Shown: positions 1 through 16,949 of the stretch, in pieces
Layout of the letters: the number at the start of each line of letters is the position of its first letter
Position numbering within the stretch: the first letter of the stretch is position 1
IMG/VR virus record: IMGVR_UViG_2534681675_000024
DNA length: 16,949 nt
Reading direction: 5' to 3' (one strand)
Source: a virus
Lineage: Duplodnaviria; Heunggongvirae; Uroviricota; Caudoviricetes
The notes under the pieces: generated by a model
What the model saw: the letters and a program-made list of their open reading frames with translations, nothing else
The model's database searches: none
What the model was told of the DNA's origin: nothing
Program-made: the position numbers and the translations under genes

Positions 1-1269
1 ATGCCAAAACTCACAGATATGCAGATCCGCGCATGGATAAAGGCGGGAGACAGATTTGATGGCAAGGCAGACGGCAACGGCCTTTATATTTGCTACCCCA
101 AAAACTACACAGTCCCGTTCTGGCGATTCCGATATAAGCTCGCAGGAAAACAGCGGGCTATGGTTATCGGCTCTTACTCCGAACTGTCACTATCAAAAGC
201 CAGAGAAACAGCAAAAGAGCTGTCAGCCAGAGTTGCTCTTGGCTATGACGTAGCAGCAGAAAAACAGGAACGAAAAGCTGAAGCACTGGCAAAAATGGAG
301 GCTGAGAAAAACGCCATGCGCGTTTCAGATCTGGCCTCCGAATACTTCGAGCGCCAGATACTTCCGAGATGGAAACATCCCGATATCCTTCGCCGGAGAA
401 TTGATAAGGATATTAACCCCTGCATTGGGCATATGAAGGTAGAGGACGTTAAGCCACGCCACATTGACGACATGTTGAAAGGTATCGTTGACCGAGGAGC
501 ACCAACGATAGCAACAGATGTATTACGCTGGACACGCCGTATCTTTGACTATGGGATAAAACGCCACGCTCTGGAGATAAACCCTTGTTCAGCGTTTGAA
601 GTATCTGATGCTGGTGGTAAAGAGGTTTCCCGCGACCGTTGGCTAACTCGCGATGAGCTTATCAGGCTATTCGAGGCTATGCGCACCGCAAAAGGATTCA
701 GCCGCCAGAACGAACTGACATTTAAGCTATTGCTGGCACTATGCGTTCGTAAGATGGAGTTATGCGCCGCACGATGGGAAGAGTTTGATTTAGATGGTGC
801 GGTATGGCATTTGCCGGAAGAACGCAGCAAAAACGGAGACCCTATTGATATACCTCTACCTTCCCCAGCCGTTGAATGGTTGAGAGAGCTACACACCTTT
901 TCATGTAATAGCGCATGGGTGCTTCCAGCCAGGAAGATGCAAAACAGAATGATCCCACATATTCAGGAAAGCACTTTACCCGTAGCACTGGCTAAGGTTC
1001 GCGCCGAAATGCCGGATGTGCCTAATTTCACGATTCACGACTTCCGGCGTACCGCACGTACTCATTTAGCAGCATTGGGTGTTGATCCTGTCGTGGCGGA
1101 ACGATGCCTCAATCATCGCATTAAGGGTGTGGAGGGGATTTATAACCGCCATCAGTATTTTGATGAGCGTAAAGCTGCGCTGGCACAGTGGGCTGATCTG
1201 CTGGTGGCACTGGAAAGCGGGAAAGACTACAACGTAACGCCATTCGATAAAGCCCGGAGGCAAATGTGA
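1..1269 (+). CDS. int: Tyrosine site-specific integrase (P4 / CP4-57-like phage integrase family)
   Basis: 422-aa ORF starting at window position 1. The C-terminal region carries the tyrosine-recombinase catalytic pattern (HDFRRT, then HRIKGVEGIYNRHQY with the presumed nucleophilic Tyr). Size and N-terminal arm-binding region fit P4-type integrases. The att site and any tRNA lie upstream, outside the window. Confidence 0.93.
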   Translation: MPKLTDMQIRAWIKAGDRFDGKADGNGLYICYPKNYTVPFWRFRYKLAGKQRAMVIGSYSELSLSKARETAKELSARVALGYDVAAEKQERKAEALAKMEAEKNAMRVSDLASEYFERQILPRWKHPDILRRRIDKDINPCIGHMKVEDVKPRHIDDMLKGIVDRGAPTIATDVLRWTRRIFDYGIKRHALEINPCSAFEVSDAGGKEVSRDRWLTRDELIRLFEAMRTAKGFSRQNELTFKLLLALCVRKMELCAARWEEFDLDGAVWHLPEERSKNGDPIDIPLPSPAVEWLRELHTFSCNSAWVLPARKMQNRMIPHIQESTLPVALAKVRAEMPDVPNFTIHDFRRTARTHLAALGVDPVVAERCLNHRIKGVEGIYNRHQYFDERKAALAQWADLLVALESGKDYNVTPFDKARRQM

Positions 1270-1916
1270 ACAACATCTTGAGAAAATCGCCAATCGAACG
1301 GCTTTGTTCATCTGTATCGATTACCCCTCATGAAATGGCTGTGGCCTTGGCTGGCCTAAACCCATCTATGCGCATTAGCGATGTGCCTGAGGAAAATTTC
1401 GAATATGTCGATTTTGTCAGAACTCATCTTGCCAGAGCTATCAAGGTGTACAGAGGTGAAAAAACTAGTAAAGACGAGCCTTGCCATGCCCTTGATATTT
1501 TCTTAGCTTCTTACCCATTTATTGACACAAATACACCAGAAATAATTGTTCAGAAAATATCAGAAGCGATTGATGATTTGCGTGGCACCAAGGGCTGGGA
1601 AGAAAAAGCCCGAAACCTTGGAGGACTCCAGTTAGTAAACTACATCAAAGAAACCAACCGCAGCGGACGTGGGCAGCATAGAAAGCAGGATGAGGAAAAC
1701 GGGACAATGAAAATGATGGGGTTGATAGTACATCTGCTGATAAAAAAATCAGGCTCATCTTCCTACATCCAAAATGGGAAACCTAATCGCACAGCTATAT
1801 ACCGTGACATAGAAACCTTAATCAAGGATGAAGGGATATCCCATAAAGGAATAGCAAAAGCCACATTCCTAGAAAAAATCTCACGGGCTTTATTAGCTGT
1901 CCACGATCTCGACTAA
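1266..1916 (+). CDS. Hypothetical protein (216 aa), AT-rich orphan gene between int and alpA
   Basis: ORF begins at GTG 1266, overlapping the int stop (ATGTGA), with an SD-like CGGAGG about 5 nt upstream. The first in-frame ATG is at 1335, so the start is uncertain. I recognise no domain. The gene is visibly more AT-rich than int and is followed by a long AT-rich intergenic region. Confidence 0.6.
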   Translation: MNNILRKSPIERLCSSVSITPHEMAVALAGLNPSMRISDVPEENFEYVDFVRTHLARAIKVYRGEKTSKDEPCHALDIFLASYPFIDTNTPEIIVQKISEAIDDLRGTKGWEEKARNLGGLQLVNYIKETNRSGRGQHRKQDEENGTMKMMGLIVHLLIKKSGSSSYIQNGKPNRTAIYRDIETLIKDEGISHKGIAKATFLEKISRALLAVHDLD

Positions 1917-2273
1917 TCACTTTTCACGCCCCTCCAAAGCAATGGCGGGGCATTACCTGTTTACCCATCTCCACCAGCATAGATAATTCTCGCCCAGCTA
2001 TTGCTATATCTGTTCGGCTTAGTTCATCTGTAATCACCCCATCTCTAAAAGATACGCCAGCTATCATTAGCCATTTTAAGCCATCATGAGCCATTATAAA
2101 CCGACTCAACCAATTGAATAATAAAAGATAAAAAGAAATGTAAAAACATGATGAATGACGATGAAAGATATAACTCTTTGATAAAACAATGATTTTTTAA
2201 ACTGGTAACTAATTGAAAATAAAGAAAATAATTATCCCACCTGCATTTGCAATCTTTCAGTGGATCGGCATTT

Positions 2274-2306
2274 TTTCAATAGATTTATAATTTCTTTCAA
2301 TAGATT
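2274..2306 (+). promoter_or_regulatory. Candidate promoter/operator upstream of alpA: TATAAT flanked by two TTTCAATAGATT direct repeats
   Basis: The 12-bp motif TTTCAATAGATT occurs at 2274-2285 and 2295-2306 (21-bp spacing), bracketing a perfect TATAAT hexamer at 2286-2291, about 95 bp upstream of the alpA ATG. No good -35 hexamer is evident. Confidence 0.4.
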
Positions 2307-2386
2307 CTAGTCTTAATAGAAATACTGTATGGGCAACCACTAAACTTTAAGTAACTTCATGAGCTATCAGAGAGGTTACTAGAGAT

Positions 2387-2605
2387 ATGACAGCACACAA
2401 GCCAGCATCATCAGCTATCCCAACAACTGGATACATCCGTCGCTTTCGCATGCCGGAATTGCTAGGTGTTTCACTGCCTACTATTGATAGATGGGTTAAA
2501 AATGGCACTCTTCCACGCCCAGTGAAGCTAACAGATAACGTGACTGCGTTTGATGCGGTGGAAATTAATAACTGGCTGGCAGAACGCCGCGGGAAGGTGG
2601 CCTGA
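2387..2605 (+). CDS. alpA: AlpA-family helix-turn-helix transcriptional regulator (phage excisionase/activator-like)
   Basis: 72-aa ORF with the AlpA-type HTH segment RMPELLGVSLPTIDRWVKNGTLPRPVKL. Its stop overlaps the next gene's start (TGATG). Position just downstream of int is typical of AlpA in P4-like and PICI-like elements. Confidence 0.85.
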   Translation: MTAHKPASSAIPTTGYIRRFRMPELLGVSLPTIDRWVKNGTLPRPVKLTDNVTAFDAVEINNWLAERRGKVA

Positions 2606-3036
2606 TGGAAAAGAAAAACCGCCCATTACAGGCGGCTAATTCAGATATTCGCGTATCTGATATTACGCCCCTTACAAAATCCCTTCAAGCACCAAAGCGC
2701 ACACCGAAAAAGCATCGTGCCCGAGTCTATATGCTGCGTACTGGTATAGAGGGATGGACAGAAAATGACATTCTTCGCTACTGCCGTCTGTCTTCTGGTC
2801 GTAACTATGCAACAGAGTTAGAACGCCAGCTTGGAATCACTCTGGAGCGTATCGACGAAAAGAATCCTGATGGTATCGGAACACACCTTCGCTACCGTTT
2901 CTCCTGCCGTGGTGATGTTCTGAAAGTGATCACTCATGTTAACCATCTTGCGAGCATAAATGATCACAACGGACTTTCTCAGCAGGAAATTGCCGACATT
3001 CTGAAACTCTACCCGGACGCGTTTAACGCCGCCTAA
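2605..3036 (+). CDS. Hypothetical protein (143 aa), basic N-terminus, co-transcribed with alpA
   Basis: Start is translationally coupled to the alpA stop. Composition looks protein-like and the N-terminal region is basic (KRTPKKHRARVY). No recognisable domain. Confidence 0.65.
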   Translation: MEKKNRPLQAANSDIRVSDITPLTKSLQAPKRTPKKHRARVYMLRTGIEGWTENDILRYCRLSSGRNYATELERQLGITLERIDEKNPDGIGTHLRYRFSCRGDVLKVITHVNHLASINDHNGLSQQEIADILKLYPDAFNAA

Positions 3037-3048
3037 CGGAGACTGAAA

Positions 3049-3882
3049 ATGAACATCGAAAAAAGCAGATTAATTTCTGAGGCCGCCCCTCATCTGAACG
3101 CCTCTCTGGGCACAATTAACGGTAATGAATTTGCCGCAATTGTCCCGGTTATTCCTGGTCATATCGGTGGGCGTGAAACCAATATTGTTAGCGCAAAAGC
3201 GTTACACAAAGCGTTGGGCGTGGGAAAAGACTTCTCTACATGGATCACTGATCGCATCTCTGAATATGACTTCACCATTGGGCACGATTACTCAGTCCAT
3301 AAAACAATTTCCCCAAATTTGGGGAAAAGCCCGAATGGCGCGGCTTACAGCAAGATTAAGCACTCTGGCAGACCCGGCAAAGACTATCTGTTAAGTGTCG
3401 GAATGGCGAAAGAACTGGCAATGATCGAACGCAATGATCAGGGTCGCGCTATCCGTCGTTATTTCATCCAGTGCGAGGAAGAATTACAGCGTACCGTGCC
3501 TGAAATCGCCGCCCGCTATCGTCGCCAGCTAAAAGCCCGTATCAGTGCCGCAAACAACTTTAAGCCAATGTGCGATGCGCTGAACATGGCCCGTGCCGAG
3601 CAGGGGAAAACGACGCAGCAACACCACTACACAAACGAGAGCAATATGATTTCTCGTATCGTTCTTGGTGGGCTAACTGCTAAGCAGTGGGCGCGGATAA
3701 ATGGCTATTCTGGCGAACCTCGCGACCATATGAACGCAGAACAGCTTGAACACCTCTCATATCTCGAAAGCACCAATATCACGTTAATTGATATGGGCAT
3801 GGAATATGAGCAGCGCAAAGGAGAACTCACCCGCCTGTCGCAACGCTGGCTCGCCAAGCGTCTGGAGGCGGTCCATGTTTAA
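3049..3882 (+). CDS. Phage antirepressor-like protein (AntA/AntB-type N-terminal domain, Rha/KilAC-like C-terminal region)
   Basis: 277-aa ORF with GGAG about 8 nt upstream. The N-terminal segment SAKALHKALGVGKDFSTWITDRISEYDFTIGHDY matches the AntA-type antirepressor signature. The central segment YLLSVGMAKELAMIERNDQGRAIRRYFIQCEE resembles KilAC/Rha-type regulatory domains. Confidence 0.78.
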   Translation: MNIEKSRLISEAAPHLNASLGTINGNEFAAIVPVIPGHIGGRETNIVSAKALHKALGVGKDFSTWITDRISEYDFTIGHDYSVHKTISPNLGKSPNGAAYSKIKHSGRPGKDYLLSVGMAKELAMIERNDQGRAIRRYFIQCEEELQRTVPEIAARYRRQLKARISAANNFKPMCDALNMARAEQGKTTQQHHYTNESNMISRIVLGGLTAKQWARINGYSGEPRDHMNAEQLEHLSYLESTNITLIDMGMEYEQRKGELTRLSQRWLAKRLEAVHV

Positions 3883-4054
3883 GCCGACAGGAACACCACA
3901 ACCACAAAAACGCTACAAAGATGCCCACGGAGCACTCGTTACTGTCGAAAGCGTGTCTCACAACCGAGTGACGTTTTATCGCGACGGGTATCAATCGCCA
4001 TGCGTACAACCGCTGGCGCGTTTCATGAAGGAGTTCGCGGAGGTTAACCAATGA
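3875..4054 (+). CDS. Small hypothetical protein (59 aa)
   Basis: ATG at 3875 overlaps the antirepressor stop (ATGTTTAA), and its own stop overlaps the ATG at 4051. No domain recognised. Confidence 0.45.
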   Translation: MFKPTGTPQPQKRYKDAHGALVTVESVSHNRVTFYRDGYQSPCVQPLARFMKEFAEVNQ

Positions 4055-5082
4055 TACCCGTCCAGAAGAAGACATTTTCACTGGCTGGTATGTCTCCAAA
4101 ATCCAGCAATATGACGGCAAAGTCAGGCATTAATACAGCAGATACAAGCAAAGTTTATCATTTGCTGGTGGTCGGAACGGATGCCTTAACCATGCCAGAA
4201 ATCTCGGGCGATGATATTAGCGTTGAGAAGGTCAGCGGCTGCGCCAGAGAATTTCTGGTCGTAGATGACCTGTTCTGCTCGCGTAGTGACTCCACAAAAA
4301 TCTTCGTCCACGCGCGTGACGTTAACGAAATGAGCGCGATGTACTGTGCTTCTGGTGCTTCCAATAGCGAGTTTTCGGAGTCCATAAAAAAGAGCTTGCC
4401 GTTATGCGGCAACACGGTTTATGGTTATAAGGCACCTCATAAAACGGGTGCCGGGATTGGCCTCCCGCTGGAGTTATCGGCGATACATGACGCGCCAGCG
4501 TCTTTTTTTGTATCGGCGCACACGCACACCTTATCAATGGTGGGCTGTATGGGGCTACCTTCGGGTAGGCTGGTTTCCGATAACGCCAGTAAGGCCAACT
4601 CCGTACAGTCCACCGCCAGCAAGATTGGTCTCTTCTGCGGTGGTTATAACAAGCCAACGTTATCGGAGGATGCCACATGCTGGCTACTACCCCTACCCAA
4701 AAACCGCAATTTATCTGGATTATCGCCGCAGTTCGCCGCGATTGCCCGACAATTACCGCCAAAATTCATCATATTGCTGCCGAGTCTGAACGCGATGCTC
4801 GCCGTTCTCTGGTGCGCGATCACGTCTGCTTTTTTGCTGGTCGTATCCGCATGGAGGTGGCACATGATTAAAACCTACGATGTGCATATGGACCCCCTCG
4901 AACGCACAAGCCAGATCATCACACTGACAGAAGTGATTAATGACATTCTGGTGAGCAACTCTCCCTCACGAGACGAAAAACTGAAGGCGTTACTCGCGAT
5001 ATTGGATCTCGCCGTTCGTGACGTTCATTTCCTGCTGGAAGGTGGCGAAATGCCAGTAAAACGGGGGGCAACCAATGAATAA
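4051..5082 (+). CDS. Uncertain long ORF (343 codons); possibly several short genes or a partly non-coding leader
   Basis: The frame is open for 343 codons and has a good SD (GGAGG, 7 nt before ATG 4051). However, the first ~270 residues are unusually Ser/Cys/Trp-rich, the frame contains a terminator-like hairpin plus T7 run (4489-4509), and two internal starts have strong SDs: 4677 in another frame (GGAGGA) and 4864 in-frame (GGAGGTGG). Confidence 0.35.
4489..4509 (+). terminator. Terminator-like hairpin (GACGC-GCCA-GCGTC) followed by T7
   Basis: A 5-bp GC stem with a 4-nt loop is followed immediately by TTTTTTT. The stem is short, so function is uncertain. It lies inside the dubious 4051-5082 ORF. 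Confidence 0.3.
4864..5082 (+). CDS. Small hypothetical protein (72 aa), alternative in-frame start within the 4051-5082 ORF
   Basis: A strong SD (GGAGGTGG, 4853-4860) sits 3 nt before ATG 4864. The downstream sequence has ordinary helical-protein composition, and its stop overlaps the next start (ATGAATAA at 5075). Confidence 0.4.
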   Translation: MIKTYDVHMDPLERTSQIITLTEVINDILVSNSPSRDEKLKALLAILDLAVRDVHFLLEGGEMPVKRGATNE

Positions 5083-5269
5083 CTCAATTAATACCCCTCG
5101 CCTTACGTCCGCACTTCAATTAATCGAGCAAGCAGCGGCTGTCCTGGTTGCTGTCAGTCTTTCGGCTGAAGAAATGGACGCTACTGATGTCGTGGATGCG
5201 ATTAAAGCGTGCTCATCTTTGGTTAACGATGCCCGTGCAGAGCTGGTAATTCTTGGGGGTGAAAAATGA
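5075..5269 (+). CDS. Small hypothetical protein (64 aa)
   Basis: G-rich SD-like stretch upstream. Overlaps the upstream stop and the downstream start (ATGA at 5266). Ala/Leu-rich helical composition. Confidence 0.55.
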   Translation: MNNSINTPRLTSALQLIEQAAAVLVAVSLSAEEMDATDVVDAIKACSSLVNDARAELVILGGEK

Positions 5270-5529
5270 ATATCAACTTAATTTATCGTCATCCGTGTGA
5301 GCTGGAAATTGAATCATTGCTGAGCCGTGAAGAGCCATATCCAGACACATTCACTCTTGCAGATCGCACGACTGAACGGCTTACCAGAGCGCGCACAGGT
5401 CTGGTTCATGTGATGAATGAGATTCTTCCATCGGTGGGAGGGGAACAGGCGACAGTAATCACTAGCTGGCTACAAAAAGTTACCTCTCTGATAGATATCA
5501 GTTTAATCGATGCGGAGAGTGCGAAATGA
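5266..5529 (+). CDS. Small hypothetical protein (87 aa)
   Basis: SD GGGGGTGA before ATG 5266; ATGA overlaps at both ends (translational coupling). Confidence 0.6.
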   Translation: MNINLIYRHPCELEIESLLSREEPYPDTFTLADRTTERLTRARTGLVHVMNEILPSVGGEQATVITSWLQKVTSLIDISLIDAESAK

Positions 5530-5747
5530 CCAACATCCAGCTCATCGAAGCGCAATGTCGCATCGAACAGGTTCAGACTGTTTTAGGGTTCTGGCTTGAA
5601 GGGGCCAGCCCCAGCAACAGAGACAAGTTAATGATTGGCGCGGTTATGTCACTGCTCAATGGCGTACCAGAAGCTATTCAGGAAGCGGACGAATTGTTGG
5701 GCAAATATGAGTTACAGAATCATTCAGGCGAGGCGAAACATGAATAA
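5526..5747 (+). CDS. Small hypothetical protein (73 aa)
   Basis: Coupled to its neighbours at both ends (ATGA overlap upstream, ATGAATAA overlap downstream). N-terminus (MTNIQLIEAQ) resembles that of the 5075 ORF ([20 protein letters not shown]), suggesting possible paralogy. Confidence 0.6.
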   Translation: MTNIQLIEAQCRIEQVQTVLGFWLEGASPSNRDKLMIGAVMSLLNGVPEAIQEADELLGKYELQNHSGEAKHE

Positions 5748-6342
5748 TTTCTTAACATTCCATGCAGAAGCAACGCCTGACGGCGTAAACATCATGCACC
5801 GCAGCAACGATGGCATGACAGAACGCGTTGAGACCGTCTCATATATTGATGCCGTAAATCGTCTGGATGCCGGGGATTATGACGATAAACCAGATGAAGG
5901 CATGTTTATACATCTCGCTATTGCCAGTGGCGGCAACCAGGGATATTTCGATTACACATCACAGCATCACGTGATTATGTGGCGCTGGCTGATAGCAACA
6001 GCATTCATCAATGAAATGAGAAAGGAAAACGGCACCGTCAGCATTATTGATGACAGTGGCAATCATTCCGTGGTTTCTGTTTATTCCAATGGCATCGTCG
6101 CCATGCCGCTGTATCCAGTAGCAGAGCGCCTCGCTATGGCAAACAACATTGAGGGCGCAATGATCGAGAAATATGGTGTTGATGTCGGAACAAAGAATGC
6201 CATCATTTTTTACAGCAACATGTTCGATGTCGAACAGGGAGCACTCACTTCGTTTGGGCGAGAAGTGCTTGCCGATCTTCACAACAGCTTTATTGCCGAA
6301 CTAAACGAAAACGGCATCCCAGAAGCACCAGTGACGCACTAA
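5740..6342 (+). CDS. Hypothetical protein (200 aa), immediately upstream of the primase
   Basis: ATG 5740 overlaps the upstream stop (ATGAATAA). The ORF track's longer 5635 start is probably an over-extension. No domain recognised. Confidence 0.65.
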   Translation: MNNFLTFHAEATPDGVNIMHRSNDGMTERVETVSYIDAVNRLDAGDYDDKPDEGMFIHLAIASGGNQGYFDYTSQHHVIMWRWLIATAFINEMRKENGTVSIIDDSGNHSVVSVYSNGIVAMPLYPVAERLAMANNIEGAMIEKYGVDVGTKNAIIFYSNMFDVEQGALTSFGREVLADLHNSFIAELNENGIPEAPVTH

Positions 6343-6354
6343 ACGGGGGCCAGA

Positions 6355-8706
6355 ATGCGAAACATTGATCTTATCCGTCAGGTTATCAGTGCGTCTGAAA
6401 ACAACTGGCCTCATGTGCTGGGCTGTCTGAACATAAATGTCCCTGACTCTCCGCGCCGTCATGCTCCCTGCCCTGCATGTGGGGGCAAAGATCGATTCCG
6501 GTTCGACGACAACGGGCGCGGTAGCTTCATCTGTAATCAGTGCGGCGCTGGTGATGGGCTGGATTTAATTAAACGCGTAAATAACTGCGACACAACAGAG
6601 GCGGCGCTTCTTGCCGCTGATGTTCTGGGTATTGATTACCGGACAACGGAAACACCAGAAGCCACCAGCCAGAAACGGGAACAACTGGAAACCGAGCGCC
6701 AGCGACGCGAACAGGAGCGCCTGAAAAGGGCAGAGAAGGACGAACAACAAAGACGGGATACGTTTTCCCGTCAGTTTGATGACATGCGCAGAAAGGCTGT
6801 AAACGGCAAATCTGATTATCTGGTTGCGAAAGGGGTAGGTGATTTTACATTCCCCGTGTTGCCAGATGGATCTCTGTTGCTGGCGCTGGTGGATAAATCC
6901 GGCGCAGTCACAGCAGCACAGACTATTACCTCACATGGTGAAAAAAGACTCCTGACAGGTTCAGCAAAGCGGGGGGCGTATCACGCCATAAACGCACAGA
7001 AACGACCTCACAGCATCATAATTGCTGAGGGTGTGGCTACCGCCCTGTCGTGCCATTTAATTCGCCCTGACGCAATGACAGTGGCAGCAATCGACGCTGG
7101 CAACCTGTTGCCAGTAGCGGAAGTCATGCGCAGAACATATCCACAGGCACAAATCATCATTGCCGCAGATAACGATCACCAGCAAGGAAACTCCGAAAGT
7201 GGAGGGATCAACACGGGGAAAGATGCCGCAGAGAGGGCCGCTATTTCCGTAGCTGGCTGGGTGTCTCTGCCACCGACTGACTATAAAGCCGACTGGAACG
7301 ACTATCACCAACAACACGGGCTGGCGGCAGCCACAGCAGCATTTAAAGATTCGATGTACCAGCCACGGGGGAAAGGGGCGCAGGTGAAAAATCACAAACA
7401 GTCAGTCGGGGCGCTTAATGAGATCAGTTCTGGCGAGGTGTTAAGCGATGATGAAATTGCTGTCCTCAAAGAAATCAACCGGACGTTTACGCATGTCACC
7501 ATCGGCGGGAAACACAAGGTGGTGTCGCTAAAGCCTTCTCAAACCGGCGGTGTATCGCACGTTTTCGAGGATTTATCACAATTTCAGCATTATTTTCATC
7601 ATAAACCGAGAGTCGCCAGAAAGCTGGCGGGATCGGCGTGGCTGTCATGGAGTGGGAAGAACTACAAGCCAGGAGGCGTAGGATTTTATCCAGTACCAGA
7701 CAAATGCCCTGACGATGTTTTTAATCTGTATGAGGGGCTGGCACTGGAACCAATTGAAGGAGATTGCACGGTATACCTTAATCACCTGTTGCAGGTTGTC
7801 TGTGCCGGTAATGAAGAGGCATACCAATATCTTATCCAGTGGATGGCGCACATTATCCAAAAGCCTGATGAAAAACCGTCCGTGGCAATCGTGATGAAAT
7901 CTGTCCCGGGCACAGGGAAAGGCACAACGGTTAAACCGCTGCTGCAAATACTGGGGCAGTACGCCGCCCACATTAACGGGGCGGGACATATTTCAGGGCG
8001 CTTCAATTCAATACTTGCTAACAAGCTACTGGTATTTGCTGACGAAGTGACGATCCACAAGCCGTCTGAAGCTGACAGACTTAAAGCGATTATTAGCGAA
8101 CCGACGTTTAACCTTGAGCGCAAGGGAATTGATGCTGAACCAATGCCGAATTTTGCCCGGTTGATATTTGCCAGTAACAGCACACAGGTATTACAGGCGG
8201 GGATAAGAGAGCGCCGCTATCTCGTGCTTGAGCCATCTCCTGAAAAAGCACAGAGCCGGGAGTATTTTGATCGGCTGTACAGTTGGCTTAATGATGGCGG
8301 TGCCGCAAAGTTGCTTTGGCATCTTAAAGGGGTGGATCTCTCAGGTTTTGACCCTCAACGAGCGCCACAGACCGATGCCTTACGTGAAGAAATCTTGCTG
8401 GGGCTGTCTGGCGTTGAATTGTTTCTTTATGGCGAGCTAATCAATGAACCTCCGTTTAATGGCGAAGTCCGTTTGTTTGCAAAGGATATGGTTAGTCGAT
8501 TTGTAGCGTGGTCGCTTGAGCGTGGGGAAAAGCTTAAAGAGCCAGCAGCCAGATCACTACTGGGTAAATCACTTGCACAAATGGGGCTGGTGAAGCATGG
8601 AAGACCAGACCGAGGGAATGGCGTGTTCTACGAACTACCAGAGGTCGGAGTTCTACAGGCTGCGTTTGCCCGTCTGATCGGTATGGGGGGTTATGATGTT
8701 TTTTAA
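6355..8706 (+). CDS. Replicative primase-helicase (zinc-finger + Toprim primase domain, C-terminal P-loop NTPase; P4 alpha / D5-like)
   Basis: 783-aa ORF with a G-rich SD. It has an N-terminal zinc-binding pair (CPACGG ... CNQCG), a Toprim-like acidic core (IIIAEGVATALS and AADNDHQQGN), and a C-terminal Walker A-like loop (VPGTGKGTT) with a Walker B-like hhhhDE (LLVFADEV). Size is close to P4 alpha. Confidence 0.9.
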   Translation: MRNIDLIRQVISASENNWPHVLGCLNINVPDSPRRHAPCPACGGKDRFRFDDNGRGSFICNQCGAGDGLDLIKRVNNCDTTEAALLAADVLGIDYRTTETPEATSQKREQLETERQRREQERLKRAEKDEQQRRDTFSRQFDDMRRKAVNGKSDYLVAKGVGDFTFPVLPDGSLLLALVDKSGAVTAAQTITSHGEKRLLTGSAKRGAYHAINAQKRPHSIIIAEGVATALSCHLIRPDAMTVAAIDAGNLLPVAEVMRRTYPQAQIIIAADNDHQQGNSESGGINTGKDAAERAAISVAGWVSLPPTDYKADWNDYHQQHGLAAATAAFKDSMYQPRGKGAQVKNHKQSVGALNEISSGEVLSDDEIAVLKEINRTFTHVTIGGKHKVVSLKPSQTGGVSHVFEDLSQFQHYFHHKPRVARKLAGSAWLSWSGKNYKPGGVGFYPVPDKCPDDVFNLYEGLALEPIEGDCTVYLNHLLQVVCAGNEEAYQYLIQWMAHIIQKPDEKPSVAIVMKSVPGTGKGTTVKPLLQILGQYAAHINGAGHISGRFNSILANKLLVFADEVTIHKPSEADRLKAIISEPTFNLERKGIDAEPMPNFARLIFASNSTQVLQAGIRERRYLVLEPSPEKAQSREYFDRLYSWLNDGGAAKLLWHLKGVDLSGFDPQRAPQTDALREEILLGLSGVELFLYGELINEPPFNGEVRLFAKDMVSRFVAWSLERGEKLKEPAARSLLGKSLAQMGLVKHGRPDRGNGVFYELPEVGVLQAAFARLIGMGGYDVF

Positions 8707-8730
8707 TATAGTCTTTTTACAAGAAGATCG

Positions 8731-8840
8731 TTTTTACCTGTACCACCTATACCACTTTGCTAATTCAGTATTAAAAACAGTGCGTTATAGTGGTACAGGT
8801 CAATATCTTACCTATACCAGACCTGTACCACCTATACCAT
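8731..8840. repeat. Iteron-like repeat cluster 1, immediately 3' of the primase-helicase gene (candidate ori)
   Basis: CCTGTACCACCTATACCA occurs at 8737-8754 and 8822-8839. An inverted copy TGGTACAGGT lies at 8791-8800 and an extra CCTATACCA at 8811-8819. The same core family recurs in cluster 2. Confidence 0.6.
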
Positions 8841-8882
8841 TAACAAACGCATTTCTTCTGGCTGGCTGAGAGGAAACAACCA

Positions 8883-9113
8883 ATGATGAGCACACCATTT
8901 TACAAAGTGCGCCAGTTAGCTTCTTCCTCTGGCTGGCAGCTGCGGTTTGAGGGGCGTTCAGACTGGCTACCCATTGCGGCATGGGCGAATGTTGAAATGT
9001 GTATTGACGGCGATACCGTTGAAATCATTATTCCCTGCGTGGCAAGTCGGGACGGCTGTATAGAGCCAACAGATATGGCAGCAGAAATCAGAGAGGTAAA
9101 ACATGAACAATAA
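8883..9113 (+). CDS. Small hypothetical protein (76 aa)
   Basis: SD GAGAGGA upstream of ATG 8883; its stop overlaps the next gene's start. No domain recognised. Confidence 0.6.
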   Translation: MMSTPFYKVRQLASSSGWQLRFEGRSDWLPIAAWANVEMCIDGDTVEIIIPCVASRDGCIEPTDMAAEIREVKHEQ

Positions 9114-9840
9114 CTATTGCATACCGCAGGGAATGACCAGAACGGAGCGCGAAGAATTAAAAAGTTTCGCTACACAGTGCGGGAATGCTGGCGACATCCA
9201 AAGTCTGGAACGCACTTTAATTATGATTGCGCACTGGATGCGTCAGGGGCAAAGGGTTTCATTTACTGAATATGCCAGCCAGTGGACAGAGGCACAGCGC
9301 GAACGGAGCGACGGTAATCACTCAACACCCGAAATGGCGAAGCAATGGCCTTTCAGTGGTAAACGCTGTATCAGTCCCGGTGGTTCAGATTATTACCCTG
9401 CTGGTGTGGGAGATGAGCCATGTTGTGACGAGACTGAAATCCGCCACGCAGTGACAGTAATTACCGCTGAATACCCACAATTTAACCTTGACGGACTGGC
9501 GCTCCACAACCGGAATGCGGACTGGGAAAACCCGCTTGATAACCCGTCATTTATCGTATCGGCGAAAAGCTGCCTGAGATGGATCAGAGACAACGGGATG
9601 AGTAATGCCCAGATTGAGAGCTTCCCGCAGGATAACCCCACATCTGACACGTTGAAGCATGAAGTGGAGCGATATAACCAGATAAACCACCAGCACAGTG
9701 ATCACCCGCACTATATCCCCAACGGAGCATTTATTGCGGCGATGGTGGCAAGCGGCTACAAGGTTAAGCCAGCGGGAAGAATGAACGCATTTTTCAATAT
9801 TTCAAAAAAGGGATTATGTGCTGCTATGGGTAAAAATTAA
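9103..9840 (+). CDS. Hypothetical protein (245 aa)
   Basis: SD GAGAGG before ATG 9103, coupled to the upstream gene. Protein-like composition, no recognisable domain. Confidence 0.7.
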   Translation: MNNNYCIPQGMTRTEREELKSFATQCGNAGDIQSLERTLIMIAHWMRQGQRVSFTEYASQWTEAQRERSDGNHSTPEMAKQWPFSGKRCISPGGSDYYPAGVGDEPCCDETEIRHAVTVITAEYPQFNLDGLALHNRNADWENPLDNPSFIVSAKSCLRWIRDNGMSNAQIESFPQDNPTSDTLKHEVERYNQINHQHSDHPHYIPNGAFIAAMVASGYKVKPAGRMNAFFNISKKGLCAAMGKN

Positions 9841-9845
9841 ATAAA

Positions 9846-9949
9846 TGGTACAGGTCTGTACAGGTGGGGAGAGGTCATTTTTACCCACCTGTACCACCTA
9901 CAGGCCGCGTCACACAAGGGTTTGTGACATGGTGGTACAGGTGGTACAG
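9846..9949. repeat. Iteron-like repeat cluster 2 (same family as cluster 1) plus a GTCACA-N8-TGTGAC palindrome
   Basis: TGGTACAGGT at 9846-9855, CTGTACAGGTGG at 9856-9867, ACCTGTACCACCTA at 9887-9900, and tandem inverted GGTGGTACAGGTGGTACAG at 9931-9949. A palindrome GTCACACAAGGGTTTGTGAC lies at 9909-9928. TTTTTACC precedes the repeat in both clusters. Confidence 0.6.
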
Positions 9950-10314
9950 CAAAAACAGCGATTTTCTTTATAAGGTATGTTTTGCTCATCTGGCAGGCGG
10001 AGGTATTCGCTGCGGTTTGGCACATAGCCCAGAACAGCAAAGAGTTTTACGAGACTTTTGTAAAATCCAGTGTACAAGGGCGTGACGTTTTTGAAGGAGA
10101 GACCTACGAAATTTTCGTAGTTCAAAAAATAGCCTCTGAGATGTTGTTATGCCTGTTCAGCAAACCATCCGCATAGCTGATCGCGAATCAAATTACCAAT
10201 GGAGCCAGAAGCAAGGGCAGAACTGGAAAGCGCCTGCCGTGAAGAGTAATGCGACATCGTAAATATAGTTTTTAGAGTCCATAAAAAACCTGTCAAAACC
10301 TGACATACAGAACG

Positions 10315-10347
10315 ATGCCACCAGCTACTGAGCGGTGGCATTTTTTT
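10315..10347 (+). terminator. Rho-independent terminator
   Basis: An 8-bp stem (ATGCCACC / GGTGGCAT) with an 11-nt loop is followed by TTTTTTT. Confidence 0.7.
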
Positions 10348-10391
10348 GTGCTATTTGTTTCATATTTTGCAATCACAATGATGAATGTTGC

Positions 10392-10433
10392 GTTTTATGA
10401 AACTATAATGACTGTTGTTTTATACAGTTATAA
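10392..10433 (+). promoter_or_regulatory. Candidate promoter/operator for the 10443-14192 operon
   Basis: Two imperfect 17-bp direct repeats (GTTTTATGAAACTATAA at 10392-10408 and GTTTTATACAGTTATAA at 10417-10433) overlap a TATAAT hexamer at 10404-10409. No good -35 is seen. Confidence 0.3.
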
Positions 10434-10442
10434 GGGGGCGTT

Positions 10443-10616
10443 ATGGCTATTTCAGTAAAGCCAGTATTGATAAGTGAGAAGCAAATGGAAGCGATAAAGA
10501 AAATTCAGGAGGAGCAGCGTAAAAAATCAGAGGTAGGAGTTGCGCCAACGATCCACGAAATTGCTCGGGGATTAATGGATAAGGCGCTGGCTTACACTTT
10601 AACTGGACGTGGGTAA
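10443..10616 (+). CDS. Small hypothetical protein (57 aa), first gene of a three-gene operon
   Basis: Not in the supplied ORF track (below its length threshold). ATG 10443 is preceded by a strong SD (AAGGGGG). The stop at 10614-10616 lies 4 nt before the next ATG (10621). Helical composition; a regulatory role is only a guess. Confidence 0.5.
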
Positions 10617-10620
10617 ATTT

Positions 10621-12087
10621 ATGGCTACTTGGCAACAAGGAATCAACTCAGGCGGTTTTCTGGCTGGCATCGGTACGCAAAATGAGAATGCGCCAAAGGC
10701 AAGCGACATTAACGCAACGCTTGGTCTGATCCGCGAAAACAATGAACTGGCTCGCTCAGGTGCAAATAACGTTGGTCTGACCGCGTTACGTGGTCTGGCT
10801 GGAGTTGCTGATATTTATAAGCAGGAACAGCAACAGAAAGCGATTAATGCGTTCAATAAGGTTCACGCTGATGCATGGGCTTCTGGTGATCCATCGGGAC
10901 TATTTAAGTTTGCCCAGGAAAATCCAGCGTTTGTTGCACAGGTACAACAGGCGTTTTCTGGTCTTAATGATCAGCAACGCAACGATATGGGCGATTTAGC
11001 CATGAGGGCTAACGTCGCTCTTTCTCAGGGACCGGAAGCCTACAGTAAATTCATTACTGACAACAAGGACAGGTTAAATCGCGTTGGTGCTAATGCTGAC
11101 TGGATGATTCAGACAGGTATCCAGAATCCAGAGCAGCTATCACACATGCTGACTACTATGTCTCTCGGTGCGCTTGGACCAGAAAAGGCGTTTGCTGTTC
11201 AGGATAAGATGGTTGGTCGTGAGATTGACCGAGGCCAGCTGGCAGAGACAATCCGCAGCAATAAGGCTGGAGAGGCACTTCAGGCGAGAGGGCAGGATAT
11301 TAGCCGAGCAAATGCGTTAACGTCAGCATATGCACCAACAGCCGCAATGCAGAATTACAATCAGTACGCGCAAATGTTAAAGGCGGACCCAGAGGGGGCG
11401 GCGGCATTTGCGGCAGCGGCTGGAATTAATACAAACGCCAAAAAATTAATGAGTGTTAGAGAAAACGATGATGGCACTGTCACAAAATACTACACAGACG
11501 GAAGTGAAGAGCAGGGAAAACTAAACCAGCCAATATCTGGAGATGGGTTTCGTCCAATAGCTTTGCCAACAGCCCAAAAGATCATGGAAAAGTCGCCAGA
11601 AGGGGCTAAAAAAGCTGCTGGATTTGCATACAGGGTTAGGGATGCTCTTGATTCAATAGATACACTGAAAGACCAGCTTAGCCCACAGCGAGTGGCGATC
11701 ATTAATAATGCTTTGGGTAATGGGACGCTGGCTAACTTAACGCTCAGCCCAGCAGAGCAGCAATACGTTGTTAATGCTAATGACGCAATAATGGCAATAC
11801 TCCGTCAGGAAACAGGGGCATCTATCCTACCAGCTGAAATGTCCAAATATTATCAAATGTATTTCCCTCAGCCTGGTGATTCCACAAAAACCATTGATAC
11901 CAAGCGCCGGAAGATGGAAAACCAGTTCAATTCGCTGAAAGCTGCTTCTGGTCGAGCTTATGATGCTTTGCGGGTTATTTCAGCAGTTGACAGAGGAACT
12001 TCTTCTTCGTCGCAGACATTGCCGCAATCTGAGCAGGTATCACAGCCAGCAGCCAGCAGTAATTTTTCTTCACTATGGGGTGATTAA
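10621..12087 (+). CDS. Large hypothetical protein (488 aa), Cys-free, Ala/Gln/Asn/Gly-rich, predicted mostly alpha-helical
   Basis: ATG 10621 chosen over the track's 10609. No Cys, few aromatics, Q/A-rich low-complexity stretches, and no enzymatic motif I can identify. Its stop overlaps the next start (TAATG). Confidence 0.8.
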
Positions 12088-14192
12088 TGGCTAAAGCATG
12101 GAAAGATGTTATCGCTTCTCCACAGTATCAGGCGTTAGCACCAGAACAAAAAGCGCAGGCTCAGGAGCAATACTTCAATGAAGTCGTGGCCCCGCAAGCC
12201 GGAGAAAGTGTAGAGCAGGCTAAGCAGGCTTTTTATGCTGCCTATCCACTACCATCAACGAATGAAATAAACCGATCCCAATCAGCAACTCAAAATATTC
12301 AACATACATCATCTGATAATTCTCTTGCGTCAGGGTATGCAAAGTTAGCTACTCAGCAAAGAGAGGGGCTTGAGCGTTCAGCAGAACAGGGAGCCAGTCT
12401 TGGGGCTGCGATGCGCGATGCTATAACAGGCGAAAGCCGAATGACTCCAGAGATGGAGAGACTGCAAAATGTCGACCTTGCCCCAGAGTTAACCTCACTC
12501 AGCATGGATGCTCTAAAAGCTCGATGGTCTCAACTTTTCGGCTCTGACGCATCTCAGGAAAAGATTCTTCAGAGCATGGGAGCGAAATTAAGGCAGGATG
12601 AGAAGGGTAACACTATCGTTTCCCTGCCATCCGGTGATTATGCTCTGAACAAGCCGGGTTTATCGCCGCAAGACGTGGCATCGTTTCTGGCTAATGCGCT
12701 GGCGTTTACACCAGCGGGCAGGGCTGGAACGGTGCTTGGTGCCATAGGAAAATCAGCAGCTACAGATTTAGCACTACAGGGAGCCACCAGCCTTGCTGGT
12801 GGAGAAGATATTGATCCGTTACAAACGGTAATTTCTGCTGGCATTGGTGGTATTGGTAAGGGGCTGGAAAATACAGCGAGTGCGGTTTCGAGGGCTGTTC
12901 GTGGTGATATGTCGCCTGAAGCAAAGGCTGCTGTCGACTTTGCATCGGAAAGAAATCTGCCGTTAATGACCAGTGACATGCTGAAAGATAAAACCTTTAT
13001 GCAGAGTCAGGCTCAGACATTAGGCGAAAGAGTTCCTTTTTTTGGAACCGGTAAGAATCGGCTGAATCAACAACAAGCACGAGAAAATTTAGTCAGAACA
13101 TTTAGCGATGGTCTGGGGGGAATTTCAGATAAACAGCTTTATGAGTCTGCGACTAAAGGGCAGCAAAAATTCATTGAGGCAGCAGGAAAGCGATATAACC
13201 GCATAATTGACGCTATGGGGGATACCCCTGTCGATCTCTCAAACACGGTAAAAACTATCGACAATCAGATTGCCGTGTTAAGCCGCCCTGGCAAATCTCA
13301 GGATAGAGCCGCGGTAAAAGTCTTGCAGCAATTTAAAGACGATATCACCAGCGGACCAAATGACCTGCGTCTGGCGAGGGAAAACAGAACCGATCTTCGA
13401 AAGCGATTTATAGCGTCATCTGACACTGTTGATAAAGATACGCTCCAGAAAGCCAGCGATATTATCTACAAGGCATATACGGCGGATATGAAAAAAGCCG
13501 TAGCCAAAAATCTTGGAGCAGACGAAGCCATTAATATGGCAAGGGTTGATCGCTCATGGTCTAAATTCAATGACATGATGGGAAGAACGCGCGTTCAAAA
13601 GGCAATAGCCAGCGGCAAGGCCACGCCTGAGGATGTAACAAAACTCGTTTTTAGCCAAAGCCCATCAGAACGTTCTCAGCTTTACAGGCTTCTGGATGAC
13701 AATGGTAGGCAAAACGCACGAGCAGCTATAGTTCAGAATGCTGTAGATAAGGCGACTGATCCGTCTGGAAATATCAGTGTTGAGAAGTTTATTAATGCGT
13801 TACACCGGAACAGGAAGCAATCAGCAACTTTCTTTAAAGGCGTACATGGAAAGGAACTGGACGGCGTTATTAAATACCTCAACGATACAAGACACGCGGC
13901 AAAAGCGAACGTTCAAAACTTAAATGGTCAGCAGCTTTATGGATTGTTAGTTGGTGGTGGCATCATAAACGCAGCAGTATTAGCGGGGATGCTAAAAACG
14001 GCTGCGTTTGTTGTTCCTGCTGCTGGTGCCGTAGGCGGAGCAGCGAAGGCATACGAAAGCCCTGTTATACGAAATGCCTTGTTACGTCTGGCAAATACGC
14101 CAAAAGGTAGCACAGCATATGACAGAGCGATCAGTACGGTCACACAATCGCTCACCAGAGTCGCACAGGCATCACAAAAAGAATCTCAATAA
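12087..14192 (+). CDS. Large hypothetical protein (701 aa), Cys-free, helical, with a C-terminal Gly/Ala-rich hydrophobic hairpin
   Basis: Long uninterrupted ORF coupled to the upstream gene. The segment LYGLLVGGGIINAAVLAGMLKTAAFVVPAAGAVGGAAKAY (about nt 13934-14056) looks like a membrane-insertion hairpin. GIGKG and GAIGKS do not fit true Walker A spacing. Confidence 0.85.
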   Translation: MAKAWKDVIASPQYQALAPEQKAQAQEQYFNEVVAPQAGESVEQAKQAFYAAYPLPSTNEINRSQSATQNIQHTSSDNSLASGYAKLATQQREGLERSAEQGASLGAAMRDAITGESRMTPEMERLQNVDLAPELTSLSMDALKARWSQLFGSDASQEKILQSMGAKLRQDEKGNTIVSLPSGDYALNKPGLSPQDVASFLANALAFTPAGRAGTVLGAIGKSAATDLALQGATSLAGGEDIDPLQTVISAGIGGIGKGLENTASAVSRAVRGDMSPEAKAAVDFASERNLPLMTSDMLKDKTFMQSQAQTLGERVPFFGTGKNRLNQQQARENLVRTFSDGLGGISDKQLYESATKGQQKFIEAAGKRYNRIIDAMGDTPVDLSNTVKTIDNQIAVLSRPGKSQDRAAVKVLQQFKDDITSGPNDLRLARENRTDLRKRFIASSDTVDKDTLQKASDIIYKAYTADMKKAVAKNLGADEAINMARVDRSWSKFNDMMGRTRVQKAIASGKATPEDVTKLVFSQSPSERSQLYRLLDDNGRQNARAAIVQNAVDKATDPSGNISVEKFINALHRNRKQSATFFKGVHGKELDGVIKYLNDTRHAAKANVQNLNGQQLYGLLVGGGIINAAVLAGMLKTAAFVVPAAGAVGGAAKAYESPVIRNALLRLANTPKGSTAYDRAISTVTQSLTRVAQASQKESQ

Positions 14193-14211
14193 CTGGTTAG
14201 CCATGGATGGC

Positions 14212-14826
14212 TTAAATATCTCTGCTGTCTCCATTAGGAAATAAAAGATAATATGGATTTGCCTTTCTTGCTCTCCTTGCTTCACCTGGATACCTGTTAG
14301 TCAGTAGCTTGCATAATGAGCAGAGAACAACACTCAAGAAAATTCCGAATGAGAAGATCAATATCTCACCAAAAATCAATGGCGATATTAAATTTTCAGG
14401 ATTTAATGATAAGTCAATGTTAAAAACATATTGAGCAATACCAGTAAGTATCAATAATATAATCCCTATGGAATACATTGCTGTTTCCCAAACATCAGAC
14501 AGTCTATTTTTGAATTTTTCGCTGGAGTAGTAGTTTGTTATAAAGTCAGAAAAATCACTCTCATATGCATCATCTTTAGGTGATGTTAGAAATCCTCTGT
14601 CTCTCCATACCTTCTCCCAATTAGTCGATTCTTTTTTTAAGGAAAAATAAATATGTATTGCCAAAAGGATAGCCAAAATTGGTGTTAGCTCTAAAAAATA
14701 GAATGTTATGGAATAAATAATACTGCCATGTTCAAACTCATCTGGGACTATCATGTATGCACAAAAATAAATTGAAAAGTACACCATGCAGATAGTTAGC
14801 AATTCTTTAGTATCTTTTCTGCTCAC
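14212..14826 (-). CDS. Integral membrane protein (about 204 aa, four predicted TM helices), strongly AT-rich
   Basis: Four hydrophobic stretches of about 20 residues each, with a basic C-terminal tail (RRARK). GTG start at 14826 is preceded by SD AAGGGGG; an alternative ATG is at 14787. The gene is markedly AT-rich relative to its neighbours and converges on the 701-aa gene with only 19 bp between stops. Confidence 0.8.
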   Translation of the reverse strand: MSRKDTKELLTICMVYFSIYFCAYMIVPDEFEHGSIIYSITFYFLELTPILAILLAIHIYFSLKKESTNWEKVWRDRGFLTSPKDDAYESDFSDFITNYYSSEKFKNRLSDVWETAMYSIGIILLILTGIAQYVFNIDLSLNPENLISPLIFGEILIFSFGIFLSVVLCSLCKLLTNRYPGEARRARKANPYYLLFPNGDSRDI

Positions 14827-15007
14827 ACCAACCCCCTTTAGCGTTGTTTAGAATGGCAATCATCATATATCCAAGACATGGCATTTGGTACATAGCTTGG
14901 GTCGGGATTTCAAATCCGCTCCCAGTTGATGGGGCCGTTACATTACGCGCATATCCGCTTTATGTGAAACAGGAAGATTTTTCTGATATCACTGCCACAG
15001 CAAACAC

Positions 15008-15036
15008 CAATTTCGTGACCAGTACGCGCGCGAGGG
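15008..15036 (+). repeat. Repeat family copy 1 (CAATTTCGTGACCAGTACGCGCGCGAGGG)
   Basis: About 29 nt with a CGCGCGCG core; matches copy 4 (16904-16933) at roughly 23 of 29 positions. Confidence 0.6.
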
Positions 15037-15041
15037 GTATC

Positions 15042-15063
15042 AGTTGCAAAAAATTTTGCAACT
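15042..15063. repeat. Near-perfect palindrome AGTTGCAAAAAATTTTGCAACT between repeat copies 1 and 2
   Basis: 9-bp arms GTTGCAAAA / TTTTGCAAC. A related palindrome GTGCAAATTTGCAC lies at 16746-16759. Confidence 0.5.
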
Positions 15064-15065
15064 AC

Positions 15066-15094
15066 GTCCGACCAGTACGCGCACGATGGAGGGG
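15066..15094 (+). repeat. Repeat family copy 2 (GACCAGTACGCGCACGATGGAGGGG)
   Basis: Shares GACCAGTACGCGC-CGA---GGGG with copy 1. Confidence 0.55.
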
Positions 15095-15295
15095 AGTACC
15101 ATAAAACTGTTCTCTACATGAGACAGAGTGGTGGTGATGTGTTGATTATCGGCGTATATGCGCACAGGACGCGCTATGACGATGTTTTATGCGGGTACAC
15201 CAATCACATGTATCTGGTGTGATAAATCGCGTTACATGACATCTCATGTTGTGCTGGTGATTATCACGACGTTCTGAATCTGGCCTTTGCCTGAT

Positions 15296-15322
15296 ATTTT
15301 GCGACAAGTACGCGCGCGTAGC
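15296..15322 (+). repeat. Repeat family copy 3 (TTTTGCGACAAGTACGCGCGCGTAGC)
   Basis: Same GAC-AGTACGCGCGCG core. A weaker partial copy (CATTTTGTGACCAATGCG) lies at about 15349-15366. Confidence 0.55.
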
Positions 15323-15346
15323 ATCAACAGCATACACATTGGATAT

Positions 15347-15547
15347 TCATTTTGTGACCAATGCGATAAGTAGCGGGATAAGAATTGATAAAATCAACAG
15401 GACGATGATCCACTTTTGATTCTCGTCCATCTTATCTGCTAGGCGACGCTCCATTCCGTGCATATCACCGCGAATGGCAATCATCTCATTGCGAACATCC
15501 GAGAAGTGGTTGGCTTGATGTTCAATGTGTGGCGTTCTGCCTTTCAT
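15347..15547 (-). CDS. Small C-terminally anchored membrane protein (66 aa), XhlA/holin-like topology
   Basis: ATG at 15547 with SD GAGGA about 7 nt upstream. Polar, charged N-terminal half followed by a single C-terminal TM helix (WIIVLLILSILIPLLIALV). The family call is tentative. Confidence 0.6.
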   Translation of the reverse strand: MKGRTPHIEHQANHFSDVRNEMIAIRGDMHGMERRLADKMDENQKWIIVLLILSILIPLLIALVTK

Positions 15548-15626
15548 GTCTGATCCTCACCTATCGTCACCACCTGCTGGTGTATAAAGGTATTAGCCCA
15601 AGCAGCTTTCCAATGGGCACTCATGT

Positions 15627-16082
15627 TTATACGCTGACCTTACAATCAATCACCGCTTTTAACTTTTCAGCATTGCTTCCCTGACGCTTCCACGCGCTGT
15701 AAATATCTTTATCCCACGCTTTACCAGCTTTTGTTTGATAGCCTGCTTCATTGATCCGTTCAGCTATCACACGCCCATTATCAAATCCCTGTTGGATGGT
15801 ATCGGCAATGATCTTTATAACTGCCGTTTCGTTATATGGTTTTGGTGGGATGTTCGGCTTTCCGGCAATAAGCGACGCAGCGGCTTTTTCCATGCGCTCC
15901 ACCAGCCCAAGCATTCGTGAATCAATAGACTTTTCCGGCTGCCCCAGCTTCATGCGAATCGCATCAACAAGCCAAGAGGTTTTATCTCCTCCAGAAGCGA
16001 GAACAGACCGATTAAACTCATCCTGCAATTCAGATGGGATGCGGAACGCGATCAGATTAGATTTGCTCATTGCAAAGACCAT
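15627..16082 (-). CDS. Ribbon-helix-helix (Arc/CopG-like) DNA-binding protein with a C-terminal recombinase-like helical domain (151 aa)
   Basis: The N-terminus has a classic RHH pattern (LIAFRIPSELQDEFNRSVLASGGDKTSWLVDAIRMKL). The C-terminal segment GRVIAERINEAGYQTKAGKAWDKDIYSAWKR resembles the recombinase-domain motif of serine recombinases, but there is no catalytic domain. Start could be 16082 or 16070; no clear SD. Confidence 0.7.
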   Translation of the reverse strand: MVFAMSKSNLIAFRIPSELQDEFNRSVLASGGDKTSWLVDAIRMKLGQPEKSIDSRMLGLVERMEKAAASLIAGKPNIPPKPYNETAVIKIIADTIQQGFDNGRVIAERINEAGYQTKAGKAWDKDIYSAWKRQGSNAEKLKAVIDCKVSV

Positions 16083-16183
16083 ATCAGTGAGTAATATCCA
16101 TACAGTATACCACTGTATAACACTGTTATACGCTCAAATATCAGCCAGAAAATAACAGACCAATCACAAATCTATCGCTGTGT

Positions 16184-16306
16184 TGTTGGTTCAGAGCTGG
16201 GCTGTGTTGGTTCAAAATGAGTTGATGTTGGTTCAATATTTTAGAAAAAACACAATAAAAACAACGCTCTTTACAAATTGAACCAACTGAACCAACTGAA
16301 CCAACA
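16184..16306. promoter_or_regulatory. Operator/iteron array: three TGTTGGTTCA direct repeats at 21-bp spacing plus three tandem inverted TGAACCAAC copies
   Basis: Direct copies at 16184-16193, 16205-16214 and 16226-16235. After an AT-rich spacer, TGAACCAAC repeats sit at 16279-16287, 16288-16296 and 16297-16305. A TATAAT hexamer at 16323-16328 and SD GAGAGG precede the perC-like ATG. Confidence 0.7.
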
Positions 16307-16341
16307 CCTTTTTGCTTATCTATATAATCTGAGAGGCAGAA

Positions 16342-16629
16342 ATGATAAAGGACAGGAAAGCTGAAGAGCTGGAGTCAAAAGGGCTATACCGGAGAGCTGC
16401 CGCGCGATGGGCAGAAGTCATGATGCTGGCAGATGGCGATAAAGAACGTGAACATGCAGCAAACAGACGCTCTGAATGTATCCGTAAGGCGGCACGCCCA
16501 CCAGCAACTACAGACAGATTCGGAGATTTAAGACAGGCAGTTAAGCGGACTCATTCGGCTCTTGGTATGGATGAGGAAGCGAGAGGGTACTTCAGGCGTT
16601 ATCGCGATAAAGATTGCCAGAGACAGTAA
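16342..16629 (+). CDS. PerC-family transcriptional regulator-like protein (95 aa)
   Basis: Size and the N-terminal motif ESKGLYRRAAARWAEVM resemble PerC/Pch-family regulators known from EPEC/EHEC plasmids and prophages. TATAAT and an SD lie upstream. Confidence 0.7.
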   Translation: MIKDRKAEELESKGLYRRAAARWAEVMMLADGDKEREHAANRRSECIRKAARPPATTDRFGDLRQAVKRTHSALGMDEEARGYFRRYRDKDCQRQ

Positions 16630-16903
16630 TGCTCTCTCTGTTTTGGCAAATTACCCCTCACTTTGAAGGGATCGGAGCTATAAAAATGGTGTTATCCGGC
16701 TTCCTCAAATTGAGGATTGTGGAAGAATCAATGGGTTAGGTCATCGTGCAAATTTGCACTCTGCCAGCCAACGCAATTTCTCGTTGGCGGAAATATCAGG
16801 TATTTACTGAACGAACGGTCTACCAGTCTGTTCAGTTACCAGTTGCACATGGCTGTTTCATGTGAGAACGGAGGTTTTTTTCGGACATCGCTATTGGGTA
16901 CAG

Positions 16904-16933
16904 CAATTTCACGAGCAATACGCGCGCGCAGGA
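16904..16933 (+). repeat. Repeat family copy 4 (CAATTTCACGAGCAATACGCGCGCGCAGG)
   Basis: Close match to copy 1 at 15008-15036. It sits at the window edge, where a short minus-strand ORF appears to start at 16949. Confidence 0.55.
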
Positions 16934-16949
16934 CAACAAGCCTGAACAT

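Follow-up and report, generated by a model that had tools for sequence, protein, structure and literature searches.

Exchange of a gene for a 216-amino-acid protein together with the alpA control region in an EcCIMP1-like phage satellite of Escherichia coli

The element and its int-to-alpA interval

The window that we analyzed is a stretch of 16,949 nucleotides from a viral record (IMGVR_UViG_2534681675_000024). It is an EcCIMP1-like phage-inducible chromosomal island (PICI), which is a phage satellite of E. coli, inserted between yicC and dinD. In the RefSeq annotation of this locus (L001), int begins 189 bp past yicC, and the element ends ahead of dinD. The gene order is that of a PICI: the integrase is at one end, adjoining the chromosomal attachment site, and is followed downstream by a Phage_AlpA gene and then by a primase/replicase (6355 to 8706; matches to Zn_Ribbon_Prim, Toprim_3, and DUF5906). 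The size, about 17 kb, lies within the usual range for PICIs (about 10 to 20 kb). The element lacks a complete complement of capsid, tail, and lysis genes; it has only homologs of ejection proteins, as does EcCIMP1.

EcCIMP1 is an island of E. coli MP1 that is mobilized by the P22-like phage Kapi1 (Pick et al., ISME J 2025, PMC11773190), and it is only for EcCIMP1 that helper-phage-induced excision, replication, and packaging were demonstrated experimentally (PMC11773190). The two elements share the backbone after alpA (a PM1773-family protein, AntA, DUF4222, ash/icd, primase, P22-type ejection-protein homologs, and PerC), as well as an int-X-alpA layout with an interval of about 430 to 470 bp. 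For the PM1773-family protein, EcCIMP1 and a sibling of our element (L003) have one and the same RefSeq entry (WP_000412531.1). However, EcCIMP1 has another integrase and is inserted at tRNA-Thr near proA instead of yicC-dinD. Also, its int-alpA interval contains just a small ORF (EcCIMP1_002, unannotated in RefSeq), with neither the 216-amino-acid gene nor the array of TTCAATGGAA sites described below.

The first gene, int (1 to 1269, plus strand), encodes a P4-type tyrosine integrase of 422 amino acids (Pfam Arm-DNA-bind_3, Phage_int_M, and Phage_integrase; RefSeq L001), which sets the attachment on the yicC side. alpA (2387 to 2605, plus strand; Pfam Phage_AlpA) encodes an AlpA-family master regulator of 72 amino acids, whose role was described for the related EcCIMP1 (PMC11773190). 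Between them are an ORF of 216 amino acids (1266 to 1916, plus strand) and the control region of alpA (1917 to 2386, 470 bp).

The 216-amino-acid ORF (RefSeq WP_001059729.1) has a GTG start and appears in the ORF list, in RefSeq, among its homologs, and as a match to phrog_30524. A GGAGG ribosome-binding site, read from the sequence, lies inside the end of int (1256 to 1260, plus strand), with 5 nucleotides between it and the GTG at 1266. As the original prediction stated, the ORF overlaps the stop codon of int: 4 nucleotides are shared (ATGTGA), and this arrangement suggests coupled translation. The start is backed by the homologs, which have ATG or GTG at the equivalent position. Those in L006, L008, L010, L012, and L014/L015 have the same 4-nucleotide overlap, the homolog in L020 has one base in common with the int stop, and those in L013 and L016/L017 start 1 nucleotide past it. 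Residues 1 to 22 of the protein are conserved among the homologs. The ORF codes for protein, because dN between homologs is 0.09 to 0.34 while synonymous sites are saturated. Thus, the gene is real, protein-coding, and under purifying selection. It is more AT-rich than int, as had been noted, but only mildly so (42.5% GC, or 0.425 to 0.427, versus 49.6%). The GC content is 0.345 for the intergenic region and 0.50 for alpA; relative to 651-nucleotide windows of the element, the ORF is at the 12th percentile and the intergenic region is at the 2nd percentile.

The original prediction described the 470 bp before alpA as AT-rich noncoding DNA. Its length and AT-richness hold up, but it is not an empty spacer, as it contains repeats and a putative alpA promoter. 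Four tandem 10-nucleotide repeats (2059 to 2098, plus strand) have the consensus AGCCATNWTD, with the first copy, AGCTATCATT, one base off; relatives have their own 10-nucleotide tandem repeats at the equivalent place. Closer to alpA are three sites of the TTCAATGGAA type, all on the plus strand: TTTCAGTGGAT at 2255 to 2265, and TTTCAATAGAT at both 2274 to 2284 and 2295 to 2305. These are at about -92, -73, and -52 from the putative transcription start. A degenerate fourth site, TTAATAGAAA (2313 to 2322, plus strand; read from the sequence), lies over the putative -35 element, and its ..TGGAA/..TAGAA element is kept in L006, L008, L010, L012, L014, L016, and L020. The sites are spaced 19 to 21 bp apart, and their core, TCNATNGA, is dyad symmetric, which would suit binding by a dimer more than by a monomeric protein of the Xis/AlpA type. 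The motif has six matches in the window, versus 1.5 expected, and none of 200 shuffled sequences reached six. The putative -10 hexamer of the alpA promoter, TAAACT (2341 to 2346, plus strand), is TAAACT, TACACT, TAGAAT, or TAATCT in the relatives that were aligned or inspected; a strict promoter scan did not match it.

We also considered other contents for positions 1917 to 2386. A search for a hidden gene found only short, unconserved ORFs. An ORF of 61 amino acids with a TTG start on the minus strand (1924 to 2109) is not in the RefSeq annotation, and its DNA is poorly conserved. There was no match to Rfam. A hairpin after the stop codon of the 216-amino-acid ORF is unconvincing as a terminator (z = -1.45), and a terminator scan found none there. 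Phage P4 also has a long AT-rich noncoding region before an AlpA-family gene (vis, an AlpA homolog; NC_001609 annotation), with three tandem 10-nucleotide "type 2" repeats and other short repeats. The P4 region serves as the replication origin and is bound by the alpha primase, whereas in our element, the ACCTRTACC repeats are at 8.7 to 9.9 kb: they cluster after the primase gene (8736 to 8838) and at 9847 to 9942. Because none of them are found in 1917 to 2386, this region is probably not a replication origin. P4 also differs in having no gene of the 216-amino-acid family.

The int-to-alpA segment is exchanged as a unit

The original prediction proposed that the gap between int and alpA is a variable slot, and an alignment of related elements supports this. 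In sibling elements at the same yicC site, int is 96 to 99% identical over positions 1 to 1241 (blastn), and the DNA on the alpA side is 92 to 98% identical from 2351 or 2415 onward. Between these conserved flanks, from 1242 to about 2351 to 2415, the genes are unrelated: L002, L003, and L004 have other occupants, and the sizes among siblings are 321, 293, and 281 amino acids. The left breakpoint, at 1242, is 24 nucleotides before the int stop; this is where blastn identity with L002 to L005 (96 to 99%) ends. The right breakpoint zone is 2351 to 2415: identity returns at 2351 for L003, in the alpA leader, and at 2415 for L002 and 2417 for L004, in the early codons of alpA. The swapped unit takes in the whole upstream control region of alpA, and the int-to-alpA module is swapped as a unit. 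In siblings with other slot genes, the alpA leader is short, and there is a terminator upstream of the leader. The allele in our window is present in about 114 of the roughly 266 E. coli records whose int is at least 95% identical. The 216-amino-acid gene is missing from some related elements, and no clear core function emerged for it.

The slot itself is not new, because the 5' end of PICIs was already published as an accessory and immune region (Fillol-Salom et al., Cell 2022, as cited in PMC11364771); the accessory region is also described by de Sousa et al. (NAR 2023, PMC10085698). Our slot resembles that region in lying between int and the regulator and in having exchanged content within conserved core flanks of near-identical elements. 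So, the original proposal of accessory cargo stands as far as a replaceable slot is concerned. Ordinary cargo fits less well: there is no recognizable defense system (the 216-amino-acid gene has no PADLOC, Pfam, or NCBIfam match), the families of occupants are slot specific, with the 216-amino-acid family at one fixed position, and the alpA control region is exchanged along with the gene.

By eye, parts of the slot families look alike (HRKxDE..K..GLLI.LL versus ERHAxNREKLFKSAIYLLSKY, and YRDIETLIKDEGIS versus WRDCIVAHKDEIP). Homology of the 216-amino-acid family with the alternative slot families was not upheld by hhalign, either for A3 against A5 (E = 0.05, probability 1%) or for C-terminal subalignments (E = 0.3 to 0.4).

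The protein family and the repeat array

The original prediction that the 216-amino-acid protein has no recognizable domain held: there was no Pfam match above threshold, and none at all in NCBIfam or PADLOC. The HMM and structure-based searches that had been proposed along with it gave no functional family and no structural neighbor. In particular, no DNA-binding domain was found with Pfam or NCBIfam, and no helix-turn-helix model matched. The sole profile match was to phrog_30524 (PHROGs v4, function not annotated; E = 3e-34), and it is nearly full length (residues 11 to 209 against positions 14 to 213 of the 220 in the profile). A profile search of PDB sequences yielded no matches. A first structure model, which drew on 11 close sequences, was of low quality (pLDDT 63.5); a confident model had no structural neighbor and did not match Xis-type folds. 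The protein is all-helical, probably with two domains.

The family is small: when clustered at 50%, 1.84 billion proteins yielded just 35 representatives of it. Full-length members have 206 to 241 amino acids, and most are basic (pI above 8 for 21 of 24). The family is found in Escherichia, Klebsiella, Buttiauxella, Yersinia, and Serratia, and its loci span three attachment sites (yicC, ssrA, and der) and two satellite classes, including a packaged capsid-forming PICI. The only homolog in a phage database is from one record, a capsid-forming PICI that was deposited as a phage, and a search of species-representative genomes found just two family loci. At each of the 14 loci that we inspected, a P4-type integrase gene, or what is left of one, lies immediately before the family gene (from a 4-nucleotide overlap to a 1-nucleotide gap), and this adjacency is kept down to 21 to 28% identity; we saw no member in any other context among these loci. 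In L018, the neighbor is a decayed int remnant of 86 amino acids. The divergence of int and of the 216-amino-acid gene is discordant: their identities are 88% versus 68% in L006 and 64.5% versus 71% in L008.

At the eight loci where a family gene directly precedes alpA, there are always three or four TTCAATGGAA-like sites at the alpA promoter, at a matching distance from alpA, even though three quite different AlpA-type regulators are represented. The array is absent from all seven of the loci with other slot content, including L003 (whose AlpA is 100% identical) and EcCIMP1, although these counts of eight and seven are not independent because the loci are related. The array accompanies the 216-amino-acid family and does not track AlpA. 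These conserved sites are operator-like; a repressor of the Stl or CI type would have repeated operators at the promoter that it controls. The array is lacking at two family loci, L013 and L018, where additional genes separate the family gene from alpA and the repeats are of another, CCGGA type. Conversely, L024 lacks the family gene and has one perfect copy of the motif, inverted, so a host factor or another satellite factor could be the binder. Also, the gene and the array are linked within one exchanged segment, so their co-occurrence could reflect linkage and not function.

We considered whether known proteins of the element might bind the repeats. We rejected sites for the arms of the integrase: the repeats lie some 2 kb away from attL, and they are missing from siblings with integrases that are 97 to 98% identical. 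Sites for AlpA are unlikely, given that L003 has an identical AlpA but no array and that three dissimilar types of AlpA are found with the array.

Possible roles of the 216-amino-acid protein

Gram-negative PICIs are described as being activated by AlpA and as having no known repressor of their own, and in EcCIMP1, a fragment of the alpA promoter (-449 to +50) responds to the helper phage (PMC11773190). The reading that we favor, tentatively, is that the 216-amino-acid gene encodes a satellite regulator of alpA and so supplies the protein component of an int-to-alpA control module that is self-contained and exchangeable. This module would begin with the final 8 codons of int, reach to the alpA leader, and include the gene, the long AT-rich region, the 10-nucleotide tandem repeats, and the three TTCAATGGAA-type sites with the fourth over the -35 element. 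The protein would be made together with the integrase in the resident satellite and would bind DNA, with the repeat array as its putative target. Once bound, it may set when alpA is switched on and hence when excision and the lytic program of the satellite begin. Its effect on alpA could have either sign: with a weak -35 element under one site and three phased sites upstream, the promoter looks like a factor-dependent one, so the protein could be a helper-responsive activator or cofactor as readily as a repressor. Siblings with other slot genes and a short, terminator-preceded alpA leader would be wired differently. Because the family is small, is found at one position only, and is always joined to the integrase and usually followed by conserved repeats at the alpA promoter, the gene may serve in control rather than as ordinary cargo. 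Besides the caveats on the array given above, two points speak against a regulator. First, a constitutively coexpressed activator is hard to square with the resident state, unless the helper phage gates its activity. Second, the Pfam and NCBIfam searches found no DNA-binding domain in the protein.

Stl, the master repressor of staphylococcal SaPIs, is encoded divergently from the operon that it represses and has a recognizable helix-turn-helix domain. Like stl, the 216-amino-acid gene adjoins int and differs strongly between related islands, and as a regulator it would control the lytic operon of the island and could set helper specificity. However, it is codirectional with alpA, not divergent, and has no match to a helix-turn-helix model; in these two respects it is unlike a master repressor of the Stl or CI type.

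A close rival to the alpA regulator is defense. The gene could be accessory cargo in the 5' immune region of the PICI, a possibility that we consider somewhat unlikely: it would encode a single-gene anti-phage or helper-interference protein that is coexpressed with int while the satellite is resident and that acts to block phages that compete or superinfect, and turnover of the slot would reflect an arms race. This would fit the differing slot content of near-identical elements, the low GC content of the gene compared to its neighbors, and the conserved ends and hypervariable middle of one alternative family of occupants, a pattern that is often seen in sensors under diversifying selection. 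Immune proteins of satellites, such as the Tai proteins, can lack a recognized domain, and EcCIMP1 confers superinfection immunity by a gene that was not identified (PMC11773190). On the other hand, PADLOC did not match the 216-amino-acid gene and gave just a subthreshold match for one of the three alternative occupants (L002, PDC-S31, E = 0.002). Defense genes usually move among hotspots, prophages, and defense islands, whereas this family is confined to one position. In L013 and L018, the extra cargo comes after the family gene, which gives the impression that the gene is fixed and that the slot is the space behind it. Finally, a conserved promoter array keeps company with the family.

A rather unlikely reading is that the gene, although conserved, is a dispensable passenger whose role lies elsewhere and that the binder of the array is AlpA, a host factor, or a protein of the helper phage. 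The protein does lack a functional signal of any kind, the perfect motif in L024 occurs without the gene, and AlpA is a positive autoregulator in EcCIMP1 (PMC11773190). But a dispensable passenger is difficult to reconcile with purifying selection and strict conservation of position down to 21% identity, and binding by AlpA is difficult to reconcile with the lack of an array in L003, whose AlpA is identical, and its presence with three unrelated types of AlpA.

A partner of the integrase, either an architectural or directionality cofactor or a factor that holds the integrase inactive in the resident state, would explain why the start of the gene always abuts the end of int, even next to the 86-amino-acid remnant in L018. 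We consider this improbable. Integrases that are 97 to 98% identical at the protein level work in siblings without the gene, so int can do without it. In the related EcCIMP1, the excision requirement is already met by AlpA (PMC11773190), the discordant divergence in L006 and L008 does not suggest partnership, and unlike known directionality factors, the protein is 216 amino acids long and has no Xis/AlpA-type fold. A recombination directionality factor proper (of the Xis/AlpA/Vis type, a winged helix of about 60 to 100 amino acids) does not fit, since there is no match to Phage_AlpA, HTH_17, or excisionase models and the gene is not present wherever its cognate integrase is.

In Gram-negative phage satellites, it is not understood how the helper turns on alpA. 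The 216-amino-acid family, which was found in satellites only, sits at a fixed place beside int, and is accompanied by an operator-like array, is a concrete candidate for the missing control step and one that is cheap to test. If it is an anti-phage protein instead, it would add a domain-less, single-gene system without a structural relative to the immune repertoire of PICIs. A broader version of the regulatory reading, which we regard as doubtful, is that in these enterobacterial satellites, the interval between int and alpA serves not as a defense hotspot but as a swappable cassette for regulatory specificity. The 216-amino-acid family would then be the missing regulator of Gram-negative PICIs, made with the integrase, binding the TTCAATGGAA array, and answering a cue from the helper phage, and the alternative slot families would be alternative sensors; exchange of the cassette would retune which helper phages induce the satellite. 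Either way, variable genes near the integrase of satellites should not be called cargo by position alone, because the unit that is exchanged here includes the promoter of the master regulator.

The element and its variable interval

The window is a single integrative element, and E. coli chromosomes carry its sequence at 99.5% identity between yicC and dinD. It begins with int (1-1269), a 216-aa ORF directly after it (1266-1916, + strand), and alpA (2387-2605). These are followed by genes for a PM1773-family protein, AntA, DUF4222, and ash; the primase gene (Zn-ribbon/Toprim/DUF5906; 6355-8706); two homologs of P22-type ejection proteins; a SieA-like gene; and PerC. The backbone is that of EcCIMP1, the phage-inducible chromosomal island (PICI) of E. 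coli MP1; the P22-like phage Kapi1 serves as its helper and induces its alpA, the master regulator (PMC11773190). When we compared the EcCIMP1 sequence with the window, the backbone from alpA to PerC was common to both, but the integrase and attachment site of EcCIMP1 are unlike those of the window, and its int-alpA interval is of yet another kind, nearly non-coding.

The homologs of P22-type ejection/DNA-transfer proteins (phrog_917 and phrog_770; 10609-14192, + strand) are full length and are also found in EcCIMP1. The SieA-like superinfection-exclusion match (14212-14826, - strand) is weak (E = 2e-4). Matches to isrK (64 bits; 4432-4508) and to C4 antisense RNA (77 bits; 4533-4620), both on the + strand and at Rfam gathering level, fall within the stretch that carries the ash ORF annotation; the RNAs predicted at 4432-4620 are a c4/icd immunity module of the P1/P7/P4 type on a satellite. 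Just 5' of the PerC-like gene (16342-16629) is a perfect 9-nt tandem repeat in three copies, TGAACCAAC (16279-16305), and near it is a 10-nt repeat in 2.2 copies, GTATAACACT (16105-16126).

In siblings of the element at the yicC site, int is 96-99% identical through window position 1241, and DNA identity is back at 92-98% from 2351 or 2415 onward. Between these flanks, the siblings encode unrelated proteins of 321, 293, and 281 aa; each gene is followed by a hairpin and then by only ~105-114 bp before alpA. The original prediction of a variable slot between int and alpA was thus right, though not new: a variable 5' region is a known property of PICIs. The main alternative occupant (L002:2856-3821 and L004:2856-3701) was, like the family of the 216-aa protein, found only in this slot, in E. 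coli and Pectobacterium. In our alignment of that family (A5), the N-terminal ~45 aa are conserved, the C-terminal ~75 aa are very conserved (AERHAxNREKLFKSAIYLLSKYPDECRGERKEISPEKWRDCI...), and the middle, roughly 180 aa, is hypervariable. The window's integrase is present in 335 of 5,426 complete E. coli genomes (266 records at 95% identity or more). In the same genomes, the 216-aa gene occurs as an allele of at least 99% identity in 114 records and as a second allele, ~70% identical, in 91 records, mostly from O157, O145, and O111 strains; no intermediate alleles were found. The exchangeable unit is a module, comprising the int tail, the 216-aa gene, and the alpA control region.

A gene family fixed beside the integrase

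The GTG start of the 216-aa ORF lies 5 nt past GGAGG, and homologs start at the equivalent position and conserve residues 1-22. Among homologs, dN is 0.09-0.34 and synonymous sites are saturated, so the ORF is a genuine gene, kept under purifying selection. As originally described, the ORF and int overlap at the int stop (by 4 nt), and no domain is recognizable: there are no matches in Pfam, NCBIfam, or PADLOC, and the sole profile match is phrog_30524, a family without an assigned function. The base composition was also described correctly. The ORF is more AT-rich than int (GC of 0.43 versus 0.50), if only mildly so for this element (12th percentile), and the ~470 bp before alpA are extreme (GC of 0.345; 2nd percentile).

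When 1.84 billion representative proteins were searched exhaustively with a profile, only 35 relatives emerged, with full-length members of 206-241 aa. Most members are basic, and the best-conserved stretches are TPE, LGG, SGRGxHRKxDE, and, at the C terminus, KPNxxxIYxDI...SxKGxxKSTFxxK; these features neither prove nor exclude DNA binding. We inspected the neighborhoods of members down to 21% identity, in E. coli (yicC and ssrA sites), Klebsiella, Buttiauxella (der site), Yersinia, Serratia, an enterobacterial contig labelled Chryseobacterium, a single metagenomic contig, and a packaged, capsid-forming PICI that was submitted as phage vB_KppS-Ant. At every inspected locus, a P4-type integrase gene, or what remains of one, overlaps the family gene at its end or stops right beside it. 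(The contig labelled "Chryseobacterium sp. 18061", CACSKA010000004.1, is 430 kb long, has the enterobacterial gene order dut-slmA-pyrE-rph-yicC, and carries an E. coli-type satellite; the record seems to be either wrongly labelled or contaminated.)

Two loci have extra genes between the family gene and alpA. L013, at the ssrA site, has three (5995-9094): a minus-strand gene for a 390-aa protein (phrog_8571) and genes for proteins of 179 aa (phrog_28020) and 130 aa, the last similar to part of NAD-dependent DNA ligase. L018 has one (5847-10319), whose 1,490-aa product matches no PHROG. At both loci, it is the family gene that seems fixed and the stretch following it that seems to be the slot. 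The original proposal that the gene may be cargo in a variable slot holds for the slot, whose contents do vary, but the gene itself, adjacent to the integrase at every inspected locus, does not behave like free cargo.

Repeats at the alpA promoter and beyond

Accompanying the 216-aa gene is a control region, the AT-rich int-alpA DNA. It contains four tandem 10-nt repeats (2059-2098), three direct repeats of TTTCA[AG]T[AG]GAT (starting at 2255, 2274, and 2295), a fourth, degenerate copy (2313-2322) over the position expected for the -35 element, and, downstream, a conserved TAAACT (2341-2346). The array has the consensus TTCAATGGAA, a symmetric core of TCNATNGA, and a spacing of 19-21 bp, and its position relative to the alpA start (-131 to -65) matches between loci. 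It is present at all eight loci with the family gene directly before alpA, which encode three very different AlpA-type regulators and whose intergenic DNA is otherwise unalignable. It is missing from all seven loci with other slot content, EcCIMP1 and L003 among them; L003, a yicC-site sibling, encodes an AlpA that matches that of the window at 100% identity. L024, which does not contain the family gene, has one inverted copy of the motif. L013 and L018 have no array; they have a CCGGA-type triple repeat, which is different. With a weak -35 under one site and three phased sites upstream, the alpA promoter looks factor-dependent; on this geometry, we assign no sign to any regulation.

The alpA leader, which is conserved across all cassette types, has a potential hairpin, AGTAAC...GTTACT (2350-2380), ending beside the ribosome-binding site; the equivalent element in L002, L004, and L022 is CCGTAAC...GGTTACGG. 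In L022, a variant of the L002 family, the short leader before alpA (which starts at 5058) holds, at ~4985-5000, TTGTATATCTATACAG, one base off the LexA-box pattern CTGT-N8-ACAG, which hints that alpA may be under direct SOS control in this cassette type.

The AT-rich int-alpA region is unlikely to be a replication origin, because clusters of ACCTRTACC lie at 8736-8838 and 9847-9942 and none lies in the region. This 9-nt motif occurs 11 times in the window (1.7 expected), and the clusters have copies on both strands, six in the first, just 3' of the primase gene, and three in the second, ~1 kb beyond. The clusters probably represent the replication origin plus another cis site, in the manner of ori and crr in the satellite phage P4. 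However, the origin of P4 is upstream of vis, its AlpA homolog, whereas these repeats are missing upstream of alpA here. In L013, the stretch at 5660-5735, 3' of the family gene, contains GTGAACA twice and the related TGTGAA once; GTGAACA is TGTTCAC, the core of the type 1 origin repeat in P4, read as its reverse complement.

Role of the 216-aa protein

We tentatively favor a role for the 216-aa protein as a regulator of the alpA promoter that would act at the array, while giving this less than an even chance. Its strict position, the restriction of the family to satellites, the dyad symmetry of the sites, and the way that the array tracks the family and not AlpA all point to this role. On the other side, no DNA-binding fold was detected, the physical linkage of gene and array is a confounder, two family loci are without the array, and L024 has a lone site. 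It is possible, if doubtful, that the gene is defence or interference cargo, which is suggested mainly by the published prior for the int-alpA location and by the turnover of slot contents. A role of another kind, in which a different factor would bind the array, is rather unlikely. That the protein is a partner of the integrase is improbable, since near-identical integrases occur without the gene.

That the int-alpA interval is a swappable cassette for regulatory specificity also seems unlikely. The element type and its variable 5' region are already known, and the gene is an uncharacterized member of that setting. What is of some interest is a slot-specific, integrase-adjacent family together with a conserved promoter array, which makes a directly testable candidate for the control of alpA in Gram-negative satellites.

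Follow-up and report, generated by a model that had tools for sequence, protein, structure and literature searches.

The master activator of phage-inducible islands (PICIs) in Gram-negative bacteria is alpA. How helper phages turn it on has been an open question since 2018, and both the phage-encoded inducer and the alpA cis elements are stated to be unidentified (PMC11773190, PMC6092414), with no later work found. In EcCIMP1, a reporter spanning −449 to +50 of alpA responds to a P22-like helper but not to mitomycin C on its own, and it reaches its full level only when AlpA is present (PMC11773190). The PalpA promoter of EcCICFT073, the prototype Gram-negative PICI, is switched on by AlpA and by helper phages, and its cis elements are not described in that report (PMC6092414). 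Cox boxes lie 10–11 bp apart, and Cox activates the promoter PLL of satellite P4 (PMC3936717). The sites of recombination directionality factors (RDFs) are described as direct repeats one helical turn apart (PMC7498355).

Here we describe the spacer upstream of alpA (positions 1917–2386) in a stretch of satellite DNA of 16,949 nt, hereafter the window. The preliminary description of this locus took alpA expression to be the induction switch of such elements, in agreement with the int–alpA spacers of EcCIMP1 and EcCICFT073, which are helper-induced, SOS-independent and autoactivated by AlpA (PMC11773190, PMC6092414). The spacers in which induction was shown are not homologous to the one studied here. 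At roughly even odds (about 0.5), we read region 1917–2386 as a composite alpA control region that combines an activator-dependent promoter with a tandem excisionase-type array.

Results

The satellite and its alpA gene

The host element is an EcCIMP1-like satellite (PICI) integrated at the yicC stop codon. Open reading frames and Pfam matches, together with the RefSeq annotation of a 100%-identical locus, give the gene order int, ORF216, spacer, AlpA-family gene and P4-alpha-like primase, the spacer lying between int plus ORF216 and the co-oriented AlpA-family gene. The element, of about 18 kb, carries int, alpA and a primase and is devoid of capsid, tail and lysis genes. Across bases 2595–6340 the identity to the validated PICI EcCIMP1 is 93.7%, with homology starting at 2595 and backbone identity of 87–96% across 6 kb; the int–ORF216–spacer–alpA module has no homology to that of EcCIMP1. 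The window also holds a P22 gene-3/pac-like segment, for which the annotated P22-pbi pac site served as reference, and P22-type ejection genes; from a P22-like phage, only the ejection-protein genes were captured. The element occurs in 111/5426 complete E. coli genomes. A PerC-family regulator and phage-exclusion genes form part of it, so that its induction logic bears on how genes move among clinical and farm isolates.

2387–2605, + strand: alpA, 72 aa, the regulated gene

The downstream gene had been named alpA from its sequence, and its product indeed matches the AlpA family (Pfam Phage_AlpA PF05930, 26.5 bits) as well as PDB 8c3t, an 'AlpA family phage regulatory protein' (E 0.0016); a literature search for a paper on that structure returned none relevant. 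The alpA stop codon overlaps the ATG of a 143-aa gene. Analogy with the Pseudomonas AlpA antiterminator was rejected, as that AlpA has at least eight helices and contact residues reaching position 142, whereas the protein here is 72 aa long. The region is long and AT-rich as first described, with 34.5% G+C in 1917–2386 and 22% in 2100–2235 compared with 47% for the full window.

Four phased proximal sites and the predicted alpA promoter

2253–2265, + strand: R1, TCTTTCAGTGGAT, a degenerate copy, centred about −94 from the predicted start
2272–2285, + strand: R2, TTTTTCAATAGATT, the first repeat of the preliminary description, centred about −75
2286–2291, + strand: TATAAT between R2 and R3, not conserved outside the E. 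coli lineage
2293–2306, + strand: R3, TCTTTCAATAGATT, the second repeat of the preliminary description, centred about −54
2311–2323, + strand: R4, TCTTAATAGAAAT (TCACTGGAA in Klebsiella-type loci), 16 bp past R3, centred about −36 and overlapping the −35 position
2341–2346, + strand: TAAACT in the conserved block CACTAAACT (2338–2346), best −10 candidate for alpA, with a predicted start near 2353

Two direct repeats 21 bp apart had been noticed close to alpA, and TTTCAATAGATT is found exactly at 2274–2285 and 2295–2306; an exact direct repeat of at least 12 nt within 30 bp arose in 6/5000 dinucleotide-preserving shuffles of the region. The full proximal repeat comprises four TTTCAAWRGAW sites in 2253–2323, where the earlier account had seen two, missing R1, R4, the IHF-consensus site, the −10-like block and the leader inverted repeat. 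R1 aligns with TTTCAATGGAA or TTTCAATAGAT copies in relatives and lies 19 bp from R2 both here and in Klebsiella-type loci. The 19/21/16 spacing of the R sites is the same in loci L064, L003, L015, L080 and L085 and is kept across genera, and the TnGAA...CTG of R4 is kept in 6/6 lineages. A sigma-54 reading of CTGGAA..CTG was rejected by eye, the spacing being wrong and the E. coli lineage having TAGAA. When IMG/VR was scanned with a degenerate two-copy R pattern, unrelated AT-rich contigs were among the matches listed.

The TATAAT at 2286–2291 is present, but its proposed role as a promoter bracketed by a pair of operators is not borne out. The −35 position at 17-bp spacing reads GATCGG, there is no TG extension, and the site is absent from the promoter-scan list. 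In relatives including L002, the Klebsiella-type loci, L087 and L088, the hexamer is replaced by TTTTAG, ATGATA, ATTATG, TTTTGT or CCTATT, and the repeats around it number four rather than two. The hexamer is probably not the main promoter and is possibly a lineage-specific secondary −10. The better candidate, TAAACT, appears in relatives as TAAACT, TACACT, TAGACT or TAATCT, with T1, A2 and T6 invariant in all lineages. With an 18-bp spacer, only a weak −35 (TAGAAA or TGGAAT) precedes it, and it too is missing from the promoter-scan list, as would be expected of an activator-dependent promoter. From their positions, R1–R4 would suit an activator no less well than an operator.

The operator interpretation deserves weighing in its fuller form, in which TATAAT is the alpA promoter and R1, R4 and the two TTTCAATAGATT copies all act as Stl-like repressor operators relieved by the helper, with ORF216 as the candidate repressor. 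A perfect −10 sits exactly between two identical 12-mers, and a protein on sites at −94 to −36 would occlude RNA polymerase. ORF216 is seen with this spacer class only, whatever the integrase type, and it overlaps the int stop codon, which would have it expressed while the element is quiescent. The perfect co-occurrence of ORF216 with the R sites and the array described below, a point against the composite reading, would be explained equally well by linkage or by ORF216 as the binder. Set against this, L002, the Klebsiella-type loci, L087 and L088 keep the R sites and have lost the TATAAT, which is without a −35 even here, and Gram-negative satellites show activator rather than repressor logic (PMC6092414). 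Nor could ORF216 be recognised as a DNA-binding regulator: Pfam and NCBIfam gave no match, its only PHROG family is of unknown function, no PDB fold matched its AlphaFold model (pLDDT 66) at E ≤ 0.001, it has no PDB sequence match, and an exhaustive profile search returned 34 relatives only, none offering a route to annotation. With no domain, function, sequence or fold match, nothing marks ORF216 as DNA-binding. Control of alpA by repressor operators is unlikely, though it survives better than the other alternatives.

A covarying inverted repeat in the alpA leader

2345–2384, + strand: leader inverted repeat, with inner arms GTAACTTC (2351–2358) and GAGGTTAC (2372–2379) and outer arms CTTTA and TAGAG

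The loop of this repeat carries the box AGCTATCA (2362–2369), and its 3′ arm contains the ribosome-binding site GAGG (2372–2375) for the ATG at 2387. As RNA, the leader folds at −14.6 kcal/mol (z −3.3). The canonical form in relatives is CCCGTAAC-N13-23-GTTACGGG, with a loop length of 13–23. Among 35 distinct sequences, 6/10 pairs show two-sided changes, pairing holds in 78.8% of cells compared with at most 45% when the arms are slid, and the covariation score was reached in 0/500 shuffles. G-U pairs outnumber A-C by 10 to 4; a DNA palindrome would be expected to yield identical pair tallies. Within 1850–2650, Rfam gave no credible hit at gathering or permissive thresholds, the best (E 0.04) being a sub-threshold match to a CRISPR repeat model.

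The relation of the repeat to the promoter constrains how it could act. Only 4 nt separate the end of TAAACT from the inner 5′ arm, and the hexamer overlaps the outer arm, so that a transcript from about 2353 would lack the covarying outer pairs; therefore either the start would lie further upstream or the repeat would act as DNA. A −10-like hexamer abutting the 5′ arm thus argues against both arms being transcribed, unless the start lies upstream. The alpA gene of K-12 CP4-57 is without the GTAAC leader repeat, so published K-12 start-site data are not transferable.

A period-10 array upstream of the predicted promoter

1928–1951, + strand: stem-loop GCCCC..GGGGC directly 3′ of the ORF216 stop
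2059–2098, + strand: distal period-10 array of four units, AGCTATCATT, AGCCATTTTA, AGCCATCATG and AGCCATTATA, candidate excisionase-type (RDF) boxes
2100–2235, no strand: AT-rich spacer, 22% G+C, from the distal array to the proximal sites, mostly unconserved except for the block 2164–2185
2171–2183, − strand: IHF-consensus site TATCAAAGAGTTA (consensus WATCAANNNNTTR) within the conserved block AAAGATrTAA..TTGATAA

The phased AGCCAT repeats of the preliminary description stand, at 2069–2074, 2079–2084 and 2089–2094 and with a spacing of exactly 10 bp; when the region was shuffled 5000 times with dinucleotide content kept, a hexamer occurring three times at period 10–11 came up in 2. The array also has a degenerate fourth unit, AGCTAT at 2059, which gives four direct repeats one helical turn apart where at least three would mark an RDF array. 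Among the 16 AGCCAT copies in the window there is no other cluster of this kind. Tandem Repeats Finder reports 2059–2099 as period 10 ×3.1 and period 20 ×2.0, and the other tandem arrays listed in the window have periods of 7, 9, 10, 13 and 16. Period-10 arrays occupy the equivalent place in L002, the Klebsiella-type loci and L088, with drifted unit sequence (consensus across relatives AGYCRTCATR) and variable copy number, which differs even between close relatives. All tandem arrays upstream of alpA or vis in the elements examined have period 10.

Between the array and the R sites, the IHF-consensus block is the conservation peak. The consensus has two matches in the whole 17-kb window; the aligned site is perfect in the window, the Klebsiella-type loci and L088 and has one mismatch in L002, and the match could be chance in AT-rich DNA. 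At the other end of the region, the stem-loop at 1928–1951 (RNA fold −15.1 kcal/mol, z −2.5) is possibly a weak terminator of the int–ORF216 transcript, with no U-run. It is poorly kept beyond the E. coli lineage, and L006 has a 19-nt insertion directly after it.

The array shares its box with the attachment arm

2408–2419: further box copy TCATCAGCTATC inside alpA

In the 36 kb of L001, the 12-mer TCATSAGCYATY occurs in 4 copies against 0.06 expected, and these fall in the attachment arm, the array, the leader and alpA codons 8–11. The shorter AGCYATCA has 7 copies, all on the + strand, 6 of them between the left end of the island and the alpA ATG. The arm boxes of L001, at 15896 and 15964–15976, lie between the integrase arm repeats and the crossover point, the latter located against the empty K-12 site. 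This is the interval in which RDF boxes shared with a promoter array would be sought, and the layout is kept in elements with other integrases and another insertion site. The fit to the arm box is poorer for the Klebsiella-type units (AGTCGTCATA, GTCGTTyTGT) than for those of E. coli. EcCICFT073 provides an independent replicate: its int–alpA spacer has a period-10 array, and the first 14-mer of that array, ACAACGTGAAACAA, has one further copy in 15.5 kb (0.01 expected), inverted and in the arm upstream of int. Because the boxes recur in the attachment arm and the leader, the array is most likely a nucleation site for an excisionase-type protein, and because array and arm boxes are the same, AlpA is predicted to bind it.

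Such boxes might instead be the target of a Cox-like excisionase of the helper phage, acting in trans, rather than of the satellite's own AlpA. P4 offers the precedent of P2 Cox acting on PLL: about 150 bp upstream of vis it has three period-10 units, annotated as 'ori type 2 repeats' (NC_001609 9176–9205), that fit the cox-box consensus TTAAA(G/C)NC(A/C). There is also a report of excisionase cross-talk between EcCIMP1, an ICE and helper Kapi1. Consistent with a foreign binder, L048 has a 100% identical AlpA yet is without the array and without R1–R4 within 3 kb, and of the boxes it retains just those of the arm and the leader; in some elements, therefore, AlpA can function without the array. 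The units here do not match the cox-box consensus (AGCYAT... on the + strand, ...ATRGCT on the − strand), so the array is not a Cox target as such. The box is also present in the satellite's arm and in the alpA leader, where the element's own directionality factor is expected, and no phage record shares the sequence (blastn of 2040–2386 against 50,697 phage records gave chance-level matches only). We regard targeting by a helper excisionase as doubtful.

A still less probable account would deny any specific architecture, the spacer being AT-rich DNA silenced by H-NS, its repeats products of slippage and alpA controlled elsewhere. Very low G+C and an array copy number that varies among close relatives suit this account, and the R core TCAATAGATT agrees with the H-NS nucleation motif tCGATAAATT at 8/10 positions. 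Slippage and silencing sit poorly with the exact period of 10 in every array of unrelated elements, with R spacing kept across genera and with motif sharing with the attachment arm far above chance. Just one indel, moreover, strikes the motifs in 8 E. coli-lineage variants.

Very unlikely, and rejected here, is a replication origin with iterons beside an AT-rich unwinding stretch, as for the P4 ori upstream of vis. Phased direct repeats do adjoin the 22% G+C stretch (2100–2235), although AT-richness is not specific to origins; in the P4 record the annotated ori, three 10-bp 'type 2 repeats' included, directly precedes vis, and the primase here is P4-alpha-like. The primase-associated ACCTRTACCA iterons, however, cluster elsewhere, at 8736–8839 and 9846–9951 (all perfect copies in 8736–8839 and 9846–9942, with flanking 2-mismatch copies up to 9951), and none lies in 1917–2386. 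Characterised Gram-negative satellites have their ori downstream of pri (PMC6092414), and the P4 type 2 repeats match the cox-box consensus, not the alpha-binding octamer.

A small minus-strand gene or RNA has a negligible chance of explaining the region: a 61-aa ORF exists at 1924–2109, its start overlapping the AGCCAT units (ATGGCT reversed), with a promoter-like site on the minus strand at 2260–2231, but the ORF was rejected because it is frameshifted in most of the near-identical E. coli-lineage variants and absent from L002 and L003, and it has no PHROG match, no conservation of the promoter-like site and no Rfam family.

Discussion

A model for alpA control

What relatives in other genera conserve is the array, the IHF block, R1–R4, the CACTAAACT block and the leader repeat; the remaining spacer varies. 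These features, their conservation, the motif sharing and the lack of replicase iterons in the spacer are observed, and what binds each site, where transcription starts and in which sense regulation runs are inferred in the following model of the composite control region. Transcription of alpA most likely starts at about 2353, from a weak promoter with TAAACT at 2341–2346 as its −10 and a poor −35. This promoter would require a factor bound to the four phased sites R1–R4 (2253–2323), of which R4 overlaps the −35 position; these are the best candidates for the site of the helper-phage signal, or possibly of the co-inherited ORF216 protein. About 255–295 bp upstream of the start, the four 10-bp boxes (AGCYAT..., 2059–2098) run head-to-tail on what would be one helix face and are most likely the nucleation site of an excisionase-type winged-helix protein. 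The IHF-consensus site could bend the AT-rich spacer and so bring the array to the promoter. AlpA itself is probably the best candidate for the array binder, which would account for its known positive autoregulation; the P2 Cox boxes upstream of vis in satellite P4 follow a like logic. The leader stem-loop, by burying the ribosome-binding site, may form a second gate, probably translational.

A more ambitious and rather improbable extension follows from the observation that about 20 upstream sequences, unrelated to one another, precede a single AlpA subfamily (58–100% identity), the break point falling immediately ahead of the leader repeat. The DNA from int to the leader might be a swappable sensor cassette carrying a three-part switch, of R sites, IHF-looped array and leader, that would be new among satellites. 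The four phased sites would sense the helper-phage (or ORF216) signal, and the IHF-looped array of the satellite's own excisionase boxes, borrowed from the attachment arm, would let AlpA feedback lock the switch on. The leader, built of att-like motifs, would gate translation, or Int or AlpA might bind it directly; its RTAAC arms resemble the chromosomal target CTCGTAAC. If the cassette exists, the excision machinery and induction would be physically one device.

The composite reading reduces a 470-bp spacer to discrete elements that can be mutated, namely the array, the IHF site, the four proximal sites, the −10 and the leader repeat. The phased repeats and arm boxes in particular offer a concrete route for testing how helper phages wake satellites.

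Comparison with known systems

EcCIMP1 shares with the element its backbone from the 143-aa gene onward (94% identity) and the position of the spacer; its helper, Kapi1, is P22-like, and the window carries the P22-type segments described above. EcCIMP1 differs in its int, spacer and alpA modules, which are not homologous, in having no ORF216 and in its insertion site, tRNA-Thr as opposed to the yicC stop codon. The SaPI Stl-operator region is likewise a control spacer beside int and ties induction of the satellite to a protein of the helper phage, but SaPIs have a divergent repressor gene with operators, whereas the genes here are co-oriented with no detectable repressor fold, and the literature gives Gram-negative satellites activator logic (PMC6092414).

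The array resembles those of characterised RDFs (P2 Cox at Pc, 186 Apl at pR-pL and att, and lambda Xis at X1-X1.5-X2) in its direct repeats at the helical turn, in the nearby IHF site and in the use of one box in both attachment arm and promoter. Those proteins mostly repress promoters of their own phage, whereas activation of alpA would be expected here.

P4 has the same order of int, spacer, AlpA/Vis-family gene, immunity-RNA zone and alpha-type primase, with three or four 10-bp units head-to-tail on one helical face upstream of the vis/alpA promoter. The further likeness, a proximal activator site followed by a weak promoter switched by the helper, is predicted for the region here. The unit sequences are unrelated (AGCYATCAT here, TTAAAGNCA in P4), the distance from array to ATG is about 300 bp rather than about 150 bp, and in place of the TGT-N12-ACA Ogr/Delta site there are four TTTCAAWRGAW sites. 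Alpha-binding iterons are in P4's own spacer; here they lie outside it.

EcCICFT073 differs from the locus by the absence of sequence similarity, by a different AlpA allele and integrase, and in having neither the GTAAC leader repeat nor ORF216. Its 365-bp spacer nevertheless has a period-10 array just after int, an AT-rich middle and a second period-10 run about 45–70 bp before alpA, and its array unit is common to the arm upstream of int. That this sharing between arm and array recurs in the unrelated EcCICFT073 and is echoed in P4 suggests a general design for satellite switches.

Gene order and insertion site

The window opens with int, which is overlapped by ORF216; family, structure and profile searches assigned ORF216 no function. 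Directly after alpA comes a translationally coupled 143-aa gene, followed by an AntA-domain gene, the Ash/Icd zone with its C4 and isrK RNAs and, lastly, a P4-alpha-like primase and P22-type ejection genes.

Features of the int–alpA region (window coordinates)
1-1269, tyrosine integrase gene (int), first gene of the window
1266-1916, ORF216 (216 aa), overlapping int
2059, AGCTAT, fourth array unit
2069, 2079 and 2089, AGCCAT units at a strict 10-bp period
2171-2183, minus strand, perfect IHF consensus, in a conserved block
2253-2265, 2272-2285, 2293-2306 and 2311-2323, four TTTCAAWRGAW sites (R1-R4)
2274-2285 and 2295-2306, exact copies of the direct repeat TTTCAATAGATT
2286-2291, TATAAT, between the TTTCAATAGATT copies
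2338-2346, block CACTAAACT, containing the hexamer TAAACT
2351-2358 and 2372-2379, inner arms of the leader repeat, an inverted repeat directly 5′ of the alpA ATG, extended to 2345-2384
2387-2605, AlpA-family gene (alpA), Pfam PF05930

Of 5426 complete E. coli genomes, 111 carry the spacer between ORF216 and alpA (1917-2386) at an identity of at least 90%. At a 100%-identical locus yicC and dinD flank the island, and the empty K-12 site, used for comparison, puts the crossover at the stop codon of yicC; the inserted island restores the TAA of yicC and brings its own terminator (GCCCGCGAAATATCGGGCTTTTTT). The chromosomal target is GAATAAC TCGTAAC, whose CTCGTAAC is also a variant of the 5′ arm of the alpA leader. 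GTGTACA repeats number four on the int side and two at the far end of the island (15896-16084 and 34100-34260 of L001, a 36-kb locus with the island), and because copies also lie at the right end they probably serve the integrase as arm sites. The P22-like phage Kapi1 mobilises the satellite EcCIMP1, with which the window shares 87-96% identity from base 2595 on; nothing in EcCIMP1 corresponds to bases 1-2594.

One related locus, CACSKA010000004.1 (L002), is titled Chryseobacterium sp. 18061, yet holds this enterobacterial island beside a yicC-like gene end, and the assembly is probably mislabelled or contaminated. In three others (L048 2014-2895, L066 1919-2899 and L092 1951-2889) unrelated genes of 293-326 aa with no family match fill the slot between int and alpA. 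Two of these genes have their N-terminal 42 residues in common, and a hairpin comes after each gene, leaving only about 50-100 bp to alpA. The slot is a variable-gene hotspot.

Repeats and the alpA promoter

The preliminary description placed the AGCCAT units, the TTTCAATAGATT pair and TATAAT exactly, as re-checking confirmed. Tandem Repeats Finder reports period 10 (3.1 copies) and period 20 (2.0 copies) at 2059-2099. G+C content is 34.5% in the spacer, 22% at 2100-2235 and 47% in the whole window. When the spacer is shuffled 5000 times with dinucleotides preserved, a phased triple hexamer arises in 2 shuffles and a closely spaced direct repeat of at least 12 nt in 6; the repeats are real, and AT-richness by chance does not produce them. 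Two further direct repeats, AACCAATTGAA and AACTAATTGAA (2108-2118 and 2207-2217), lie 99 bp apart with the IHF site in between; in reverse complement they resemble the R motif (TTCAATTGGTT versus TTCAATAGATT), and relatives conserve them only weakly.

Scans with AlpA and ORF216 queries gathered 126 related loci, in which the DNA upstream of the leader forms about 21 unrelated clusters among AlpA relatives of 58-100% identity. L048 carries an identical AlpA behind wholly different upstream sequence, which shows that this protein can do without the array and R sites. The spacer class of the window co-occurs perfectly with ORF216, irrespective of integrase type. Footprint alignments within this class (E. 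coli, L002, Klebsiella-type loci, L064, L087 and L088) show distal period-10 arrays whose unit has drifted (consensus AGYCRTCATR) and whose copy number varies, the Klebsiella-type units matching the attachment-arm box less well. The window has only one other match to the IHF consensus. Both proximal copies noted earlier stand, and alignment of relatives raises their number from two to four, with a spacing of 19/21/16 that is identical in Klebsiella-type loci.

TATAAT, previously taken as the alpA promoter, is not conserved in relatives, lacks a -35 element and is not listed by the promoter scan, so that assignment was probably wrong. Across the aligned class T1, A2 and T6 of the TAAACT hexamer are invariant. 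If TAAACT is the -10 element, transcription would start near 2353 and the R-site centres would fall at about -94, -75, -54 and -36, a layout that looks typical of an activator-dependent promoter. Occlusion by a repressor bound at these candidate sites is a possible alternative to activation. A blastn search with 2040-2386 against 50,697 phage records returned none sharing the R motif sequence. The broader proposal that the spacer is the alpA control region is upheld.

Leader repeat of alpA

The arrangement CCCGTAAC-N13-23-GTTACGGG recurs in nearly all members of the AlpA subfamily, with the ribosome-binding site abutting or entering the 3′ arm and the ATG 4-6 nt past it. As RNA the repeat folds at -14.6 kcal/mol (z -3.3). 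Across 35 distinct sequences, changes on both sides occur in 6 of 10 pairs and 78.8% of cells are paired, a share that does not exceed 45% with slid partners; none of the shuffles attains the observed covariation score. An RNA hairpin gating alpA translation, to which we assign a probability of roughly 60%, is suggested by a loop varying from 13 to 23 nt, by the excess of G-U over A-C (10 to 4) and by the replacement of the outer arms in the window's lineage with pairing kept. About one chance in four goes to a DNA site. Such a site, or else a more upstream transcription start, is suggested by the -10-like hexamers found directly beside the 5′ arm in many classes, by the arm-type box in the loop (AGCTATCA in the window; more distant AlpA groups have TAACGACGCAACAA) and by the chromosomal target reading CTCGTAAC.

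Distal array and attachment arm

The 12-mer TCATSAGCYATY occurs four times in L001 versus 0.06 expected: in the attachment arm (121 bp 5′ of int), the array, the alpA leader loop and alpA codons 8-11. AGCYATCA has seven copies there, all on the plus strand, six of them between the left end of the island and the alpA ATG. The arm boxes sit between the crossover point and the four GTGTACA repeats, and this left-end layout recurs in elements whose integrases and chromosomal target are different. Lambda has its Xis sites in the corresponding interval, from the core to the arm sites of its integrase. Recombination directionality factors bind at direct repeats spaced by one helical turn (PMC7498355).

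Replication and other island elements

The spacer was rejected as a replication origin: the primase-associated iterons, ACCTRTACCA, all lie outside it, none being found within, and form two clusters 3′ of the primase gene.

8736-8839, cluster 1, six perfect copies, just 3′ of the primase gene
9846-9951, cluster 2, three perfect and two 2-mismatch copies in both orientations, 1.1 kb further on

With a 245-aa ORF between them, the clusters are probably the ori/crr pair of the P4-alpha-like primase, a position agreeing with that of ori in published accounts of Gram-negative satellites. At 16181-16305, upstream of a PerC-family gene (16342-16629), three copies of TGAACCAAC follow one another at period 9, and inverted copies of TGTTGGTTCA lie in the vicinity. 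Bases 16205-16312 are 83% identical to a stretch just downstream of the EcCIMP1 primase, a further copy of which adjoins that satellite's own perC; these repeats may represent a second origin, a fossil one, or a regulator site that is shared.

On the minus strand, 4199-4314 matches the part of phage P22 gene 3 (small terminase) that surrounds the pac site, at about 92% identity. The annotated P22-pbi pac 22-mer shares 17 of its 22 positions with 4284-4305, and there is near-identity over the 85 nt that flank it. The stretch sits within an 'ash family' ORF in 2595-6340 (93.7% identity to EcCIMP1) and may explain specific packaging by P22-like helpers; the phrase 'pac site' is absent from the main text of the EcCIMP1 paper. 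Two RNAs match adjacently within the annotated Ash ORF, 5′ of the Icd-like region, and the zone resembles an immunity-RNA zone of P1/P7 immI or P4 cI type in a satellite.

4432-4508, plus strand, isrK RNA (Rfam gathering score, 64 bits)
4533-4620, plus strand, C4 antisense RNA (Rfam gathering score, 77 bits)

P22 ejection protein homologues occupy 10609-14192: an Inj_translocase (E 4e-118) and a DNA-transfer/transglycosylase protein of 701 aa. The gene that follows on the opposite strand (14212-14826) weakly resembles SieA-type exclusion genes, and RefSeq annotates an Abi-family gene further right.

Comparison with other satellites

An EcCIMP1 alpA reporter (-449 to +50) is induced by the helper, DNA damage alone does not induce it, and full output requires AlpA (PMC11773190). 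For EcCICFT073, PMC6092414 describes AlpA activating its own promoter and induction by helper phages, the inducer being unidentified; our literature search found no later paper naming a Gram-negative satellite inducer or cis elements. The spacer analysis makes this open question of induction directly testable.

The EcCICFT073 spacer is unrelated in sequence but likewise begins with a period-10 array (ACAACnnnnn). Its first 14-mer, ACAACGTGAAACAA, has one further copy in 15.5 kb, versus 0.01 expected, inverted and in the arm upstream of int. Period-10 arrays sharing ACAACGTGAAACAA in inverted orientation thus flank int on both sides, and a third run (GACACAATCC) lies just 5′ of alpA (L250, the CFT073 locus, 7838-7870, 9188-9241 and 9456-9483). 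Passages of the 2018 paper (PMC6092414) do not mention these arrays.

P4 has three period-10 units, annotated 'ori type 2 repeats', some 150 bp 5′ of vis; their plus-strand reading in the record, TTAAAGTCA, TTAAAGCCA and TTAAAGCAA, agrees with the cox-box consensus. P2 Cox, which binds 5′ of PLL, activates P4 (PMC3936717). Because its box is shared with the arm, EcCICFT073 replicates the arrangement and P4 offers a precedent, we read the AGCCAT array as a putative series of tandem sites at which a winged-helix protein of excisionase type would dock. The most economical candidate for that protein is AlpA, a helper excisionase being the main alternative. The architecture is richer than first described, and we take the spacer to be the putative helper-responsive promoter region of a satellite's vis/alpA operon, with a candidate excisionase-box array as in P4.

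Follow-up and report, generated by a model that had tools for sequence, protein, structure and literature searches.

The region at positions 4051–5082 of the window, by which we mean the whole analysed stretch of 16,949 nucleotides from a virus of the class Caudoviricetes, is probably the immunity switch of a P4-like or PICI satellite of the EcCIMP1 type, with its 343-codon open frame as the counterpart of P4 eta. The mechanism is already known, and the arrangement found here is a variant of it in which the icd gene lies in the −1 frame. By analogy with P4, the apparent reason for keeping the long frame open is that translating ribosomes can then take transcription past the switch.

Of the three readings offered in the original prediction, that of a P4-type leader or immunity region with regulated termination was right, as indicated by the Rfam isrK and C4 RNAs lying within the frame, the Icd/Kil-like ORF starting at 4677, and the homology to eta. 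The other two describe only part of the picture: there are indeed small genes (icd and a 72-codon gene) overlapping the long frame, as in P4, and the in-frame, SD-preceded start at 4864 formally resembles that of an internally initiated C-terminal isoform, as in eta/kil.

The Long Frame and Its Junctions

The eta-like ORF (4051–5082, plus strand, ATG start), labelled 'ash family protein' in RefSeq, overlies a promoter candidate, two RNA genes, the C4 targets, icd, the 72-codon gene, and an antisense fragment of a terminase small subunit gene (terS). Its openness had been judged improbable by chance, and the probability of so many consecutive open codons at the base composition of the window is about 5 × 10−9. 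The ORF itself, the hairpin followed by a T-run at 4489–4509, and the SD-preceded starts at 4677 and 4864 are all present as described. The claim that residues 1–270 are rich in Ser, Cys, and Trp holds for Ser (13.0%) and Cys (3.0%), which are clearly high, but not for Trp, which makes up 1.5% overall; since Trp is enriched (6.5%) solely in residues 210–271, where icd is translated in the wrong frame, this feature is local only. Residues 1–127 gave no Pfam or PHROGs match, and a search of NCBIfam with the full ORF gave a sub-threshold lipoprotein match only, which was disregarded.

The gene upstream (3875–4054) matches the Pfam family DUF4222. In the start context of the long ORF (4039–4054), the Shine-Dalgarno sequence GGAGG (4039–4043) precedes ATG 4051, which shares bases with the stop codon TGA (4052–4054) of the DUF4222 gene; the resulting ATGA (4051–4054) is a predicted translational-coupling junction. 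At the other end, the stop codon TAA of the long ORF (5080–5082) overlaps the start of the following gene (ATG 5075). The original prediction had not included the two RNA genes, the terminase/pac fragment on the antisense strand, or the overlap of the ORF start with the upstream stop.

Promoter Candidate and RNA Genes within the Frame

A candidate constitutive promoter, the putative counterpart of P4 PLE, is located at positions 4396–4425 of the plus strand, with the −35 hexamer TTGCCG (4396–4401), the −10 hexamer TATGGT (4420–4425), a spacer of 18 nt, and a predicted transcript start near G4432. Both hexamers are kept across 20 loci including P4, with which they are colinear, while the spacer between them varies, and they underlie the conserved peptide motifs 'KKGLP' and 'VYGY' of the long ORF. 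They were found by this alignment rather than by promoter scanning: the sigma-70 consensus scan returned two weak sites only, the number expected from shuffled sequences, and missed the PLE-like hexamers because these match the consensus at 8 of 12 positions. We infer this promoter candidate from sequence conservation.

The predicted transcript start coincides with the 5′ end of an IsrK/seqA-type RNA (4432–4508, plus strand), which matches Rfam family RF01394 over the full length of the model (1–77) at 64.3 bits (gathering score, 50). In this family, two hairpins near the 5′ end precede a terminator hairpin with its U-run. The terminator in the window, with the stem GACGCGCCAGCGTC at 4489–4502 and TTTTTTT at 4503–4509, was found independently by the terminator scan, and it is the hairpin with the T7 run that had been noticed originally.

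The C4/CI-type antisense immunity RNA follows at 4533–4620 of the plus strand (Rfam RF01695; 77.1 bits, gathering score 45); the Rfam c4-a1b1 model was below threshold in the window. Compensatory changes were observed in 18 of the 28 consensus pairs of the C4 RNA in 19 sequences, P4 CI among them. The specificity loop UUUCCGAUAACG (4574–4585) is complementary to two plus-strand targets. The upstream one, GTTATCGG (4473–4480), lies within the IsrK-type RNA, and the downstream one, of the seqC/b2 type, CGTTATCGGAGG (4658–4669), pairs with the loop over 12 bp including two G-U pairs and covers the icd Shine-Dalgarno sequence (4665–4669). The loop and both targets covary across loci through at least 12 different specificities. 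We relied on this complementarity and covariation, as the RNAduplex prediction for the whole C4 RNA with its targets opened up all of the RNA structure and gave no useful information.

The Rfam isrK and C4 families also match the seqA/CI region of P4 itself, and isrK, C4, and icd occur in the same order in 19/19 genome loci found through icd.

The icd Gene and the 72-Codon Gene

The SD-preceded start in the other frame, noted originally at 4677, opens an ORF of 64 amino acids ending at 4871 (4677–4871, plus strand; Shine-Dalgarno sequence GGAGG at 4665–4669), which is offset by −1 from the frame of the long ORF and falls wholly within its bounds. The product is Icd/Kil-like: it matches NCBIfam NF033153 (phage_ICD_like) with E = 3.7 × 10−20, shares 44% identity with P4 Kil, and is conserved as a protein in 19 genome loci. 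The ratio pN/pS over the icd overlap is uninformative, since close relatives differ at only four variable sites there. The 5′ end of icd contains a C-rich, G-poor stretch (4684–4761, plus strand; C 37%, G 15%), in which the excess of C over G is at the 99.8th percentile within the window. By analogy, it may be a Rho-loading site, a candidate counterpart of P4 timm.

The 72-codon gene (4864–5082, plus strand), which is in frame with the long ORF, has the Shine-Dalgarno sequence GGAGG at 4853–4857, and its ATG at 4864 overlaps the icd stop codon (ATGATTAA). With pN/pS = 0.28 in its own frame versus 4.5 and 1.3 in the other two, and with colinear homologs in three loci (L011, L012, and L016), it evolves as a protein. 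Its product has no Pfam, PHROG, or Ant match (Pfam to E ≤ 0.1) and does not match the P4 epsilon family PF25738 (E ≤ 0.1), which P4 epsilon itself matches with E = 9 × 10−51. PGAP omits this gene in records in which icd is called (for example, L001).

Conservation of the Open Frame across Loci

Across the RNA module, the eta frame contains no stop codon in 21/21 related loci, whereas the other two frames contain 60 and 72 stops; these raw locus counts overstate independence, because related loci share ancestry. The spacer between isrK and C4, which is non-homologous between loci, has a length of 21–62 nt among the genome loci in which isrK was called (n = 18), and the eta frame stays open regardless. 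Over icd, the open frame depends on the phase of eta. The +1 frame over icd is stop-free in 8/8 loci with eta in that frame and carries stops in 12/12 genome loci with eta in the icd frame, and the two classes interleave on the icd tree. Counted by lineage, it is stop-free in 6/6 versus 1/7 (Fisher one-sided p ~0.004, calculated by hand); in P4 the +1 frame over kil is likewise open, so that a stop-free +1 frame is not exclusive to the offset class.

Ten close relatives and EcCIMP1 all retain an intact long ORF, although their immunity cassettes are of four different kinds, and 'ash family' ORFs of full length can be followed to identities as low as 51%. Even mutually unrelated N-terminal segments of eta-like ORFs are all open, SD-preceded, and start on the upstream stop codon, an overlap that is present in ~18/21 related loci. 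The original prediction had set frame-preserving conservation with normal substitution patterns against an anomalous ORF; in homologs the frame is kept over its whole length, but the substitutions are unlike those of a normal protein, with an N-terminal pN/pS of 0.55 and RNA covariation in the central part.

These observations bear on the possibility that the long frame is a by-product that is never translated as a unit, with its parts conserved separately and only P1-type C4–icd regulation being of importance. The abnormal amino acid composition of the ORF is consistent with this, as are the lack of a protein-like substitution pattern or family match in its N-terminal part, the coincidence of the Pfam 'Ash' domain with RNA genes that evolve by covariation, and the frequent truncation of the ORF as a pseudogene by PGAP. 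Besides the eta frame, one further frame of the window has no stop across the RNA module, so that low stop density there is possible without selection. We nevertheless consider a by-product unlikely, given the one fixed phase that remains open across loci, the dependence of the frame over icd on the phase of eta, the uniform start of unrelated N-terminal segments, and the finding in P4 that Eta translation prevents termination of late-promoter transcripts (PMC10111431). The comparative data alone show that it is apparently the open frame itself that is under selection.

The Ash Domain and the Antisense pac Fragment

The only recognised domain of the long ORF is PF10554 (Phage_ASH), which matches residues 124–220 with 38.6 bits against a gathering threshold of 26. 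These residues correspond to nucleotides 4420–4710, that is, the promoter −10 hexamer, isrK, C4, and the icd ribosome-binding site up to the start of icd, and because of this coincidence the 'domain' mirrors RNA and DNA elements. In P4, PF10554 covers Eta residues 37–161 with the same coincidence. On these alignments PF10554 amounts to translated RNA genes.

Upstream of this region, positions 4199–4305 of the minus strand, antisense to the long ORF, carry 107 nt of a gene for a P22-type small terminase subunit (gene 3). This fragment is 93.5% identical to P22 gene 3, the annotated pac site included, and the homology begins exactly at that site; the fragment also matches terS of P22-like prophages of E. 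coli. Residues 50–85 of the long ORF are the antisense strand of this terminase gene. The pac-like 22-mer GAAGATTTTTGTGGAGTCACTA (4305→4284, minus strand) is nearly invariant in 11 satellites and differs from P22 pac at five fixed positions. No homolog of the fragment is present in Kapi1, the phage known to act as helper of EcCIMP1, and the idea that the satellite carries the Kapi1 pac site was therefore dropped. A literature search on P22-helper satellites carrying pac sites gave nothing specific.

It is also unlikely that the ORF encodes a functional 'Ash' regulatory protein of the Bro network in which the amino acid sequence itself is important, and that initiation at ATG 4864 adds a shorter C-terminal isoform of it. 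Its annotation as ash family, the PF10554 score above threshold, the fusion to an AntA domain in some relatives (P0010, P0022), and the inclusion of P4 eta among the Bro-network genes (PMC10111431) would fit such a protein, as would the protein-like evolution of the 72-residue C-terminal part and a short N-terminal motif, QKKxFSLAG, which is conserved as far as P4. However, its sole recognised domain is co-extensive with a promoter candidate and two RNA genes, residues 50–85 are antisense terminase and residues 210–271 are icd out of frame, the N- and C-termini are freely swapped between relatives, and the N-terminal pN/pS of 0.55 is accompanied by no third-position bias. A minus-strand gene (ORFs 4158–4415 and 4186–4311) was rejected, the 41-residue 'terminase small subunit' called by PGAP being the terS fragment and too short for function.

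Comparison with Known Systems

The P4 immunity region, with the nested eta and kil genes, seqA, CI RNA, and seqC, was reportedly described by Forti et al. in 1995 and 1999 and by Sabbattini et al. in 1995, and the work of Forti in 1999 is said to contain the nonsense-mutation evidence for prevention of termination by Eta translation. In P4, timm is a Rho-dependent terminator in kil that is suppressed by translation, and CI is matured by RNase P and PNPase. The window and P4 share the same order of elements: an operon of the excisionase/AlpA type, the long ORF, an internal promoter (in the window, a candidate), seqA/isrK with its terminator, the CI/C4 RNA, a target on the ribosome-binding site of a Kil/Icd-like gene, further early genes, and primase. 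Identical Rfam and Pfam families match both, and the 214-residue eta ORF of P4 has the N-terminal QK.xFS.L motif and the Ash region in common with the ORF in the window. The window has a covarying CI/C4 RNA, two loop-complementary sites, a Kil/Icd-like gene, and a long ORF coupled to the upstream gene, as P4 does. According to PMC10111431, which summarises Forti et al. 1999, P4 eta harbours a constitutive promoter of its own, the CI and seqA sites, and kil nested inside it.

The differences concern mainly the frames. In P4, kil forms the end of eta in the same reading frame, an arrangement also found in 12 genome loci, whereas in the window icd is in the −1 frame and the in-frame nested gene is that for the 72-residue protein; the latter follows icd at the place where P4 has epsilon. 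The spacing from C4 to the ATG is 54 nt in P4 and 56 nt in the window, the isrK–C4 spacer is 107 and 24 nt, respectively, and the N-terminal part in the window is ~95 codons longer and holds the antisense P22 pac/terS fragment.

The immI region of P1/P7 consists of the c4 antisense RNA, icd, and ant, with ant overlapping the end of icd and depending on its translation. The window has in common with it a C4-family RNA whose loop has complementary sites upstream and at the icd ribosome-binding site, an Icd-like first gene, and a following gene whose start overlaps the icd stop. This following gene, however, is not an antirepressor; a gene with an AntA domain lies upstream instead (3049–3882), and the module is placed inside a long translated-type ORF of a satellite operon.

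In the isrK-orf45-anrP region of Salmonella Gifsy-1, IsrK has a leaky intrinsic terminator and a small ORF is AUGA-coupled to the next gene (Hershko-Shalev et al. 2016, PMC4825925). The IsrK-family RNA, its terminator, a following small ORF coupled to the next gene, and nucleotide rather than amino acid conservation 3′ of isrK are common to both. The description of Gifsy-1 mentions neither a long overlapping ORF nor an Icd-like gene (PMC4825925); the window contains the latter as well as a C4 RNA whose targets covary.

EcCIMP1 is a PICI of E. coli that is mobilised by Kapi1, a P22-like phage (PMC11773190). Its integration site, the tRNA-Thr gene adjoining proA, is that of the relatives of the window, its gene order is the same (int, AlpA, AntA, DUF4222, ash, icd, primase, and DNA-ejection genes), and several blocks share 93–97% nucleotide identity. 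It has an intact eta-like ORF of 355 codons bearing the same antisense pac fragment, but its own immunity cassette (the 3′ part of isrK, C4, and the targets) and a different C-terminal part of primase and late region. In the passages searched, the paper gives 'Ash family protein' merely as a conserved gene, does not mention Icd, and calls packaging hard to characterise (PMC11773190).

Proposed Mechanism

By analogy with P4 and P1, in the resting state the internal constitutive promoter (4396/4420) would start transcription near 4432, and most transcripts would end at 4489–4509, yielding the IsrK/seqA-type RNA. Transcripts reading through would give the C4/CI RNA (4533–4620), the ends and processing of these RNAs presumably resembling those in P4. 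The C4 loop would pair with 4658–4669 and mask the icd Shine-Dalgarno sequence, and the untranslated C-rich icd RNA (4684–4761) would permit Rho-dependent termination, leaving the downstream replication genes off.

In the induced state, transcripts would arrive from the upstream promoter of the AlpA operon. Ribosomes ending the DUF4222 gene would restart at ATG 4051 through the ATGA overlap, and translation would cross the pac fragment, the promoter, both RNA genes, the target, and icd (in the +1 frame) up to 5082, where the start of the next gene overlaps the long-frame stop. We propose that such continuous translation blocks RNA pairing and premature termination, so that the operon is read through. 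The frame would then be selected for openness, and its amino acid sequence would be largely dictated by the embedded non-protein features.

A broader proposal can be made only tentatively: that eta-type ORFs are 'ribosome conveyor' frames selected only for openness and coupling and, at the same time, that the embedded pac variant may be a packaging signal of EcCIMP1-type satellites. This satellite lineage would show the purest form of such a frame, which crosses an antisense helper pac site, a promoter candidate, two RNA genes, and the whole of icd out of frame, with whichever frame continues from eta remaining stop-free. If the pac variant is a packaging signal, the expected helpers would be those whose small terminase is of the P22 type, rather than Kapi1.

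Implications

The present analysis traces an 'anomalous protein' to a regulatory design that is already known. Annotation is affected too: RefSeq is inconsistent, giving either one long 'ash family protein' or a pseudogene plus Icd and leaving the real 72-residue gene uncalled, and PF10554 has been used as a marker of P4 epsilon in one survey of P4-like satellites, although P4 epsilon itself falls into a different family. For the packaging of EcCIMP1-like satellites, described as hard to characterise in the passages searched of a 2025 paper (PMC11773190), the antisense P22 pac fragment provides a testable lead. The apparent selection for the open frame itself supports the idea, derived from P4, of translation as an antitermination signal.

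Anatomy of the Long Frame

An ATG-initiated frame of 343 codons ('ash family') is present at positions 4051–5082 of the plus strand, and the chance of an open run of that length, estimated from base composition, is about 5 × 10−9. The internal signals that had led the original prediction to call it anomalous were recovered: a terminator scan found the hairpin stem GACGCGCCAGCGTC (4489–4502) followed by seven T residues, the ATG at 4677 is preceded by GGAGG (4665–4669) and starts an ORF of 64 aa in a different frame, and the in-frame ATG at 4864 is preceded by GGAGG (4853–4857). The compositional bias claimed for residues 1–270 stood for serine (13%) and cysteine (3%), both elevated, whereas tryptophan is high only in residues 210–271. 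P4-type immunity, one of the readings then offered, proved correct, with isrK and C4 RNAs inside the frame, an Icd-like ORF at 4677 and homology to eta of P4.

Both RNAs were detected on the plus strand at the Rfam gathering threshold: isrK at 4432–4508 (64.3 bits), whose terminator is the hairpin described, and the C4 antisense RNA at 4533–4620 (77.1 bits). The ATG at 4677 (+) starts a 64-aa Icd-like cell-division inhibitor (NCBIfam NF033153, E = 3.7 × 10−20). The C4 loop UUUCCGAUAACG (4574–4585, +) is complementary to two targets on the same strand, the downstream one, CGTTATCGGAGG (4658–4669), covering the icd Shine–Dalgarno sequence and the upstream one, GTTATCGG (4473–4480), lying in a single-stranded part of isrK.

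In 19 loci from different Enterobacterales, retrieved through the Icd protein, the order isrK–C4–icd was found without exception (19/19). The C4 loop is variable among them, defining at least 12 specificities, and the two targets vary together with it; 18 of the 28 pairs in the C4 fold show compensatory changes. This covariation argues for a functional RNA switch across these loci.

Upstream of isrK, conservation points to candidate promoter hexamers TTGCCG (4396–4401, +) and TATGGT (4420–4425, +), which are kept across loci with a variable spacer between them and have colinear counterparts in P4. The peptide motifs 'KKGLP' and 'VYGY' look conserved because these hexamers underlie them. The sole Pfam match of the 343-aa product, Phage_ASH (PF10554; residues 124–220), corresponds to nt 4420–4710, an interval that begins with the promoter −10, takes in isrK and C4 and reaches the icd ribosome-binding site. 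Similarity to the ORF in unrelated phages (Stx, P1-like, Salmonella) is at the nucleotide level and covers only nt 4415–4718, a stretch whose equivalents some phage records label explicitly as C4 and isrK.

A second frame (4421–4789, +; a 122-aa ORF) is also open over the whole RNA module in the window only; it has stops in the other 20 loci and is probably open by chance.

The P4 Counterpart

In P4 (NC_001609), the isrK and C4 matches (8692–8615 and 8507–8420, minus strand) are the seqA and CI RNA region. Both are spanned by a 214-codon ORF (8812–8168) that begins MMMPALQKLPFSGL at the likely starts and whose last 65 codons are Kil, which has 44% identity to the Icd-like protein of the window. 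PF10554 covers residues 37–161 of this P4 ORF. The 214-codon ORF is eta, described in PMC10111431, which cites Forti et al.

In both elements (window 4420–4710, P4 8704–8330), the extent of PF10554 coincides with that of the promoter −10, isrK/seqA, C4/CI and the icd ribosome-binding site. It has served as the 'epsilon (Ash)' profile for detecting P4-like satellites (PMC8628076), yet P4 epsilon belongs to PF25738 and not to PF10554, so this marker actually detects the immunity RNA region, a point that may have more practical use than the ORF. phrog_1743 and phrog_6928 match window 4677–4871, and PHROGs label Icd/Kil-like proteins 'transcriptional repressor'; NC_001609 still carries a 137-aa 'cI gene product'. 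The label probably propagates the old annotation of the P4 cI ORF as a protein repressor.

Conservation of the Open Frame

We scored the span from the isrK start to the icd ATG in 21 loci (the window, the 19 genome loci and P4). In all 21, a frame whose phase to C4 is fixed runs without a stop, while the other two contain 60 and 72 stops in total. The stop-free frame stays open although the isrK–C4 spacer varies: it measures 107 nt in P4, and the genome loci have 21, 23, 24, 25, 48, 50 or 62 nt. Ahead of the promoter, the N-terminal parts are mutually unrelated in length and sequence, yet in about 18 of the 21 loci the first ATG lies on the stop of the preceding gene (ATGA or ATGnnTAA, with a Shine–Dalgarno sequence). 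Full-length 'ash family' ORFs of 329–376 aa occur in the protein database down to 51% identity.

As to which frame survives indels, a point raised in the original prediction, the ORF is intact (342, 343 or 355 codons) in 10 close E. coli/Escherichia relatives and in EcCIMP1, despite the exchange of four different immunity cassettes. Taken across loci, these patterns indicate that the open frame is under selection.

The cassettes themselves (isrK 3′ part, C4 and its targets; window ~4450–4676), compared with L001, L023–L029 and L031 (EcCIMP1), are of at least four kinds. They differ among elements otherwise more than 93% identical, and their length differences are multiples of 3. Immunity specificity appears to be swapped by recombination with the frame preserved.

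Segment-wise substitution analysis of 10 close relatives gave a different result for the two ends of the ORF. The N-terminal 381 nt have 50 variable sites (codon positions 18/12/20) and pN/pS of 0.55, versus 0.68 and 1.0 in the other frames, which suggests weak constraint on the N-terminal peptide at best. The 72-codon gene at 4864–5082 has pN/pS of 0.28 in its own frame, versus 4.5 and 1.3, and colinear homologs at greater distance; judged by these data, it is a real, fast-evolving small protein. Pfam and PHROG searches gave no family for it.

This 72-aa gene is translationally coupled to icd and conserved (L001 7062–7280). Records in which PGAP calls Icd have no call for it, and elsewhere it forms part of a 342–355-aa 'ash family protein'; RefSeq annotation of the locus is inconsistent between genomes.

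Peptide motifs such as SFSRRGDEESFETSTR, FVTSTRE and FATSTH recur within and between the eta-like N-termini of loci L003 and L005–L009, which suggests repeated DNA elements upstream of the internal promoter.

Two Classes of Loci

The length of the spacer from C4 to the icd ATG splits the loci into two classes. With 51 or 54 nt (12 genome loci and P4), the long frame and icd are read in one and the same frame, with icd/kil nested as in P4. With 50, 53 or 56 nt (the window, L002, L004, L011, L012, L014, L016 and L019), the long frame crosses icd in the +1 frame of that gene. The +1 frame over icd is stop-free in 8/8 loci of the latter class and has at least one stop in 12/12 genome loci of the former, P4 being the exception. 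The classes interleave on the icd tree, and with lineages counted conservatively the contrast is 6/6 versus 1/7 (one-sided Fisher p ~ 0.004).

The ATG of the downstream gene lies on the icd stop (ATGATTAA), so this gene is also in the +1 frame, and for that reason the long ORF of the +1 class runs on into it and shares its stop. That stop (5080–5082) overlaps the next ATG (5075); through such successive overlaps the ORFs of the operon at 2387–6342 form a chain with hardly a break. In this chain the long frame is the link across the 1-kb non-protein region.

Element Context and a pac-like Site

The window encodes an integrase, AlpA, an AntA antirepressor, DUF4222, a primase-helicase and P22-type injectosome proteins; in relatives the element lies at the tRNA-Thr adjoining proA. 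Blocks of 93–97% identity and the same gene order liken it to EcCIMP1, according to PMC11773190 a PICI for which experiments show low-frequency mobilisation by the P22-like phage Kapi1 and whose packaging mechanism is called hard to characterise by its authors.

Embedded antisense in the long ORF is a 107-nt fragment of P22 gene 3 (small terminase; 4199–4305, minus strand), with 93.5% identity to the central part of that gene. The first base of the annotated 22-bp pac site of P22 is also the exact start of the homology, and the pac-like 22-mer GAAGATTTTTGTGGAGTCACTA (4305→4284, minus strand), aligned to P22 pac, has five fixed differences from it. The 22-mer is nearly invariant in 11 EcCIMP1-like satellites, the remainder of the fragment varying more; the Kapi1 genome contains no homolog of the fragment. 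The 22-mer is possibly a packaging signal, pointing to helpers with P22-type TerS, and this side observation may prove more practically useful than the ORF itself.

A P22 injectosome translocase (PF16928) is encoded at 10609–12087, and window 10620–11219 has 94.7% nucleotide identity to Kapi1 29085–29684 (DNA transfer protein). The identity covers the first ~200 codons and the remainder diverges, as if satellite and helper had recently exchanged ejection-protein modules.

Proposed Mechanism

The sequence anatomy, the homology and the selection on the open frame are demonstrated, and the following scheme is proposed to explain them. In the resting state, the predicted internal promoter would make IsrK-type and C4-type RNAs, C4 would block the icd ribosome-binding site, and the untranslated C-rich RNA, which peaks at 4684–4761, would allow Rho-dependent termination. 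Upon induction, transcripts initiated upstream would be translated continuously through the long frame, overriding the switch. That the promoter is active, the RNAs are processed, termination depends on Rho and translation acts in antitermination is inferred by analogy with P4 and P1. The system is of a known, P4-type kind, and the window lineage is a variant of it: in contrast to P4, the long frame overlaps icd in a different frame, and the nested gene is the next one after icd.

Follow-up and report, generated by a model that had tools for sequence, protein, structure and literature searches.

The stretch of DNA analyzed here (the window, 16,949 nucleotides) is 99.9% identical to an E. coli chromosomal island that is integrated at yicC/dinD. 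A blastn search of the region against deposited phage genomes gave no match. According to the annotation of the 99.9% identical E. coli locus, together with Pfam scans, all genes of the element are transcribed rightward. The element encodes a tyrosine integrase, an HTH regulator, an AntA antirepressor, an Ash protein whose gene is overlapped by the isrK and C4 antisense-RNA genes, P22 gp20/gp16-like ejection proteins, and PerC, in addition to an Icd-like gene and several small ORFs. As in other PICI host elements, an int gene, an AlpA-type regulator, a pri-rep gene, unidirectional genes, and PerC are present, and there is no full set of virion genes. The window is an integrated phage satellite of E. 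coli, an EcCIMP1-like PICI with P4-type RNA immunity. The P22-like phage Kapi1 mobilises EcCIMP1, which is likewise an E. coli PICI (Pick et al. 2025, PMC11773190). EcCIMP1 is similar to the window element in gene repertoire (integrase, antirepressor, Ash, DNA primase, 'DNA transfer' proteins, and PerC) but lies at proA/yagU, and the paper on it describes neither an origin nor iterons (PMC11773190). Among the 5,426 complete E. coli genomes that were searched, about 130 contain the lineage of the window element, which also has relatives in several other enterobacterial genera.

The gene for Rep, a 783-aa primase-helicase with Zn-ribbon, Toprim, and DUF5906 SF3 helicase domains, occupies positions 6355 to 8706 on the plus strand. 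Its C-terminal domain, approximately residues 680 to 783, is predicted to be a winged helix in a structure model. When the PDB was searched with the Rep sequence, the sole match was to the helicase core of the NrS-1 primase and the P4 origin-binding domain was not recovered; a homologue search with the Rep C-terminal fragment alone returned fragments only. Two more plus-strand genes follow, a 76-aa gene from the ORF list (8883 to 9113) and a 245-aa gene (9103 to 9840) whose product has a predicted C-terminal winged helix. The 76-aa protein had no match in Pfam, PHROG, or NCBIfam. A sequence-only reading of this DNA had proposed that one iteron family, in direct and inverted copies, lies in two clusters that bracket these two genes, one right after the primase-helicase and one after the 245-aa gene, and both the family and the positions were borne out. 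Cluster 1 (half A, 8736 to 8838) starts 30 bp past the Rep stop at 8706, and cluster 2 (half B, 9847 to 9951) starts 7 bp past the stop of the 245-aa gene at 9840.

The repeat unit is 9 bp long, ACCTRTACC, and is found in both orientations and in tandem at a spacing of 9 to 11 bp. The 8-mer CCTGTACC has six exact copies in the 16.9 kb, all of them within 8737 to 8829 and 9847 to 9941, where 0.15 copies were expected; none of 200 shuffles reached six. When up to one mismatch is allowed, ACCTRTACC matches the window 12 times against 3.3 expected, with 10 of the matches in the two clusters, and again 0 of 200 shuffles reached that number. The 14-mer family ACCTGTACCACCTA, at up to three mismatches, gave nine matches (0.73 expected), eight of which are inside the clusters. 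No third iteron cluster was found in the rest of the window or in the whole element as present in the 99.9% identical E. coli genome. A gapped iteron pattern scan of viral contigs yielded about 120 chance matches, and the known element alone was meaningful. At their cores, the two clusters can be aligned to one another as direct repeats of about 100 bp that share the same architecture, with a GC content of 0.23 to 0.40 over cluster 1 and 0.45 to 0.58 over the core of cluster 2. A recent segmental duplication that took the 5' end of the 76-aa gene along with it was considered and rejected, because the shared TCTGGCNGGC...GAGAGG motif also stands 3' of the iterons where an element has no 76-aa gene. 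The window contains no DnaA boxes, and a consensus scan for promoters and terminators from 8600 to 10700 found nothing at either cluster.

Half A begins with a plus-strand iteron pair, ACCTGTACC ACCTATACC, in tandem at 9 bp (8736 to 8753), that is conserved in six relatives. The pair is followed by a 38-bp AT-rich spacer (8754 to 8791), with a GC content of 0.33 to 0.35 in 40-bp windows, in which the motif AAAAACA (8773 to 8779) is invariant in an alignment of five relatives. On the basis of the PICI origin layout, the spacer is a candidate DNA-unwinding element (PMC6092414). The repeat scan and the alignment of relatives then place an inverted iteron on the minus strand, reading GGTACAGGT on the plus strand, at 8792 to 8800, and a plus-strand triplet of ACCTATACC, ACCTGTACC, and ACCTATACC at 8810, 8821, and 8830 (8810 to 8838).

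Half B opens with a minus-strand inverted pair (9847 to 9865), identified by the same scan and alignment, that consists of GGTACAGGT at 9847 to 9855 and TGTACAGGT at 9857 to 9865. A plus-strand forward iteron, ACCTGTACC, and a degenerate copy, ACCTACAGG, follow at 9887 to 9904, with a T-run upstream (9875 to 9881) that is conserved in relatives. The sequence-only reading had each cluster preceded by TTTTTACC, and this sequence does stand before the forward iteron pair in each cluster of the window; the relatives do not share the pattern, having kept the T-run upstream of the forward pair for cluster 2 only. By composition and the alignment of relatives, the 29-bp spacer of half B (9905 to 9933) is GC-rich. 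It contains CCGCG (9905 to 9909 in the window), which is conserved in elements from Raoultella (L152), Buttiauxella (L002), and Citrobacter (L162) and reads CCTTG in one from Salmonella (L160). A local hairpin in this spacer, GTCACA-N8-TGTGAC, is not significant alone, and neither, by shuffling, are the conserved small palindromes that the relatives have in this spacer (p = 0.04 to 0.6). The right inverted pair, GGTACAGGT and GGTACAGCA on the minus strand (9934 to 9951), forms a 14-bp perfect inverted repeat with 9885 to 9898.

To gauge conservation, intergenic regions were aligned from genera whose Reps are 64 to 72% identical to that of the window. In cluster 1, 40 of 54 iteron columns (74%) are invariant versus 22 of 122 other intergenic columns (18%) (p = 1.5e-12, six sequences), and in cluster 2, the corresponding counts are 33 of 45 (73%) and 27 of 115 (23%) (p = 1.3e-8, four sequences); anchoring the alignments on the iterons may inflate the contrast in both clusters, but the pattern is still plain by eye. 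Purifying selection on both clusters is thus supported by comparative evidence.

Loci with relatives of Rep and of the 245-aa protein were fetched for comparison. At about 30 related loci, and in essentially all of those whose Rep is intact, an iteron array begins approximately 25 to 30 bp past the Rep stop. The grammar of the array is constant among the related loci, with 9-bp tandem copies and with opposite orientations around a spacer of about 40 to 50 bp. The iteron sequence varies by Rep type and includes TGAACCAAC, ACGGGTTA, GAGACAAC, ATCCCTAC, CGGTCACA, TGGGATAA, CTAACCCA, GGCGGATA, and ACCGACAA. Rep is itself a mosaic among the relatives, and this mosaicism works as a natural domain-swap experiment. 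Identities to the window Rep were determined for the primase domain (residues 1 to 340) and, separately, for the C-terminal domain. Two elements, L004 and L030, have primase domains that are 87 to 88% identical to that of the window, show no homology in the C-terminal domain, and carry the iteron TGAACCAAC. The Raoultella Rep is 49% identical in the primase domain and 87% identical in the C-terminal domain, and its iteron is the same as in the window. The iteron CTGTACC accompanies Reps from Salmonella (60% primase, 71% C-terminal identity), Buttiauxella (63% and 54%), Citrobacter (39% and 48%), and Xenorhabdus (L158; 47% and 46%). An Arsenophonus element (L161; 43% and 46%) has a one-base variant, CCTGTACA, and at 40% identity in both domains, L163 has a different iteron, CTAACCCA. 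Neighboring genes were compared as well. Five upstream genes of L030 are 86 to 100% identical to those of the window, and the iterons are different; the Citrobacter element shares the iteron with the window and, over 4 kb to the left and right, no other gene, with the 76-aa and 245-aa genes both missing. These comparisons support the view that the iteron type tracks the helicase and C-terminal half of Rep, and neither the primase domain nor the neighboring genes. The ACCTRTACC iterons are most likely read by the satellite's own Rep, via its C-terminal winged-helix domain.

The relation between the two clusters is best seen in the P4-like element from Citrobacter freundii, whose Rep is 49% identical to that of the window. 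It has the same iterons in one contiguous array of about 230 bp. When clusters 1 and 2 are concatenated for the window and the Salmonella, Raoultella, and Buttiauxella elements, they are collinear end to end with the Citrobacter array. The half B block CTACAGGCCGCG is identical in the window and Citrobacter, and the junction in the window corresponds to the 10 to 15 bp that separate the halves in Citrobacter. This collinearity indicates that the clusters are half A and half B of one composite origin, and the earlier treatment of them as two separate elements does not hold. In the window and the Salmonella, Raoultella, and Buttiauxella elements, the 76-aa and 245-aa genes lie between the halves, which are 1.1 kb apart. 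The genes may have been inserted between the halves, or the Citrobacter arrangement may reflect a deletion. In another element, L159, a 245-aa homologue lies between two complete ACCGACAA modules that belong to an unrelated DUF927 Rep. The same bracketing with another Rep and another iteron indicates that the two clusters change together and that the split layout is recurrent. In the Xenorhabdus element, the small gene lies between the iteron sets, and the 260-aa gene comes after it.

The right boundary of the exchangeable replication module was placed at 10041 to 10095 on the plus strand, by the backbone shared by 329 E. coli genomes. From approximately 10041 onward, there is 94% identity to those 329 genomes, whose elements carry other Reps and other iterons. 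The L030 element has one 115-bp TGAACCAAC module, which continues directly into the same backbone. The shared backbone and the L030 junction together indicate that the exchangeable unit consists of the C-terminal half of Rep, half A, the two genes, and half B.

We consider it likely that both clusters together make up the Rep-iteron replication origin of the satellite, split by two genes. In the mechanism that we infer from the sequence comparisons, Rep would bind at both halves. Half A, with its iterons around an AT-rich spacer 3' of rep, is the probable site of melting and helicase loading. Half B, with the same iterons around a GC-rich spacer, would serve as the second Rep-binding module of the composite origin, and Rep bound at A and B would communicate by looping out the intervening 1.1 kb. 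Half B is absent from L155, which has kept an intact Rep, cluster 1, and both genes, and from the decaying element L003, which implies that it is not indispensable. With its GC-rich spacer, half B may have a negative role in initiation, or none. The kind of origin is already known, and the unusual part is the split layout. The main new point is that the clusters are to be read as halves of one origin, which is a modest variant and not a new mechanism.

The L155 element also bears on whether cluster 1 alone is the origin, with cluster 2 a nonfunctional leftover of a duplicated or recombined module. Many relatives have a single module of about 115 bp (L030 and L004, for example), and the cluster 2 spacer lacks the AT richness of its counterpart. 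A remnant would not, however, be expected to hold its iteron columns against the divergence of its neighbors in four genera, nor would it explain why half B, with most of the CTACAGGCCGCG block, is kept abutting half A alongside the distant Citrobacter Rep, or why the second module of L159 flanks a homologous gene with a different iteron. We regard a leftover as unlikely, though it deserves some weight.

A similarly small chance attaches to a purposeful split, in which a Rep-mediated loop would link the firing of the origin with how the 245-aa protein, as an accessory factor, is expressed or acts. That idea stems from the embedding of the 245-aa winged-helix gene, alone or together with the 76-aa gene, between origin halves with at least two unrelated initiator and iteron types. 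The accessory factor may, on the same reading, be a previously unrecognised and initiator-independent one that is common to many enterobacterial satellites.

Extra iterons in iteron plasmids limit initiation by handcuffing. Cluster 2 could act as such a negative control, by handcuffing or titration with cluster 1, or the loop between A and B could couple the enclosed genes to Rep occupancy. Identical iterons at a distance, and a half B that has no AT-rich spacer, would suit a negative element, and the enclosed 245-aa gene is conserved, origin-adjacent, and predicted to encode a winged helix, in a split layout that arose with two unrelated Rep and iteron types. Sequence does not separate positive from negative action, however. 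The coupling by a loop is further weakened by the Citrobacter element, in which the halves are contiguous and a loop is impossible, and by the consensus scan, which found no promoter-like site overlapping either cluster. Overall, we judge a role of this type improbable.

The two enclosed genes were also considered as sources of a transcription factor for which the repeats would be operators, regulating those genes and not replication. Homologues of the 76-aa protein occur solely with the window Rep type, and the gene co-occurs with CTGTACC iterons in seven elements (the window, L002, L003, L152, L155, L158, and L160); the 245-aa protein, with its predicted winged helix, is the other possible regulator. 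Neither gene is present, however, in the Citrobacter element, which has the same iterons, or in the Arsenophonus element with its variant CCTGTACA, although both keep CTGTAC-type iterons. The 245-aa family comprises 29 proteins, exclusively from Enterobacterales, that always adjoin a satellite origin, with DUF5906, DUF927, or AAA_25 initiators as partners. The gene is usually 3' of the whole iteron array (L031, L153, L154, L156, and L157). Homologues that are 55 to 69% identical adjoin at least six unrelated iteron sequences, and yet the putative recognition segment of the family, YIPNGAFIAAMVASGY, has stayed largely the same, seven positions between 205 and 219 being invariant. Arrays at this position are, moreover, general among Rep genes that lack these two neighbors. 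The operator explanation is therefore very doubtful. Finally, cluster 2 might be an RNA or DNA hairpin, such as a terminator after the 245-aa gene, with a secondary likeness to cluster 1, and the 14-bp perfect inverted repeat with its inner hairpin folds with z = -3.07 as DNA and z = -3.32 as RNA, but this can practically be set aside, since there is no U-tract past the stem, the scan called no terminator at this site, the arms consist of the same iterons as in cluster 1, the inner palindromes are not significant, and the same structure occurs in Citrobacter with no gene before it and with a rep that has its own terminator.

Among characterized systems, the E. coli PICI pri-rep-ori module is a closer precedent than P4 (PMC6092414). 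In the EcCICFT073 origin, two iteron sets flank an AT-rich region directly 3' of pri-rep, and this origin supported plasmid replication in a plasmid-maintenance test (Fillol-Salom et al. 2018, PMC6092414). The locus studied here is similarly placed directly 3' of the initiator gene, as in the Gram-negative PICI ori and the SaPI ori that it mirrors, with the first iteron 30 bp past the stop. Cluster 1 has the same order of parts, namely, the pair at 8736 to 8753, the AT-rich spacer (GC of about 0.33), and the iterons at 8792 to 8838. The iteron sequence is likewise specific to the initiator variant, and the element context (int, AlpA/HTH, pri-rep, and PerC, all rightward) is that of a PICI. Unlike in the PICI ori, a second iteron module lies 1.1 kb away, behind two genes, and has a GC-rich spacer. 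The Rep here also differs in being a fused Zn-ribbon/Toprim/DUF5906 protein, and the origin is a putative one, recognized by sequence comparison.

The P4 alpha protein binds the iterons of both ori and crr and loops the DNA between them. The sequence-only reading described the present locus as bipartite and ori/crr-like by analogy with P4. The part of that description that stands, on comparative evidence, is a single iteron family at the position of a satellite origin; the mapping onto P4 does not stand. In the annotation of P4 (NC_001609), crr lies directly 3' of alpha and consists of two adjacent 120-bp repeats, in which iterons are paired in tandem at 9 bp. A third region, upstream of the operon and at a distance of 4.5 kb, is ori. 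The iterons 3' of alpha are thus crr, and with no third cluster in the window element, an ori plus a distant crr cannot be assigned. There are real similarities to P4. Both have a fused primase-helicase with a C-terminal winged helix (DNA binding in P4, predicted here), octamer or nonamer iterons in direct and inverted orientation with 9-bp tandem pairs, and two iteron-bearing regions per replicon, and the window element has a P4-type C4/isrK immunity RNA. The iteron region directly 3' of rep, with two repeat units of about 100 to 120 bp, is also like crr. The window Rep, however, is homologous to alpha in the primase domain only (33% identity over 335 aa), and its helicase and DNA-binding parts show no homology by sequence, so the properties of alpha do not transfer by homology. 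The iteron is ACCTRTACC here and TGTTCACC (type I) in P4. The window element has only two modules, both 3' of rep and 1.1 kb apart, and no distal ori. The locus is not a member of the P4 system, from which it departs in initiator homology, iteron sequence, and geometry. It is plausible, by analogy, that it works like P4, in that an initiator acting on two iteron regions 1.1 kb apart would loop the DNA.

Iteron plasmids with distant sites, such as R6K (gamma with alpha and beta) and P1 (incA and incC), offer another comparison, with initiator-mediated looping and handcuffing. They resemble the window element in having identical initiator-binding repeats, which are putative here, about 1 kb apart on one replicon. 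Their initiators are of the Rep_3/pi/RepA type and, unlike the Rep of the window, are unrelated to SF3 primase-helicases.

These results leave the accepted view of how such origins work unchanged. The analysis locates the probable origin and specificity determinant of an E. coli satellite lineage and draws attention to the 245-aa family, whose genes are conserved next to origins. Satellite replication modules are exchanged as a unit of the Rep C-terminal half and the iterons, with the primase domain recombining independently. Nature has also provided variants in which the halves are contiguous (L162), 1.1 kb apart (the window, L160, L152, and L002), or reduced by the loss of half B (L155). Such variants would allow a direct test of whether the halves of a satellite origin can work while far apart, in the manner of P4 ori and crr.

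The primase-helicase Rep is a mosaic, in which the primase domain (residues 1 to 340; window 6355-7374) and the helicase/DNA-binding half (7375-8706) differ in their histories, as judged by sequence comparison. In two loci (L004 and L030), DUF927 helicases are fused to primase domains 87 to 88% identical to that of the window, and the window-type C-terminal half is found, in L152 among others, with primase domains that are only 39 to 49% identical. This mixing of primase domains and C-terminal halves among Rep proteins implies that a recombination joint lies near residue 340. Downstream, a non-coding 55-bp segment within window 10041-10119 recurs at 94% identity in another 329 E. coli genomes, whose elements encode a different Rep, and this segment, at 10041, marks where the exchangeable replication module has its right edge. 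The segment and its flank contain the palindromic 15-mers TACGAGACTTTTGTA (10048) and TACGAAATTTTCGTA (10105), where 0.01 would be expected, and the Salmonella locus contains five copies of TACGAAAA. The palindromic 15-mers are probably an operator set for the operon downstream.

The motif TCTGGCNGGC occurs four times on the plus strand of the window (8857, 8928, 9989, and 10659), where 0.12 would be expected. Those at 8857 and 9989 each lie directly past one of the two iteron clusters, with a purine-rich GAGAGG/GGAGG downstream of each. Two of the four window copies fall within coding sequence. The motif also stands ahead of the first gene past the iterons in the Buttiauxella, Raoultella, and Xenorhabdus loci and in L159, a locus with a DUF927 Rep, and it is carried by L030 as well. 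The motif may be an element of a conserved leader or of the ribosome-binding-site region.

The 245-aa protein encoded between the iteron clusters (window 9103-9840) belongs to a family, also represented in L031 and L152 to L160, that matched no Pfam, PHROG, or NCBIfam family. Throughout this set, its gene is always the first or second past the satellite origin, whatever the initiator type, and genes for SSB, ProQ/FinO, and PerC often follow it. An AlphaFold2 model (pLDDT 88.5) predicts a C-terminal winged helix, which weakly matches RFX, Cdc6, and the origin-binding domain of P4.

The Pantoea stewartii locus (L003, 5405-5900) is a decaying copy, with Rep cut down to its C-terminal 468 codons and the 245-aa gene deleted to about 10 codons; there, CCACCTGATACC adjoins a terminator and is a possible remnant of origin half B. 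The best-matching genome, E. coli HNSQ2209, has an annotated IS66-family element with tnpA, tnpB, and tnpC (L001, 3166-5754) between the integrase-proximal hypothetical gene and the HTH regulator. Judging from the coordinate offset alone, the window seems to lack this insertion element.

Upstream of Rep, Rfam matches on the plus strand identified isrK (window 4432-4508, 64 bits) and C4 antisense RNA (4533-4620, 77 bits), both contained in a long 'ash' open reading frame (4051-5082) and followed by an Icd-like gene. In this PICI-like element, the pair is a P4/P1-type RNA immunity module. On the same strand, window 10609-14192 carries genes for homologues of gp20 and gp16, which belong to the injectosome of P22 (Pfam Inj_translocase, E = 3.6e-118; PHROG "DNA transfer protein"), and the satellite lacks capsid and terminase genes. 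This gene content agrees with that of EcCIMP1-like PICIs, which rely on P22-like helpers.

Follow-up and report, generated by a model that had tools for sequence, protein, structure and literature searches.

Gene content of the locus

The window, i.e. the whole stretch of DNA analysed here (IMGVR_UViG_2534681675_000024, 16,949 nt), is a Caudoviricetes record that holds a 16.9-kb (~17-kb) PICI-type element. It contains int, AlpA (PF05930, scoring 26.5 bits with the cut-off at 21), AntA, Ash, primase and PerC genes. The gene order int, alpA, primase/rep, a size within ~10-20 kb and the absence of capsid, tail and lysis genes agree with the features by which Gram-negative PICIs are recognised. 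Downstream of the replication module lie the following features:

10306-10350, plus strand: intrinsic terminator (fold and T run) closing the upstream, replication-side transcription unit
10404-10409 and 10410-10429, plus strand: promoter -10 element TATAAT and the abutting predicted LexA/SOS box GACTGTTGTTTTATACAGTT (consensus and PWM)
10443-10616, plus strand: small leader gene, 57 aa, residues 1-50 conserved, tail varying with the cassette
10621-12087, plus strand: P22 gp20-type ejection protein, 488 aa (periplasmic conduit), chimeric (PF16928, phrog_917)
12087-14192, plus strand: P22 gp16-type ejection protein, 701 aa (inner-membrane section of the conduit; phrog_770, BLASTP)
14212-14826, minus strand: SieA-like inner-membrane protein, 204 aa, convergent with gene 16 as in P22
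10592-14821, no strand: replaceable cassette (small-gene tail, ejection-protein genes, envelope/exclusion gene) between conserved island flanks

The terminator hairpin (dG -23.8 kcal/mol, z -6.55) was matched in stability by none of 200 shuffles, is followed by T7 and is kept in the E. coli sister islands. Two 17-nt direct repeats (10392-10408 and 10417-10433) largely coincide with TATAAT and a CTGT-N8-ACAG palindrome. The stop codon TAA of the small gene (10614-10616) is separated by 4 nt from the gp20 ATG, and the gp20 and gp16 genes overlap in TAATG (12085-12089). The two large proteins contain no Cys in 1189 residues, compared to 1.54% Cys in the other island proteins, and are rich in Ala (14%), Gln (7.5%), Gly (7.7%) and Asn (5.9%). 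In its description of the locus the first-pass annotation was right throughout: the upstream terminator and repeat-flanked promoter region were recovered, the ORF check bore out three coupled genes of 57, 488 and 701 aa, the composition is as it had stated, and the island gene content agrees with an operon downstream of the replication module of a satellite or PICI. The terminator, promoter and small-gene unit is present in 499 of 5426 complete E. coli genomes (~9%), 85 of the 5426 carrying the entire block 10392-14900.

Homology of the large proteins to P22 ejection proteins

The 488-aa protein matches PF16928 (Inj_translocase) with an E value of 3.6e-118 and 393 bits (cut-off 29.7) over profile positions 1-217 of 218, and phrog_917 over its full length (aa 1-488, 3.6e-159). 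It begins like P22 gp20 with MATWQQ if the ATG is used; an upstream GTG would give 492 aa. Residues 1-239 are 89% identical to P22 gp20, and the DNA of this part shows 95-96% identity to phages N7 and Kapi1, a near-identity that shows recent exchange. The essential C-terminal half is 63% identical to gp20 of phage APSE and has no similarity to the C-terminal half of P22's own gp20. Judged by these alignments, gp20 is chimeric, with an N-terminal half of the P22/N7/Kapi1 type and a C-terminal half of the APSE type, a mosaicism familiar for gene 20.

The 701-aa protein matches phrog_770 ('DNA transfer protein') over aa 19-699 with 2.8e-160. BLASTP aligned it to P22 gp16 with 30% identity over aa 210-683 (E 2e-52) and to HS1 gp16 (4e-48), while identity to gp16 of phage N7 reaches 67-68%. 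A Gly of the window protein aligns with G532 of P22 gp16. P22, N7, Kapi1 and HS1 likewise have gene 16 directly behind gene 20 and coupled to it, with a convergent envelope gene next. NCBIfam gave no match for the operon proteins. Homology identifies the 488- and 701-aa proteins as gp20 and gp16 ejection proteins of the P22 type, and by the same homology they are putative virion components that leave ahead of the DNA and are needed for its delivery. Their composition is a trait of the family, since gp7, gp20 and gp16 of every phage and island examined are Cys-free and rich in Ala, Gln, Asn and Gly. The gp20 C-terminal half and the gp16 allele of the window are rare in sequenced coliphages and common in islands.

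A SieA-like gene behind gene 16

The product of the convergent gene has four hydrophobic segments, which are predicted transmembrane segments. Aligned with P22 SieA it is 29% identical (E 6e-8), and with the type-B SieA of prophage HS1, which is functional, 34% identical (E 2e-9); RYPGEA falls within both alignments. It also matches phrog_7745 ('SieA-like') with 2e-4. SieA proteins share the cytoplasmic motif FxRYPxEAxxFNK (PMC10883804); the corresponding stretch TNRYPGEARRARK matches the RYPxEA core and not the full motif. The protein is a divergent SieA homologue, possibly of a further SieA type. In the cases examined by Leavitt et al., sieA was located only in P22-like prophages. By its position and sequence the SieA-like gene belongs with the ejection-protein unit, and its exclusion function, a block on DNA injection by P22-like phages, is putative.

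Predicted SOS control of the operon promoter

The exact palindrome CTGT-N8-ACAG lies at 10412-10427, immediately 3' of TATAAT, and is the only such match in the window, with 0.18 expected. The LexA box, predicted from a consensus and a position weight matrix, scores 16.2 bits in the window, 18.2 bits in sister E. coli islands and 20.6 bits in Serratia, against a baseline of 13.9 bits (95th percentile of the shuffle maximum). In the promoter alignment of the E. coli and Serratia islands TGAAACTATAAT plus ACTGT is invariant across the genera. Scores of at least 12.5 bits were reached by 17 of 57 IMG/VR relatives, compared to 0.5% of control windows; in more distant relatives the palindrome is one base shorter (CTG-N9-CAG). 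The sole other exact match in L003 is the known SOS box of dinD. A generic sigma-70 scan found no site above threshold at the operon promoter due to its poor -35 element; the combination of a perfect -10 and a poor -35 was recognised by eye and from the alignment. The operon is probably switched on by DNA damage via the predicted LexA box, a regulatory connection with the SOS response that can be tested.

The 57-aa leader protein

The leader protein has 45 homologues in Escherichia, Serratia, Klebsiella, Raoultella, Erwinia and Salmonella, with 21 invariant columns in the family alignment. In the AF2 model (pLDDT 74) helices span residues 12-28 and 37-53, and the topology of an extended N-terminus and two helices is compatible with an RHH protein. 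Since Pfam, NCBIfam, a PDB profile search and Foldseek on the model returned no meaningful match, the RHH assignment remains a guess, and the modelled topology is at best two-helix and RHH-like. The tails vary by cassette; that the tail of the 57-aa protein is a fused C-terminal remnant of gp7 was rejected.

Cassette exchange and purifying selection

Window and L003 are 98.6% identical over 6355-10591 and 96.4% identical over 14822-16949, and show no similarity in between. Most sampled leader-gene units precede P22-type ejection-protein genes in many allelic combinations, and the sister islands hold other alleles in the cassette slot, often as a complete 14-7-20-16 set. In Serratia islands the small gene is followed by gp20, gp16 and a membrane gene on the minus strand. 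Among the 57 IMG/VR leader-gene loci, the primase precedes the small gene in every one with enough upstream sequence, and no Kapi1-like portal, coat or TerL was found in the loci examined. All 14 of the IMG/VR loci with P22-type cargo have both gp20 and gp16, nine of them with gp14 and gp7 ahead. The envelope gene swaps independently while the gp16 type remains unchanged, and in more distant relatives other ejection-type proteins and a TerS-like gene occupy the same slot. The gp20/gp16 pair is kept across genera behind the leader gene, and its alleles are replaced between conserved flanks.

The island copies of gp20 and gp16 are under purifying selection, with dN/dS of 0.04-0.17 (0.04 and 0.11 in Serratia islands, from 49 and 85 differences; 0.12-0.17 for the EcCIMP1 type; 0.13 for gp16 of the window compared to L001).

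Relation to EcCIMP1

The window is collinear with EcCIMP1, a PICI of E. coli MP1 (Pick, Stadel & Raivio, ISME J 2025; PMC11773190). Excision, replication and transfer of EcCIMP1 take place only when Kapi1, a P22-like helper phage, is present; the island is transduced by this phage and adds superinfection immunity to it by a mechanism left unexplained (PMC11773190). The window is an EcCIMP1-like PICI, a satellite of P22-like podophages with a putative dependence on such a helper. No copy of the EcCIMP1 att core TCCTATTATC, no att repeats and no tRNA occur within the window; since it begins at the int ATG, attL lies outside. TerS-like, gp14 and gp7 genes were not detected in the window by tblastn. 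As a cue for annotation, 'phage DNA ejection protein' genes adjoining a P4-type primase point to a satellite and not to a decayed P22-like prophage.

Discussion

The locus is not a new kind of system; it is a satellite with its own DNA-injection parts. Of the functions considered in the first-pass annotation, phage ejection or internal virion proteins proved to be the fitting one. As a role for these parts, we consider it reasonably probable that the island supplies a matched, SOS-induced gp20/gp16 pair to capsids built by the helper, complemented by SieA-like exclusion. DNA damage would inactivate LexA and at the same time induce the helper prophage. The island would then produce its own gp20 and gp16, which would be incorporated into helper procapsids, while the helper would provide gp14 and gp7 as conserved, interchangeable parts. 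Particles with island DNA would thereby use an island-type conduit for its delivery. In P22, foreign ejection proteins assemble into virions, gp16 and gp20 have to match each other, and gp7 is interchangeable (PMC10883804). This fits islands that retain genes 20 and 16 yet may lose 14 and 7.

Several observations stand against this model. Transfer of EcCIMP1 by Kapi1 is of very low efficiency (PMC11773190), neither TerS nor a known pac determinant was seen in the window, the SieA-like protein shares only 29-34% identity with tested SieAs, and an ejection-protein gene is disrupted in two or three of the 14 P22-type loci. More distant relatives have the predicted LexA palindrome in a form shorter by one base. 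With EcCIMP1 gp20 and gp16 at 26% and 24% identity to those of Kapi1, conduits of mixed origin might fail to function instead of being useful.

The same proteins could instead harm the helper: as dominant-negative alleles that mix with those of the helper in procapsids, island gp20 and gp16 would render helper progeny non-infectious. PICIs generally interfere with their helpers (PMC6092414), and mismatched gp16/gp20 gives non-infectious P22 particles though the foreign protein is assembled (PMC10883804). The island alleles are far from those of the known helper; gp20 and gp16 of EcCIMP1 are only 26% and 24% identical to those of Kapi1. We nevertheless regard interference as unlikely, because Kapi1 titres after induction are not lowered by EcCIMP1 (PMC11773190), and because ejection proteins are loaded before DNA packaging, so that poisoning would equally hit island-carrying particles. 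Moreover, one mismatched gene would suffice, yet 14 of 14 P22-type loci keep both and many add gp14 and gp7.

Still less likely is a piece of a P22-like late operon that was captured by recombination, with selection acting on the envelope/exclusion gene or on nothing and with gp20 and gp16 as passengers. The 20-16-sieA order and orientation are identical to P22, the gp20 N-terminal part was recently exchanged with N7/Kapi1-type phages (95-96% DNA identity), and a few island copies are disrupted. However, both genes are under purifying selection in the islands (dN/dS 0.04-0.17), and Escherichia and Serratia alike keep the pair, with the conserved promoter and the leader gene in front. The envelope gene swaps while the gp16 type stays, the slot is taken in more distant relatives by further ejection-type proteins and a TerS-like gene, and the alleles common in islands are rare in sequenced coliphages. 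Full-length homology to ejection proteins, which together with neighbouring capsid/tail genes in related elements the first-pass annotation would have taken as the mark of a structural-module remnant, was indeed found; the remnant itself was not borne out: the genes lie in a capsid-less island between island-specific flanks, as a pair shared across genera, under purifying selection and with a conserved promoter of their own.

A third explanation, which we hold to be very improbable, is a defence made from phage parts, in which cell-resident gp20 and gp16 would jam the conduit of an incoming P22-like phage together with the SieA-like protein. SieA acts via gp16 and gp20 of the incoming phage (PMC10883804), EcCIMP1 raises superinfection immunity to Kapi1 (PMC11773190), and the position that had suggested defence cargo in the first-pass annotation would apply here as well. 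Yet P22 SieA alone is sufficient for exclusion (PMC10883804), export signals are absent from gp20 and gp16, which as a rule get to the envelope by ejection alone, and a LexA-repressed promoter would silence the operon in the uninduced cell, where exclusion is needed. Defence cargo in general found no backing in PADLOC, which gave no match for ten island proteins at E <= 0.01. Finally, there is the reading of the first-pass annotation, in which novel low-complexity proteins make up an accessory, toxin or defence system not described before. Its only supports are the unusual composition and a location downstream of the replication genes, and it is refuted by the full-length, highly significant homology of both proteins to gp20 and gp16 and by a composition that is a family trait.

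Returning to the supply of a matched gp20/gp16 pair, its use in transducing particles would let these proteins set which cells the island can enter, and would tie the spread of the satellite to the arms race between SieA and ejection proteins. The superinfection immunity that EcCIMP1 confers might be explained by the envelope gene after gene 16. Tentatively, and with considerable doubt, we extend this to a PICI family that customises the DNA delivery of its helper: hypervariable, matched gp20/gp16 pairs under SOS control would be loaded into helper capsids, an exclusion gene of its own would be carried along, and satellite particles could enter cells that exclude the helper conduit, e.g. SieA-positive lysogens, which are exactly the cells holding a helper. 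If true, this would be the first satellite to alter ejection, where others act on capsid size, packaging or late transcription.

Comparison with known systems

Capsid size, late transcription and the specificity of the terminase are helper functions that satellites are known to redirect. To our knowledge, satellites supplying proteins for DNA passage across the recipient envelope have not been described, and our literature search for satellites with ejection proteins found nothing besides EcCIMP1. EcCIMP1 and the window share the order int, AlpA, hypothetical gene, AntA, DUF4222, Ash/Icd, small genes, primase, leader, ejection-protein genes and PerC, 87-96% DNA identity over the shared backbone segments, and the same leader-gene/promoter unit. 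They differ in integrase and insertion site, and in cargo: EcCIMP1 carries gp14, gp7, gp20 (439 aa), SLT-gp16 (906 aa) and a lipoprotein gene, whereas the cargo of the window is limited to gp20 (488 aa), gp16 (701 aa) and the SieA-like gene. The alleles of the two islands are unrelated, with 29% identity for gp20 and no BLAST match between the gp16 proteins. The EcCIMP1 genes were labelled 'DNA transfer/possible packaging', and their P22 14-7-20-16 identity, SieA and the LexA box are not mentioned (PMC11773190).

With the P22-like phages (Lederbergvirus) the window shares the 20-16-sieA order, the stop/start overlap, the convergent sieA, Cys-free proteins, the domain mosaic and the RYPxEA motif. 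Unlike in these phages, its genes are not preceded by capsid and tail genes in a late operon, and genes 14 and 7 are absent; they stand in a capsid-less satellite, with their own promoter and a satellite-specific leader gene. A further likeness is to the packaging/morphogenesis operon I of SaPIs, the staphylococcal PICIs, which is LexA-repressed according to Ubeda 2007, as cited in PMC6092414. Both operons are virion-related and lie downstream of the replication module, and a LexA operator over the promoter is predicted for the window. While SaPI operon I contains TerS, capsid-size and interference genes, the window operon encodes ejection proteins instead.

Operon architecture and identity of its products

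The first-pass annotation had proposed the operon downstream of the primase as a candidate for an undescribed accessory system. By homology it is instead the ejection-protein cassette of an island like EcCIMP1, the phage-inducible chromosomal island (PICI) of E. coli MP1. Its features are:

10404-10409, + strand, -10 element TATAAT, a perfect match, before the small gene
10410-10429, + strand, predicted LexA-type box GACTGTTGTTTTATACAGTT, CTGT-N8-ACAG abutting TATAAT
10443-10616, + strand, small gene (57 aa)
10621-12087, + strand, gp20-like gene (488 aa)
12087-14192, + strand, gp16-like gene (701 aa)
14212-14826, convergent with the gp16-like gene, SieA-like gene (204 aa)

Four nucleotides separate the small-gene stop from the ATG of the 488-aa gene, which overlaps the 701-aa gene in TAATG. 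Upstream lies a hairpin (10306-10350; -23.8 kcal/mol, z -6.55) followed by seven T, and two 17-nt direct repeats lie between this terminator and the start codon of the small gene. Ala, Gln, Gly and Asn are abundant in the two large proteins, whose 1189 residues include no Cys, compared to 1.54% Cys among the island's other proteins. ORF, fold, repeat and composition checks thus bear out the tightly coupled three-gene operon, the terminator, the repeats and the Cys-free composition. This composition is a family trait of the P22 ejection proteins gp7, gp20 and gp16, since all those examined, from phages P22 and N7 and Kapi1-type islands to Serratia, are A/Q/N/G-rich and, except for one with a single Cys, Cys-free.

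The 488-aa protein matches Pfam Inj_translocase ('DNA/protein translocase of phage P22 injectosome'; 3.6e-118) and, over its whole length, phrog_917 (3.6e-159). Over residues 1-239 it shares 89% identity with P22 gp20 and 92-94% with gp20 of the coliphages Kapi1 and N7; at the DNA level its N-part is 95-96% identical to N7 and Kapi1. The C-terminal half (11338-12084) is unlike P22 gp20, and nothing close to it occurs among sequenced E. coli or Salmonella phages; the phage sequence nearest to it is gp20 of the P22-like APSE phages of the aphid symbiont Hamiltonella (63% amino-acid identity). Recombination with phage alleles can be seen inside gp20, where a patch at codons 50-200 differs between the window and the related island L001 while the frame stays intact. 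The 701-aa protein matches phrog_770 ('DNA transfer protein') over residues 19-699 (2.8e-160) and shares 30% identity with P22 gp16 over residues 210-683 (E 2e-52) and 67-68% with N7 gp16. These homologies refute the idea of an undescribed system, and the alternative of a structural-module remnant is likewise unsupported.

The 204-aa protein has four hydrophobic segments. It shares 29% identity with the P22 superinfection exclusion protein SieA and 34% with SieA of prophage HS1, a functional type-B protein. The RYPGEA core falls within both alignments and belongs to the motif that Leavitt et al. single out as the best conserved in SieA (PMC10883804).

Island backbone

Elsewhere in the window lie genes for a tyrosine integrase, an AlpA-family regulator, an AntA antirepressor, an Ash-family protein, a Toprim/DUF5906 primase and a PerC-family regulator, and none of the gene products is a capsid, tail or lysis protein. 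Gene set and order are those of Gram-negative PICIs. Rfam models for isrK (4432-4508, +, 64 bits) and C4 antisense RNA (4533-4620, +, 77 bits) exceed their gathering scores within the stretch that carries the Ash-family/Icd-like annotation, which suggests a P1/P4-type antisense-RNA immunity element. Near the right end, a 60-nt stretch (16681-16740) shares 88% identity with part of Kapi1_032, the antirepressor gene of Kapi1, and also matches 'KilAC antirepressor' genes of many E. coli prophages. Between primase and terminator lie two + strand ORFs (8883-9113, 76 aa; 9103-9840, 245 aa) with no meaningful family match, the longer giving only a marginal hit to phrog_9576 (function unknown, E 7e-4). 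Since both are present in sister island L003 and absent from L001 and EcCIMP1, 8883-9840 is a second variable region of the island.

Cassette boundaries and alternative contents

The window and L003 share 98.6% identity as far as position 10591 and 96.4% from 14822 to the right end; the stretch in the middle does not align. The left junction thus follows codon 50 of the small gene, as is also concluded from the last 3-7 residues of its product, which vary with the cassette (YTLTGRG in the window, 10592-10616; GCM in L003, 11293-11305; SLASEGA in the related island L004, 11291-11315); the right junction lies at the 5' end of the sie-like gene. The L003 cassette comprises gp14 (DUF2824), gp7 (PF25688), gp20, gp16 and a 4-TM protein, that of EcCIMP1 and the EcCIMP1-type island L006 gp14, gp7, gp20, a 906-aa SLT-gp16 and a lipoprotein, while the L004 cassette has no ejection genes. 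Serratia islands share backbone and two-gene layout with different alleles (small gene, 448-aa gp20, 943-aa SLT-gp16, minus-strand membrane gene). Serratia sister islands also carry RnlA/RnlB toxin-antitoxin or Abi_2 genes near the right end (L009 17949-19384; L008 16650-17612), and therefore defence cargo beyond the ejection cassette.

The leader unit of terminator, promoter and small gene occurs in 499 of 5426 complete E. coli genomes. Since the window type accounts for 85, the EcCIMP1 type for 72 and the L003 type for 3, many more combinations must exist. An IMG/VR scan with the small protein as query gave 57 loci. The primase precedes the small gene wherever upstream sequence is present, and Kapi1-like portal, coat or TerL genes occur within 9 kb in none of the 57. 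Fourteen loci carry both gp20 and gp16, with gp14 and gp7 in front in nine; most others encode one large protein that resembles SLT/gp16 or an 'injection transglycosylase', in many cases with a TerS-like gene behind it. Klebsiella/Raoultella-type relatives (L011-L013, L030-L072) have the small gene, then one 566-844-aa protein resembling tape-measure proteins, internal virion proteins or injection transglycosylase; a TerS-like gene often comes next. Across the family, the slot after the small gene holds virion-related cargo.

The island copies of gp20 and gp16 evolve under purifying selection, with dN/dS values between Serratia copies of 0.04 for gp20 and 0.11 for gp16; EcCIMP1-type copies compared with each other give 0.12-0.17, and gp16 of the window compared with that of L001 gives 0.13. 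A disrupted ejection gene occurs in two or three of the 14 IMG/VR loci. The small protein has 45 homologues in several enterobacterial genera with 21 invariant positions, and two Serratia copies differ by four synonymous and no non-synonymous changes. In its AF2 model the N-terminus is extended and two helices follow, which could fit a ribbon-helix-helix fold, for which sequence and fold searches gave no support.

A predicted LexA operator

Alignment of the regions that precede the small gene in Escherichia, Serratia, Raoultella and Klebsiella islands revealed an invariant TGAAACTATAAT directly followed by ACTGT...ACAG; TATAAT with CTGT-N8-ACAG (10404-10429) is conserved in the E. coli and Serratia islands, and in more distant relatives the palindrome is shortened by one base (CTG-N9-CAG). 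The 17-nt repeats largely coincide with the TATAAT/LexA-type element. CTGT-N8-ACAG, the E. coli LexA consensus core, has a single exact match in the window (0.18 expected by chance); in L003 only one further exact match occurs, the genuine SOS box of the neighbouring dinD gene. With an approximate LexA matrix, built from about twenty LexA boxes, the box scores 16.2 bits in the window, 18.2 in the sister islands of E. coli and 20.6 in Serratia; best scores in shuffled windows have a 95th percentile of 13.9. By the same approximate matrix, 17 of the 57 IMG/VR relatives reach at least 12.5 bits, compared to 0.5% of control windows. We predict that the small-gene operon carries a LexA operator over its promoter. 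Two further matrix matches are TACTGTATGGGCAACCACTA (2323-2342, 12.3 bits), some 45 nt ahead of the alpA-like gene, and TGCTGGATTTGCATACAGGG (11616-11635, 17.3 bits), which lies inside the gp20-like gene and is probably due to chance.

Proposed function

In P22, gp7, gp20 and gp16 are ejected ahead of the DNA and form a trans-envelope conduit. P22 virions take up foreign ejection proteins; gp20 and gp16 have to be a matched pair, while gp7 is interchangeable; SieA blocks injection via gp20 and gp16, and some ejection-protein types (HK620) escape it (Leavitt et al., PMC10883804). Given these data, the proposed and most economical reading is that the island expresses its own matched gp20/gp16 pair upon SOS induction, therefore in step with helper induction, and that the pair is incorporated into helper procapsids, with gp14 and gp7 coming from the helper and the sie-like gene shielding the resident cell. 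A rival reading is an exclusion complex. Another regards gp20 and gp16 as hitch-hikers, but one gp16 type is found sometimes with the SieA-like gene and sometimes with another membrane gene, so the ejection genes do not simply ride along with the exclusion gene. That the pair poisons the helper is disfavoured, because one mismatched gene would suffice and yet both are kept in all 14 P22-type IMG/VR loci, and because EcCIMP1 does not lower Kapi1 titres; a working conduit would fit better.

Comparison with known systems

EcCIMP1, collinear with the window, excises only upon induction of the P22-like phage Kapi1, which transduces it at low frequency; it also strengthens immunity to superinfection by Kapi1 (PMC11773190). 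The 232-aa protein encoded after its gp16 at the P22 sieA position (L006 14834-15532; L007 4932-5630), with a lipoprotein signal (…SLLAGC), is a candidate source of this immunity. 'DNA transfer'/DUF2824-like genes downstream of the EcCIMP1 primase were noted as possible packaging genes; the identity with P22 14-7-20-16 was not made, and SieA and LexA are not mentioned (PMC11773190). The P22 E-protein identity, the hypervariable nature of the cassette, the presence of a SieA-like gene in a satellite and the predicted LexA operator are newly spelled out here. As cited in PMC6092414, SaPI operon I is a precedent for a LexA operator on a satellite virion-related operon (Ubeda et al. 2007). The layout of the cassette, 20-16 followed by a convergent sieA-like gene, is exactly that of P22.

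Follow-up and report, generated by a model that had tools for sequence, protein, structure and literature searches.

The window (the whole stretch of DNA analysed, 16,949 nucleotides) carries homologues of phage P22 genes 20 and 16, followed tail to tail on the opposite strand by a gene for a predicted membrane protein of 204 aa that we assign to the SieA superinfection-exclusion family. The features of this region, with the evidence for each in brackets, are as follows.

10392-10433, plus strand: two 17-nt direct repeats, GTTTTATGAAACTATAA and GTTTTATACAGTTATAA, over a TATAAT hexamer (location ahead of the 57-aa ORF)
10443-10616, plus strand: conserved small ORF of 57 aa that heads the module (position)
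10621-12087, plus strand: mosaic homologue of P22 gene 20, 492 aa, predicted periplasmic ejection/conduit protein (Pfam Inj_translocase)
12087-14192, plus strand: 701-aa ORF, homologue of gene 16 (phrog_770, BLASTP, PF26808 in relatives)
13935-14054, plus strand: Gly/Ala-rich hydrophobic hairpin of gp16, aa 617-656 (hydropathy, alignment)
14199-14212, no strand: palindrome AGCCATGGATGGCT (inside the 19-bp gap)
14212-14826, minus strand: putative divergent SieA-family superinfection-exclusion protein, 204 aa (BLASTP, phrog_7745, profile search, motifs)
14823-15325, no strand: conserved flank, right boundary of the cargo slot, abutting the SieA-like start codon (identity to the sister locus U12A and to EcCIMP1)

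The 701-aa protein matches the 'DNA transfer protein' family phrog_770 over aa 19-699 (E 2.8e-160) and HS1 gp16 at 30% identity (BLASTP, E 4e-48), and its alignment with P22 gp16 covers the whole protein. Among 120 homologues listed, all but one contain the PF26808 (Phage_P22_gp16) domain, the sole exception being a truncated chimeric match. The window protein itself found no match in the local Pfam copy, which appears to be without the PF26808 model, and a sequence search of the PDB returned chance matches only. C-terminal motifs (GQ...YES..RNALLRLANT) are present in both P22 gp16 and the window protein. This homology identifies the 701-aa protein as an ejection protein of the P22 gene 16 type, which would form the cytoplasmic-membrane part of a DNA conduit; phage ejection proteins, which the preliminary description of this DNA had named as one comparator, are thus its relatives. 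Virion packaging, ejection and a cytoplasmic-membrane channel are known for P22 gp16 only (10.64898/2026.09.03.749273).

The gene 20 homologue and gene 16 overlap by a single base (12087), at which the start codon of gene 16 begins. The gene 20 homologue, an ORF of 492 aa, matches Pfam Inj_translocase (E 3.6e-118) and is a mosaic in which aa 1-238 are 89% identical to P22 gp20 and the remainder is unrelated. Sister islands and EcCIMP1 have a 53-aa version of the small ORF ahead of a gp14-gp7-gp20-gp16 block. Family searches gave no match for the 57-aa ORF of the window, which by eye resembles a ribbon-helix-helix regulator; its interpretation as a gp7 remnant was not supported, as there is no similarity. 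The direct repeats and TATAAT hexamer upstream may perhaps be a promoter/operator of the ejection-protein operon, and a consensus promoter scan called no promoter for either operon.

As described earlier, an opposite-strand gene follows gene 16 after a gap of 19 bp (14193-14211) that holds a palindrome. The same gap is 22 bp in P22 and 21 bp in HS1, and the genes are convergent in all three. The palindrome ends on the base that opens the reverse stop codon. Since a 6-bp inverted repeat is expected in approximately 3-4% of 33-nt windows, random or native, the palindrome taken alone is just mildly unusual. It is kept at the end of gene 16 in the sister loci U12A and L010, even with a different gene downstream; in U12A it has a 7-bp stem and is followed by TTTTT, and no T-run follows it in the window. 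The palindrome is probably the 3'-end hairpin of the gene 20-16 transcript. The genes lie tail to tail because this is the ancestral P22 order, in which a late operon (...7-20-16) is followed by an opposite-strand sieA moron that is active in the lysogen.

The 204-aa gene has a GTG start with AAAGGGGG just ahead, and its GC content of 32.7% versus 47% in its neighbours agrees with the AT-richness previously noted. Its product, labelled a hypothetical protein in RefSeq, has HS1 SieA as its best pairwise match (BLASTP, 34% identity over 118 aa, E 2e-9; only ~30% overall) and also matches phrog_7745 (E 2e-4). The SieA proteins that have been tested are only 23-34% identical to it, with P22 SieA (BK000583, type A) at 23%. 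Two motifs support the assignment. The first, YSSE..NRLSD at aa 100-111, corresponds to YSSE..NRxSD, which is common to P22 and HS1 SieA, and the second, NRYPGEARRARK, occupies aa 177-188. The cytoplasmic motif of the SieA family is FxRYPxEAxxFNK (PMC10883804), of which TNRYPGEARRARK at aa 176-188 is the version found here: six of the nine specified positions are identical and three differ, with the RYPGEA core intact. In the looser forms YSxE..NRxxD and RYPGEA...K, both motifs of P22 SieA are common to the window protein.

Four hydropathy peaks and four long AlphaFold helices (3-30, 36-66, 105-141 and 151-176; mean pLDDT 81) predict the four-TM protein that had been proposed. The counts of Lys plus Arg along its loops (3/0/9/0/6) predict an N-in/C-in topology, placing the SieA motif on the cytoplasmic side. 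The predicted periplasmic loops are only 8 and 13 residues, and loops this short fit an encounter inside the membrane. Whereas P22 SieA has three predicted helices, HS1 SieA (type B, E. coli HS EcHS_A0321) has an extra N-terminal helix, for a total of four as in the window, and is similar in length (about 194-212 aa). The window subtype is set apart from HS1 SieA by a conserved loop motif of its own, W(R/K)(D/E)RGF, and by a tail that finishes in YYLLFPNGD. It may be a fourth type by sequence, or else branch deeply within type B. The subtype is unnamed by PADLOC and NCBIfam, neither of which gave a match for any of the ten proteins scanned in each, and a Foldseek search of the SieA model against BFVD returned no match.

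A profile search of 1.84 billion representatives retrieved just 43 matching proteins, mostly of ~160-200 aa, and in the aligned members the match spans a common core. Relatives with 50%, 38-39% and 31% identity are convergent to gene 16 and adjoin mnt/arc/ant in P22-like prophages or contigs, which is the canonical sieA slot of P22-like prophages (gene 16, facing sieA, then mnt/arc/ant). As in P22, the order in the window is 20-16 followed by a convergent gene after a gap of ~20 bp; however, its element is without gene 9, mnt, arc and ant and is an island instead of a phage. A tblastn search of 50,697 phage records with the 204-aa protein gave no match, even at E 10, from which it follows that isolated phages are without this SieA subtype. 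We infer that the 204-aa protein is a divergent SieA, presumably located in the membrane and active in exclusion.

HS1 SieA has been shown by experiment to exclude P22-like phages (PMC10883804). It could be argued that the 204-aa gene is instead a SieA-related membrane moron whose function has changed or been lost, its linkage to gene 16 reflecting inheritance of the P22 order. The low identity to tested SieA proteins would fit, as would the unrelated envelope genes that fill the gene 16 slot in sister islands and in phage N7, and the substitutions in the 204-aa gene are too few to gauge selection. Yet relatives of 31-50% identity retain both motifs along with the four-helix architecture, and SieA proteins of types A and B, though just 24% identical to each other, behaved alike when tested (PMC10883804). 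We therefore regard a change or loss of function as improbable and favor a divergent SieA.

The proposed target of such a protein would be gp16. A C-terminal Gly/Ala-rich hydrophobic hairpin in the 701-aa protein was recognized in the preliminary description, and it is present at aa 617-656; the features of the noted span (13934-14826) are all there, except that the hairpin begins one base later, at 13935. The segment (LYGLLVGGG...AAKAY) is 47% Gly plus Ala with two charged residues. It is the sole stretch of the protein to exceed a Kyte-Doolittle mean of 1.6 over 19 residues, with a maximum of 1.79, and the hairpin tops hydrophobicity in 30 of 30 aligned gp16 homologues. This conserved hairpin is the likeliest membrane-embedded segment of gp16. 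The AlphaFold model of gp16 is of moderate quality (pLDDT 60.5) and, with pLDDT < 50 across residues 607-657, is uninformative for the hairpin. According to Perez et al., as cited in PMC10883804, residues 476-609 of P22 gp16 are dispensable for membrane association in vitro, so that the hairpin is possibly not the membrane anchor.

Two SieA-escape sites, G532 and P546, have been described in P22 gp16 (PMC10883804), with P546S found in eight of eight escape mutants. G532 aligns to G614 of the window gp16, beside the hairpin, and P546 aligns to K637 at the hairpin center. The window hairpin is thus without the proline of P22, is far more hydrophobic (1.79 vs < 1.1 for P22), and contains a 9-residue insertion (YGLLVGGGI) that is absent from P22 and HS1 gp16; compared with most aligned homologues, the insertion is one of 8 residues (AAVLAGML). 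The alignment of escape sites with the hairpin marks where in gp16 to seek an interaction with SieA. Of the functional pairing suggested earlier, the relationship of target to blocker stands, because the escape residues align at the hairpin, but the toxin does not. The evidence supports a functional link between the gene 16 product and SieA in which the blocker acts against incoming virions rather than on the product of the same cell.

Pore-forming colicins A, E1 and Ia have convergent immunity genes. A toxin/immunity-like layout had been noted by analogy only with such systems; in that reading, the 701-aa protein would be a pore-forming toxin with a membrane-inserting hairpin, from which the four-helix protein would guard the producer. 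Convergent genes with a short gap, a hydrophobic helical hairpin and a 701-aa protein with zero Cys residues are in agreement with this, although P22 has the same layout with an ejection protein and SieA, and the lack of Cys is common to P22 and HS1 gp16. Pfam detected no colicin pore domain or immunity family in either protein, and the 204-aa protein, a SieA member, has no immunity family match in NCBIfam either. The comparison with colicin pore domains that had been recommended was carried out with the moderate-quality gp16 model: Foldseek against the PDB gave 0 matches at E <= 0.001, and the 50 best matches listed include no colicin. Alpha-helical matches to JetABC and ClyA-type toxins (E 0.5-1.3, TM ~0.1) were treated as noise. 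Receptor and translocation domains, which the preliminary description had failed to see, are indeed not hidden in the protein, as full-length gp16 homology leaves no space for them. Furthermore, cells are not killed when P22 particles deliver gp16 in the absence of gp20 (10.64898/2026.09.03.749273), which counts against a toxin. The colicin interpretation is hardly credible on these grounds. The window pair does share a convergent multi-pass inner-membrane protein with colicin systems, and there is a conceptual likeness in that a membrane protein neutralizes an incoming membrane-inserting hairpin; however, the pair has no sequence or fold similarity to colicins, no receptor or translocation domains, no lysis gene and no toxin, and its protection would be aimed at incoming virions. 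As the gene pair is textbook P22 biology, the toxin/immunity lead is closed.

By its identity and gene content, the window belongs to the EcCIMP1-like phage-inducible chromosomal islands (PICIs) of E. coli and is not a phage. It has 98% identity with an island lying between yicC and dinD, encodes Pfam integrase, AlpA, Toprim/DUF5906, AntA, Ash and PerC domains, and has no capsid, tail or lysis genes. A total of 5988 bases (~6.0 kb) align to EcCIMP1 at 83-96% identity. EcCIMP1 is a PICI of E. coli MP1 that is mobilised by Kapi1, a relative of P22, and helper-dependent excision and transfer have been shown for this pair only (PMC11773190). The two elements share a backbone of int, alpA, AntA, Ash, primase, the small ORF, ejection-protein genes and PerC. 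They differ in the integrase and attachment site (yicC/dinD in the window, tRNA-Thr in EcCIMP1), in gp16 (701 aa in the window; 906 aa with a transglycosylase domain in EcCIMP1), and in the gene after gene 16, which encodes a SieA homologue in the window and a lipoprotein in EcCIMP1. What occupies the slot after gene 16 varies by island: it can be a SieA homologue, a four-helix protein of 129 aa or a lipoprotein gene. Unlike EcCIMP1 and the sister islands, the window is without gp14 and gp7 genes, so the island is unable to supply a full set of ejection proteins. In E. coli, 10 of 10 distinct contexts examined for this SieA subtype are PICIs. In contrast, Leavitt et al. found sieA in P22-like prophages only, in every case examined (PMC10883804).

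The absence of gp14 and gp7 genes could also indicate decay: a P22-like prophage would have recombined into the island, and the 20-16-sieA block would be its decaying and now functionless remnant. A degraded island, EC15, does retain gene 16 beside an integrase fragment. Against decay, gene 16 is intact in all six island loci and under purifying selection (dN/dS 0.08-0.24 among island copies), and 398 of the 5426 complete genomes of E. coli carry the window allele. The same allele is absent from isolated phages, in which the best match has 66.8% identity. In addition, the four-gene and two-gene ejection modules are each found more than once, across two attachment sites and two types of primase. 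A functionless remnant is thus very unlikely.

We consider the pair to be a P22 gp16-type ejection protein and a divergent SieA on an EcCIMP1-like island, with a probability of about 0.82. According to this model, gp16-type proteins would be packed in the capsid and expelled before the DNA, and gp16 and gp20 would build a conduit through the periplasm and cytoplasmic membrane. EcCIMP1-type islands would be mobilised by P22-like helper phages, and the island would express and provide its own gp20 and gp16 for packaging into the particles that carry it. [quoted passage not shown]

The pair itself is known; the new part is its presence on a PICI. Of the papers listed for sieA, satellites and PICIs in the searchable literature, not one refers to sieA at all, and in the literature searched nothing links ejection proteins or sieA to these elements, though two comparative Casjens papers on P22-like prophages may contain an earlier mention of ejection-gene islands. 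Pick et al. reported that EcCIMP1, the one such island in which superinfection immunity has been assayed, gives this immunity with no recognisable defence gene; the immunity also required the helper prophage (PMC11773190). The variable genes of the slot are, in light of this, concrete candidates for the immunity gene, and the window SieA is one candidate to account for the superinfection immunity, so far unexplained, of EcCIMP1-type islands.

A more speculative, lock-and-key extension of the model, which we think unlikely, is that the island re-equips helper capsids with SieA-insensitive gp20 and gp16, while its own SieA excludes the helper and other P22-like phages. The insensitivity would be ascribed, just as doubtfully, to the 8- or 9-residue insertion in the gp16 hairpin and the absent proline at the P546 position. 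If true, island particles could enter cells closed to phages, lysogens of future helpers among them. Such a strategy, so far undescribed for a satellite, would explain why islands that parasitise P22-like phages carry ejection-protein genes. Matched subtypes of SieA and hairpin were also considered and not supported: a contig with a 38-39% identical SieA relative has the ordinary hairpin, and in U12A the same hairpin allele adjoins a non-SieA gene, showing no covariation.

The conserved flank (14823-15325) is 95.9% identical to U12A, whose slot holds a different gene, and part of it (14899-15325) is 96.5% identical to EcCIMP1. There is a T-arm-like sequence near 14910-14935, and a tRNA scan of the window found none. 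The flank probably carries the promoter and ribosome-binding site of the SieA-like gene.

The convergent gene pair is of a known kind, P22 gene 16 and sieA, with a divergent SieA subtype carried on a phage-parasitic island. The features outlined in the preliminary description (both ORFs, the Gly/Ala-rich segment, the gap and the palindrome) are all present in the sequence and are listed here with the gene upstream.

10621-12087, upstream of the 701-aa ORF: P22 gene 20 homologue (Pfam Inj_translocase, E = 3.6e-118)
12087-14192, + strand: 701-aa ORF, gene 16 homologue
13935-14054, + strand: Gly/Ala-rich segment of the 701-aa protein (aa 617-656), as quoted in the preliminary description
14199-14212: palindrome AGCCATGGATGGCT, in the gap region between gene 16 and the 204-aa gene
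14212-14826, - strand: 204-aa ORF, SieA-like gene

The 19-bp gap between the 701-aa ORF and the reverse 204-aa ORF was confirmed, as were the lack of cysteine in the 701-aa protein and the AT-richness of the reverse gene (32.7% GC vs 47% in its surroundings). Within the 701-aa protein, the Kyte-Doolittle mean over 19 residues exceeds 1.6 only in the hydrophobic hairpin of the Gly/Ala-rich segment (1.79). The palindrome alone is weak evidence, since chance would put a 6-bp inverted repeat in 3-4% of 33-nt windows.

Judged by sequence, the 701-aa protein is a homologue of gp16. It matched PHROG 770 ('DNA transfer protein') across aa 19-699 (E = 2.8e-160) and could be aligned to gp16 of P22 and of HS1, a prophage of E. 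coli HS with a type B SieA; PF26808 (Phage_P22_gp16) was found in nearly all of its best 120 homologues, the exception being one truncated chimeric match. The gp20 encoded upstream (10621-12087) is mosaic, with aa 1-238 being 89% identical to P22 gp20 and no similarity to P22 detectable in the C-terminal half, where the gp20 changes of SieA-escape P22 map.

Several results place the 204-aa protein in the SieA family. It had no match in NCBIfam or PADLOC and matched the PHROG 'SieA-like' family weakly (E = 2e-4); identity to the SieA of HS1, which was experimentally shown by Leavitt et al. to exclude P22-like phages (PMC10883804), was 34% over 118 residues (E = 2e-9). The family motif described in the same work, FxRYPxEAxxFNK, is present as TNRYPGEARRARK, and a second motif, YSSE..NRLSD, is common to the 204-aa protein and the SieA proteins of P22 and HS1. 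When 1.84 billion representative proteins were searched with a profile, only 43 were returned, mostly of ~160-200 aa, and those that were aligned matched over the same core. The multi-pass topology proposed earlier was borne out by hydropathy, an AlphaFold model (pLDDT 81, four long helices) and charge distribution, all of which give four transmembrane helices; both termini and the motif are predicted to be cytoplasmic, matching the published topology of type B SieA.

The stop codons of gene 16 and sieA face each other across 22 bp in P22, 21 bp in HS1 and 19 bp in the window. Relatives of the 204-aa protein in Citrobacter freundii (50% identical) and in metagenomic contigs (38-39% and 31%) occupy the same slot, with mnt, arc, ant and the tailspike gene coming next. 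Because the gaps are similar and the relatives share this position, the convergent pairing is the ancestral P22 arrangement.

The preliminary description had likened the layout to that of a pore-forming colicin and its immunity protein. Neither protein matched colicin or immunity families, and a Foldseek search of the 701-aa model against the PDB, a structural comparison akin to the one proposed there with colicin pore-forming domains, gave nothing significant and no colicin among the best 50 matches listed. P22 particles delivering gp16 without gp20 neither slowed growth nor killed (10.64898/2026.09.03.749273). SieA of P22 excludes P22 itself (PMC10883804), and the neighbouring gp16 is therefore a target rather than a protected partner. 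A toxin/immunity pair was rejected on these grounds.

Across 30 aligned gp16 homologues, the hydrophobic hairpin is the most hydrophobic stretch in every sequence and is flanked by conserved GQ and YES..RNALLRLANTPKGS. The gp16 changes in the SieA-escape P22 mutants of Leavitt et al. are G532W and P546S, the latter found in 8/8 original mutants (PMC10883804). By alignment, G532 corresponds to the invariant G614 of the 701-aa protein, three residues N-terminal of the hairpin, and P546 to K637 at its centre. With escape sites at the hairpin, the earlier proposal that hairpin and membrane protein belong together holds for a target and its blocker, not for a toxin and its immunity protein, and their functional coupling is supported indirectly. 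AlphaFold gave a confident helical core at 323-606 and pLDDT <50 for 607-657, so burial of the hydrophobic segment in a soluble fold, which the preliminary description had regarded as counting against the pairing, is not predicted. As a caveat, truncation work cited in PMC10883804 found residues 476-609 of P22 gp16 dispensable for membrane binding in vitro.

The window hairpin belongs to a subtype distinct from most of the gp16 family. It has an additional hydrophobic insertion, which measures 8 residues (AAVLAGML) against most homologues in one gp16 alignment (A4) and 9 residues (YGLLVGGGI) against P22 and HS1 in another (A1), and the proline at P22 position 546 is absent from it. A lock-and-key reading, in which island gp20 and gp16 are insensitive to SieA-type exclusion while the island SieA shuts out the helper and other P22-like phages, is of low probability and unsupported; co-variation of SieA subtype with hairpin subtype was tested and none was found.

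The window (1-16949) spans an entire phage-inducible chromosomal island of the EcCIMP1-like type. This integrative element is ~17 kb long and flanked by yicC and dinD, and strain 2016C-3878 has a 98% identical counterpart. Its genes encode a P4-type integrase, AlpA, AntA, Ash, a primase-helicase and PerC, whereas genes for capsid, tail or lysis are absent; 6.0 kb of it match EcCIMP1 at 87-96% identity. Excision and transfer of EcCIMP1 depend on the P22 relative Kapi1, and EcCIMP1 adds to superinfection immunity by a mechanism left unexplained, with PADLOC and DefenseFinder negative (Pick et al., PMC11773190). In E. coli the 204-aa protein occurs in 10 distinct contexts, each of them an EcCIMP1-like island. 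Among 5426 complete E. coli genomes, 398 carry the gene 16 allele of the window and 102 the SieA-like gene; gene 16 is intact on the islands (dN/dS 0.08-0.24), and the isolated phage closest to the window allele reaches only 66.8% identity.

Sister islands carry a small conserved ORF followed by the full P22 block gp14-gp7-gp20-gp16, the genes for gp14 (DUF2824) and gp7 lying between that ORF and gene 20 (14548-16247 in sister island L010). Both are absent from the window (region 10591-11203), which in the 5' half of gene 20 has another allele, one that is P22-like. Forms with and without gp14-gp7 are both found at two attachment sites and alongside two primase types, so this is a module that recurs rather than one deletion event.

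In sister loci gene 16 still ends in the gap hairpin, including those with another gene downstream; the U12A version is a 7-bp stem and then TTTTT. The 20-16 transcript most likely has its 3' end at this hairpin. The hairpin and a conserved flank (14823-15325) form the edges of a cargo slot with the following contents.

14212-14826, window: SieA homologue
L009 23620-24009, U12A and EC15: unrelated 129-aa multi-pass membrane protein
L012 13632-14330, EcCIMP1: 232-aa lipoprotein with LAGC lipobox

That all of these encode envelope proteins suggests that the slot genes are candidates for alternative exclusion functions.

Several further observations were made. The degraded island of E. coli EC15 (L011 8193-11106), in which an integrase fragment is fused to a gene fragment annotated as acyltransferase, still has gene 16 intact at 701 aa, along with the 129-aa membrane gene. 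Direct and inverted GGTACAGG(T) repeats at 9846-9950, directly after the primase region, may be an origin, and the ejection-protein operon is preceded at 10318-10346 by a terminator-like hairpin with a T-run. Rfam matches to isrK (4432-4508, 64 bits) and C4 antisense RNA (4533-4620, 77 bits) fall inside an ORF called Ash-family (4051-5082), and 4432-4620 could represent an RNA immunity region of the P1/P4 type. A 430-bp stretch without annotated gene (14899-15325), 96.5% identical to EcCIMP1, contains the tRNA T-arm-like sequence GGGATTTCAAATCCGCTCCC; ARAGORN found no tRNA in the window. The region from slot to PerC holds 66- and 151-aa ORFs in the window (15347-16082) and varies among sister islands (L013-L022), with Abi_2, Peptidase_M78 plus a 125-aa protein, or 318- and 145-aa proteins, a pattern typical of defence hotspots.

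Follow-up and report, generated by a model that had tools for sequence, protein, structure and literature searches.

A putative divergent SieA-family protein encoded in the cassette slot of an EcCIMP1-like satellite island

SieA ranks among the superinfection-exclusion systems known the longest, but how it works was resolved only in 2024 and is established experimentally for types A and B (PMC10883804). [quoted passage not shown] The exclusion of P22-like phages has been demonstrated experimentally for both P22 SieA and the SieA of the Escherichia coli HS1 prophage, and the expression of P22 sieA is upregulated during induction (PMC10883804). A conserved cytoplasmic motif, FxRYPxEAxxFNK, has been described near the C-terminus of SieA (Leavitt et al, mBio 2024, PMC10883804). 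According to the same study, sieA was found only in P22-like prophages in all cases examined, type C SieA was limited to Providencia, Morganella, and Proteus, and E. coli SieA was of types A and B only (Leavitt et al, PMC10883804). The overproduction of P22 SieA slows growth, whereas single-copy SieA has almost no effect on growth.

In EcCIMP1, a phage-inducible chromosomal island (PICI) of E. coli strain MP1, both induction and transduction are brought about by the P22-like phage Kapi1; the island confers added superinfection immunity, in lysogens only, for which the responsible gene was not identified by the authors (Pick, Stadel, and Raivio, 2025; PMC11773190). In that work, PADLOC and DefenseFinder gave nothing, and SieA was not mentioned (PMC11773190). 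Our literature search found no paper that links SieA to PICIs. Because sieA has been reported from P22-like prophages only and no such paper was found, a satellite context of SieA appears to be unreported so far.

Here, we analyzed a viral DNA of 16,949 nucleotides (IMG/VR record IMGVR_UViG_2534681675_000024), which is referred to in its full length as the window, with a focus on the gene at 14212–14826. The SieA family itself is known, and what is new here is a divergent putative member of it in a PICI satellite and in a cassette slot.

The sieA-like gene and its relationship to the SieA family

The gene and its immediate neighbors are as follows.

14212–14826, minus strand: sieA-like coding sequence (open reading frame and translation), 204 aa, with four predicted transmembrane (TM) segments in an N-in/C-in arrangement
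14827–14898, minus strand: 5' leader of the sieA-like gene, holding the ribosome-binding site AAGGGGG (14832–14838)
12087–14192, plus strand: gene-16-type ejection (DNA transfer) protein, 701 aa (phrog_770 and others)
10609–12087, plus strand: gene-20-type ejection protein, 492 aa (PF16928 Inj_translocase, E = 3.6e-118; phrog_917)

The GTG start codon of the sieA-like ORF occupies 14824–14826 and is separated by a spacer of 5 nt from the Shine-Dalgarno sequence, and in RefSeq the same ORF is annotated, from other genomes of E. coli, as the hypothetical protein WP_000087355.1. The GC content of the gene is 0.327 (GC3, 0.30), compared with 0.47–0.48 for the genes that flank it and a mean of 0.469 (sd 0.04) for the 615-bp windows of the 16.9-kb sequence, resulting in a z value of -3.57. 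Of the 615-bp windows, just 0.04% have an equally low GC, with the lowest value anywhere in the window at 14203. The long ORFs within 1–14192 are all on the plus strand, and two smaller minus-strand ORFs (15347–15547 and 15627–16082) are present downstream of the sieA-like gene. A preliminary description had noted a sharply AT-rich gene on the strand opposite to everything upstream and had proposed a sliding-window GC check, and the values above agree with it in all these respects. Its use of AT-richness as a sign of insertion holds only in part: the gene is indeed AT-rich, but low GC is not specific evidence for insertion because the sieA genes of P22 (0.337) and HS1 (0.363) are as AT-rich, next to gene 16 at 0.47–0.50. 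Low GC was thus rejected as a specific sign of recent foreign insertion, and AT-richness is a family trait of the sieA moron. Promoter and terminator scans of 14000–16500 revealed no consensus sigma-70 minus-strand promoter upstream of the sieA-like gene and no terminator. The 520-nt region upstream of the gene, folded as RNA, gave a nonsignificant z value of -1.07, and a tRNA-like stretch at approximately 14900–14930 was dropped, with no tRNA being present.

Hydropathy analysis indicated four hydrophobic segments in the SieA-like protein, at residues of approximately 9–27, 37–61, 114–137, and 149–172, which confirms the multi-pass membrane protein named in the preliminary description, with the inner membrane as the predicted location. 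Counted along the protein, the five soluble segments contain 3, 0, 9, 0, and 7 K+R residues, and an N-in/C-in topology with a cytoplasmic middle loop is therefore predicted. Four TM segments with a cytoplasmic N-terminus, as predicted here, agree with the topology of SieA types B and C. An AlphaFold2 model based on a 42-sequence alignment (pLDDT 65, pTM 0.55) has helices that match the hydropathy segments at low confidence, and a Foldseek search of BFVD with this model gave nothing below E = 1.

BLASTP aligned the SieA-like protein with P22 SieA at 29% identity over 108 aa (E = 6e-8) and with HS1 SieA at 34% identity over 118 aa (E = 2e-9), both alignments ending on the RYPGEA motif. The sole PHROG match was phrog_7745, "superinfection exclusion SieA-like" (E = 2e-4), which was also the sole PHROG match for three of the four tested subfamily relatives, and hhalign of the subfamily profile against a type A SieA profile gave a probability of 96.9% (E = 1.7e-10, 99 columns). 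When 1.84 billion representative proteins were searched with a profile of the SieA-like protein and its close homologs, 43 proteins were found at E ≤ 1e-3, and the approximately 30 of them that were aligned are 160–205 aa in length and have two motifs in common, both of which are given below. In a further search with a 35-sequence family profile, many of the relatives found were named "superinfection exclusion protein A" or carried PF26849. In precomputed Pfam annotation, PF26849.1 is assigned to SieA of types A and B as well as to numerous relatives from the environment and is absent from the SieA-like protein and its Citrobacter homolog. Our own searches gave noise only for Pfam (a set that lacks PF26849 and leaves P22 SieA unmatched too) and NCBIfam, no PADLOC match at E ≤ 0.1 (PADLOC has no model that detects P22 SieA), and no match in any Abi or holin family. 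The similarity to the tested SieA proteins is confined to the C-terminal half (residues of approximately 80–190), and the N-terminal 80 residues are subfamily-specific.

The codons of the two motifs are located as follows.

14494–14529, minus strand: motif 1, residues 100–111 (YSSEKFKNRLSD), predicted to be cytoplasmic, just before TM3
14263–14298, minus strand: motif 2, residues 177–188 (NRYPGEARRARK), predicted to be cytoplasmic, after TM4

In motif 1, which reads YSSE..NR.SD in the SieA-like protein, N107, R108, and D111 are invariant or nearly so in the family alignments, and S.E...NR..D is common to this protein and P22 SieA. Residues 176–188 (TNRYPGEARRARK) are the counterpart of FxRYPxEAxxFNK, with the RYPxEA core and the final K kept, F changed to T, and FN changed to AR. 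R178 and P180 are invariant and A183 is nearly invariant in a 35-sequence family alignment that includes P22 and HS1 SieA, and R178, Y179, P180, A183, and K188 are all invariant in the 42-sequence alignment. With both motifs predicted to be cytoplasmic, critical contacts would be placed at the cytoplasmic face. The diverged SieA set leaves few invariant or near-invariant residues (N107, R108, D111, R178, P180, and A183), which are obvious targets for dissecting the SieA block of the gp20/gp16 conduit.

Close relatives are few and are found in E. coli (99% identity), Citrobacter freundii (50%), Serratia fonticola (39%), and Providencia, Proteus, and Morganella (30–33%), and truncated or chimeric variants of the family exist (P0004, P0006, and P0106). 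The sieA-like gene is present in 103 of 5,426 complete E. coli genomes, with all copies at least 99% identical and a full-length ORF in 102 of the 103. The homologs of Citrobacter, P. alcalifaciens, and Serratia (33–50% identical) reside in true P22-like prophages at the canonical sieA slot, where the order is coat ... gp14, gp7, gp20, gp16, the convergent sieA-like gene, a small ORF, mnt, arc, ant, and tailspike. A tblastn search of 50,697 phage genomes with the SieA-like protein gave no match even at E ≤ 1, and this clade is therefore absent from the sequenced phage isolates of that collection. When GTDB species-representative genomes were scanned with the subfamily alignment, 38 sites fitted the pattern, none of which was confirmed. 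The protein is probably either a deep type C branch or a fourth SieA type, where the relatives from Providencia, Morganella, and Proteus are equated with type C on the grounds of taxonomy and length and not of the reference type C sequences MU9_2893 and HMPREF1563_1315.

The features of the SieA family that are found here are the sequence similarity, the C-terminal motif, the predicted topology, and the convergent site beside gene 16. A further feature, a position between genes 16 and 9 of a P22-like prophage, is found for the homologs of Citrobacter, Providencia, and Serratia and not in the window or in the five E. coli loci inspected; it concerns the distribution of the family and not the protein. 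Taken together, the assignment of the protein to the SieA family as a divergent member is well supported. The preliminary description had listed superinfection exclusion among its options, which is in keeping with the family match, but its statement that nothing in the sequence identifies which option applies no longer stands, given the SieA motifs, the matches to P22 and HS1 SieA, and the sieA position by gene 16.

The carrier island and the slot behind gene 16

The window encodes, in this order, an integrase, an HTH protein, AntA, DUF4222, Ash, a P4-alpha-like primase, gp20, and gp16, with a PerC-like gene at its end. The only virion genes are those of gp20 and gp16; genes for capsid, tail, tailspike, and lysis are absent, as are gp14 and gp7. 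The gene set of EcCIMP1-like PICIs was recognized in the window by Pfam matches, PerC-type PHROGs, and DNA homology to EcCIMP1 of strain MP1, the identity being 93.7% over 2595–6340, 87% over 6355–7376, and 96.5% over 14899–15325. Judging from this gene content, the carrier is an EcCIMP1-like PICI, a satellite of P22-like phages, and not a prophage. All five E. coli contexts inspected are likewise PICIs without capsid, tail, and tailspike genes that encode their own gp20 and gp16, with or without gp14 and gp7, and these five are integrated at yicC/dinD or by tRNA-Thr beside proA. The framing of such homologs as constituents of defense islands, proposed earlier, is accordingly inexact: they occur in P22-like prophages and, in E. 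coli, in PICI satellites of P22-like phages.

The ejection genes of the window have relatives in P22-like prophages as well. Its gp16 and that of a P22-like prophage of Citrobacter have 76% identity, compared with 50% for the respective SieA-like proteins, and the N-terminal 684 bp of the gp20 gene match gp20 of the HS1 prophage at 96.8% identity. The sieA-like gene is convergent with gene 16 across a gap of 19 bp, compared with 22 bp in P22. Natural fusions exist in which an N-terminal gp16 motif (49–63% identical to residues 1–54 of the gp16 of the window) is joined to a SieA-like domain, and these fusion proteins link the two families functionally. If the link is true, such fusions would indicate a direct contact between SieA and gp16, possibly through a decoy mechanism. 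The sieA-like gene is also found intact where its neighbors are disrupted, gp16 by IS66 and gp20 by IS21, and its retention beside broken ejection genes suggests that it is kept for its own sake. Both the fusions and this retention agree with a function of the gene that is independent and selectable.

Two further features delimit the place of the gene within the island.

14199–14212: palindrome AGCCAT-GG-ATGGCT (AGCCATGGATGGCT), between the convergent gene 16 and sieA-like gene
14899–15325: conserved noncoding flank of 427 bp, 96.5% identical to EcCIMP1 of strain MP1

In islands whose gp16 is 98–99% identical to that of the window, unrelated envelope-protein genes were found in place of the sieA-like ORF, coding at the same place and in the same orientation for a membrane protein of 129 aa in some and for a secreted protein of 145 aa (phrog_2651) in others. 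Alignment with these islands showed that homology ends on the left at 14212, the stop codon of the cargo, just past the palindrome, and breaks on the right inside the Shine-Dalgarno sequence at approximately 14834, from where the leader is conserved outwards with the other cargos. The separate acquisition that had been suspected of the gene at the outset is thus borne out by these boundaries and by the unrelated genes that substitute for it. Judging from the alignments, the sieA-like gene is an ORF-for-ORF replacement in a fixed expression slot, of which the cargos so far are the four-TM SieA-like protein, the 129-aa membrane protein, the 145-aa secreted protein, and a 232-aa lipoprotein. The flank 14899–15325, together with the leader, is present in 545 of the 5,426 E. 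coli genomes, where the flank is unannotated; it contains repeats and a palindrome. In the sister islands, an Abi-family gene lies approximately 0.9 kb beyond the slot.

The sieA-like gene was considered as the cause of the published EcCIMP1 immunity and rejected, because the slot of EcCIMP1 carries the lipoprotein gene. It is conceivable, but rather doubtful at present, that the slot behind gene 16 in EcCIMP1-like satellites is a dedicated expression slot, with its leader, ribosome-binding site, and palindrome, for swapped envelope proteins, each of which would act against P22-like phages by excluding their entry; that it forms an "entry and exclusion" module with gp20 and gp16; and that the slot gene is the cause of the EcCIMP1 immunity. 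The "novel defence mechanism" of EcCIMP1, as yet unexplained, gains specific candidates in the slot cargos, and superinfection immunity encoded by satellites could be explained by the slot context in a direct and testable way. The slot, shared with three or more other candidate envelope factors, also provides new candidate exclusion genes.

Proposed function and alternative explanations

The family membership, predicted topology, synteny, and cassette behavior of the gene are shown above, and it is probable, by analogy with the described types, that it encodes a divergent SieA-family exclusion protein, which would reside in the inner membrane and block the DNA entry of P22-like podophages. Its function would then very probably be an ordinary one for the SieA family. 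In this model, the protein would be produced from the integrated island and inserted into the inner membrane by four helices, with the N-terminus, a 52-residue loop bearing YSSE..NR.SD, and a C-terminal tail bearing RYPGEA...K facing the cytoplasm. [quoted passage not shown] Adsorption would be unaffected, and the cell would not be killed. The expression of the protein, its location in the inner membrane, and the exclusion of P22-like phages by it are all deduced from the known family members. It might count against exclusion that a helper-dependent satellite would be expected to avoid excluding its P22-like helper.

An alternative is that the protein is not a host-protecting exclusion protein but a satellite-specific factor acting, during induction, on the ejection proteins of the helper or of the island to the benefit of the island, for example by biasing which gp16 and gp20 variants are usable, by blocking the re-entry of helper particles into cells that carry the satellite, or by preventing self-superinfection by the satellite. 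The five E. coli contexts inspected, all of them PICIs with gp20 and gp16 of their own, are consistent with such a role, as are the mobilization of EcCIMP1 by Kapi1 and its effect on superinfection only in lysogens (PMC11773190) and the upregulation of P22 sieA during induction. However, the same subfamily is found in ordinary P22-like prophages, where no satellite is involved, and the slot holds unrelated genes beside gp16 that is 98–99% identical; hence, the ejection proteins of the island do not require the sieA-like gene as a partner. We thus consider a satellite-specific factor of this kind unlikely. That the gene has no function and is a decaying or silent moron, carried along from a P22-like phage into the island together with the gene-16 module, would be in line with the lack of a consensus promoter upstream in the scan of 14000–16500, with the existence of truncated and chimeric variants, and with the loss of gp14 and gp7 from the island of the window; the E. 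coli copies, at least 99% identical, carry little information on selection. On the other hand, the ORF is of full length in 102 of 103 genomes and has a strong ribosome-binding site, its leader is conserved across the cassette variants, the motifs of the family are kept between genera at 30–50% identity, and the gene is retained where IS elements break its neighbors, all of which makes a functionless passenger quite improbable.

An abortive-infection or toxic membrane effector of a holin-like or RexB-like kind, which would depolarize or kill the infected cell, could also be encoded by a gene for a small multi-pass membrane protein within a mobile element, and the Abi-family gene past the slot in the sister islands and the slowing of growth by overproduced P22 SieA could be taken in its favor. 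The protein, however, is unmatched in PADLOC and in the Abi and holin families, its specific similarity being to SieA, and SieA in single copy is nearly without growth effect and blocks K+ release rather than causing leakage, so that a killing effector seems very improbable here. The exclusion of P22-like phages by a SieA-family protein is hence the explanation that we favor. If so, a satellite that depends on a P22-like helper is predicted to be able to carry the entry-exclusion gene of the helper's own family. The protein belongs to a deeply divergent SieA clade that has been missed by current Pfam annotation, RefSeq annotation, and defense finders.

Comparison with described systems

P22 SieA (type A; Hofer et al, 1995; PMC10883804) is similarly encoded by an AT-rich moron that is convergent with gene 16 at a distance of approximately 20 bp. 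Both it and, by prediction, the protein of the window are helical inner-membrane proteins with the motifs S.E...NR..D and RYPGEA...K, and their C-terminal halves align at 29% identity. P22 SieA differs in having 164 aa and three TM segments, compared with 204 aa and four predicted TM segments here; the N-terminal 80 residues of the protein of the window are unrelated to it, and its motif lacks F and FN. The settings differ as well, in that P22 sieA belongs to a complete prophage in which mnt-arc-ant and tailspike follow, whereas the gene of the window is in a satellite without tailspike, capsid, and lysis genes.

HS1 SieA (type B), for which NC_009800 was used, with the gene in its sieA position taken as EcHS_A0321, is the best pairwise match among the tested SieA proteins and has in common with the protein of the window an extra N-terminal TM segment, a cytoplasmic N-terminus, and E. 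coli as the host species. Their global identity, however, is only approximately 17–24%, the match of HS1 SieA to phrog_7745 is much stronger (E = 6.5e-21 vs 2e-4), and the HS1 gene is in a full P22-like prophage. As for type C (Providencia, Morganella, and Proteus), the nearest relatives outside Escherichia, Citrobacter, and Serratia are proteins of 195–198 aa from these genera, which are 30–33% identical over the full length and have, as type C does, an N-terminal extension of approximately 40 aa with an extra TM segment, and the P. alcalifaciens copies are in the sieA slot. The E. coli/Citrobacter/Serratia group differs from them in being only approximately 30% identical, hence its placement as a deep branch or a fourth type.

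The island, in turn, shares with EcCIMP1 a backbone of AlpA-like HTH, AntA, DUF4222, Ash, small ORFs, and primase at 87–94% DNA identity, the flank 14899–15325 and the PerC-like gene, and a P22-like phage as the helper, which is shown for EcCIMP1 with Kapi1 and predicted for the island of the window. EcCIMP1 differs in having other gp20 and gp16 alleles, its gp16 being a protein of 906 aa annotated as a lytic transglycosylase domain protein, and in having in its slot the 232-aa lipoprotein gene, on the same strand as gene 16, with the sieA-like gene absent. The island of the window, for its part, has another integrase and integration site (yicC/dinD) and is without gp14 and gp7.

Fusion proteins and the ejection genes of the island

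Two natural fusion proteins, P0035 (430 aa) from Aeromonas salmonicida and P0025 (277 aa) of metagenomic origin, were found, in which a SieA-like membrane domain comes after the N-terminal motif of gp16. The motif was 63% identical to residues 1-54 of the window gp16 in P0035 and 49% identical in P0025, and its copy is periplasm-targeted in both proteins. From the sequences of these "Rosetta-stone" fusions, a direct interplay between SieA and gp16, or a decoy mechanism, is suggested.

Regarding the other ejection genes, those of gp14 (DUF2824) and gp7 were missing from the island of the window, whereas they were present in sister islands (window 10591-11294 versus 13535-14667 of the sister island L001). 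The initial 684 bp of the window gp20 gene was 96.8% identical to gp20 of HS1, a full P22-like prophage. This HS1-like start of gp20 indicates, as judged from sequence comparison, a recent recombination between satellite and prophage.

Alternative cargos and rearranged variants

The slot behind the gp16 gene holds other cargos in related islands.

L013 (sister island), 4576-4965: 129-aa multi-pass membrane protein
L012 (sister island), 4528-4965: 145-aa signal-peptide-containing protein (phrog_2651)
L010 (EcCIMP1 of E. coli MP1), 12632-13330: 232-aa lipoprotein

The last of these is a candidate for the cause of the unexplained superinfection immunity of EcCIMP1.

Insertion sequences were found in the ejection genes beside the sieA-like gene at two loci: in E. 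coli 214-4 (L015, 4337-8982), gp16 is split by IS66 and the adjoining sieA-like gene is intact, and in a Citrobacter P22-like prophage (L004, 12653-15951), gp20 is split by IS21 and the sieA-like gene alongside is likewise intact. In addition, three variants from short contigs, P0004, P0006, and P0106, have the sieA-like ORF either truncated or fused to sequence from elsewhere in the island; in P0006, for example, residues 1-74 run into the frame of window 16562-16666. These variants may be rearrangements or assembly artefacts.

Left part of the island

Two RNA families were matched at the Rfam gathering score, both within the Ash-family ORF at 4051-5082.

4432-4508 (+): isrK, 64 bits
4533-4620 (+): C4 antisense RNA, 77 bits

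This stretch, which lies in the regulatory region of the island, looks like a putative antisense immunity module of the P1/P4 type.

A second AT-rich trough was observed at about 1900-2400 (GC 0.31 over 2001-2400). It is flanked by the 1266-1916 ORF (phrog_30524) on one side and the HTH gene at 2387 on the other, and is mostly devoid of long ORFs. The segment 1242-2509 is not common to L001.

Conserved flank and second variable spot beyond the slot

The non-coding 427 bp at 14899-15325 are 95-99% conserved in 545 of the 5426 complete E. coli genomes and carry no annotation in any of these carriers. Repeats and a palindrome lie within them.

15017, 15070, and 15303: three copies of the repeat GAC(C/A)AGTACGCGC(G/A)CG
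15042-15063: perfect palindrome AGTTGCAAAA/TTTTGCAACT

A global RNA fold of the region gave no significant structure. Possible roles for the flank are a set of operators or iterons, a pac-like site, and a promoter region for the slot.

About 0.5 kb past the slot, there is a second variable spot (window 15325-15660 versus L001 19325-20697), which is filled by an Abi-family gene in the sister islands L001, L008, and L013.

15347-15547 (-): 66-aa ORF with a C-terminal TM segment, phrog_6324; content of the second variable spot in the window
15627-16082 (-): 151-aa ORF

The 151-aa ORF had no Pfam match and only a weak PHROG match (phrog_30270, E = 3.7e-4), and its N-terminus, SNLIAFRIPSELQDEFNR, resembles ribbon-helix-helix repressors of the Arc/Mnt type. 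Its position relative to the sieA-like gene is the same as that of mnt relative to sieA in P22.

Follow-up and report, generated by a model that had tools for sequence, protein, structure and literature searches.

What is a family of short direct repeats doing in a gene-free stretch of a phage-related element? The question is raised by one locus in the window, the whole 16,949-nt stretch of DNA analyzed here. Judging by its gene content, the window is an integrative P4/PICI-like phage satellite that depends on a helper. It contains an integrase, AlpA, a C4/isrK immunity locus, a P4-type primase and origin iterons, along with P22-like ejection-protein genes of its own, and a scan of its ORFs recovered no terminase or capsid family; an integrase, independent replication and a lack of terminase and capsid genes, the features by which membership among the satellites is recognized, are all found. 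The element has inserted into the interval from yicC to dinD and bears integrase arm sites at each end, and it is present in ~10% of complete E. coli genomes. A literature search returned no paper on satellites with ejection-protein genes, on the yicC-dinD site, or on this type of satellite.

A first-pass annotation of the sequence had described four clear repeat copies, and these are borne out. The pattern GACCAGTACGCGCGCG, allowing up to three mismatches, matches four times in the window, always on the plus strand (15017-15032, 15070-15085, 15303-15318 and 16913-16928), against a mean of 0.12 in shuffled sequences, where four matches were reached in 0 of 200 shuffles. With their flanks, the copies have essentially the extents given earlier, and a de novo repeat search of the window recovers the same repeat families as the motif scan. 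The near-perfect 22-bp palindrome reported between two of the copies is likewise real, being self-complementary at 20 of 22 positions. The repeat features are as follows:

14834-15325, plus strand: conserved non-coding block (~490 bp) holding the repeats, conserved across E. coli carriers
14937-14954, plus strand: copy 0, core only
15009-15035, plus strand: copy 1, AATTTCGTGACCAGTACGCGCGCGAGG, matching a small-terminase gene (terS) at 18 of 18 positions
15042-15063, no strand: near-perfect A/T-centered palindrome AGTTGCAAAAAATTTTGCAACT, between copies 1 and 2
15065-15092, plus strand: copy 2, without the 5' TTTCGTG head, found by the motif scan, matching terS at 12 of 12 positions
15163-15177, plus strand: possible degenerate core CAGGACGCGC (core 15165-15174), weak, a 10-mer match with one mismatch
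15296-15322, plus strand: copy 3, ATTTTGCGACAAGTACGCGCGCGTAGC, on the right margin of the block
16905-16932, plus strand: copy 4, ~300 nt inside the right attachment site

The core of copy 0 (14941-14950) reads CATTACGCGC in the window and CAGTACGCGC in most other E. coli copies. Spacing within the block is irregular (79, 53, 92 and 141 nt). A degenerate fifth copy, proposed earlier and located at 15350-15370, is not supported: with a 20-nt weight matrix derived from 16 repeat copies it does not reach 12 bits, and it overlaps the 3' end of a 66-aa gene. Other E. coli elements carry a copy-3-like repeat ~75 nt after the PerC gene, and an element may hold up to four to six copies in all.

The motif is specific to the element and is not a common genome-wide repeat. 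A 30-nt query of copy 1 matches 651 of 5426 complete E. coli genomes (~12%), at a median of one place and a maximum of five places per matching genome, and ~35 kb of flanking chromosome scanned with the repeat weight matrix gave no strong match; together, these results rule out extragenic repeats of the REP/BIME and ERIC types. Among the matches listed for viral contigs (80 of at least 120 stretches), multi-copy matches occur only in two contigs of this element family, and a scan of viral contigs with the motif alone was swamped by single chance matches. The first-pass interpretation stands insofar as it described element-specific, reiterated cis-elements in a gene-free stretch; the evidence does not favor any of the three specific roles it suggested (regulator binding sites, small RNA genes and recombination sites), as set out below.

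The stretch that holds most of the copies is itself conserved. In ~545 E. coli genomes the block (query positions 5-496) is 96-98% identical and the flanks differ, with variable, defence-like cargo genes (Abi, SieA-like) on both sides. Its left edge includes the ribosome-binding site and start codon of the leftward cargo gene, which differs from element to element, and to the right of copy 3 relatives diverge immediately, so that the conserved block ends there. About 9 of 547 E. coli records show only 80-90% identity over the block region; in AR_0017, the single divergent record that was aligned, one repeat unit and the palindrome are missing, the latter lost through recombination between copies 1 and 2. 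The ORFs of the block had been judged implausible, and relatives agree, because its 86-aa and 63-aa ORFs are disrupted in them by a 1-nt indel and a 53-nt deletion. Against phages, the whole block shows no similarity at E <= 0.01, and short block queries gave only chance matches in the phage collection; the decisive match, described next, came from the 30-nt query against E. coli genomes.

The repeat core TTTCGTGACCAGTACGCG is identical, at 18 of 18 positions, to nt 169-186 of an Sf6/HK620-type terS gene in an E. coli prophage (L219). This gene lies directly upstream of the TerL gene and the portal gene, and its product is 87.9% identical to the annotated TerS of phages HF4s, Huey and Sf101. 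Among PDB entries, the product matched the Sf6 gene 1 protein (E = 1e-80). The allele represented by copy 1 is found in 18 viral contigs. Copy 2 equals terS nt 175-186 (12 of 12), and copy 3 agrees with terS of phage HK620 itself at 14 of 14 positions, or at 19 of 20 with one gap. Overall, the terS segment matched by the repeat family spans nt 166-186 (18-21 nt), or codons 56-62. Furthermore, four satellite variants are exactly equal to existing terS alleles:

TTTCGTGACCAG..., the E. coli satellite form
TTTCGCGACCAG..., in satellites L161 and L162
TTTCGTGAACAG..., in Proteus-like satellites
TTTCGTGAGCAG..., embedded in the primase gene of a Morganella satellite

The base composition of satellites and of the contigs bearing their alleles fits roughly: contigs with the GAACAG allele have 41-42% G+C and their satellites 37-41%, and contigs with E. 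coli-type alleles have 44-51% and their satellites 47-50%, ranges that overlap only loosely. For a contig with the GAACAG allele, the best phage relative is one of Providencia, whose identity is only 74% across 35% of the query length.

The same segment is unusually constrained within the phage genes. Across 77 unique terS ORFs, retrieved with a pattern that permits all of the synonymous codons concerned, the F, D and Y codons of the repeat-matching segment show no synonymous variation. Of all runs of five conserved columns in the gene, this one has the lowest entropy (0.14, where the gene averages 0.61), and only 8 of 100,000 random five-column sets were as low in synonymous entropy (8e-5). 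Such synonymous constraint is what an embedded cis-acting site predicts. Leavitt and colleagues (2013) reportedly placed the Sf6 pac site within the part of terS encoding the DNA-binding domain, and we take codons 56-62 to be at the edge of that part.

Each phage terS gene examined has one copy of the segment, and the array is found only in the satellite. Every satellite copy leaves the terS sequence directly after TACGCG and continues into a CG/CA tract absent from terS; because of this common boundary and foreign tail, the copies may stem from one old capture and not from repeated captures. A single ancestral fragment, with all copies sharing the terS boundary at nt 186 and the same CG tail, is also what would be expected if the repeats were functionless relics, either scraps of recombination with a helper terS or remains of a decayed satellite terS, duplicated by slippage. 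Other phage scraps do lie in the window (a 60-nt roi fragment and a terS fragment), and recombination between repeat copies does occur. Yet we regard this explanation as quite unlikely. The exactness of the repeats in a diverged non-coding context, from E. coli to Proteus-like elements, is unlike decay, and a relic would not follow different terS alleles in different host groups. Moreover, no other Sf6-type terS sequence survives around any copy, and what has been retained is exactly the piece of the phage gene under the strongest synonymous constraint.

A repeat that copies 18-21 constrained nucleotides of a helper's terS, allele by allele, points instead to packaging-site mimicry, a role in protein binding that the first-pass annotation had not considered. 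On this evidence, the repeats are probably an array of mimics of helper TerS recognition (pac) sites through which the satellite would hijack headful packaging. The location of the block would count for this reading as well. On the P4 map, the helper-derived cos site adjoins the variable cargo region, and the block, a conserved island between two variable cargo slots, occupies a position like that of the P4 cos. The middle of the block (15086-15296) is not a patchwork of other terS fragments; it matches only block homologues.

A second type of putative packaging sequence accompanies the repeats:

14973-14994, plus strand: P22-type pac-like unit GAAGATTTTTCTGATATCACTG, beside copy 1
4199-4314, minus strand: P22-type terS gene fragment containing P22 pac, from its match to P22 terS
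4311-4330: weak repeat-like sequence preceding the P22 terS fragment, 12.5 bits

The pac-like unit agrees with the annotated P22 pac site at 16 of 22 positions and with the published P22 pseudo-pac pattern (PMC11226127) at 16 of 17, and it is identical in every E. coli copy read. Near-matches to that pattern arise by chance ~1.2 times per window; it is the relatives L161 and L162, whose tandem units reach 17 of 17 positions of the pattern and 30 of 33 identities to P22 terS, that tie the unit to P22 terS. In the gene fragment, 107 nt (4199-4305) are 93.5% identical to the terS genes of P22 and of two E. coli phages, JEP4 and APC_JM3.2, and the fragment encloses the P22 pac site at 4284-4305, as annotated in the P22 record. 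On its sequence, the 4199-4314 fragment stands outside the repeat family and is part of the same putative packaging-signal system. The repeat-like sequence that precedes it is suggestive only, since 0.37 matches of 12.5 bits are expected per shuffled window, and direct alignment of 4200-4450 with the block was not significant. In L161, L162 and L172 the repeat lies directly 5' of the tandem pac-like units, and in L218 it lies directly 5' of a pac-like unit within the isrK leader. The recurrence of the repeat beside P22-pac-derived units in the block and in these relatives, and the presence of a pac-containing P22 terS fragment in the window, would further favor a role in packaging.

We can envisage how such sites would work. 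When a P22-like helper grows, the satellite would excise and replicate, and the helper's ring-shaped TerS would bind the block at 14.9-15.3 kb, which offers several same-strand copies of the TTTCGTGACCAGTACGCG type and one P22-type pac-derived unit. TerS would then recruit TerL, nearby DNA would be cut, and satellite concatemers would be packed by headful. A second, bona fide P22-type pac would be available in the terS fragment at 4.2-4.3 kb. Both TerS types, that of Sf6/HK620 and that of P22, occur in E. coli P22-like phages, and sites for two unrelated TerS families could make helpers of either packaging specificity usable; an array of copies could also draw TerS away from the helper. It is from the sequence comparisons that we infer TerS binding, cutting, packaging and interference with the helper. 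Tentatively, the 490-bp block as a whole could be a multi-specificity packaging adaptor that combines allele-exact mimics of Sf6 gp1-type and P22 gp3-type sites, a possibility we hold with somewhat less than even confidence. Various P22-like helpers could then package a satellite that has its own ejection proteins, and the satellite would titrate their TerS in the process. A point against the pac reading comes from a review according to which DNA binding in vitro by the TerS proteins of pac phages is weak and shows little specificity.

Known systems share parts of this arrangement. The P22 pac, 22 bp in gene 3 (the P22 terS), is a short asymmetric TerS recognition site within terS coding sequence; P22 pac itself is present in the terS fragment of the window, and a diverged copy stands beside repeat copy 1. 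The repeats, in contrast, have a different sequence and match a different, unrelated TerS family, and they are multiple and non-coding, whereas P22 pac is single-copy and coding in the phage. With Sf6/HK620-type terS genes the repeat shares nt 166-186, allele by allele, but the satellite copies are reiterated and bear the CG/CA tail that terS is without. Lambda cosB (R1-R3), the SPP1 pacL and pacR boxes and the P1 pac hexamers consist of several short repeats bound by TerS, distributed over 100-400 bp and often separated by bent, A/T-rich DNA; in those cases it is the phage that carries the array, whereas here the array is found in the satellite only. P4 (with the P2 cos), SaPIbov5 (cos) and EcCICFT073 are terminase-less satellites with a cis site recognized by the helper terminase. 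EcCICFT073 has two lambda-like cos sites in which cosB is altered and is read by Rpp-TerS (PMC6092414, PMC6739421); it also carries a gene of the PerC type, and the window likewise has such a gene and two candidate sites. The sites of these three satellites are cos, however, whereas the signals in the window are candidates of the pac type, for two TerS families, arranged in an array.

If our reading is correct, it bears on how satellites of this kind are mobilized. Satellites that borrow cos sites are known, and the packaging of enterobacterial pac-phage satellites without a TerS of their own is much less clear. A short non-coding motif would reveal the terminase family, and even the allele, on which a satellite depends, and helper prediction would become a sequence search. 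The pac site of Sf6/HK620-type phages would be pinpointed to terS nt 166-186, with independent support from synonymous constraint, and the satellite would hedge between two packaging specificities. Because defence-like cargo lies directly beside the block in a common element, the mode of transfer would also bear on the spread of that cargo.

Alternatively, the repeats may be operators for a DNA-binding protein of the satellite. This protein, be it the 67-aa RHH protein found in distant relatives or some other regulator, would control its own gene and might bind helper terS, blocking terS expression or packaging. Distant relatives have a single-copy repeat that always adjoins a small RHH gene, often in its 5' leader, and the repeat abuts the RHH ribosome-binding site in Xenorhabdus, Photorhabdus and Proteus-like elements. 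In genomes, a repeat lies within ~120 nt of the 67-aa RHH gene in all eight loci that carry this gene and is missing from 11 of 12 loci without it (the exception being L140); viral contigs broadly agree, apart from three repeat loci without a detected RHH gene and one RHH locus without a repeat. The core is, by inspection, partly dyad-symmetric (CGTGAAC-A-GTACGCG), and the terS allele match would also be explained if the helper were the target. Even so, we consider operators unlikely. The E. coli elements with the most copies (4-6) are without a 67-aa RHH homologue, and a tblastn search for a decayed 67-aa RHH gene between copies 2 and 3 found no match. The Morganella repeat lies downstream of the RHH gene and not upstream, one repeat copy is inside the primase coding region, the 151-aa RHH protein occurs in many relatives without the repeat, and the physical link to pac-derived units is left unexplained. 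For the RHH and PerC-like regulators suggested in the first-pass annotation, the evidence thus points elsewhere.

Another possibility is that the repeats act as RNA, with transcripts antisense to helper terS mRNA lowering TerS production. In the window, the genes flanking the block on either side lie on the minus strand, so that read-through RNA would carry the antisense of the repeats, and the 107-nt P22 terS fragment is antisense to the plus-strand leader of the isrK/C4 locus. Antisense RNA is also the means of immunity in this element family, as in P4 and P1. We nevertheless find this very unlikely. Orientation is not kept: the repeats are in sense in the RHH leader of distant relatives and in the isrK leader of L218, and in L161 the repeat is upstream of a gene on the same strand. 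Since orientation relative to local transcription differs among lineages, a DNA site fits better than an RNA element. An 18-nt complementarity deep inside a coding region would be a weak target, and no promoter or terminator defines a small RNA. The earlier suggestion of small RNA genes fails for similar reasons: Rfam gave no match, terminator-like sites are lacking, and there is just one promoter-like site where 4.8 would be expected. The only Rfam matches in the window are C4 and isrK, at 4432-4620; elsewhere over 9700-16949 nothing matched even at E <= 1. Neither C4 nor isrK RNA pairs better with the two strands of the block than with shuffled targets.

It has also been suggested that the repeats are recombination sites. 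The arm sites of the integrase, found at both ends of the element, have another sequence, GTGTACATA, and three or four repeat copies lie 1.6 kb inside, so that arm-type sites can be set aside. A related proposal is that the repeats are linkers between modules, helping related satellites to swap cargo cassettes. The conserved block does stop right after copy 3 and gives way to variable genes, 24 nt are common to copy 3 and the post-PerC copy of other elements, which together bracket the cargo-p151-origin-PerC segment, and a deletion has fused copies 1 and 2. This we judge highly improbable, since no repeat marks the left boundary of the block, stretches of 18-25 nt offer little length for efficient RecA-dependent homologous exchange, and both the terS allele identity and the constraint inside phage terS would be unexplained. 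As a separate observation, one recombination junction coincides with copy 3.

Several further candidates were rejected. P4-like replication iterons are also short direct repeats in a non-coding stretch, but their positions and sequences differ from those of the repeats, whose spacing is irregular; the window has separate iteron clusters with other sequences, and in the relative L161 the corresponding region contains no repeats recognized by Tandem Repeats Finder. The clusters are:

16170-16310: iteron cluster TGTTGGTTCA
9850-9950: iteron cluster GGTACAGGT

A lambda-type cosN gave eight loose matches in the window against 9.3 expected, none of them in the block, and two chance-level matches in 75 loci of relatives. 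The ends of P4 showed no similarity that would indicate a P2/P4 cos. The neighboring 151-aa protein was considered as an Rpp-like redirecting protein; it has no significant PDB sequence match and belongs to no Pfam family, and lacking a match to any solved protein it has none to the solved Rpp structures. Its AlphaFold model contains a confident C-terminal helical domain, but Foldseek against the PDB returned nothing below E = 1.

Two smaller features complete the picture of the locus. The 60-nt roi fragment is a further phage scrap in the window. The palindrome between copies 1 and 2 keeps its arms among relatives and varies at its center (A6T4, A4T6, A5T4), and possibly serves as a bend or spacer.

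The window is an integrative phage satellite in which we found no terminase or capsid gene. Its contents, from left to right, are as follows.

Gene content of the element
Left part: tyrosine integrase, AlpA-type regulator, AntA/B antirepressor
4432-4620: isrK and C4 RNAs (Rfam)
Next: zinc-ribbon/Toprim/DUF5906 primase
Next: homologues of the P22 ejection proteins gp20 and gp16
Next: weakly SieA-like membrane protein, 66-aa protein, 151-aa RHH protein
Right part: origin iterons, then a PerC-family protein

E. coli CH4804 carries the element between yicC and dinD; each end has integrase arm repeats GTGTACATA, and the right end falls about 100 nt past the window; a relative in strain 83972 adjoins a tRNA-Thr gene downstream of proA.

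When up to 3 mismatches are allowed, the motif GACCAGTACGCGCGCG matches the window four times, always on the + strand (starts 15017, 15070, 15303 and 16913), whereas shuffled windows average 0.12 matches and never reach four. The four clear copies described in the first-pass annotation are thus real, and a separate repeat search of the window recovers the same repeat families as the motif scan.

Repeat copies with flanks
15009-15035, +: copy 1
15065-15092, +: copy 2
15296-15322, +: copy 3
16905-16932, +: copy 4

The annotation was also right that two copies flank a palindrome: a 22-bp near-palindrome with conserved arms and a variable A/T centre lies at 15042-15063 between copies 1 and 2, and is absent from AR_0017, which is among the roughly 9 of 547 records only 80-90% identical over the region. 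The degenerate fifth copy it proposed (15350-15370) is not supported, scoring below 12 bits on a 20-nt weight matrix and overlapping a coding 3' end; two core-only copies, at 14941 and 15165, had been overlooked. The repeat region, whose ORFs had been judged implausible, is indeed non-coding because a 1-nt indel and a 53-nt deletion break both ORFs in relatives. Nor is the family a common genome-wide repeat, the finding that the annotation had said would refute it: a 30-nt copy-1 query matches only 651 of 5426 complete E. coli genomes, at a median of 1 and a maximum of 5 places per matching genome, and 35 kb of flanking chromosome holds no strong weight-matrix match. The 10-nt core CAGTACGCGC also occurs at 11362-11371 in the gp20-like gene, where it encodes NQYAQ and is retained in relatives, probably as a coding coincidence. 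Separately, a perfect 14-bp palindrome, GTGCAAATTTGCAC (16746-16759), lies 145 nt upstream of copy 4 and shares TGCAAA/TTTGCA arms with the palindrome between copies 1 and 2.

A block at 14834-15325 is 96-98% identical in about 545 of the 5426 genomes while the genes on either side differ, so that the repeats occupy a conserved non-coding island with a cargo slot on each side. The left slot (14212-14826) holds a SieA-like or other gene, always starting exactly at the block edge. In the right slot (15326-15626) there is the gene of a 66-aa tail-anchored protein, one of the Abi family or a pair of unknown genes. Both flanks are cargo hotspots, as judged from the window and loci L002, L003 and L004. 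Within the block, 15086-15296 is conserved, yet has no similarity to anything other than block homologues.

The origin of the repeats emerged among the weak matches of the 30-nt genome query, which included an exact 18-mer within an E. coli MBT-5 gene labelled 'hypothetical protein', directly upstream of the terminase large-subunit and portal genes. Its product is 87.9% identical to annotated small terminases (TerS) of phages HF4s, Huey and Sf101 and matches the Sf6 gene 1 protein, a TerS, in the PDB (E = 1e-80). Copy 1 equals nt 169-186 of this terS gene (TTTCGTGACCAGTACGCG, encoding FRDQYA), copy 2 agrees with nt 175-186 and copy 3 with the HK620 terS allele TTTTCGCGACAAGTACGCG, and copy A of the related locus L161 matches nt 166-186 at 20 of 21 positions. 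The repeat corresponds to terS codons 56-62; the terS continuation AAGGC is replaced in every satellite copy by a CG/CA tract of variable length, and the rest of the block has no further resemblance to these terS genes. By a rough estimate, the chance of an exact 18-mer in some terS gene of the E. coli pangenome is about 1e-5 or less. Work by Leavitt et al. in 2013 reportedly placed the Sf6 pac site, the TerS recognition site that starts headful packaging, within the part of terS encoding the DNA-binding domain.

Scanning viral contigs for DNA encoding FR[D/E]xYAKA, with every synonymous codon permitted, we found that four satellite variants each exactly equal one terS allele.

Satellite variants identical to a terS allele
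CGT GAC CAG: E. coli satellites
CGC GAC CAG: L161 and L162
CGT GAA CAG: Proteus-like satellites
CGT GAG CAG: copy inside a Morganella primase gene

The G+C contents of allele contigs and satellites agree only roughly (41-42% vs 37-41% for the GAA allele, 44-51% vs 47-50% for the E. coli type), and the phage nearest to a GAA-allele contig is a Providencia phage with only 74% identity over 35% of the query. The repeats are very probably terS-derived sequences that track terS alleles. Within terS itself, the F, D and Y codons of the segment have zero synonymous variation in 77 unique ORFs, retrieved with a pattern that favoured none of the segment's codons, whereas these codons elsewhere in terS have entropies of 0.2-1.0. 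No other run of five conserved columns in terS has an entropy as low as that of the segment (0.14; gene mean 0.61), a level that only 8 of 100,000 random column sets reached, kinship among the 77 sequences being ignored. Synonymous constraint of this kind is characteristic of a cis-acting DNA site embedded in terS.

A second terS family is represented as well. The sequence GAAGATTTTTCTGATATCACTG (14973-14994) lies 17 bases before copy 1 and agrees with the annotated P22 pac site at 16 of 22 positions and with a published pseudo-pac pattern at 16 of 17 (PMC11226127); alone this is weak, as about 1.2 near-matches per window are expected. In L161, L162 and L172, two or three tandem pac-like units occupy the corresponding place, with a repeat copy directly before each array; one unit matches the pattern at 17 of 17 positions and one is identical to P22 terS at 30 of 33. 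In another E. coli element, L218, the leader that precedes an isrK-like RNA contains a repeat and, after it, a pac-like unit. On the - strand at 4199-4305, a 107-nt fragment shares 93.5% identity with the terS genes of P22 and the E. coli phages JEP4 and APC_JM3.2; this P22-type fragment (107-116 nt, 4199-4314) covers exactly the annotated pac site, at 4284-4305. It could provide a pac site or an antisense RNA directed at the terS of a helper phage, or both. The fragment lies inside an ORF annotated 'ash family protein', antisense to the + strand isrK/C4 leader. Together, the repeats and P22 pac-type pieces indicate that segments of two unrelated terS families have been kept, and in the family with a known pac site, that of P22, the retained piece is pac.

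Among 75 relative loci fetched with the 151-aa protein as bait, the core CAGTACGCGC, extended to TTTCGTGAaCAGTACGCGCG, is found again in elements of Tatumella, Photorhabdus, Xenorhabdus and Morganella and in Proteus-like ones. Because this 20-mer is nearly exact amid diverging surroundings, it must be read by something sequence-specific. In the distant relatives the repeat is always single-copy, on the primase-operon strand and no more than about 120 nt from a 67-aa RHH gene.

Relatives with the repeat next to the 67-aa RHH gene
L128, L130, L134-L137, L142, L182, L185-L194: Morganellaceae, Xenorhabdus, Photorhabdus and Tatumella elements

Loci lacking this gene also lack the motif, save four (L140, L189, L195 and L196). 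This tie keeps alive an alternative in which the repeats are operators, possibly acting on helper terS too. No 67-aa RHH gene is present in the E. coli elements, whose copy numbers are the highest. In Morganella morganii H1r, the repeat lies in frame inside the primase gene (L136, 10526-10541, encoding FREQYARA) with a satellite-type CG tail and replaces sequence that sister elements carry there, as though the site had been transferred into coding sequence. The word CTTTGATGATTTA often flanks the repeat in the relatives listed above and covers stop codons of unrelated upstream genes.

The simplest account, which we consider rather probable from these sequence comparisons, is that the repeats are packaging mimics of the recognition site of Sf6/HK620-type TerS. 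Since repeat orientation relative to local transcription varies among lineages, a DNA site fits better than an RNA site. Arrayed with a P22-type site in one cis-acting block, such mimics would recruit the helper terminase and lead to headful packaging. TerS proteins of pac phages bind DNA weakly and with poor specificity in vitro, according to a review; multiple copies may give a ring of weak DNA-binding domains greater avidity and may compete with the helper.

The element would work in the manner of known satellites but is built from other parts. The cos site of P2 is present in P4, and SaPIbov5 and EcCICFT073 likewise have cos sites. In EcCICFT073 there are two, and their altered cosB is recognised by an Rpp-TerS complex (PMC6092414, PMC6739421). 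We found no lambda cosN in the window, no likeness to P4 cos in the element and no sequence match between its proteins and solved Rpp structures. In contrast to these cos sites, its proposed signals are pac-type, derive from two TerS families and are reiterated.

Other features of the element deserve mention. The gp20-like and gp16-like genes and the weakly SieA-like membrane protein gene (10609-14826) lie in a terminase-less P4/PICI-like satellite; relatives have a DUF2824 gene and one more besides, and our literature search found no paper describing satellites that encode P22-like ejection proteins. The 151-aa protein (15627-16082, - strand), conserved beside the block and with homologues across Enterobacterales, combines an RHH-like N-terminus with a C-terminal domain that is confidently predicted to be helical (pLDDT about 90 at residues 80-150) and has no fold or sequence match in the PDB. 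Two separate iteron-like clusters, one between the 151-aa gene and PerC (16170-16310) that has TGTTGGTTCA in both orientations and one after the 245-aa gene (9850-9950) made of GGTACAGGT-type repeats, may parallel the ori and crr regions of P4. A 60-nt piece (16681-16740), 88-98% identical to the roi/antirepressor 3' end of lambdoid and P22-like phages (HK620, Stx phages), looks like a leftover from recombination. The Phage_ASH Pfam match (aa 124-220 of ORF 4051-5082; window 4420-4711) coincides with the Rfam isrK and C4 genes, and the 'Ash protein family' may represent a non-coding RNA locus read as protein. Finally, the box AGTCCATAAAAAA lies about 50 nt upstream of isrK (4379-4390), precedes genes in the relatives L128, L134 and L161, and recurs, within 10276-10347, before a 70-nt unit that ends in a strong hairpin and T-run (10315-10347) and is possibly an unannotated small RNA.

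What the first reader, a model, noticed from the sequence alone, without database searches (positions are those of the whole stretch)
15347..15547. Small tail-anchored membrane protein with holin/XhlA-like topology next to the repeat region
A 66-aa protein with a charged, coiled N-terminal half and a single C-terminal TM helix, with a good SD. Such proteins in prophage regions are often lysis effectors or small membrane toxins. Its 3' end abuts repeat copy 3 and the degenerate copy.
Basis: inference. Interest (0 to 1): 0.4.

Follow-up and report, generated by a model that had tools for sequence, protein, structure and literature searches.

The report
Truncated XhlA-like phage membrane protein
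The 66-residue gene is real, but it is the shortened leftover of a small phage membrane protein distantly related to the Bacillus lysis helper XhlA, sitting at the edge of a captured P22-like phage fragment inside an E. coli satellite island, where its neighbours point to phage-versus-phage defence, not cell lysis.

Summary
The ORF exists as described: minus strand, 15347-15547, GAGGA 6 nt before the ATG, N-terminal helix, one C-terminal membrane helix. It is a genuine gene: PHROG phrog_6324 E=3e-15, homologues in Enterobacteriaceae, dN/dS 0.17-0.30, and present in 176 of 5,426 complete E. coli genomes.

It is a cut-down copy. Phage-borne relatives are 100-118 aa, with an extra N-terminal peptide and a glycine linker. 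Here that upstream frame holds stop codons, so only the short form can be made.

Relatives repeatedly hit Pfam XhlA over the whole profile but always below the curated cut-off. The window protein itself gets no Pfam hit. "XhlA-like" therefore holds as distant homology and architecture, not as curated membership.

Context argues against holin or lysis. In 45 of 47 long-form viral loci the gene follows a zinc-ribbon partner (phrog_4293). The pair occupies the P22 sieA slot or the HK97 gp15 slot, both known for membrane superinfection-exclusion genes. No lysis gene is nearby. The window lacks the partner.

Best reading: an orphan short isoform, probably read through from the upstream regulator gene, with a role in the membrane in phage conflict. 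It may instead be a relic. Function is untested and interest is modest.

The parts
15347..15547 (-). 66-aa ORF (stop codon 15347-15349): short form of the phrog_6324 / XhlA-like tail-anchored membrane protein family
15353..15409 (-). codons 47-65, the single C-terminal transmembrane helix IIVLLILSILIPLLIALVT
   Evidence: hydropathy; AF2 helix 42-65; the most conserved part of the family
15554..15558 (-). Shine-Dalgarno GAGGA, 6 nt before the ATG. It corresponds to the GGAGG formed by glycine-linker codons in the long phage-borne forms
15548..15580 (-). decayed remnant of the long-form reading frame (…YTPAGGDDR*GSD-M). The in-frame TGA at 15557-15559 interrupts what is the glycine linker in phage copies
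   Evidence: tblastn alignment with the 111-aa phage form runs to 15580 through the stop; in-frame translations
15581..15659 (.). junction between the captured P22-like fragment and the satellite backbone. Homology to the phage gene ends at 15580; homology to the Salmonella island starts at 15660
15627..16082 (-). 151-aa upstream gene in the same orientation, 79 nt before the ORF. Probable Arc/ribbon-helix-helix-type regulator of the satellite backbone and likely source of read-through transcription
   Evidence: one source names a 74%-identical homologue 'Arc-like DNA binding domain protein'; coil then two helices at the N-terminus, low-confidence model. No Pfam hit; no BLASTP similarity to a P22-like Mnt
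15349..15365 (+). half-copy of the island repeat overlapping the ORF's last five codons and two bases of the stop codon
15296..15318 (+). repeat copy 3 (contains the palindrome TACGCGCGCGTA), 28 nt downstream of the ORF's stop
15010..15085 (+). repeat copies 1 and 2 (cores 15017-15032 and 15070-15085) flanking the near-palindrome GTTGCAAAAAATTTTGCAAC
14212..14826 (-). 204-aa multi-pass membrane protein, SieA-like, next gene downstream on the same strand
   Evidence: phrog_7745 'SieA-like' E=2e-4. C-terminal NRYPGEA fits the published SieA motif FxRYPxEAxxFNK (PMC10883804)

Best explanation
The ORF encodes a small inner-membrane protein. It has an N-terminal helix of about 35 residues, predicted to be cytoplasmic and to form a coiled coil, and it is held in the membrane by a single C-terminal helix (tail-anchored). 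It belongs to a narrow enterobacterial phage family, PHROG phrog_6324, which is a distant branch of the XhlA-like proteins.

In phages the gene is 100-118 aa long. The extra part is an N-terminal aromatic peptide, a glycine linker, and an in-frame ATG preceded by GGAGG at exactly the point where the window ORF starts. The phage gene is paired with a zinc-ribbon protein (phrog_4293). The pair forms a moron cassette next to Arc/Mnt/Ant immunity genes. In P22-like phages this is the sieA slot between genes 16 and 9. In siphophages it lies just upstream of the tape-measure gene, the HK97 gp15 slot.

The window copy is the right-hand edge of a P22-like fragment (gp20, gp16, SieA-like gene, this gene) captured between the primase operon and the regulator gene of a satellite-like island inserted between yicC and dinD. 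The capture removed the partner gene, the third cassette gene and the N-terminal peptide. Only the short form can now be made, from the retained SD and ATG, probably by read-through from the 151-aa regulator gene upstream.

Shown here: gene reality, family, truncation, loss of partners, genomic position. Inferred: topology, co-transcription, natural use of the internal start, and function. For function I commit to a membrane-level role in phage-versus-phage conflict (blocking entry, or membrane permeabilisation on infection), not canonical host lysis. In this orphan copy that activity may be reduced or deregulated.
For: Family and coding status:
- phrog_6324 E=3.3e-15.
- 37 homologues, all Enterobacteriaceae where named.
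- Only 48 hits at E<=1e-3 among 1.84 billion representatives.
- dN/dS 0.17-0.30.
- 176 of 5,426 complete E. coli genomes carry the region. All 27 full-coverage rows and the one 94%-coverage row of the 30 sampled are annotated as CDS.

XhlA link:
- 13 of 16 members hit PF10779, best E=5.9e-5, profile positions 2-66 of 67.
- The family profile finds P0060 at E=5.8e-5 over the whole library. P0060 carries a precomputed PF10779 annotation.
- hhalign gives 98.4% probability, with a shared DK.D.N.KW motif before the TM.

Truncation:
- The alignment with the 111-aa form runs through an in-frame TGA.
- Partner and third gene are absent from the window.

Cassette and slots:
- P22-like prophages have the order mnt, phrog_4293, phrog_6324, third gene, converging on gene 16.
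- SPN3UB and a Klebsiella siphophage carry the cassette upstream of the tape-measure gene.
- Of 69 IMG/VR loci, 47 are long forms and 45 of those have the partner directly upstream. The 22 short or tiny forms all lack it.
- All 47 long forms have an ATG after the linker with GGAGG 4-8 nt upstream.

Known occupants of the slots are inner-membrane exclusion proteins: P22 SieA (PMC10883804) and HK97 gp15 (PMC3594210). An XhlA-domain gene next to cI in Mannheimia prophages shows that non-lysis placement occurs elsewhere (PMC4553209).

Backbone versus cargo: the Salmonella relative shares only the regulator gene and the iteron region.
Against: - No experiment on any member of the family is known to me, and none was found in the papers read. 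The functional claim rests on position and distant homology.
- The window protein gets no Pfam, NCBIfam or PADLOC hit.
- All XhlA scores are below the gathering cut-off, and coiled-coil plus TM composition can inflate such scores.
- The hhalign target set was seeded from this family's own profile search, so that comparison is not independent.
- The dN/dS signal among island alleles may be imported. L011's TM segment and L001's 7-codon insertion match phage alleles, so selection may have acted in phages and not in the island.
- The copy lacks its usual partner and N-terminal peptide.
- No promoter or terminator was predicted around it, so expression is assumed.
- GGAGG arises easily by chance in runs of glycine codons, so the internal-start idea is only suggestive.
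Confidence: 0.5

Rival explanations
1. Non-functional relic. The ORF is simply the surviving 3' two-thirds of a phage gene cut at a recombination junction. It is still open because the event is recent and because recombination with phage alleles keeps refreshing it. It has no selected role in the island.
For: The upstream frame has decayed, with three stops in the 33 codons before the ATG. Partner and third gene are lost. The ORF lies at the junction between captured fragment and backbone. Frameshifted or shortened variants exist in databases (P0014, P0016, P0031, P0033, P0036). Tiny 35-aa remnants occur in viral contigs. Island allele differences coincide with phage alleles.
Against: The 66 codons are open, while the 33 codons just upstream carry three stops in all three island alleles examined. 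The SD and ATG are retained. Intact forms dominate: clusters of 152 and 32 member sequences against 1-3 for most broken ones. Of 176 complete E. coli genomes with a match, 168 carry the region at 80% coverage or more. In all 28 rows at 94% coverage or more of the 30 sampled it is annotated as a CDS, not a pseudogene. Independent short forms of 60-80 aa are also kept in phage genomes.
Confidence: 0.3
2. Lysis accessory or holin-like effector. Like XhlA of Bacillus prophage PBSX, it would cooperate with a holin and endolysin, or itself permeabilise the membrane, to lyse the host.
For: Recurrent sub-threshold XhlA matches. phrog_689 'holin' reaches 1.4e-8 and phrog_1193 'hemolysin' reaches 1.9e-5 for phage-borne homologues. 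PBSX xhlA is required together with xhlB and xlyA for lysis and vesicle release (PMC5589764). The third cassette gene gives weak Rz-like spanin hits (E about 1e-3), and SPN3UB has a lipoprotein gene next to it.
Against: No endolysin or holin gene is named in the scans of ten window ORFs or in the annotation of the near-identical island L001. None lies within 4-8 kb of the homologues in three annotated phage types. In P22-like prophages the gene sits downstream of mnt, in a region expressed from the prophage (PMC10883804), where a lytic effector would be harmful. The protein ends two residues after the TM, so it lacks the charged C-terminal tail typical of holins. Below the Pfam threshold; no direct hit for the window protein.
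Confidence: 0.1
3. Type I-like small membrane toxin controlled by an antisense RNA, acting as an addiction or stress module of the island.
For: Small hydrophobic protein on a mobile element. One promoter-like site on the opposite strand (15236-15264) would read antisense into the ORF's 3' end.
Against: That promoter-like site is within chance expectation: 4 found against 6.6 expected. Rfam finds no RNA family in or near the ORF at E<=1. The gene lies 79 nt behind another gene on the same strand, not behind its own promoter and long leader. A 45-residue hydrophilic domain is unusual for type I toxins. The family lives in multi-gene phage cassettes.
Confidence: 0.05

Closest known systems
XhlA of Bacillus subtilis prophage PBSX and Pfam PF10779 (Haemolysin XhlA)
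   Same: Size class. N-terminal coiled-coil helix followed by one C-terminal TM. Conserved D-K-x-D-x-N-x-K/R-W motif just before the TM. Recurrent full-length profile matches. Phage-borne.
   Different: All scores are below Pfam's gathering cut-off, and the window protein has no direct hit. The family is Gram-negative and is not next to a holin or endolysin. Its partner is a zinc-ribbon protein. Long forms carry an extra N-terminal peptide, a glycine linker and an internal SD/ATG.
PHROG phrog_6324 (unknown function), e.g. Salmonella phage SPN3UB gp25 and Klebsiella phage ST101-KPC2phi6.1 QBP28408
   Same: Direct family membership (E=3.3e-15). Identical C-terminal LFIALVTK/LLIALVTK end.
   Different: The window copy lacks the N-terminal 35-45 residues, the phrog_4293 partner and the third gene. 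It sits in a satellite-like island, not in a phage.
P22 SieA superinfection exclusion protein
   Same: Same genomic slot in P22-like prophages, between gene 16 and gene 9 (PMC10883804). Predicted inner-membrane location. A SieA-like gene is the next gene downstream in the window.
   Different: No sequence similarity. SieA is a multi-pass protein of about 160-200 aa. The SieA mechanism (block of the gp16/gp20 conduit) has been shown, whereas nothing has been shown for this family.
HK97 gp15 moron (YebO-like) superinfection exclusion protein
   Same: Small single-TM inner-membrane protein encoded by a moron immediately upstream of the tape-measure gene (PMC3594210). This is the position of the siphophage copies of this family.
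   Different: No sequence similarity was detected in the protein and family searches run here. gp15 is a single gene and not part of a zinc-ribbon pair. Topology and family differ.
Dual-start holins (lambda S105/S107 type)
   Same: Small phage membrane protein with a possible second in-frame start giving two isoforms.
   Different: The starts are about 40 codons apart, not 2. There is no adjacent endolysin and no charged C-terminal tail. Use of the internal start is unproven.

Membership tests
PHROG phrog_6324 | significant match to the family profile over most of its length | tested here: met
   E=3.3e-15, residues 12-66 on profile positions 39-90 of 94. Phage homologues reach 2.6e-29 to 4.9e-37.
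Pfam PF10779 XhlA | score at or above the curated gathering cut-off (34.7 bits) | tested here: not met
   The window protein has no hit at E<=0.1 or E<=1. The 23 relatives with an XhlA hit, of 29 scanned individually, score 14-33 bits; the best, 33.1, is the distant relative P0060.
Pfam PF10779 XhlA | homology detectable by profile methods (superfamily level) | tested here: inconclusive
   13 of 16 members hit XhlA as the top or near-top family. hhalign gives 98.4% against a set containing two PF10779-annotated proteins. That set was seeded from this family's own search, and coiled-coil/TM bias cannot be excluded.
Pfam PF10779 XhlA | architecture: short protein, coiled-coil N-part, single C-terminal TM | tested here: met
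XhlA as lysis-cassette component (PBSX xhlA-xhlB-xlyA) | adjacent holin and endolysin genes | tested here: not met
   None named among the ten window ORFs scanned or in the annotation of the near-identical island L001. None in the flanks of phage-borne homologues.
XhlA as lysis-cassette component | required for host lysis | not testable with these tools
   needs expression and deletion experiments
Holins | hydrophilic, charged C-terminal tail after the last TM, and linkage to an endolysin | tested here: not met
   The hydrophobic helix (residues 47-65, ending in T) is followed by a single residue, K. No endolysin is linked.
Type I toxin-antitoxin | cis-encoded antisense RNA and own promoter/leader | tested here: inconclusive
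   No Rfam family near the ORF. Promoter-like sites are not above chance. The gene follows another gene at 79 nt. An uncatalogued antisense RNA cannot be excluded without RNA-seq.
Superinfection exclusion morons (SieA, HK97 gp15) - functional class, not a sequence family | prophage-expressed inner-membrane protein in the gene16-gene9 slot or the slot upstream of the tape-measure gene | tested here: met
   Position shown. The slots are defined in PMC10883804 and PMC3594210. Membrane location is predicted only.
Superinfection exclusion morons | blocks infection or DNA entry of incoming phage | not testable with these tools
   needs plating and potassium-efflux assays
Known anti-phage defence systems (PADLOC-DB) | match to any catalogued defence protein model | tested here: not met
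   no hit at E<=1 for this ORF or its neighbours

The most novel reading that the evidence does not exclude
The zinc-ribbon protein (phrog_4293) plus the XhlA-like tail-anchored protein (phrog_6324) form an undescribed two-gene prophage defence module. It would replace sieA in P22-like phages and occupy the gp15 slot in siphophages. The long form would carry an N-terminal regulatory peptide on a glycine tether, and a conserved internal start would make a short, partner-independent isoform. The window ORF would then be that short isoform fixed as a stand-alone gene in a satellite island.
Probability: 0.25. Interest if true: 0.55.

Novelty: new member of a known kind. Interest (0 to 1): 0.27.

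Why it matters
By itself the ORF is a minor, uncharacterised accessory gene. Its value is as a pointer in three directions. First, it shows that XhlA-like proteins, known from Gram-positive lysis cassettes, have an enterobacterial branch. That branch sits in lysogeny and immunity-associated moron slots already known to hold membrane exclusion genes. Second, it exposes a conserved, untested gene pair (zinc-ribbon plus XhlA-like) as a candidate exclusion or abortive-infection module. Third, it marks the edge of a P22-like fragment carrying ejection proteins and a SieA-like gene that was captured by a satellite island. If the module proves to be a defence system, it would add a small, easily tested membrane effector class to prophage-encoded immunity.

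Tried and rejected
- Direct Pfam, NCBIfam and PADLOC scans of the 66-aa protein gave nothing usable. The NCBIfam TIGR04402 hit at E=0.13 was ignored.
- Foldseek of the AF2 model against BFVD gave no match. A two-helix model is uninformative, so the PDB search was not run.
- tblastn for the cassette partners (Mnt, phrog_4293, phrog_5962) in the window found them absent.
- Rfam at E<=1 over the whole window found nothing near the ORF, only C4 and isrK at 4432-4620.
- The promoter/terminator scan gave no terminator, and promoter-like sites were below chance expectation.
- BLASTP of the 151-aa upstream protein against a P22-like Mnt showed no similarity. A PDB sequence search gave nothing. The AF2 model had pLDDT 54.6, too poor for a fold search. 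'Arc/RHH-like' therefore rests on a source name for a homologue and the N-terminal secondary-structure pattern.
- An exact scan of 185,579 genomes for GTGACCAGTACGCGCGCG gave chance hits in high-GC genomes plus one Leclercia island. It did not explain the repeat.
- I considered that the repeats are decayed 3' ends of further copies of this gene. No protein-level similarity was found around them, so this remains unresolved.
- I read the C4 RNA sequence by eye for complementarity to the repeat and found nothing convincing.
- P0017 (Leclercia) could not be located on a contig.

Full report
**Observation**

The window has an ATG-to-TGA ORF at 15347..15547 on the minus strand. It encodes 66 aa: MKGRTPHIEHQANHFSDVRNEMIAIRGDMHGMERRLADKMDENQKWIIVLLILSILIPLLIALVTK. 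A GAGGA lies 6 nt before the ATG. Residues 47-65 form the only hydrophobic stretch (mean Kyte-Doolittle 3.19), and a single residue follows it. Residues 1-45 are charged, with 8 K+R, 8 D+E and 4 H. AlphaFold2, run with a 16-sequence alignment, gives helix 6-39, a break at 40-41 and helix 42-65 at mean pLDDT 79.6.

Length alone would not make it a gene, because the window has 111 ORFs of 40 aa or more. The case rests on other evidence:
- It matches PHROG phrog_6324 at E=3.3e-15.
- It has 37 homologues in a 5.8-billion-protein database.
- Pairwise dN/dS against six homologues is 0.17-0.30.
- The region is present in 176 of 5,426 complete E. coli genomes. It is annotated as a CDS in all 27 full-coverage rows, and in the one 94%-coverage row, of the 30 sampled.

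**Where the window comes from**

The window is an island of about 17 kb inserted between yicC and dinD of E. coli. The att cores read GTGTACATA(A/G)(G/A)GGTGTACATAAT. Its gene order is:
- a tyrosine integrase, a small HTH protein, AntA/B, and a region with P4/P1-type C4 and isrK RNAs;
- a primase with DUF5906;
- P22-type ejection proteins gp20 and gp16, both full length;
- a SieA-like membrane protein on the minus strand (plus the published SieA motif);
- a 520-nt repeat-bearing spacer;
- the 66-aa ORF;
- a 151-aa gene, an iteron-like array, PerC, and a remnant of a roi/ant gene.

A related Salmonella island at the same chromosomal site shares only the 151-aa gene (window 15660-16131) and the iteron region (16184-16327). 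Those two features therefore belong to the satellite backbone. Everything from gp20 to the 66-aa ORF is cargo, inserted between the primase operon and the 151-aa gene.

**The ORF is a truncated copy**

Database homologues come in two sizes: short forms of 66-78 aa and long forms of 100-118 aa. The long forms add three things:
- about 35 N-terminal residues with a short aromatic motif (YDAxNxF, ADYPxF or VDFPKH);
- a glycine linker (GGGSGGGSD);
- a methionine at exactly the position where the window ORF starts.

tblastn of a 111-aa phage form against the window aligns back to 15580, passing through an in-frame TGA at 15557-15559. The upstream frame reads …YTPAGGDDR*GSD-M, where phage copies read …HGGGSGGGSD-M. 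The two other island alleles examined carry the same stops. So only the short form can be made here, and its SD is the remnant of the GGAGG formed by the glycine codons.

Among 69 related IMG/VR loci, 47 are long forms. All 47 have an in-frame ATG after the linker with GGAGG 4-8 nt upstream. This suggests that phages also make a short isoform. The inference is weak, however, because GGAGG arises easily in runs of glycine codons.

**Family and relation to XhlA**

The family is narrow. A profile search of 1.84 billion representative proteins gives only 48 hits at E<=1e-3.

The window protein itself has no Pfam hit. Its relatives do better:
- 13 of 16 relatives hit Pfam XhlA (PF10779). The best is E=5.9e-5 at 23.6 bits, covering profile positions 2-66 of 67.
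- Every score is below the 34.7-bit gathering cut-off.
- The family profile reaches P0060 at E=5.8e-5. P0060 scores 33.1 bits on XhlA locally and carries a precomputed PF10779 annotation.
- A profile-profile comparison with the P0060 group gives 98.4% probability, with a shared DK.D.N.KW motif before the TM. That target set was seeded from this family's own search, so the comparison is not independent.
- Phage-borne homologues also hit a PHROG annotated 'holin' (to 1.4e-8) and one annotated 'hemolysin'.

I conclude that this is a distant XhlA-like protein. It does not meet Pfam's criterion for membership.

**Context argues against lysis**

In complete P22-like prophages the gene lies in the order mnt, zinc-ribbon protein (phrog_4293), this gene, a third small membrane/coiled-coil gene, converging on gene 16. 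Arc, Ant and the tailspike lie on the other side. That is the position of sieA in P22. The SieA paper describes it as holding a prophage-expressed inner-membrane exclusion gene, present in only 22 of 66 sequenced P22-like phages (PMC10883804).

In Salmonella phage SPN3UB and Klebsiella phage ST101-KPC2phi6.1, the same phrog_4293 + phrog_6324 pair lies after Arc/Ant-type genes, just upstream of the tape-measure gene. That is the slot of the HK97 gp15 exclusion moron (PMC3594210).

Of the 47 long-form viral loci, 45 have the partner directly upstream. All 22 short or tiny forms lack it. No endolysin or holin appears in any of these flanks. None is named among the ten window ORFs scanned or in the annotation of the near-identical island L001.

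XhlA-domain genes outside lysis cassettes have a precedent: Mannheimia lambdoid prophages carry one next to cI (PMC4553209). In Bacillus PBSX, by contrast, xhlA works with the holin xhlB and the endolysin xlyA (PMC5589764).

**How it most likely works**

Shown: the gene is real, it is a member of phrog_6324, it is truncated, it has lost its partners, and it sits at the cargo/backbone junction at 15581-15659.

Inferred:
- It inserts into the inner membrane by its C-terminal helix, with the helical N-part in the cytoplasm. It has no signal sequence and only one residue beyond the TM.
- It oligomerises through the coiled coil.
- It is transcribed by read-through from the 151-aa gene 79 nt upstream. 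No terminator was predicted in between. That gene is probably an Arc/RHH-type regulator, but the support is thin: a source name for a 74%-identical homologue and the N-terminal coil-helix-helix pattern of a low-confidence model.
- It acts at the membrane in phage-versus-phage conflict, not in host lysis.

I put this explanation at 0.5. The main rival, at 0.3, is that the island copy is a relic without function.

For retention of function:
- The 66 codons are open, while the 33 codons upstream carry three stops.
- Intact alleles dominate.

Against retention:
- Allele differences among islands coincide with phage alleles, so the purifying signal may be imported by recombination.
- The usual partner is missing.

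A lysis or holin role gets 0.1, and a type I toxin role gets 0.05.

**The repeats**

The 16-nt core GACCAGTACGCGCGCG occurs at 15017, 15070, 15303 and 16913, against 0.12 expected by chance. The left half of the repeat also matches 15349-15365, which is the ORF's last five codons plus two bases of the stop codon.

The repeats are found in E. coli island loci only. They are absent from P22-like prophages and from the Salmonella island. A Leclercia island has a 7-unit array of a related unit of about 30 nt, and one such unit lies at window 4281-4313. The copy at 16906 is about 95 nt from the attR core. Their function is unresolved, and they gave no terminator-like signal.

**Novelty and score**

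The ORF is a new, degraded member of an uncharacterised phage family distantly related to XhlA. RefSeq already annotates it as a hypothetical protein. The finding itself is of modest interest (0.27). The more interesting leads are the conserved zinc-ribbon + XhlA-like pair as a candidate exclusion module, and the island's capture of ejection-protein and SieA-like genes.

Noticed in passing
window 10609-14826: A satellite-like island (integrase, primase, C4-type immunity) carries full-length P22-type ejection protein genes gp20 (492 aa) and gp16 (701 aa), followed by a SieA-like membrane protein. Variants of the island also carry gp7 and gp14 homologues, or swap the SieA-like gene for a 131-aa gene (L011-L013). 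Published SieA escape mutations map to gp16 and gp20, so an exclusion gene kept next to its target proteins on a satellite is unusual.
   Followed up: partly
window 4432-4620: Rfam finds isrK (4432-4508, 64 bits) and a C4/P4-CI-type antisense RNA (4533-4620, 77 bits), both above gathering score. They lie inside an ORF that RefSeq annotates as a 343-aa 'ash family protein' (4051-5082). That CDS call may be wrong, or the RNAs are embedded in it.
   Followed up: no
window 16180-16305: Iteron-like array: three direct TGTTGGTTCA units, an AT-rich stretch, then three TGAACCAAC units in the opposite orientation, between the 151-aa gene and PerC. It is conserved in the Salmonella island (85% identity) and duplicated next to the primase gene in L012 (78% identity). 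It is absent from L013. Candidate replication origin or operator array.
   Followed up: partly
window 16095-16130: Two short palindromes directly upstream of the 151-aa gene: ATACAGT-ATACC-ACTGTAT and GTATAACA-C-TGTTATAC. They look like operators for a dimeric repressor. Read by eye only.
   Followed up: no
window 9807-10090: Cluster of GGTACAGG-type repeats and a degenerate att-like core (AAAATCCAGTGTACAAGGGCGTGAC, compared with the attR core). The same 234-nt segment sits between two att-like cores next to attR in L013. This suggests tandem integration or att-proximal rearrangement in the history of these islands.
   Followed up: partly
window 15010-15085, 15296-15318, 16906-16928; L112 1-260; window 4281-4313: The repeat ATTTCGTGACCAGTACGCGCGCG is specific to the E. 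coli islands. A related unit of about 30 nt forms a 7-copy array in a Leclercia island, and one unit lies upstream of isrK/C4 in the window. The near-palindrome GTTGCAAAAAATTTTGCAAC sits between copies 1 and 2. Function unknown.
   Followed up: partly
window 16681-16740: A 60-nt stretch 92-98% identical to the 5' end of roi/anti-repressor genes of many lambdoid and Stx phages, interrupted by a stop codon. This is a remnant of an ant/roi gene downstream of PerC.
   Followed up: no
L002 7643-8681; L007 4535-5938; L006 5526-6584: The conserved phrog_4293 partner is a soluble protein of about 120 aa with two CxxC pairs. The third gene of the cassette varies (phrog_5962, 21923, 19131). In P22-like prophages it is an N-terminally anchored coiled-coil protein with weak Rz-like spanin hits. 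SPN3UB adds a lipoprotein gene.
   Followed up: partly

Follow-up and report, generated by a model that had tools for sequence, protein, structure and literature searches.

The origin of phage-inducible chromosomal islands (PICIs) in Gram-negative bacteria is by definition the region immediately 3′ of pri-rep (PMC6092414). Origins of SaPIs contain 6–12 iterons downstream of rep about an AT-rich centre, with at least two iterons per side in opposite directions, and these are read by the winged-helix domain of the Rep C-terminus, two hexamers being thought to load on either side (PMC9371898). EcCIMP1 is a PICI of E. coli MP1 that is mobilised by the P22-like phage Kapi1, and its PerC-like protein EcCIMP1_025 repressed a LEE1 reporter (PMC11773190). 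The paper that defines EcCIMP1 describes no origin, and a text search of it for iterons was without match (PMC11773190). The present study analyzes a repeat array in a stretch of viral DNA of 16,949 bp (the window), which spans from the start codon of an integrase almost to attR of an island of approximately 17–19 kb located between yicC and dinD in many E. coli genomes. Its 5′ part encodes, in order, the integrase, AlpA, an AntA-type antirepressor, Ash, several small ORFs and a fused primase-helicase, and its 3′ part consists of P22-like ejection proteins, a variable cargo region, the array and perC. Because this gene organisation is the same as that of EcCIMP1, the window is an EcCIMP1-like PICI. 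Parts of it were matched in 2,134 of 5,426 complete E. coli genomes; EcCIMP1-like islands are common in this species. We consider it highly probable, from comparison of sequences, that the array is a complete PICI-type origin module of the replicon of a DUF927-type Pri-Rep, orphaned in the window by a swap of the initiator. This reading is built on the anatomy of the array, its paralogy, positional association, covariation and the module swap, from which Rep binding, origin firing and promoter control would follow.

The array lies at positions 16184–16306, and the features in and around it are as follows.
15627–16082, minus strand: 151-aa gene with an RHH-like N-terminus and a confident helical C-terminal domain (AlphaFold2 model).
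16100–16131, no strand assigned: ATACAGTATACCACTGTATAACACTGTTATAC, a conserved repeat motif beside the start codon of the 151-aa gene and outside the array (conservation, covariation).
16184–16235, plus strand: left iteron set, three direct copies of (T)GTTGGTTCA at 16184, 16205 and 16226, the spacing of 21 bp being two helical turns.
16236–16278, no strand assigned: AT-rich centre, a presumed DNA-unwinding segment, with conserved blocks AAAAACAA and CTTTACAAAT (composition, conservation).
16279–16306, minus strand: right iteron set, three head-to-tail copies of TGAACCAAC with a 9-bp period, facing the left set (exact matches).
16307–16341, plus strand: promoter-like box and perC leader TTTTTGCTTATCTATATAAT, with TATAAT at 16323–16328 (read from the sequence).
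16342–16629, plus strand: PerC-family gene related to EcCIMP1_025 and oriented away from the array (Pfam PerC, E = 3e-33).

The repeat array is real and highly non-random. Six exact copies of GTTGGTTCA occur on the two strands of the window, all inside 16185–16305, where simple arithmetic predicts approximately 0.13 exact copies of a given 9-mer by chance. They lie at 16185, 16206 and 16227 on the plus strand, exactly 21 bp apart, and at 16279, 16288 and 16297 on the minus strand, head-to-tail. Extended to a 10-mer, TGTTGGTTCA, the repeat is exact on the plus strand (16184, 16205 and 16226) and at 16297–16306 on the minus strand, with one mismatch in each of the minus-strand copies at 16279 and 16288, leaving the 9-mer as the common core. 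The 43 bp between the two iteron sets are 79% A+T, compared with 53% window-wide. A preliminary description of this DNA had proposed six copies, three of them direct at exact 21-bp spacing and, after an AT-rich spacer, three tandem and inverted, between divergent genes for a 151-aa protein and a perC-like product, and in all of these respects the array is as described. The description also had the repeats running up to the −35 of perC; the last repeat does occupy the −35 position, its end (ACCAAC) lying 17 bp upstream of TATAAT, but ACCAAC is not a −35 consensus. Scanning both strands of 16000–16420 for the sigma-70 consensus detected no full promoter. Among 68 distinct homologous arrays, repeat positions were identical to the window in 0.92 of cases on average, compared with 0.58 for non-repeat positions, some conservation figures being inflated, as homologous arrays were gathered through an anchor motif and viral contigs through the iteron. 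Repeats 2, 3, 5 and 6, which lie outside the collecting anchor, were conserved at 0.94–0.99 in the same 68 arrays, with copies 2 and 3 at 0.99 and the 11–12 bp between copies poorly conserved.

The array has the layout of published PICI origins, with three plus three copies of GTTGGTTCA around a 43-bp, 79% AT spacer (definition in PMC6092414), and where SaPI origins carry at least two opposed iterons per side (PMC9371898), it carries three on the plus strand and three on the minus strand. The likeness to the PICI/SaPI origin (Ubeda et al.; Fillol-Salom et al. 2018, PMC6092414; PMC9371898) thus includes two opposed sets of short iterons, here of 6 copies in all, about an AT-rich centre, and it extends to a paralogous copy of the array directly after the 3′ end of a fused pri-rep gene, whose DUF927 part matches 8tch, and to covariation of the iterons with the Rep C-terminal domain. 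There are also differences. Rather than immediately 3′ of rep, the array lies approximately 7.5 kb past the stop codon of the resident Pri-Rep gene (8706), before perC and overlapping the perC promoter. It is a second module, whereas the PICI literature compared describes only the origin 3′ of rep. Moreover, the cognate Rep is absent from the window, in which the resident Pri-Rep is of the DUF5906 type and has ACCTRTACC iterons of its own; iterons matched to the DNA-binding domain of an initiator were found instead for the DUF927 family, by covariation with its last ~100 aa. The configuration, a distal second module that overlaps the perC promoter and has been orphaned by an initiator swap, is unreported, the kind itself (a PICI iteron origin) being known.

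For P4, work attributed to Flensburg & Calendar 1987 and Ziegelin et al. 1993/1995 reportedly gives the ori/crr iteron as TGTTCACC, and crr is said to be two direct 120-bp repeats, as opposed to the facing sets of the origin module described here. Like the islands compared here, P4 is a satellite with a fused primase-helicase-DNA-binding initiator (alpha domain order, PMC2777425), and it has two separated clusters of one short iteron, direct and inverted, several kb apart. A two-cluster layout was found for GTTGGTTCA in EcCIMP1 and in two other islands (L001 and L002), and for ACCTRTACC in the window. Unlike in P4, the cognate Rep of the array is DUF927 (MCM/Cch-like) and not SF3, and the P4-alpha-like Rep of the window uses other iterons. 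Iteron plasmids carry extra iteron clusters away from the primary origin, as in P1 incA and the alpha, beta and gamma origins of R6K, which serve to control copy number (handcuffing) or, by looping, provide alternative origins; the initiators are of RepA or pi type and depend on DnaA and on host helicase loading. The array is similar to these in being an additional cluster of initiator repeats distant from the primary origin, but the initiator in the present case is a primase-helicase that loads itself, and the additional cluster is laid out as a full origin.

The same repeat occurs next to replication genes in related islands. In E. coli OkiPb01689 (L001), where the segment that runs from the 151-aa gene to perC inclusive has 99.9% identity to the window, a second GTTGGTTCA array begins 26 bp past the stop codon of the primase-helicase gene and consists of three tandem copies, an AT-rich spacer and inverted copies. 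Both arrays are also present, and arranged in the same way, in L002. EcCIMP1 itself (L230) contains 12 exact copies of GTTGGTTCA in exactly two clusters 8.4 kb apart; the first is located 3′ of the gene for its DUF927 Pri-Rep (WP_001244111.1), and the second, the distal module at 9853–9973 of L230, is upstream of perC. By BLAST, positions 16226–16312 of the window align in reverse with 12507–12421 of L001 at 85% identity, spacer included, which indicates that the perC-proximal and Rep-proximal arrays are inverted paralogues. In L004, an island inside a prophage, the two modules are adjacent and directly follow the rep gene, approximately 300 bp in total, and the second module is followed by a TTTTTGCTTATCTATA box with no perC downstream. 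The preliminary description had named an iteron-type origin with an AT-rich segment as an alternative to a regulatory site; that idea gains from the PICI-type layout and the paralogy, but the array itself is a distal second copy and its cognate initiator is not encoded in the window. As a separate observation, approximately 120 nt after the promoter-like box of L004 (12100–12240) end in a terminator-like hairpin and contain no ORF, as seen in prophage-embedded DUF927 islands; this transcript-like stretch matched no Rfam family and may be an origin-linked small RNA.

Array contexts were counted in viral contigs collected by the 18-nt pattern TGAACCAACTGAACCAAC alone, taking arrays with at least 3 exact copies and at least 1.8 kb of flank on both sides (n = 57). 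A DUF927-type primase-helicase gene adjoins 51 of these 57 arrays; two others are at the 5′ end of perC, one of them also beside a 151-aa gene, and four have no recognised neighbor. Over all loci compared there were 79 array-gene adjacencies, with a gap of 27–89 bp, the array always at the 3′ end of the gene, and Rep identity to L001 of 63–100%. A profile of the DUF927 C-terminal half, scanned against one genome per species, identified 80 loci across Enterobacterales (Reps 53–100% identical), 78 of them with sufficient downstream sequence. GTTGGTTCA was used in 41 of the 78, other 9-mers in approximately 33, and in 4 there was no clear repeat. The alternative iterons include GTTGTCTCA, GTCGGTTCA, CGTGGTTCA, ACGGGTTAY, GTGGGTTAT, GTTGTACCA, GTCGGGTCA and AGTGTGTCA, and wherever the extended form with two juxtaposed modules occurs, both modules have the same variant. 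Among Reps approximately 85% identical to one another, all nine columns that separate users of GTTGGTTCA from users of GTTGTCTCA fall in the last ~100 columns of the alignment (for example GYQRKSPRIxGRQ vs GYQGRV-REDGRQ), as do 22 of the 24 columns that separate users of ACGGGTTAY. The DUF927 profile matches PDB 8tch, deposited as “Pathogenicity island protein” (E = 8e-18), and 5dgk, “Active helicase” (E = 2e-7). Taken together, position, covariation, specificity residues and homology suggest that the C-terminal domain of the DUF927 Pri-Rep is most likely the reader of GTTGGTTCA. Natural pairs of iteron and Rep C-terminus are thereby available for specificity studies of DUF927-type self-loading helicases, and the EcCIMP1-like family now has an assigned origin, together with the domain of its cognate initiator and a distal second module before a PerC-like virulence regulator. 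AlpA or another backbone protein was considered as the binder and rejected, since the upstream small ORFs and the N-terminal half of the primase are common to the window and L001 (92–98% DNA identity), yet the iterons 3′ of rep differ between them, and only the C-terminal block of Rep differs as well.

In the window the replication region is of another type, with the following features.
6355–8706, plus strand: resident primase-helicase with Zn-ribbon, Toprim and DUF5906/SF3 domains (Pfam), not cognate to the GTTGGTTCA array.
8736–8838, no strand assigned: putative resident origin module, six ACCTRTACC iterons in two sets with an AT-rich centre, starting 30 bp past the Pri-Rep stop codon.
9847–9942, no strand assigned: second ACCTGTACC iteron cluster, at the distal edge of the swapped block and 1 kb further downstream than the first.

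Between the Pri-Rep of the window and the DUF927-type Pri-Rep of L001, the match is limited to residues 1–345 (86% identity), with unrelated sequence after that, and the divergent block of DNA extends from 7190 to 10040 in the window. The two ACCTRTACC clusters at 8736–8838 and 9847–9942 are, to judge from their sequence and position, the island’s own predicted two-part origin; they bracket two small ORFs, at 8883–9113 and 9103–9840. ACCTRTACC iterons are also found 3′ of a DUF5906-type Rep that is 51% identical, in L224. The window-type replication block was present in 140 of 5,426 E. coli genomes and was nearly always at least 99% identical. The replacement of the replication module by a DUF5906-type Pri-Rep with its own iterons leaves the perC-proximal GTTGGTTCA module an orphan. 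The comparison shows that replication modules, comprising the helicase and DNA-binding half together with the iterons, are exchanged as a block and that mismatched origin modules are left behind. In the four other DUF5906-type islands, which have different integrases and cargo, the six iterons are intact in three, with substitutions outside the iterons only, although this comparison comprises those four relatives only and is confounded by frequent recombination. In the fourth, L227, half of the array has been lost in a 107-bp deletion (region 17208–17260), together with the −10 box of perC; the missing parts of the array are iteron 3, the spacer and all three tandem iterons. An extra ACCTGTACC cluster lies in L227 at 18013–18100, just beyond the expected attR. 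Intact iterons in DUF5906-type islands could reflect a function without a Rep in cis, such as another binder or a role in the perC promoter; a recent swap, or frequent recombination with islands of the DUF927 type, could account for them equally well.

The mechanism that we propose for the orphaned origin module is as follows. Each module would consist of two opposed sets of three 9-bp iterons with a 43-bp AT-rich unwinding segment between them. In cognate islands one module would lie directly 3′ of pri-rep, and the second, its inverted paralogue, either adjacent to the first or, in EcCIMP1-like islands, approximately 8 kb off before perC. Induction driven by AlpA would lead to production of Pri-Rep in these islands; by analogy with the SaPI Reps, the Rep C-terminal domains would occupy both iteron sets of each module, the tight one (9 bp) and the loose one (21 bp) (PMC9371898), hexamers would load on both sides and the AT-rich centre would melt. 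Recombination would then have replaced the helicase/origin-binding part of Pri-Rep and the adjacent origin (7190–10040) with a DUF5906 (P4-alpha-like) version in the window. The orphan module would probably not fire with the resident initiator, though a DUF927 Rep supplied by another island in the same cell could bind it in trans; in cells lacking such an island it is probably silent as an origin. Because the tandem iterons are on the −35 position of perC, a cognate Rep, when present, would probably gate perC. The promoter that points outward after the tandem set is conserved in several genera, and since the tandem set covers the −35 position, occupancy by Rep would probably switch the downstream accessory gene, which here is perC. 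The distal module may function in copy control, as an enhancer like crr or as an additional origin.

A further step is much more tentative, and we regard it as unlikely though worth stating: EcCIMP1-like islands may have a split two-module origin that brackets the ejection and defense cargo, the distal module being kept across initiator swaps because it works in trans. If that were so, the DUF927 Rep of one island could replicate, or switch perC in, a co-resident island with its own type of Rep, with satellite-on-satellite hitchhiking or, alternatively, incompatibility through shared iterons as the outcome. Exchange of replication modules as a block bears on satellite replication, on cross-talk and exclusion among co-resident satellites and on the coupling of perC expression to induction of the island.

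The operators of RHH proteins such as Arc, Mnt, CopG and omega are short direct or inverted repeats with helical-repeat spacing near a divergent promoter. The repeats of the array are likewise short, direct and inverted, with helical-repeat spacing and a divergent promoter nearby, and the preliminary description had accordingly proposed that the array is a cooperative operator for the 151-aa protein, dimers of which would control both divergent promoters. The neighbor itself does lend this proposal some appeal, as the 151-aa gene lies next to the array in divergent orientation, its product shows a strand-helix-helix pattern at the N-terminus, a homologue is called “Arc-like DNA binding domain protein” in one source, and a spacing of 21 bp would suit binding on one helix face. 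The 151-aa family is widespread in Enterobacterales (354 homologues, none with a Pfam domain), and in most homologues the start is MSKSNL, corresponding to 16070 in the window. The protein of the window had no Pfam match and no match in a sequence search of the PDB (best E = 0.93). The AlphaFold2 model is confidently helical over residues 80–150, with pLDDT of 39–61 in the N-terminus, where helices are placed at 17–29 and 34–46; Foldseek of this model, with its low-confidence N-terminus, against the PDB was without match (E > 2). An RHH fold is plausible, the low-confidence N-terminus of the model being compatible with it.

The distribution of array and gene is not consistent with an operator of this kind. 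The array and perC occur without the 151-aa gene, and with other genes upstream, in L002, L003, L074 and EcCIMP1, homology to the window starting at the first repeat in L002 and at the second in L003. Conversely, most homologues of the 151-aa gene have no array: it is absent upstream in approximately 16 of approximately 22 distinct homologue lineages, with no GTTGGTTCA upstream of the homologues in L005, L013, L036, L050, L083 and many species-representative loci. In the array-based search, homology to L005 stops at 16170 of the window and homology to L002 starts at 16184, suggesting a recombination or cassette boundary between the 16100–16131 motif and the array. That motif is kept upstream of homologues 63–78% identical, with or without the array. 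A repeated motif adjoins the start codon of every 151-aa homologue and changes with the N-terminal strand, so that SNL[IV]AFR is paired with TGTTATAC/GTATAAC (16100–16131 in the window), SLSVTFR with TGTCTTAC and KLFSFR with GTTTACA, whereas the GTTGGTTCA arrays are constant beside both the NL[IV]AF and the LSVTF classes of the protein. Given the array without the gene, the gene without the array and a strand that co-varies with its own motif, 16100–16131 is the likely, putative operator of the 151-aa protein, separate from the array. There are nevertheless distal arrays that adjoin 151-aa homologues in four other genera, Rosenbergiella, Chimaeribacter, Pantoea and Cedecea (L142, L147, L157 and L178). 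Such adjacency, found in several genera, is recurrent and not fully a matter of chance, and we read it, short of proof, as conserved gene order at the distal end of the islands. With co-occurrence failing in both directions, the strand covarying with the proximal motif and not with the iterons, the same iterons lying 3′ of DUF927 rep genes in 51 of 57 contexts and a cassette boundary between 16170 and 16184, an operator for the 151-aa protein is a very improbable explanation of the array.

A different possibility is that the array serves a factor independent of Rep, such as PerC or a protein of the helper phage or host, and mainly controls the promoter of perC or another accessory gene, for which reason it would have been kept after the Rep swap. 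EcCIMP1 shares the order of array followed by perC, and downstream of the tandem iterons a similar T-rich/TATA box is present in distant genera as well as in elements that lack perC. Conservation of this promoter-like box, the location of the tandem iterons where a −35 box would be expected in a promoter that has none, and the intact module in DUF5906-type islands, with substitutions outside the iterons only, are all points that such a factor would explain. Against these, the iteron changes together with the Rep C-terminus across the family, and does so in both modules; arrays are abundant in elements without perC, perC genes in other contexts have no array, and in L227 the array was deleted along with the −10 box. 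Control by a Rep-independent factor is accordingly an improbable main function. A search for related loci with the single PerC protein found only 3 close relatives. PerC as the binder was rejected, as there is no array upstream of perC in L005, L088, L099, L102 and L103 and most arrays have no perC nearby.

The array falls within the final kilobase of the island, and arm sites typically comprise repeats in both orientations, so that a role in recombination or packaging may also be considered, with the repeats as arm-type sites of the integrase or an excisionase near attR, or as a pac-like site of the helper phage. This is the least probable of the explanations, indeed hardly credible, in view of the approximately 720 bp from the end of the array to the candidate att core GGTGTACATAAT, just outside the window, the lack of iteron copies near attL, and the presence of the same iterons in islands that have integrases 25–29% identical and are inserted at other sites, some inside prophages. 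The distance to the att core, an attL without copies and the same iterons beside unrelated integrases led us to reject integrase arm sites and a pac site alike. An inverted repeat, ACTGAACGAAC ... GTTCAGT, was noted at 16806–16837, approximately 190 bp upstream of the candidate att core; it is iteron-like at 8 of 9 positions.

Several other features of the island were observed. DNA ejection proteins similar to P22 gp20 and gp16 are encoded at 10609–14192 (Pfam Inj_translocase, E = 4e-118; phrog_770), but capsid and terminase genes are absent from the island, as has been observed for EcCIMP1. A variable cargo slot (14212–15547, minus strand) separates the ejection genes from the array and encodes a membrane protein of 204 aa, for which there is a weak SieA-like match, and a protein of 66 aa (phrog_6324). 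In relatives the slot holds Abi, ImmA/IrrE or HTH genes, and for this reason it looks like a defense hotspot. An Rfam scan of the window gave no match at the array and matched only C4 and isrK, both elsewhere. In the ash/antirepressor region, at 4432–4620, isrK (64 bits) and C4 antisense RNA (77 bits) occur in tandem, a P1/P4-type RNA immunity module inside a PICI.
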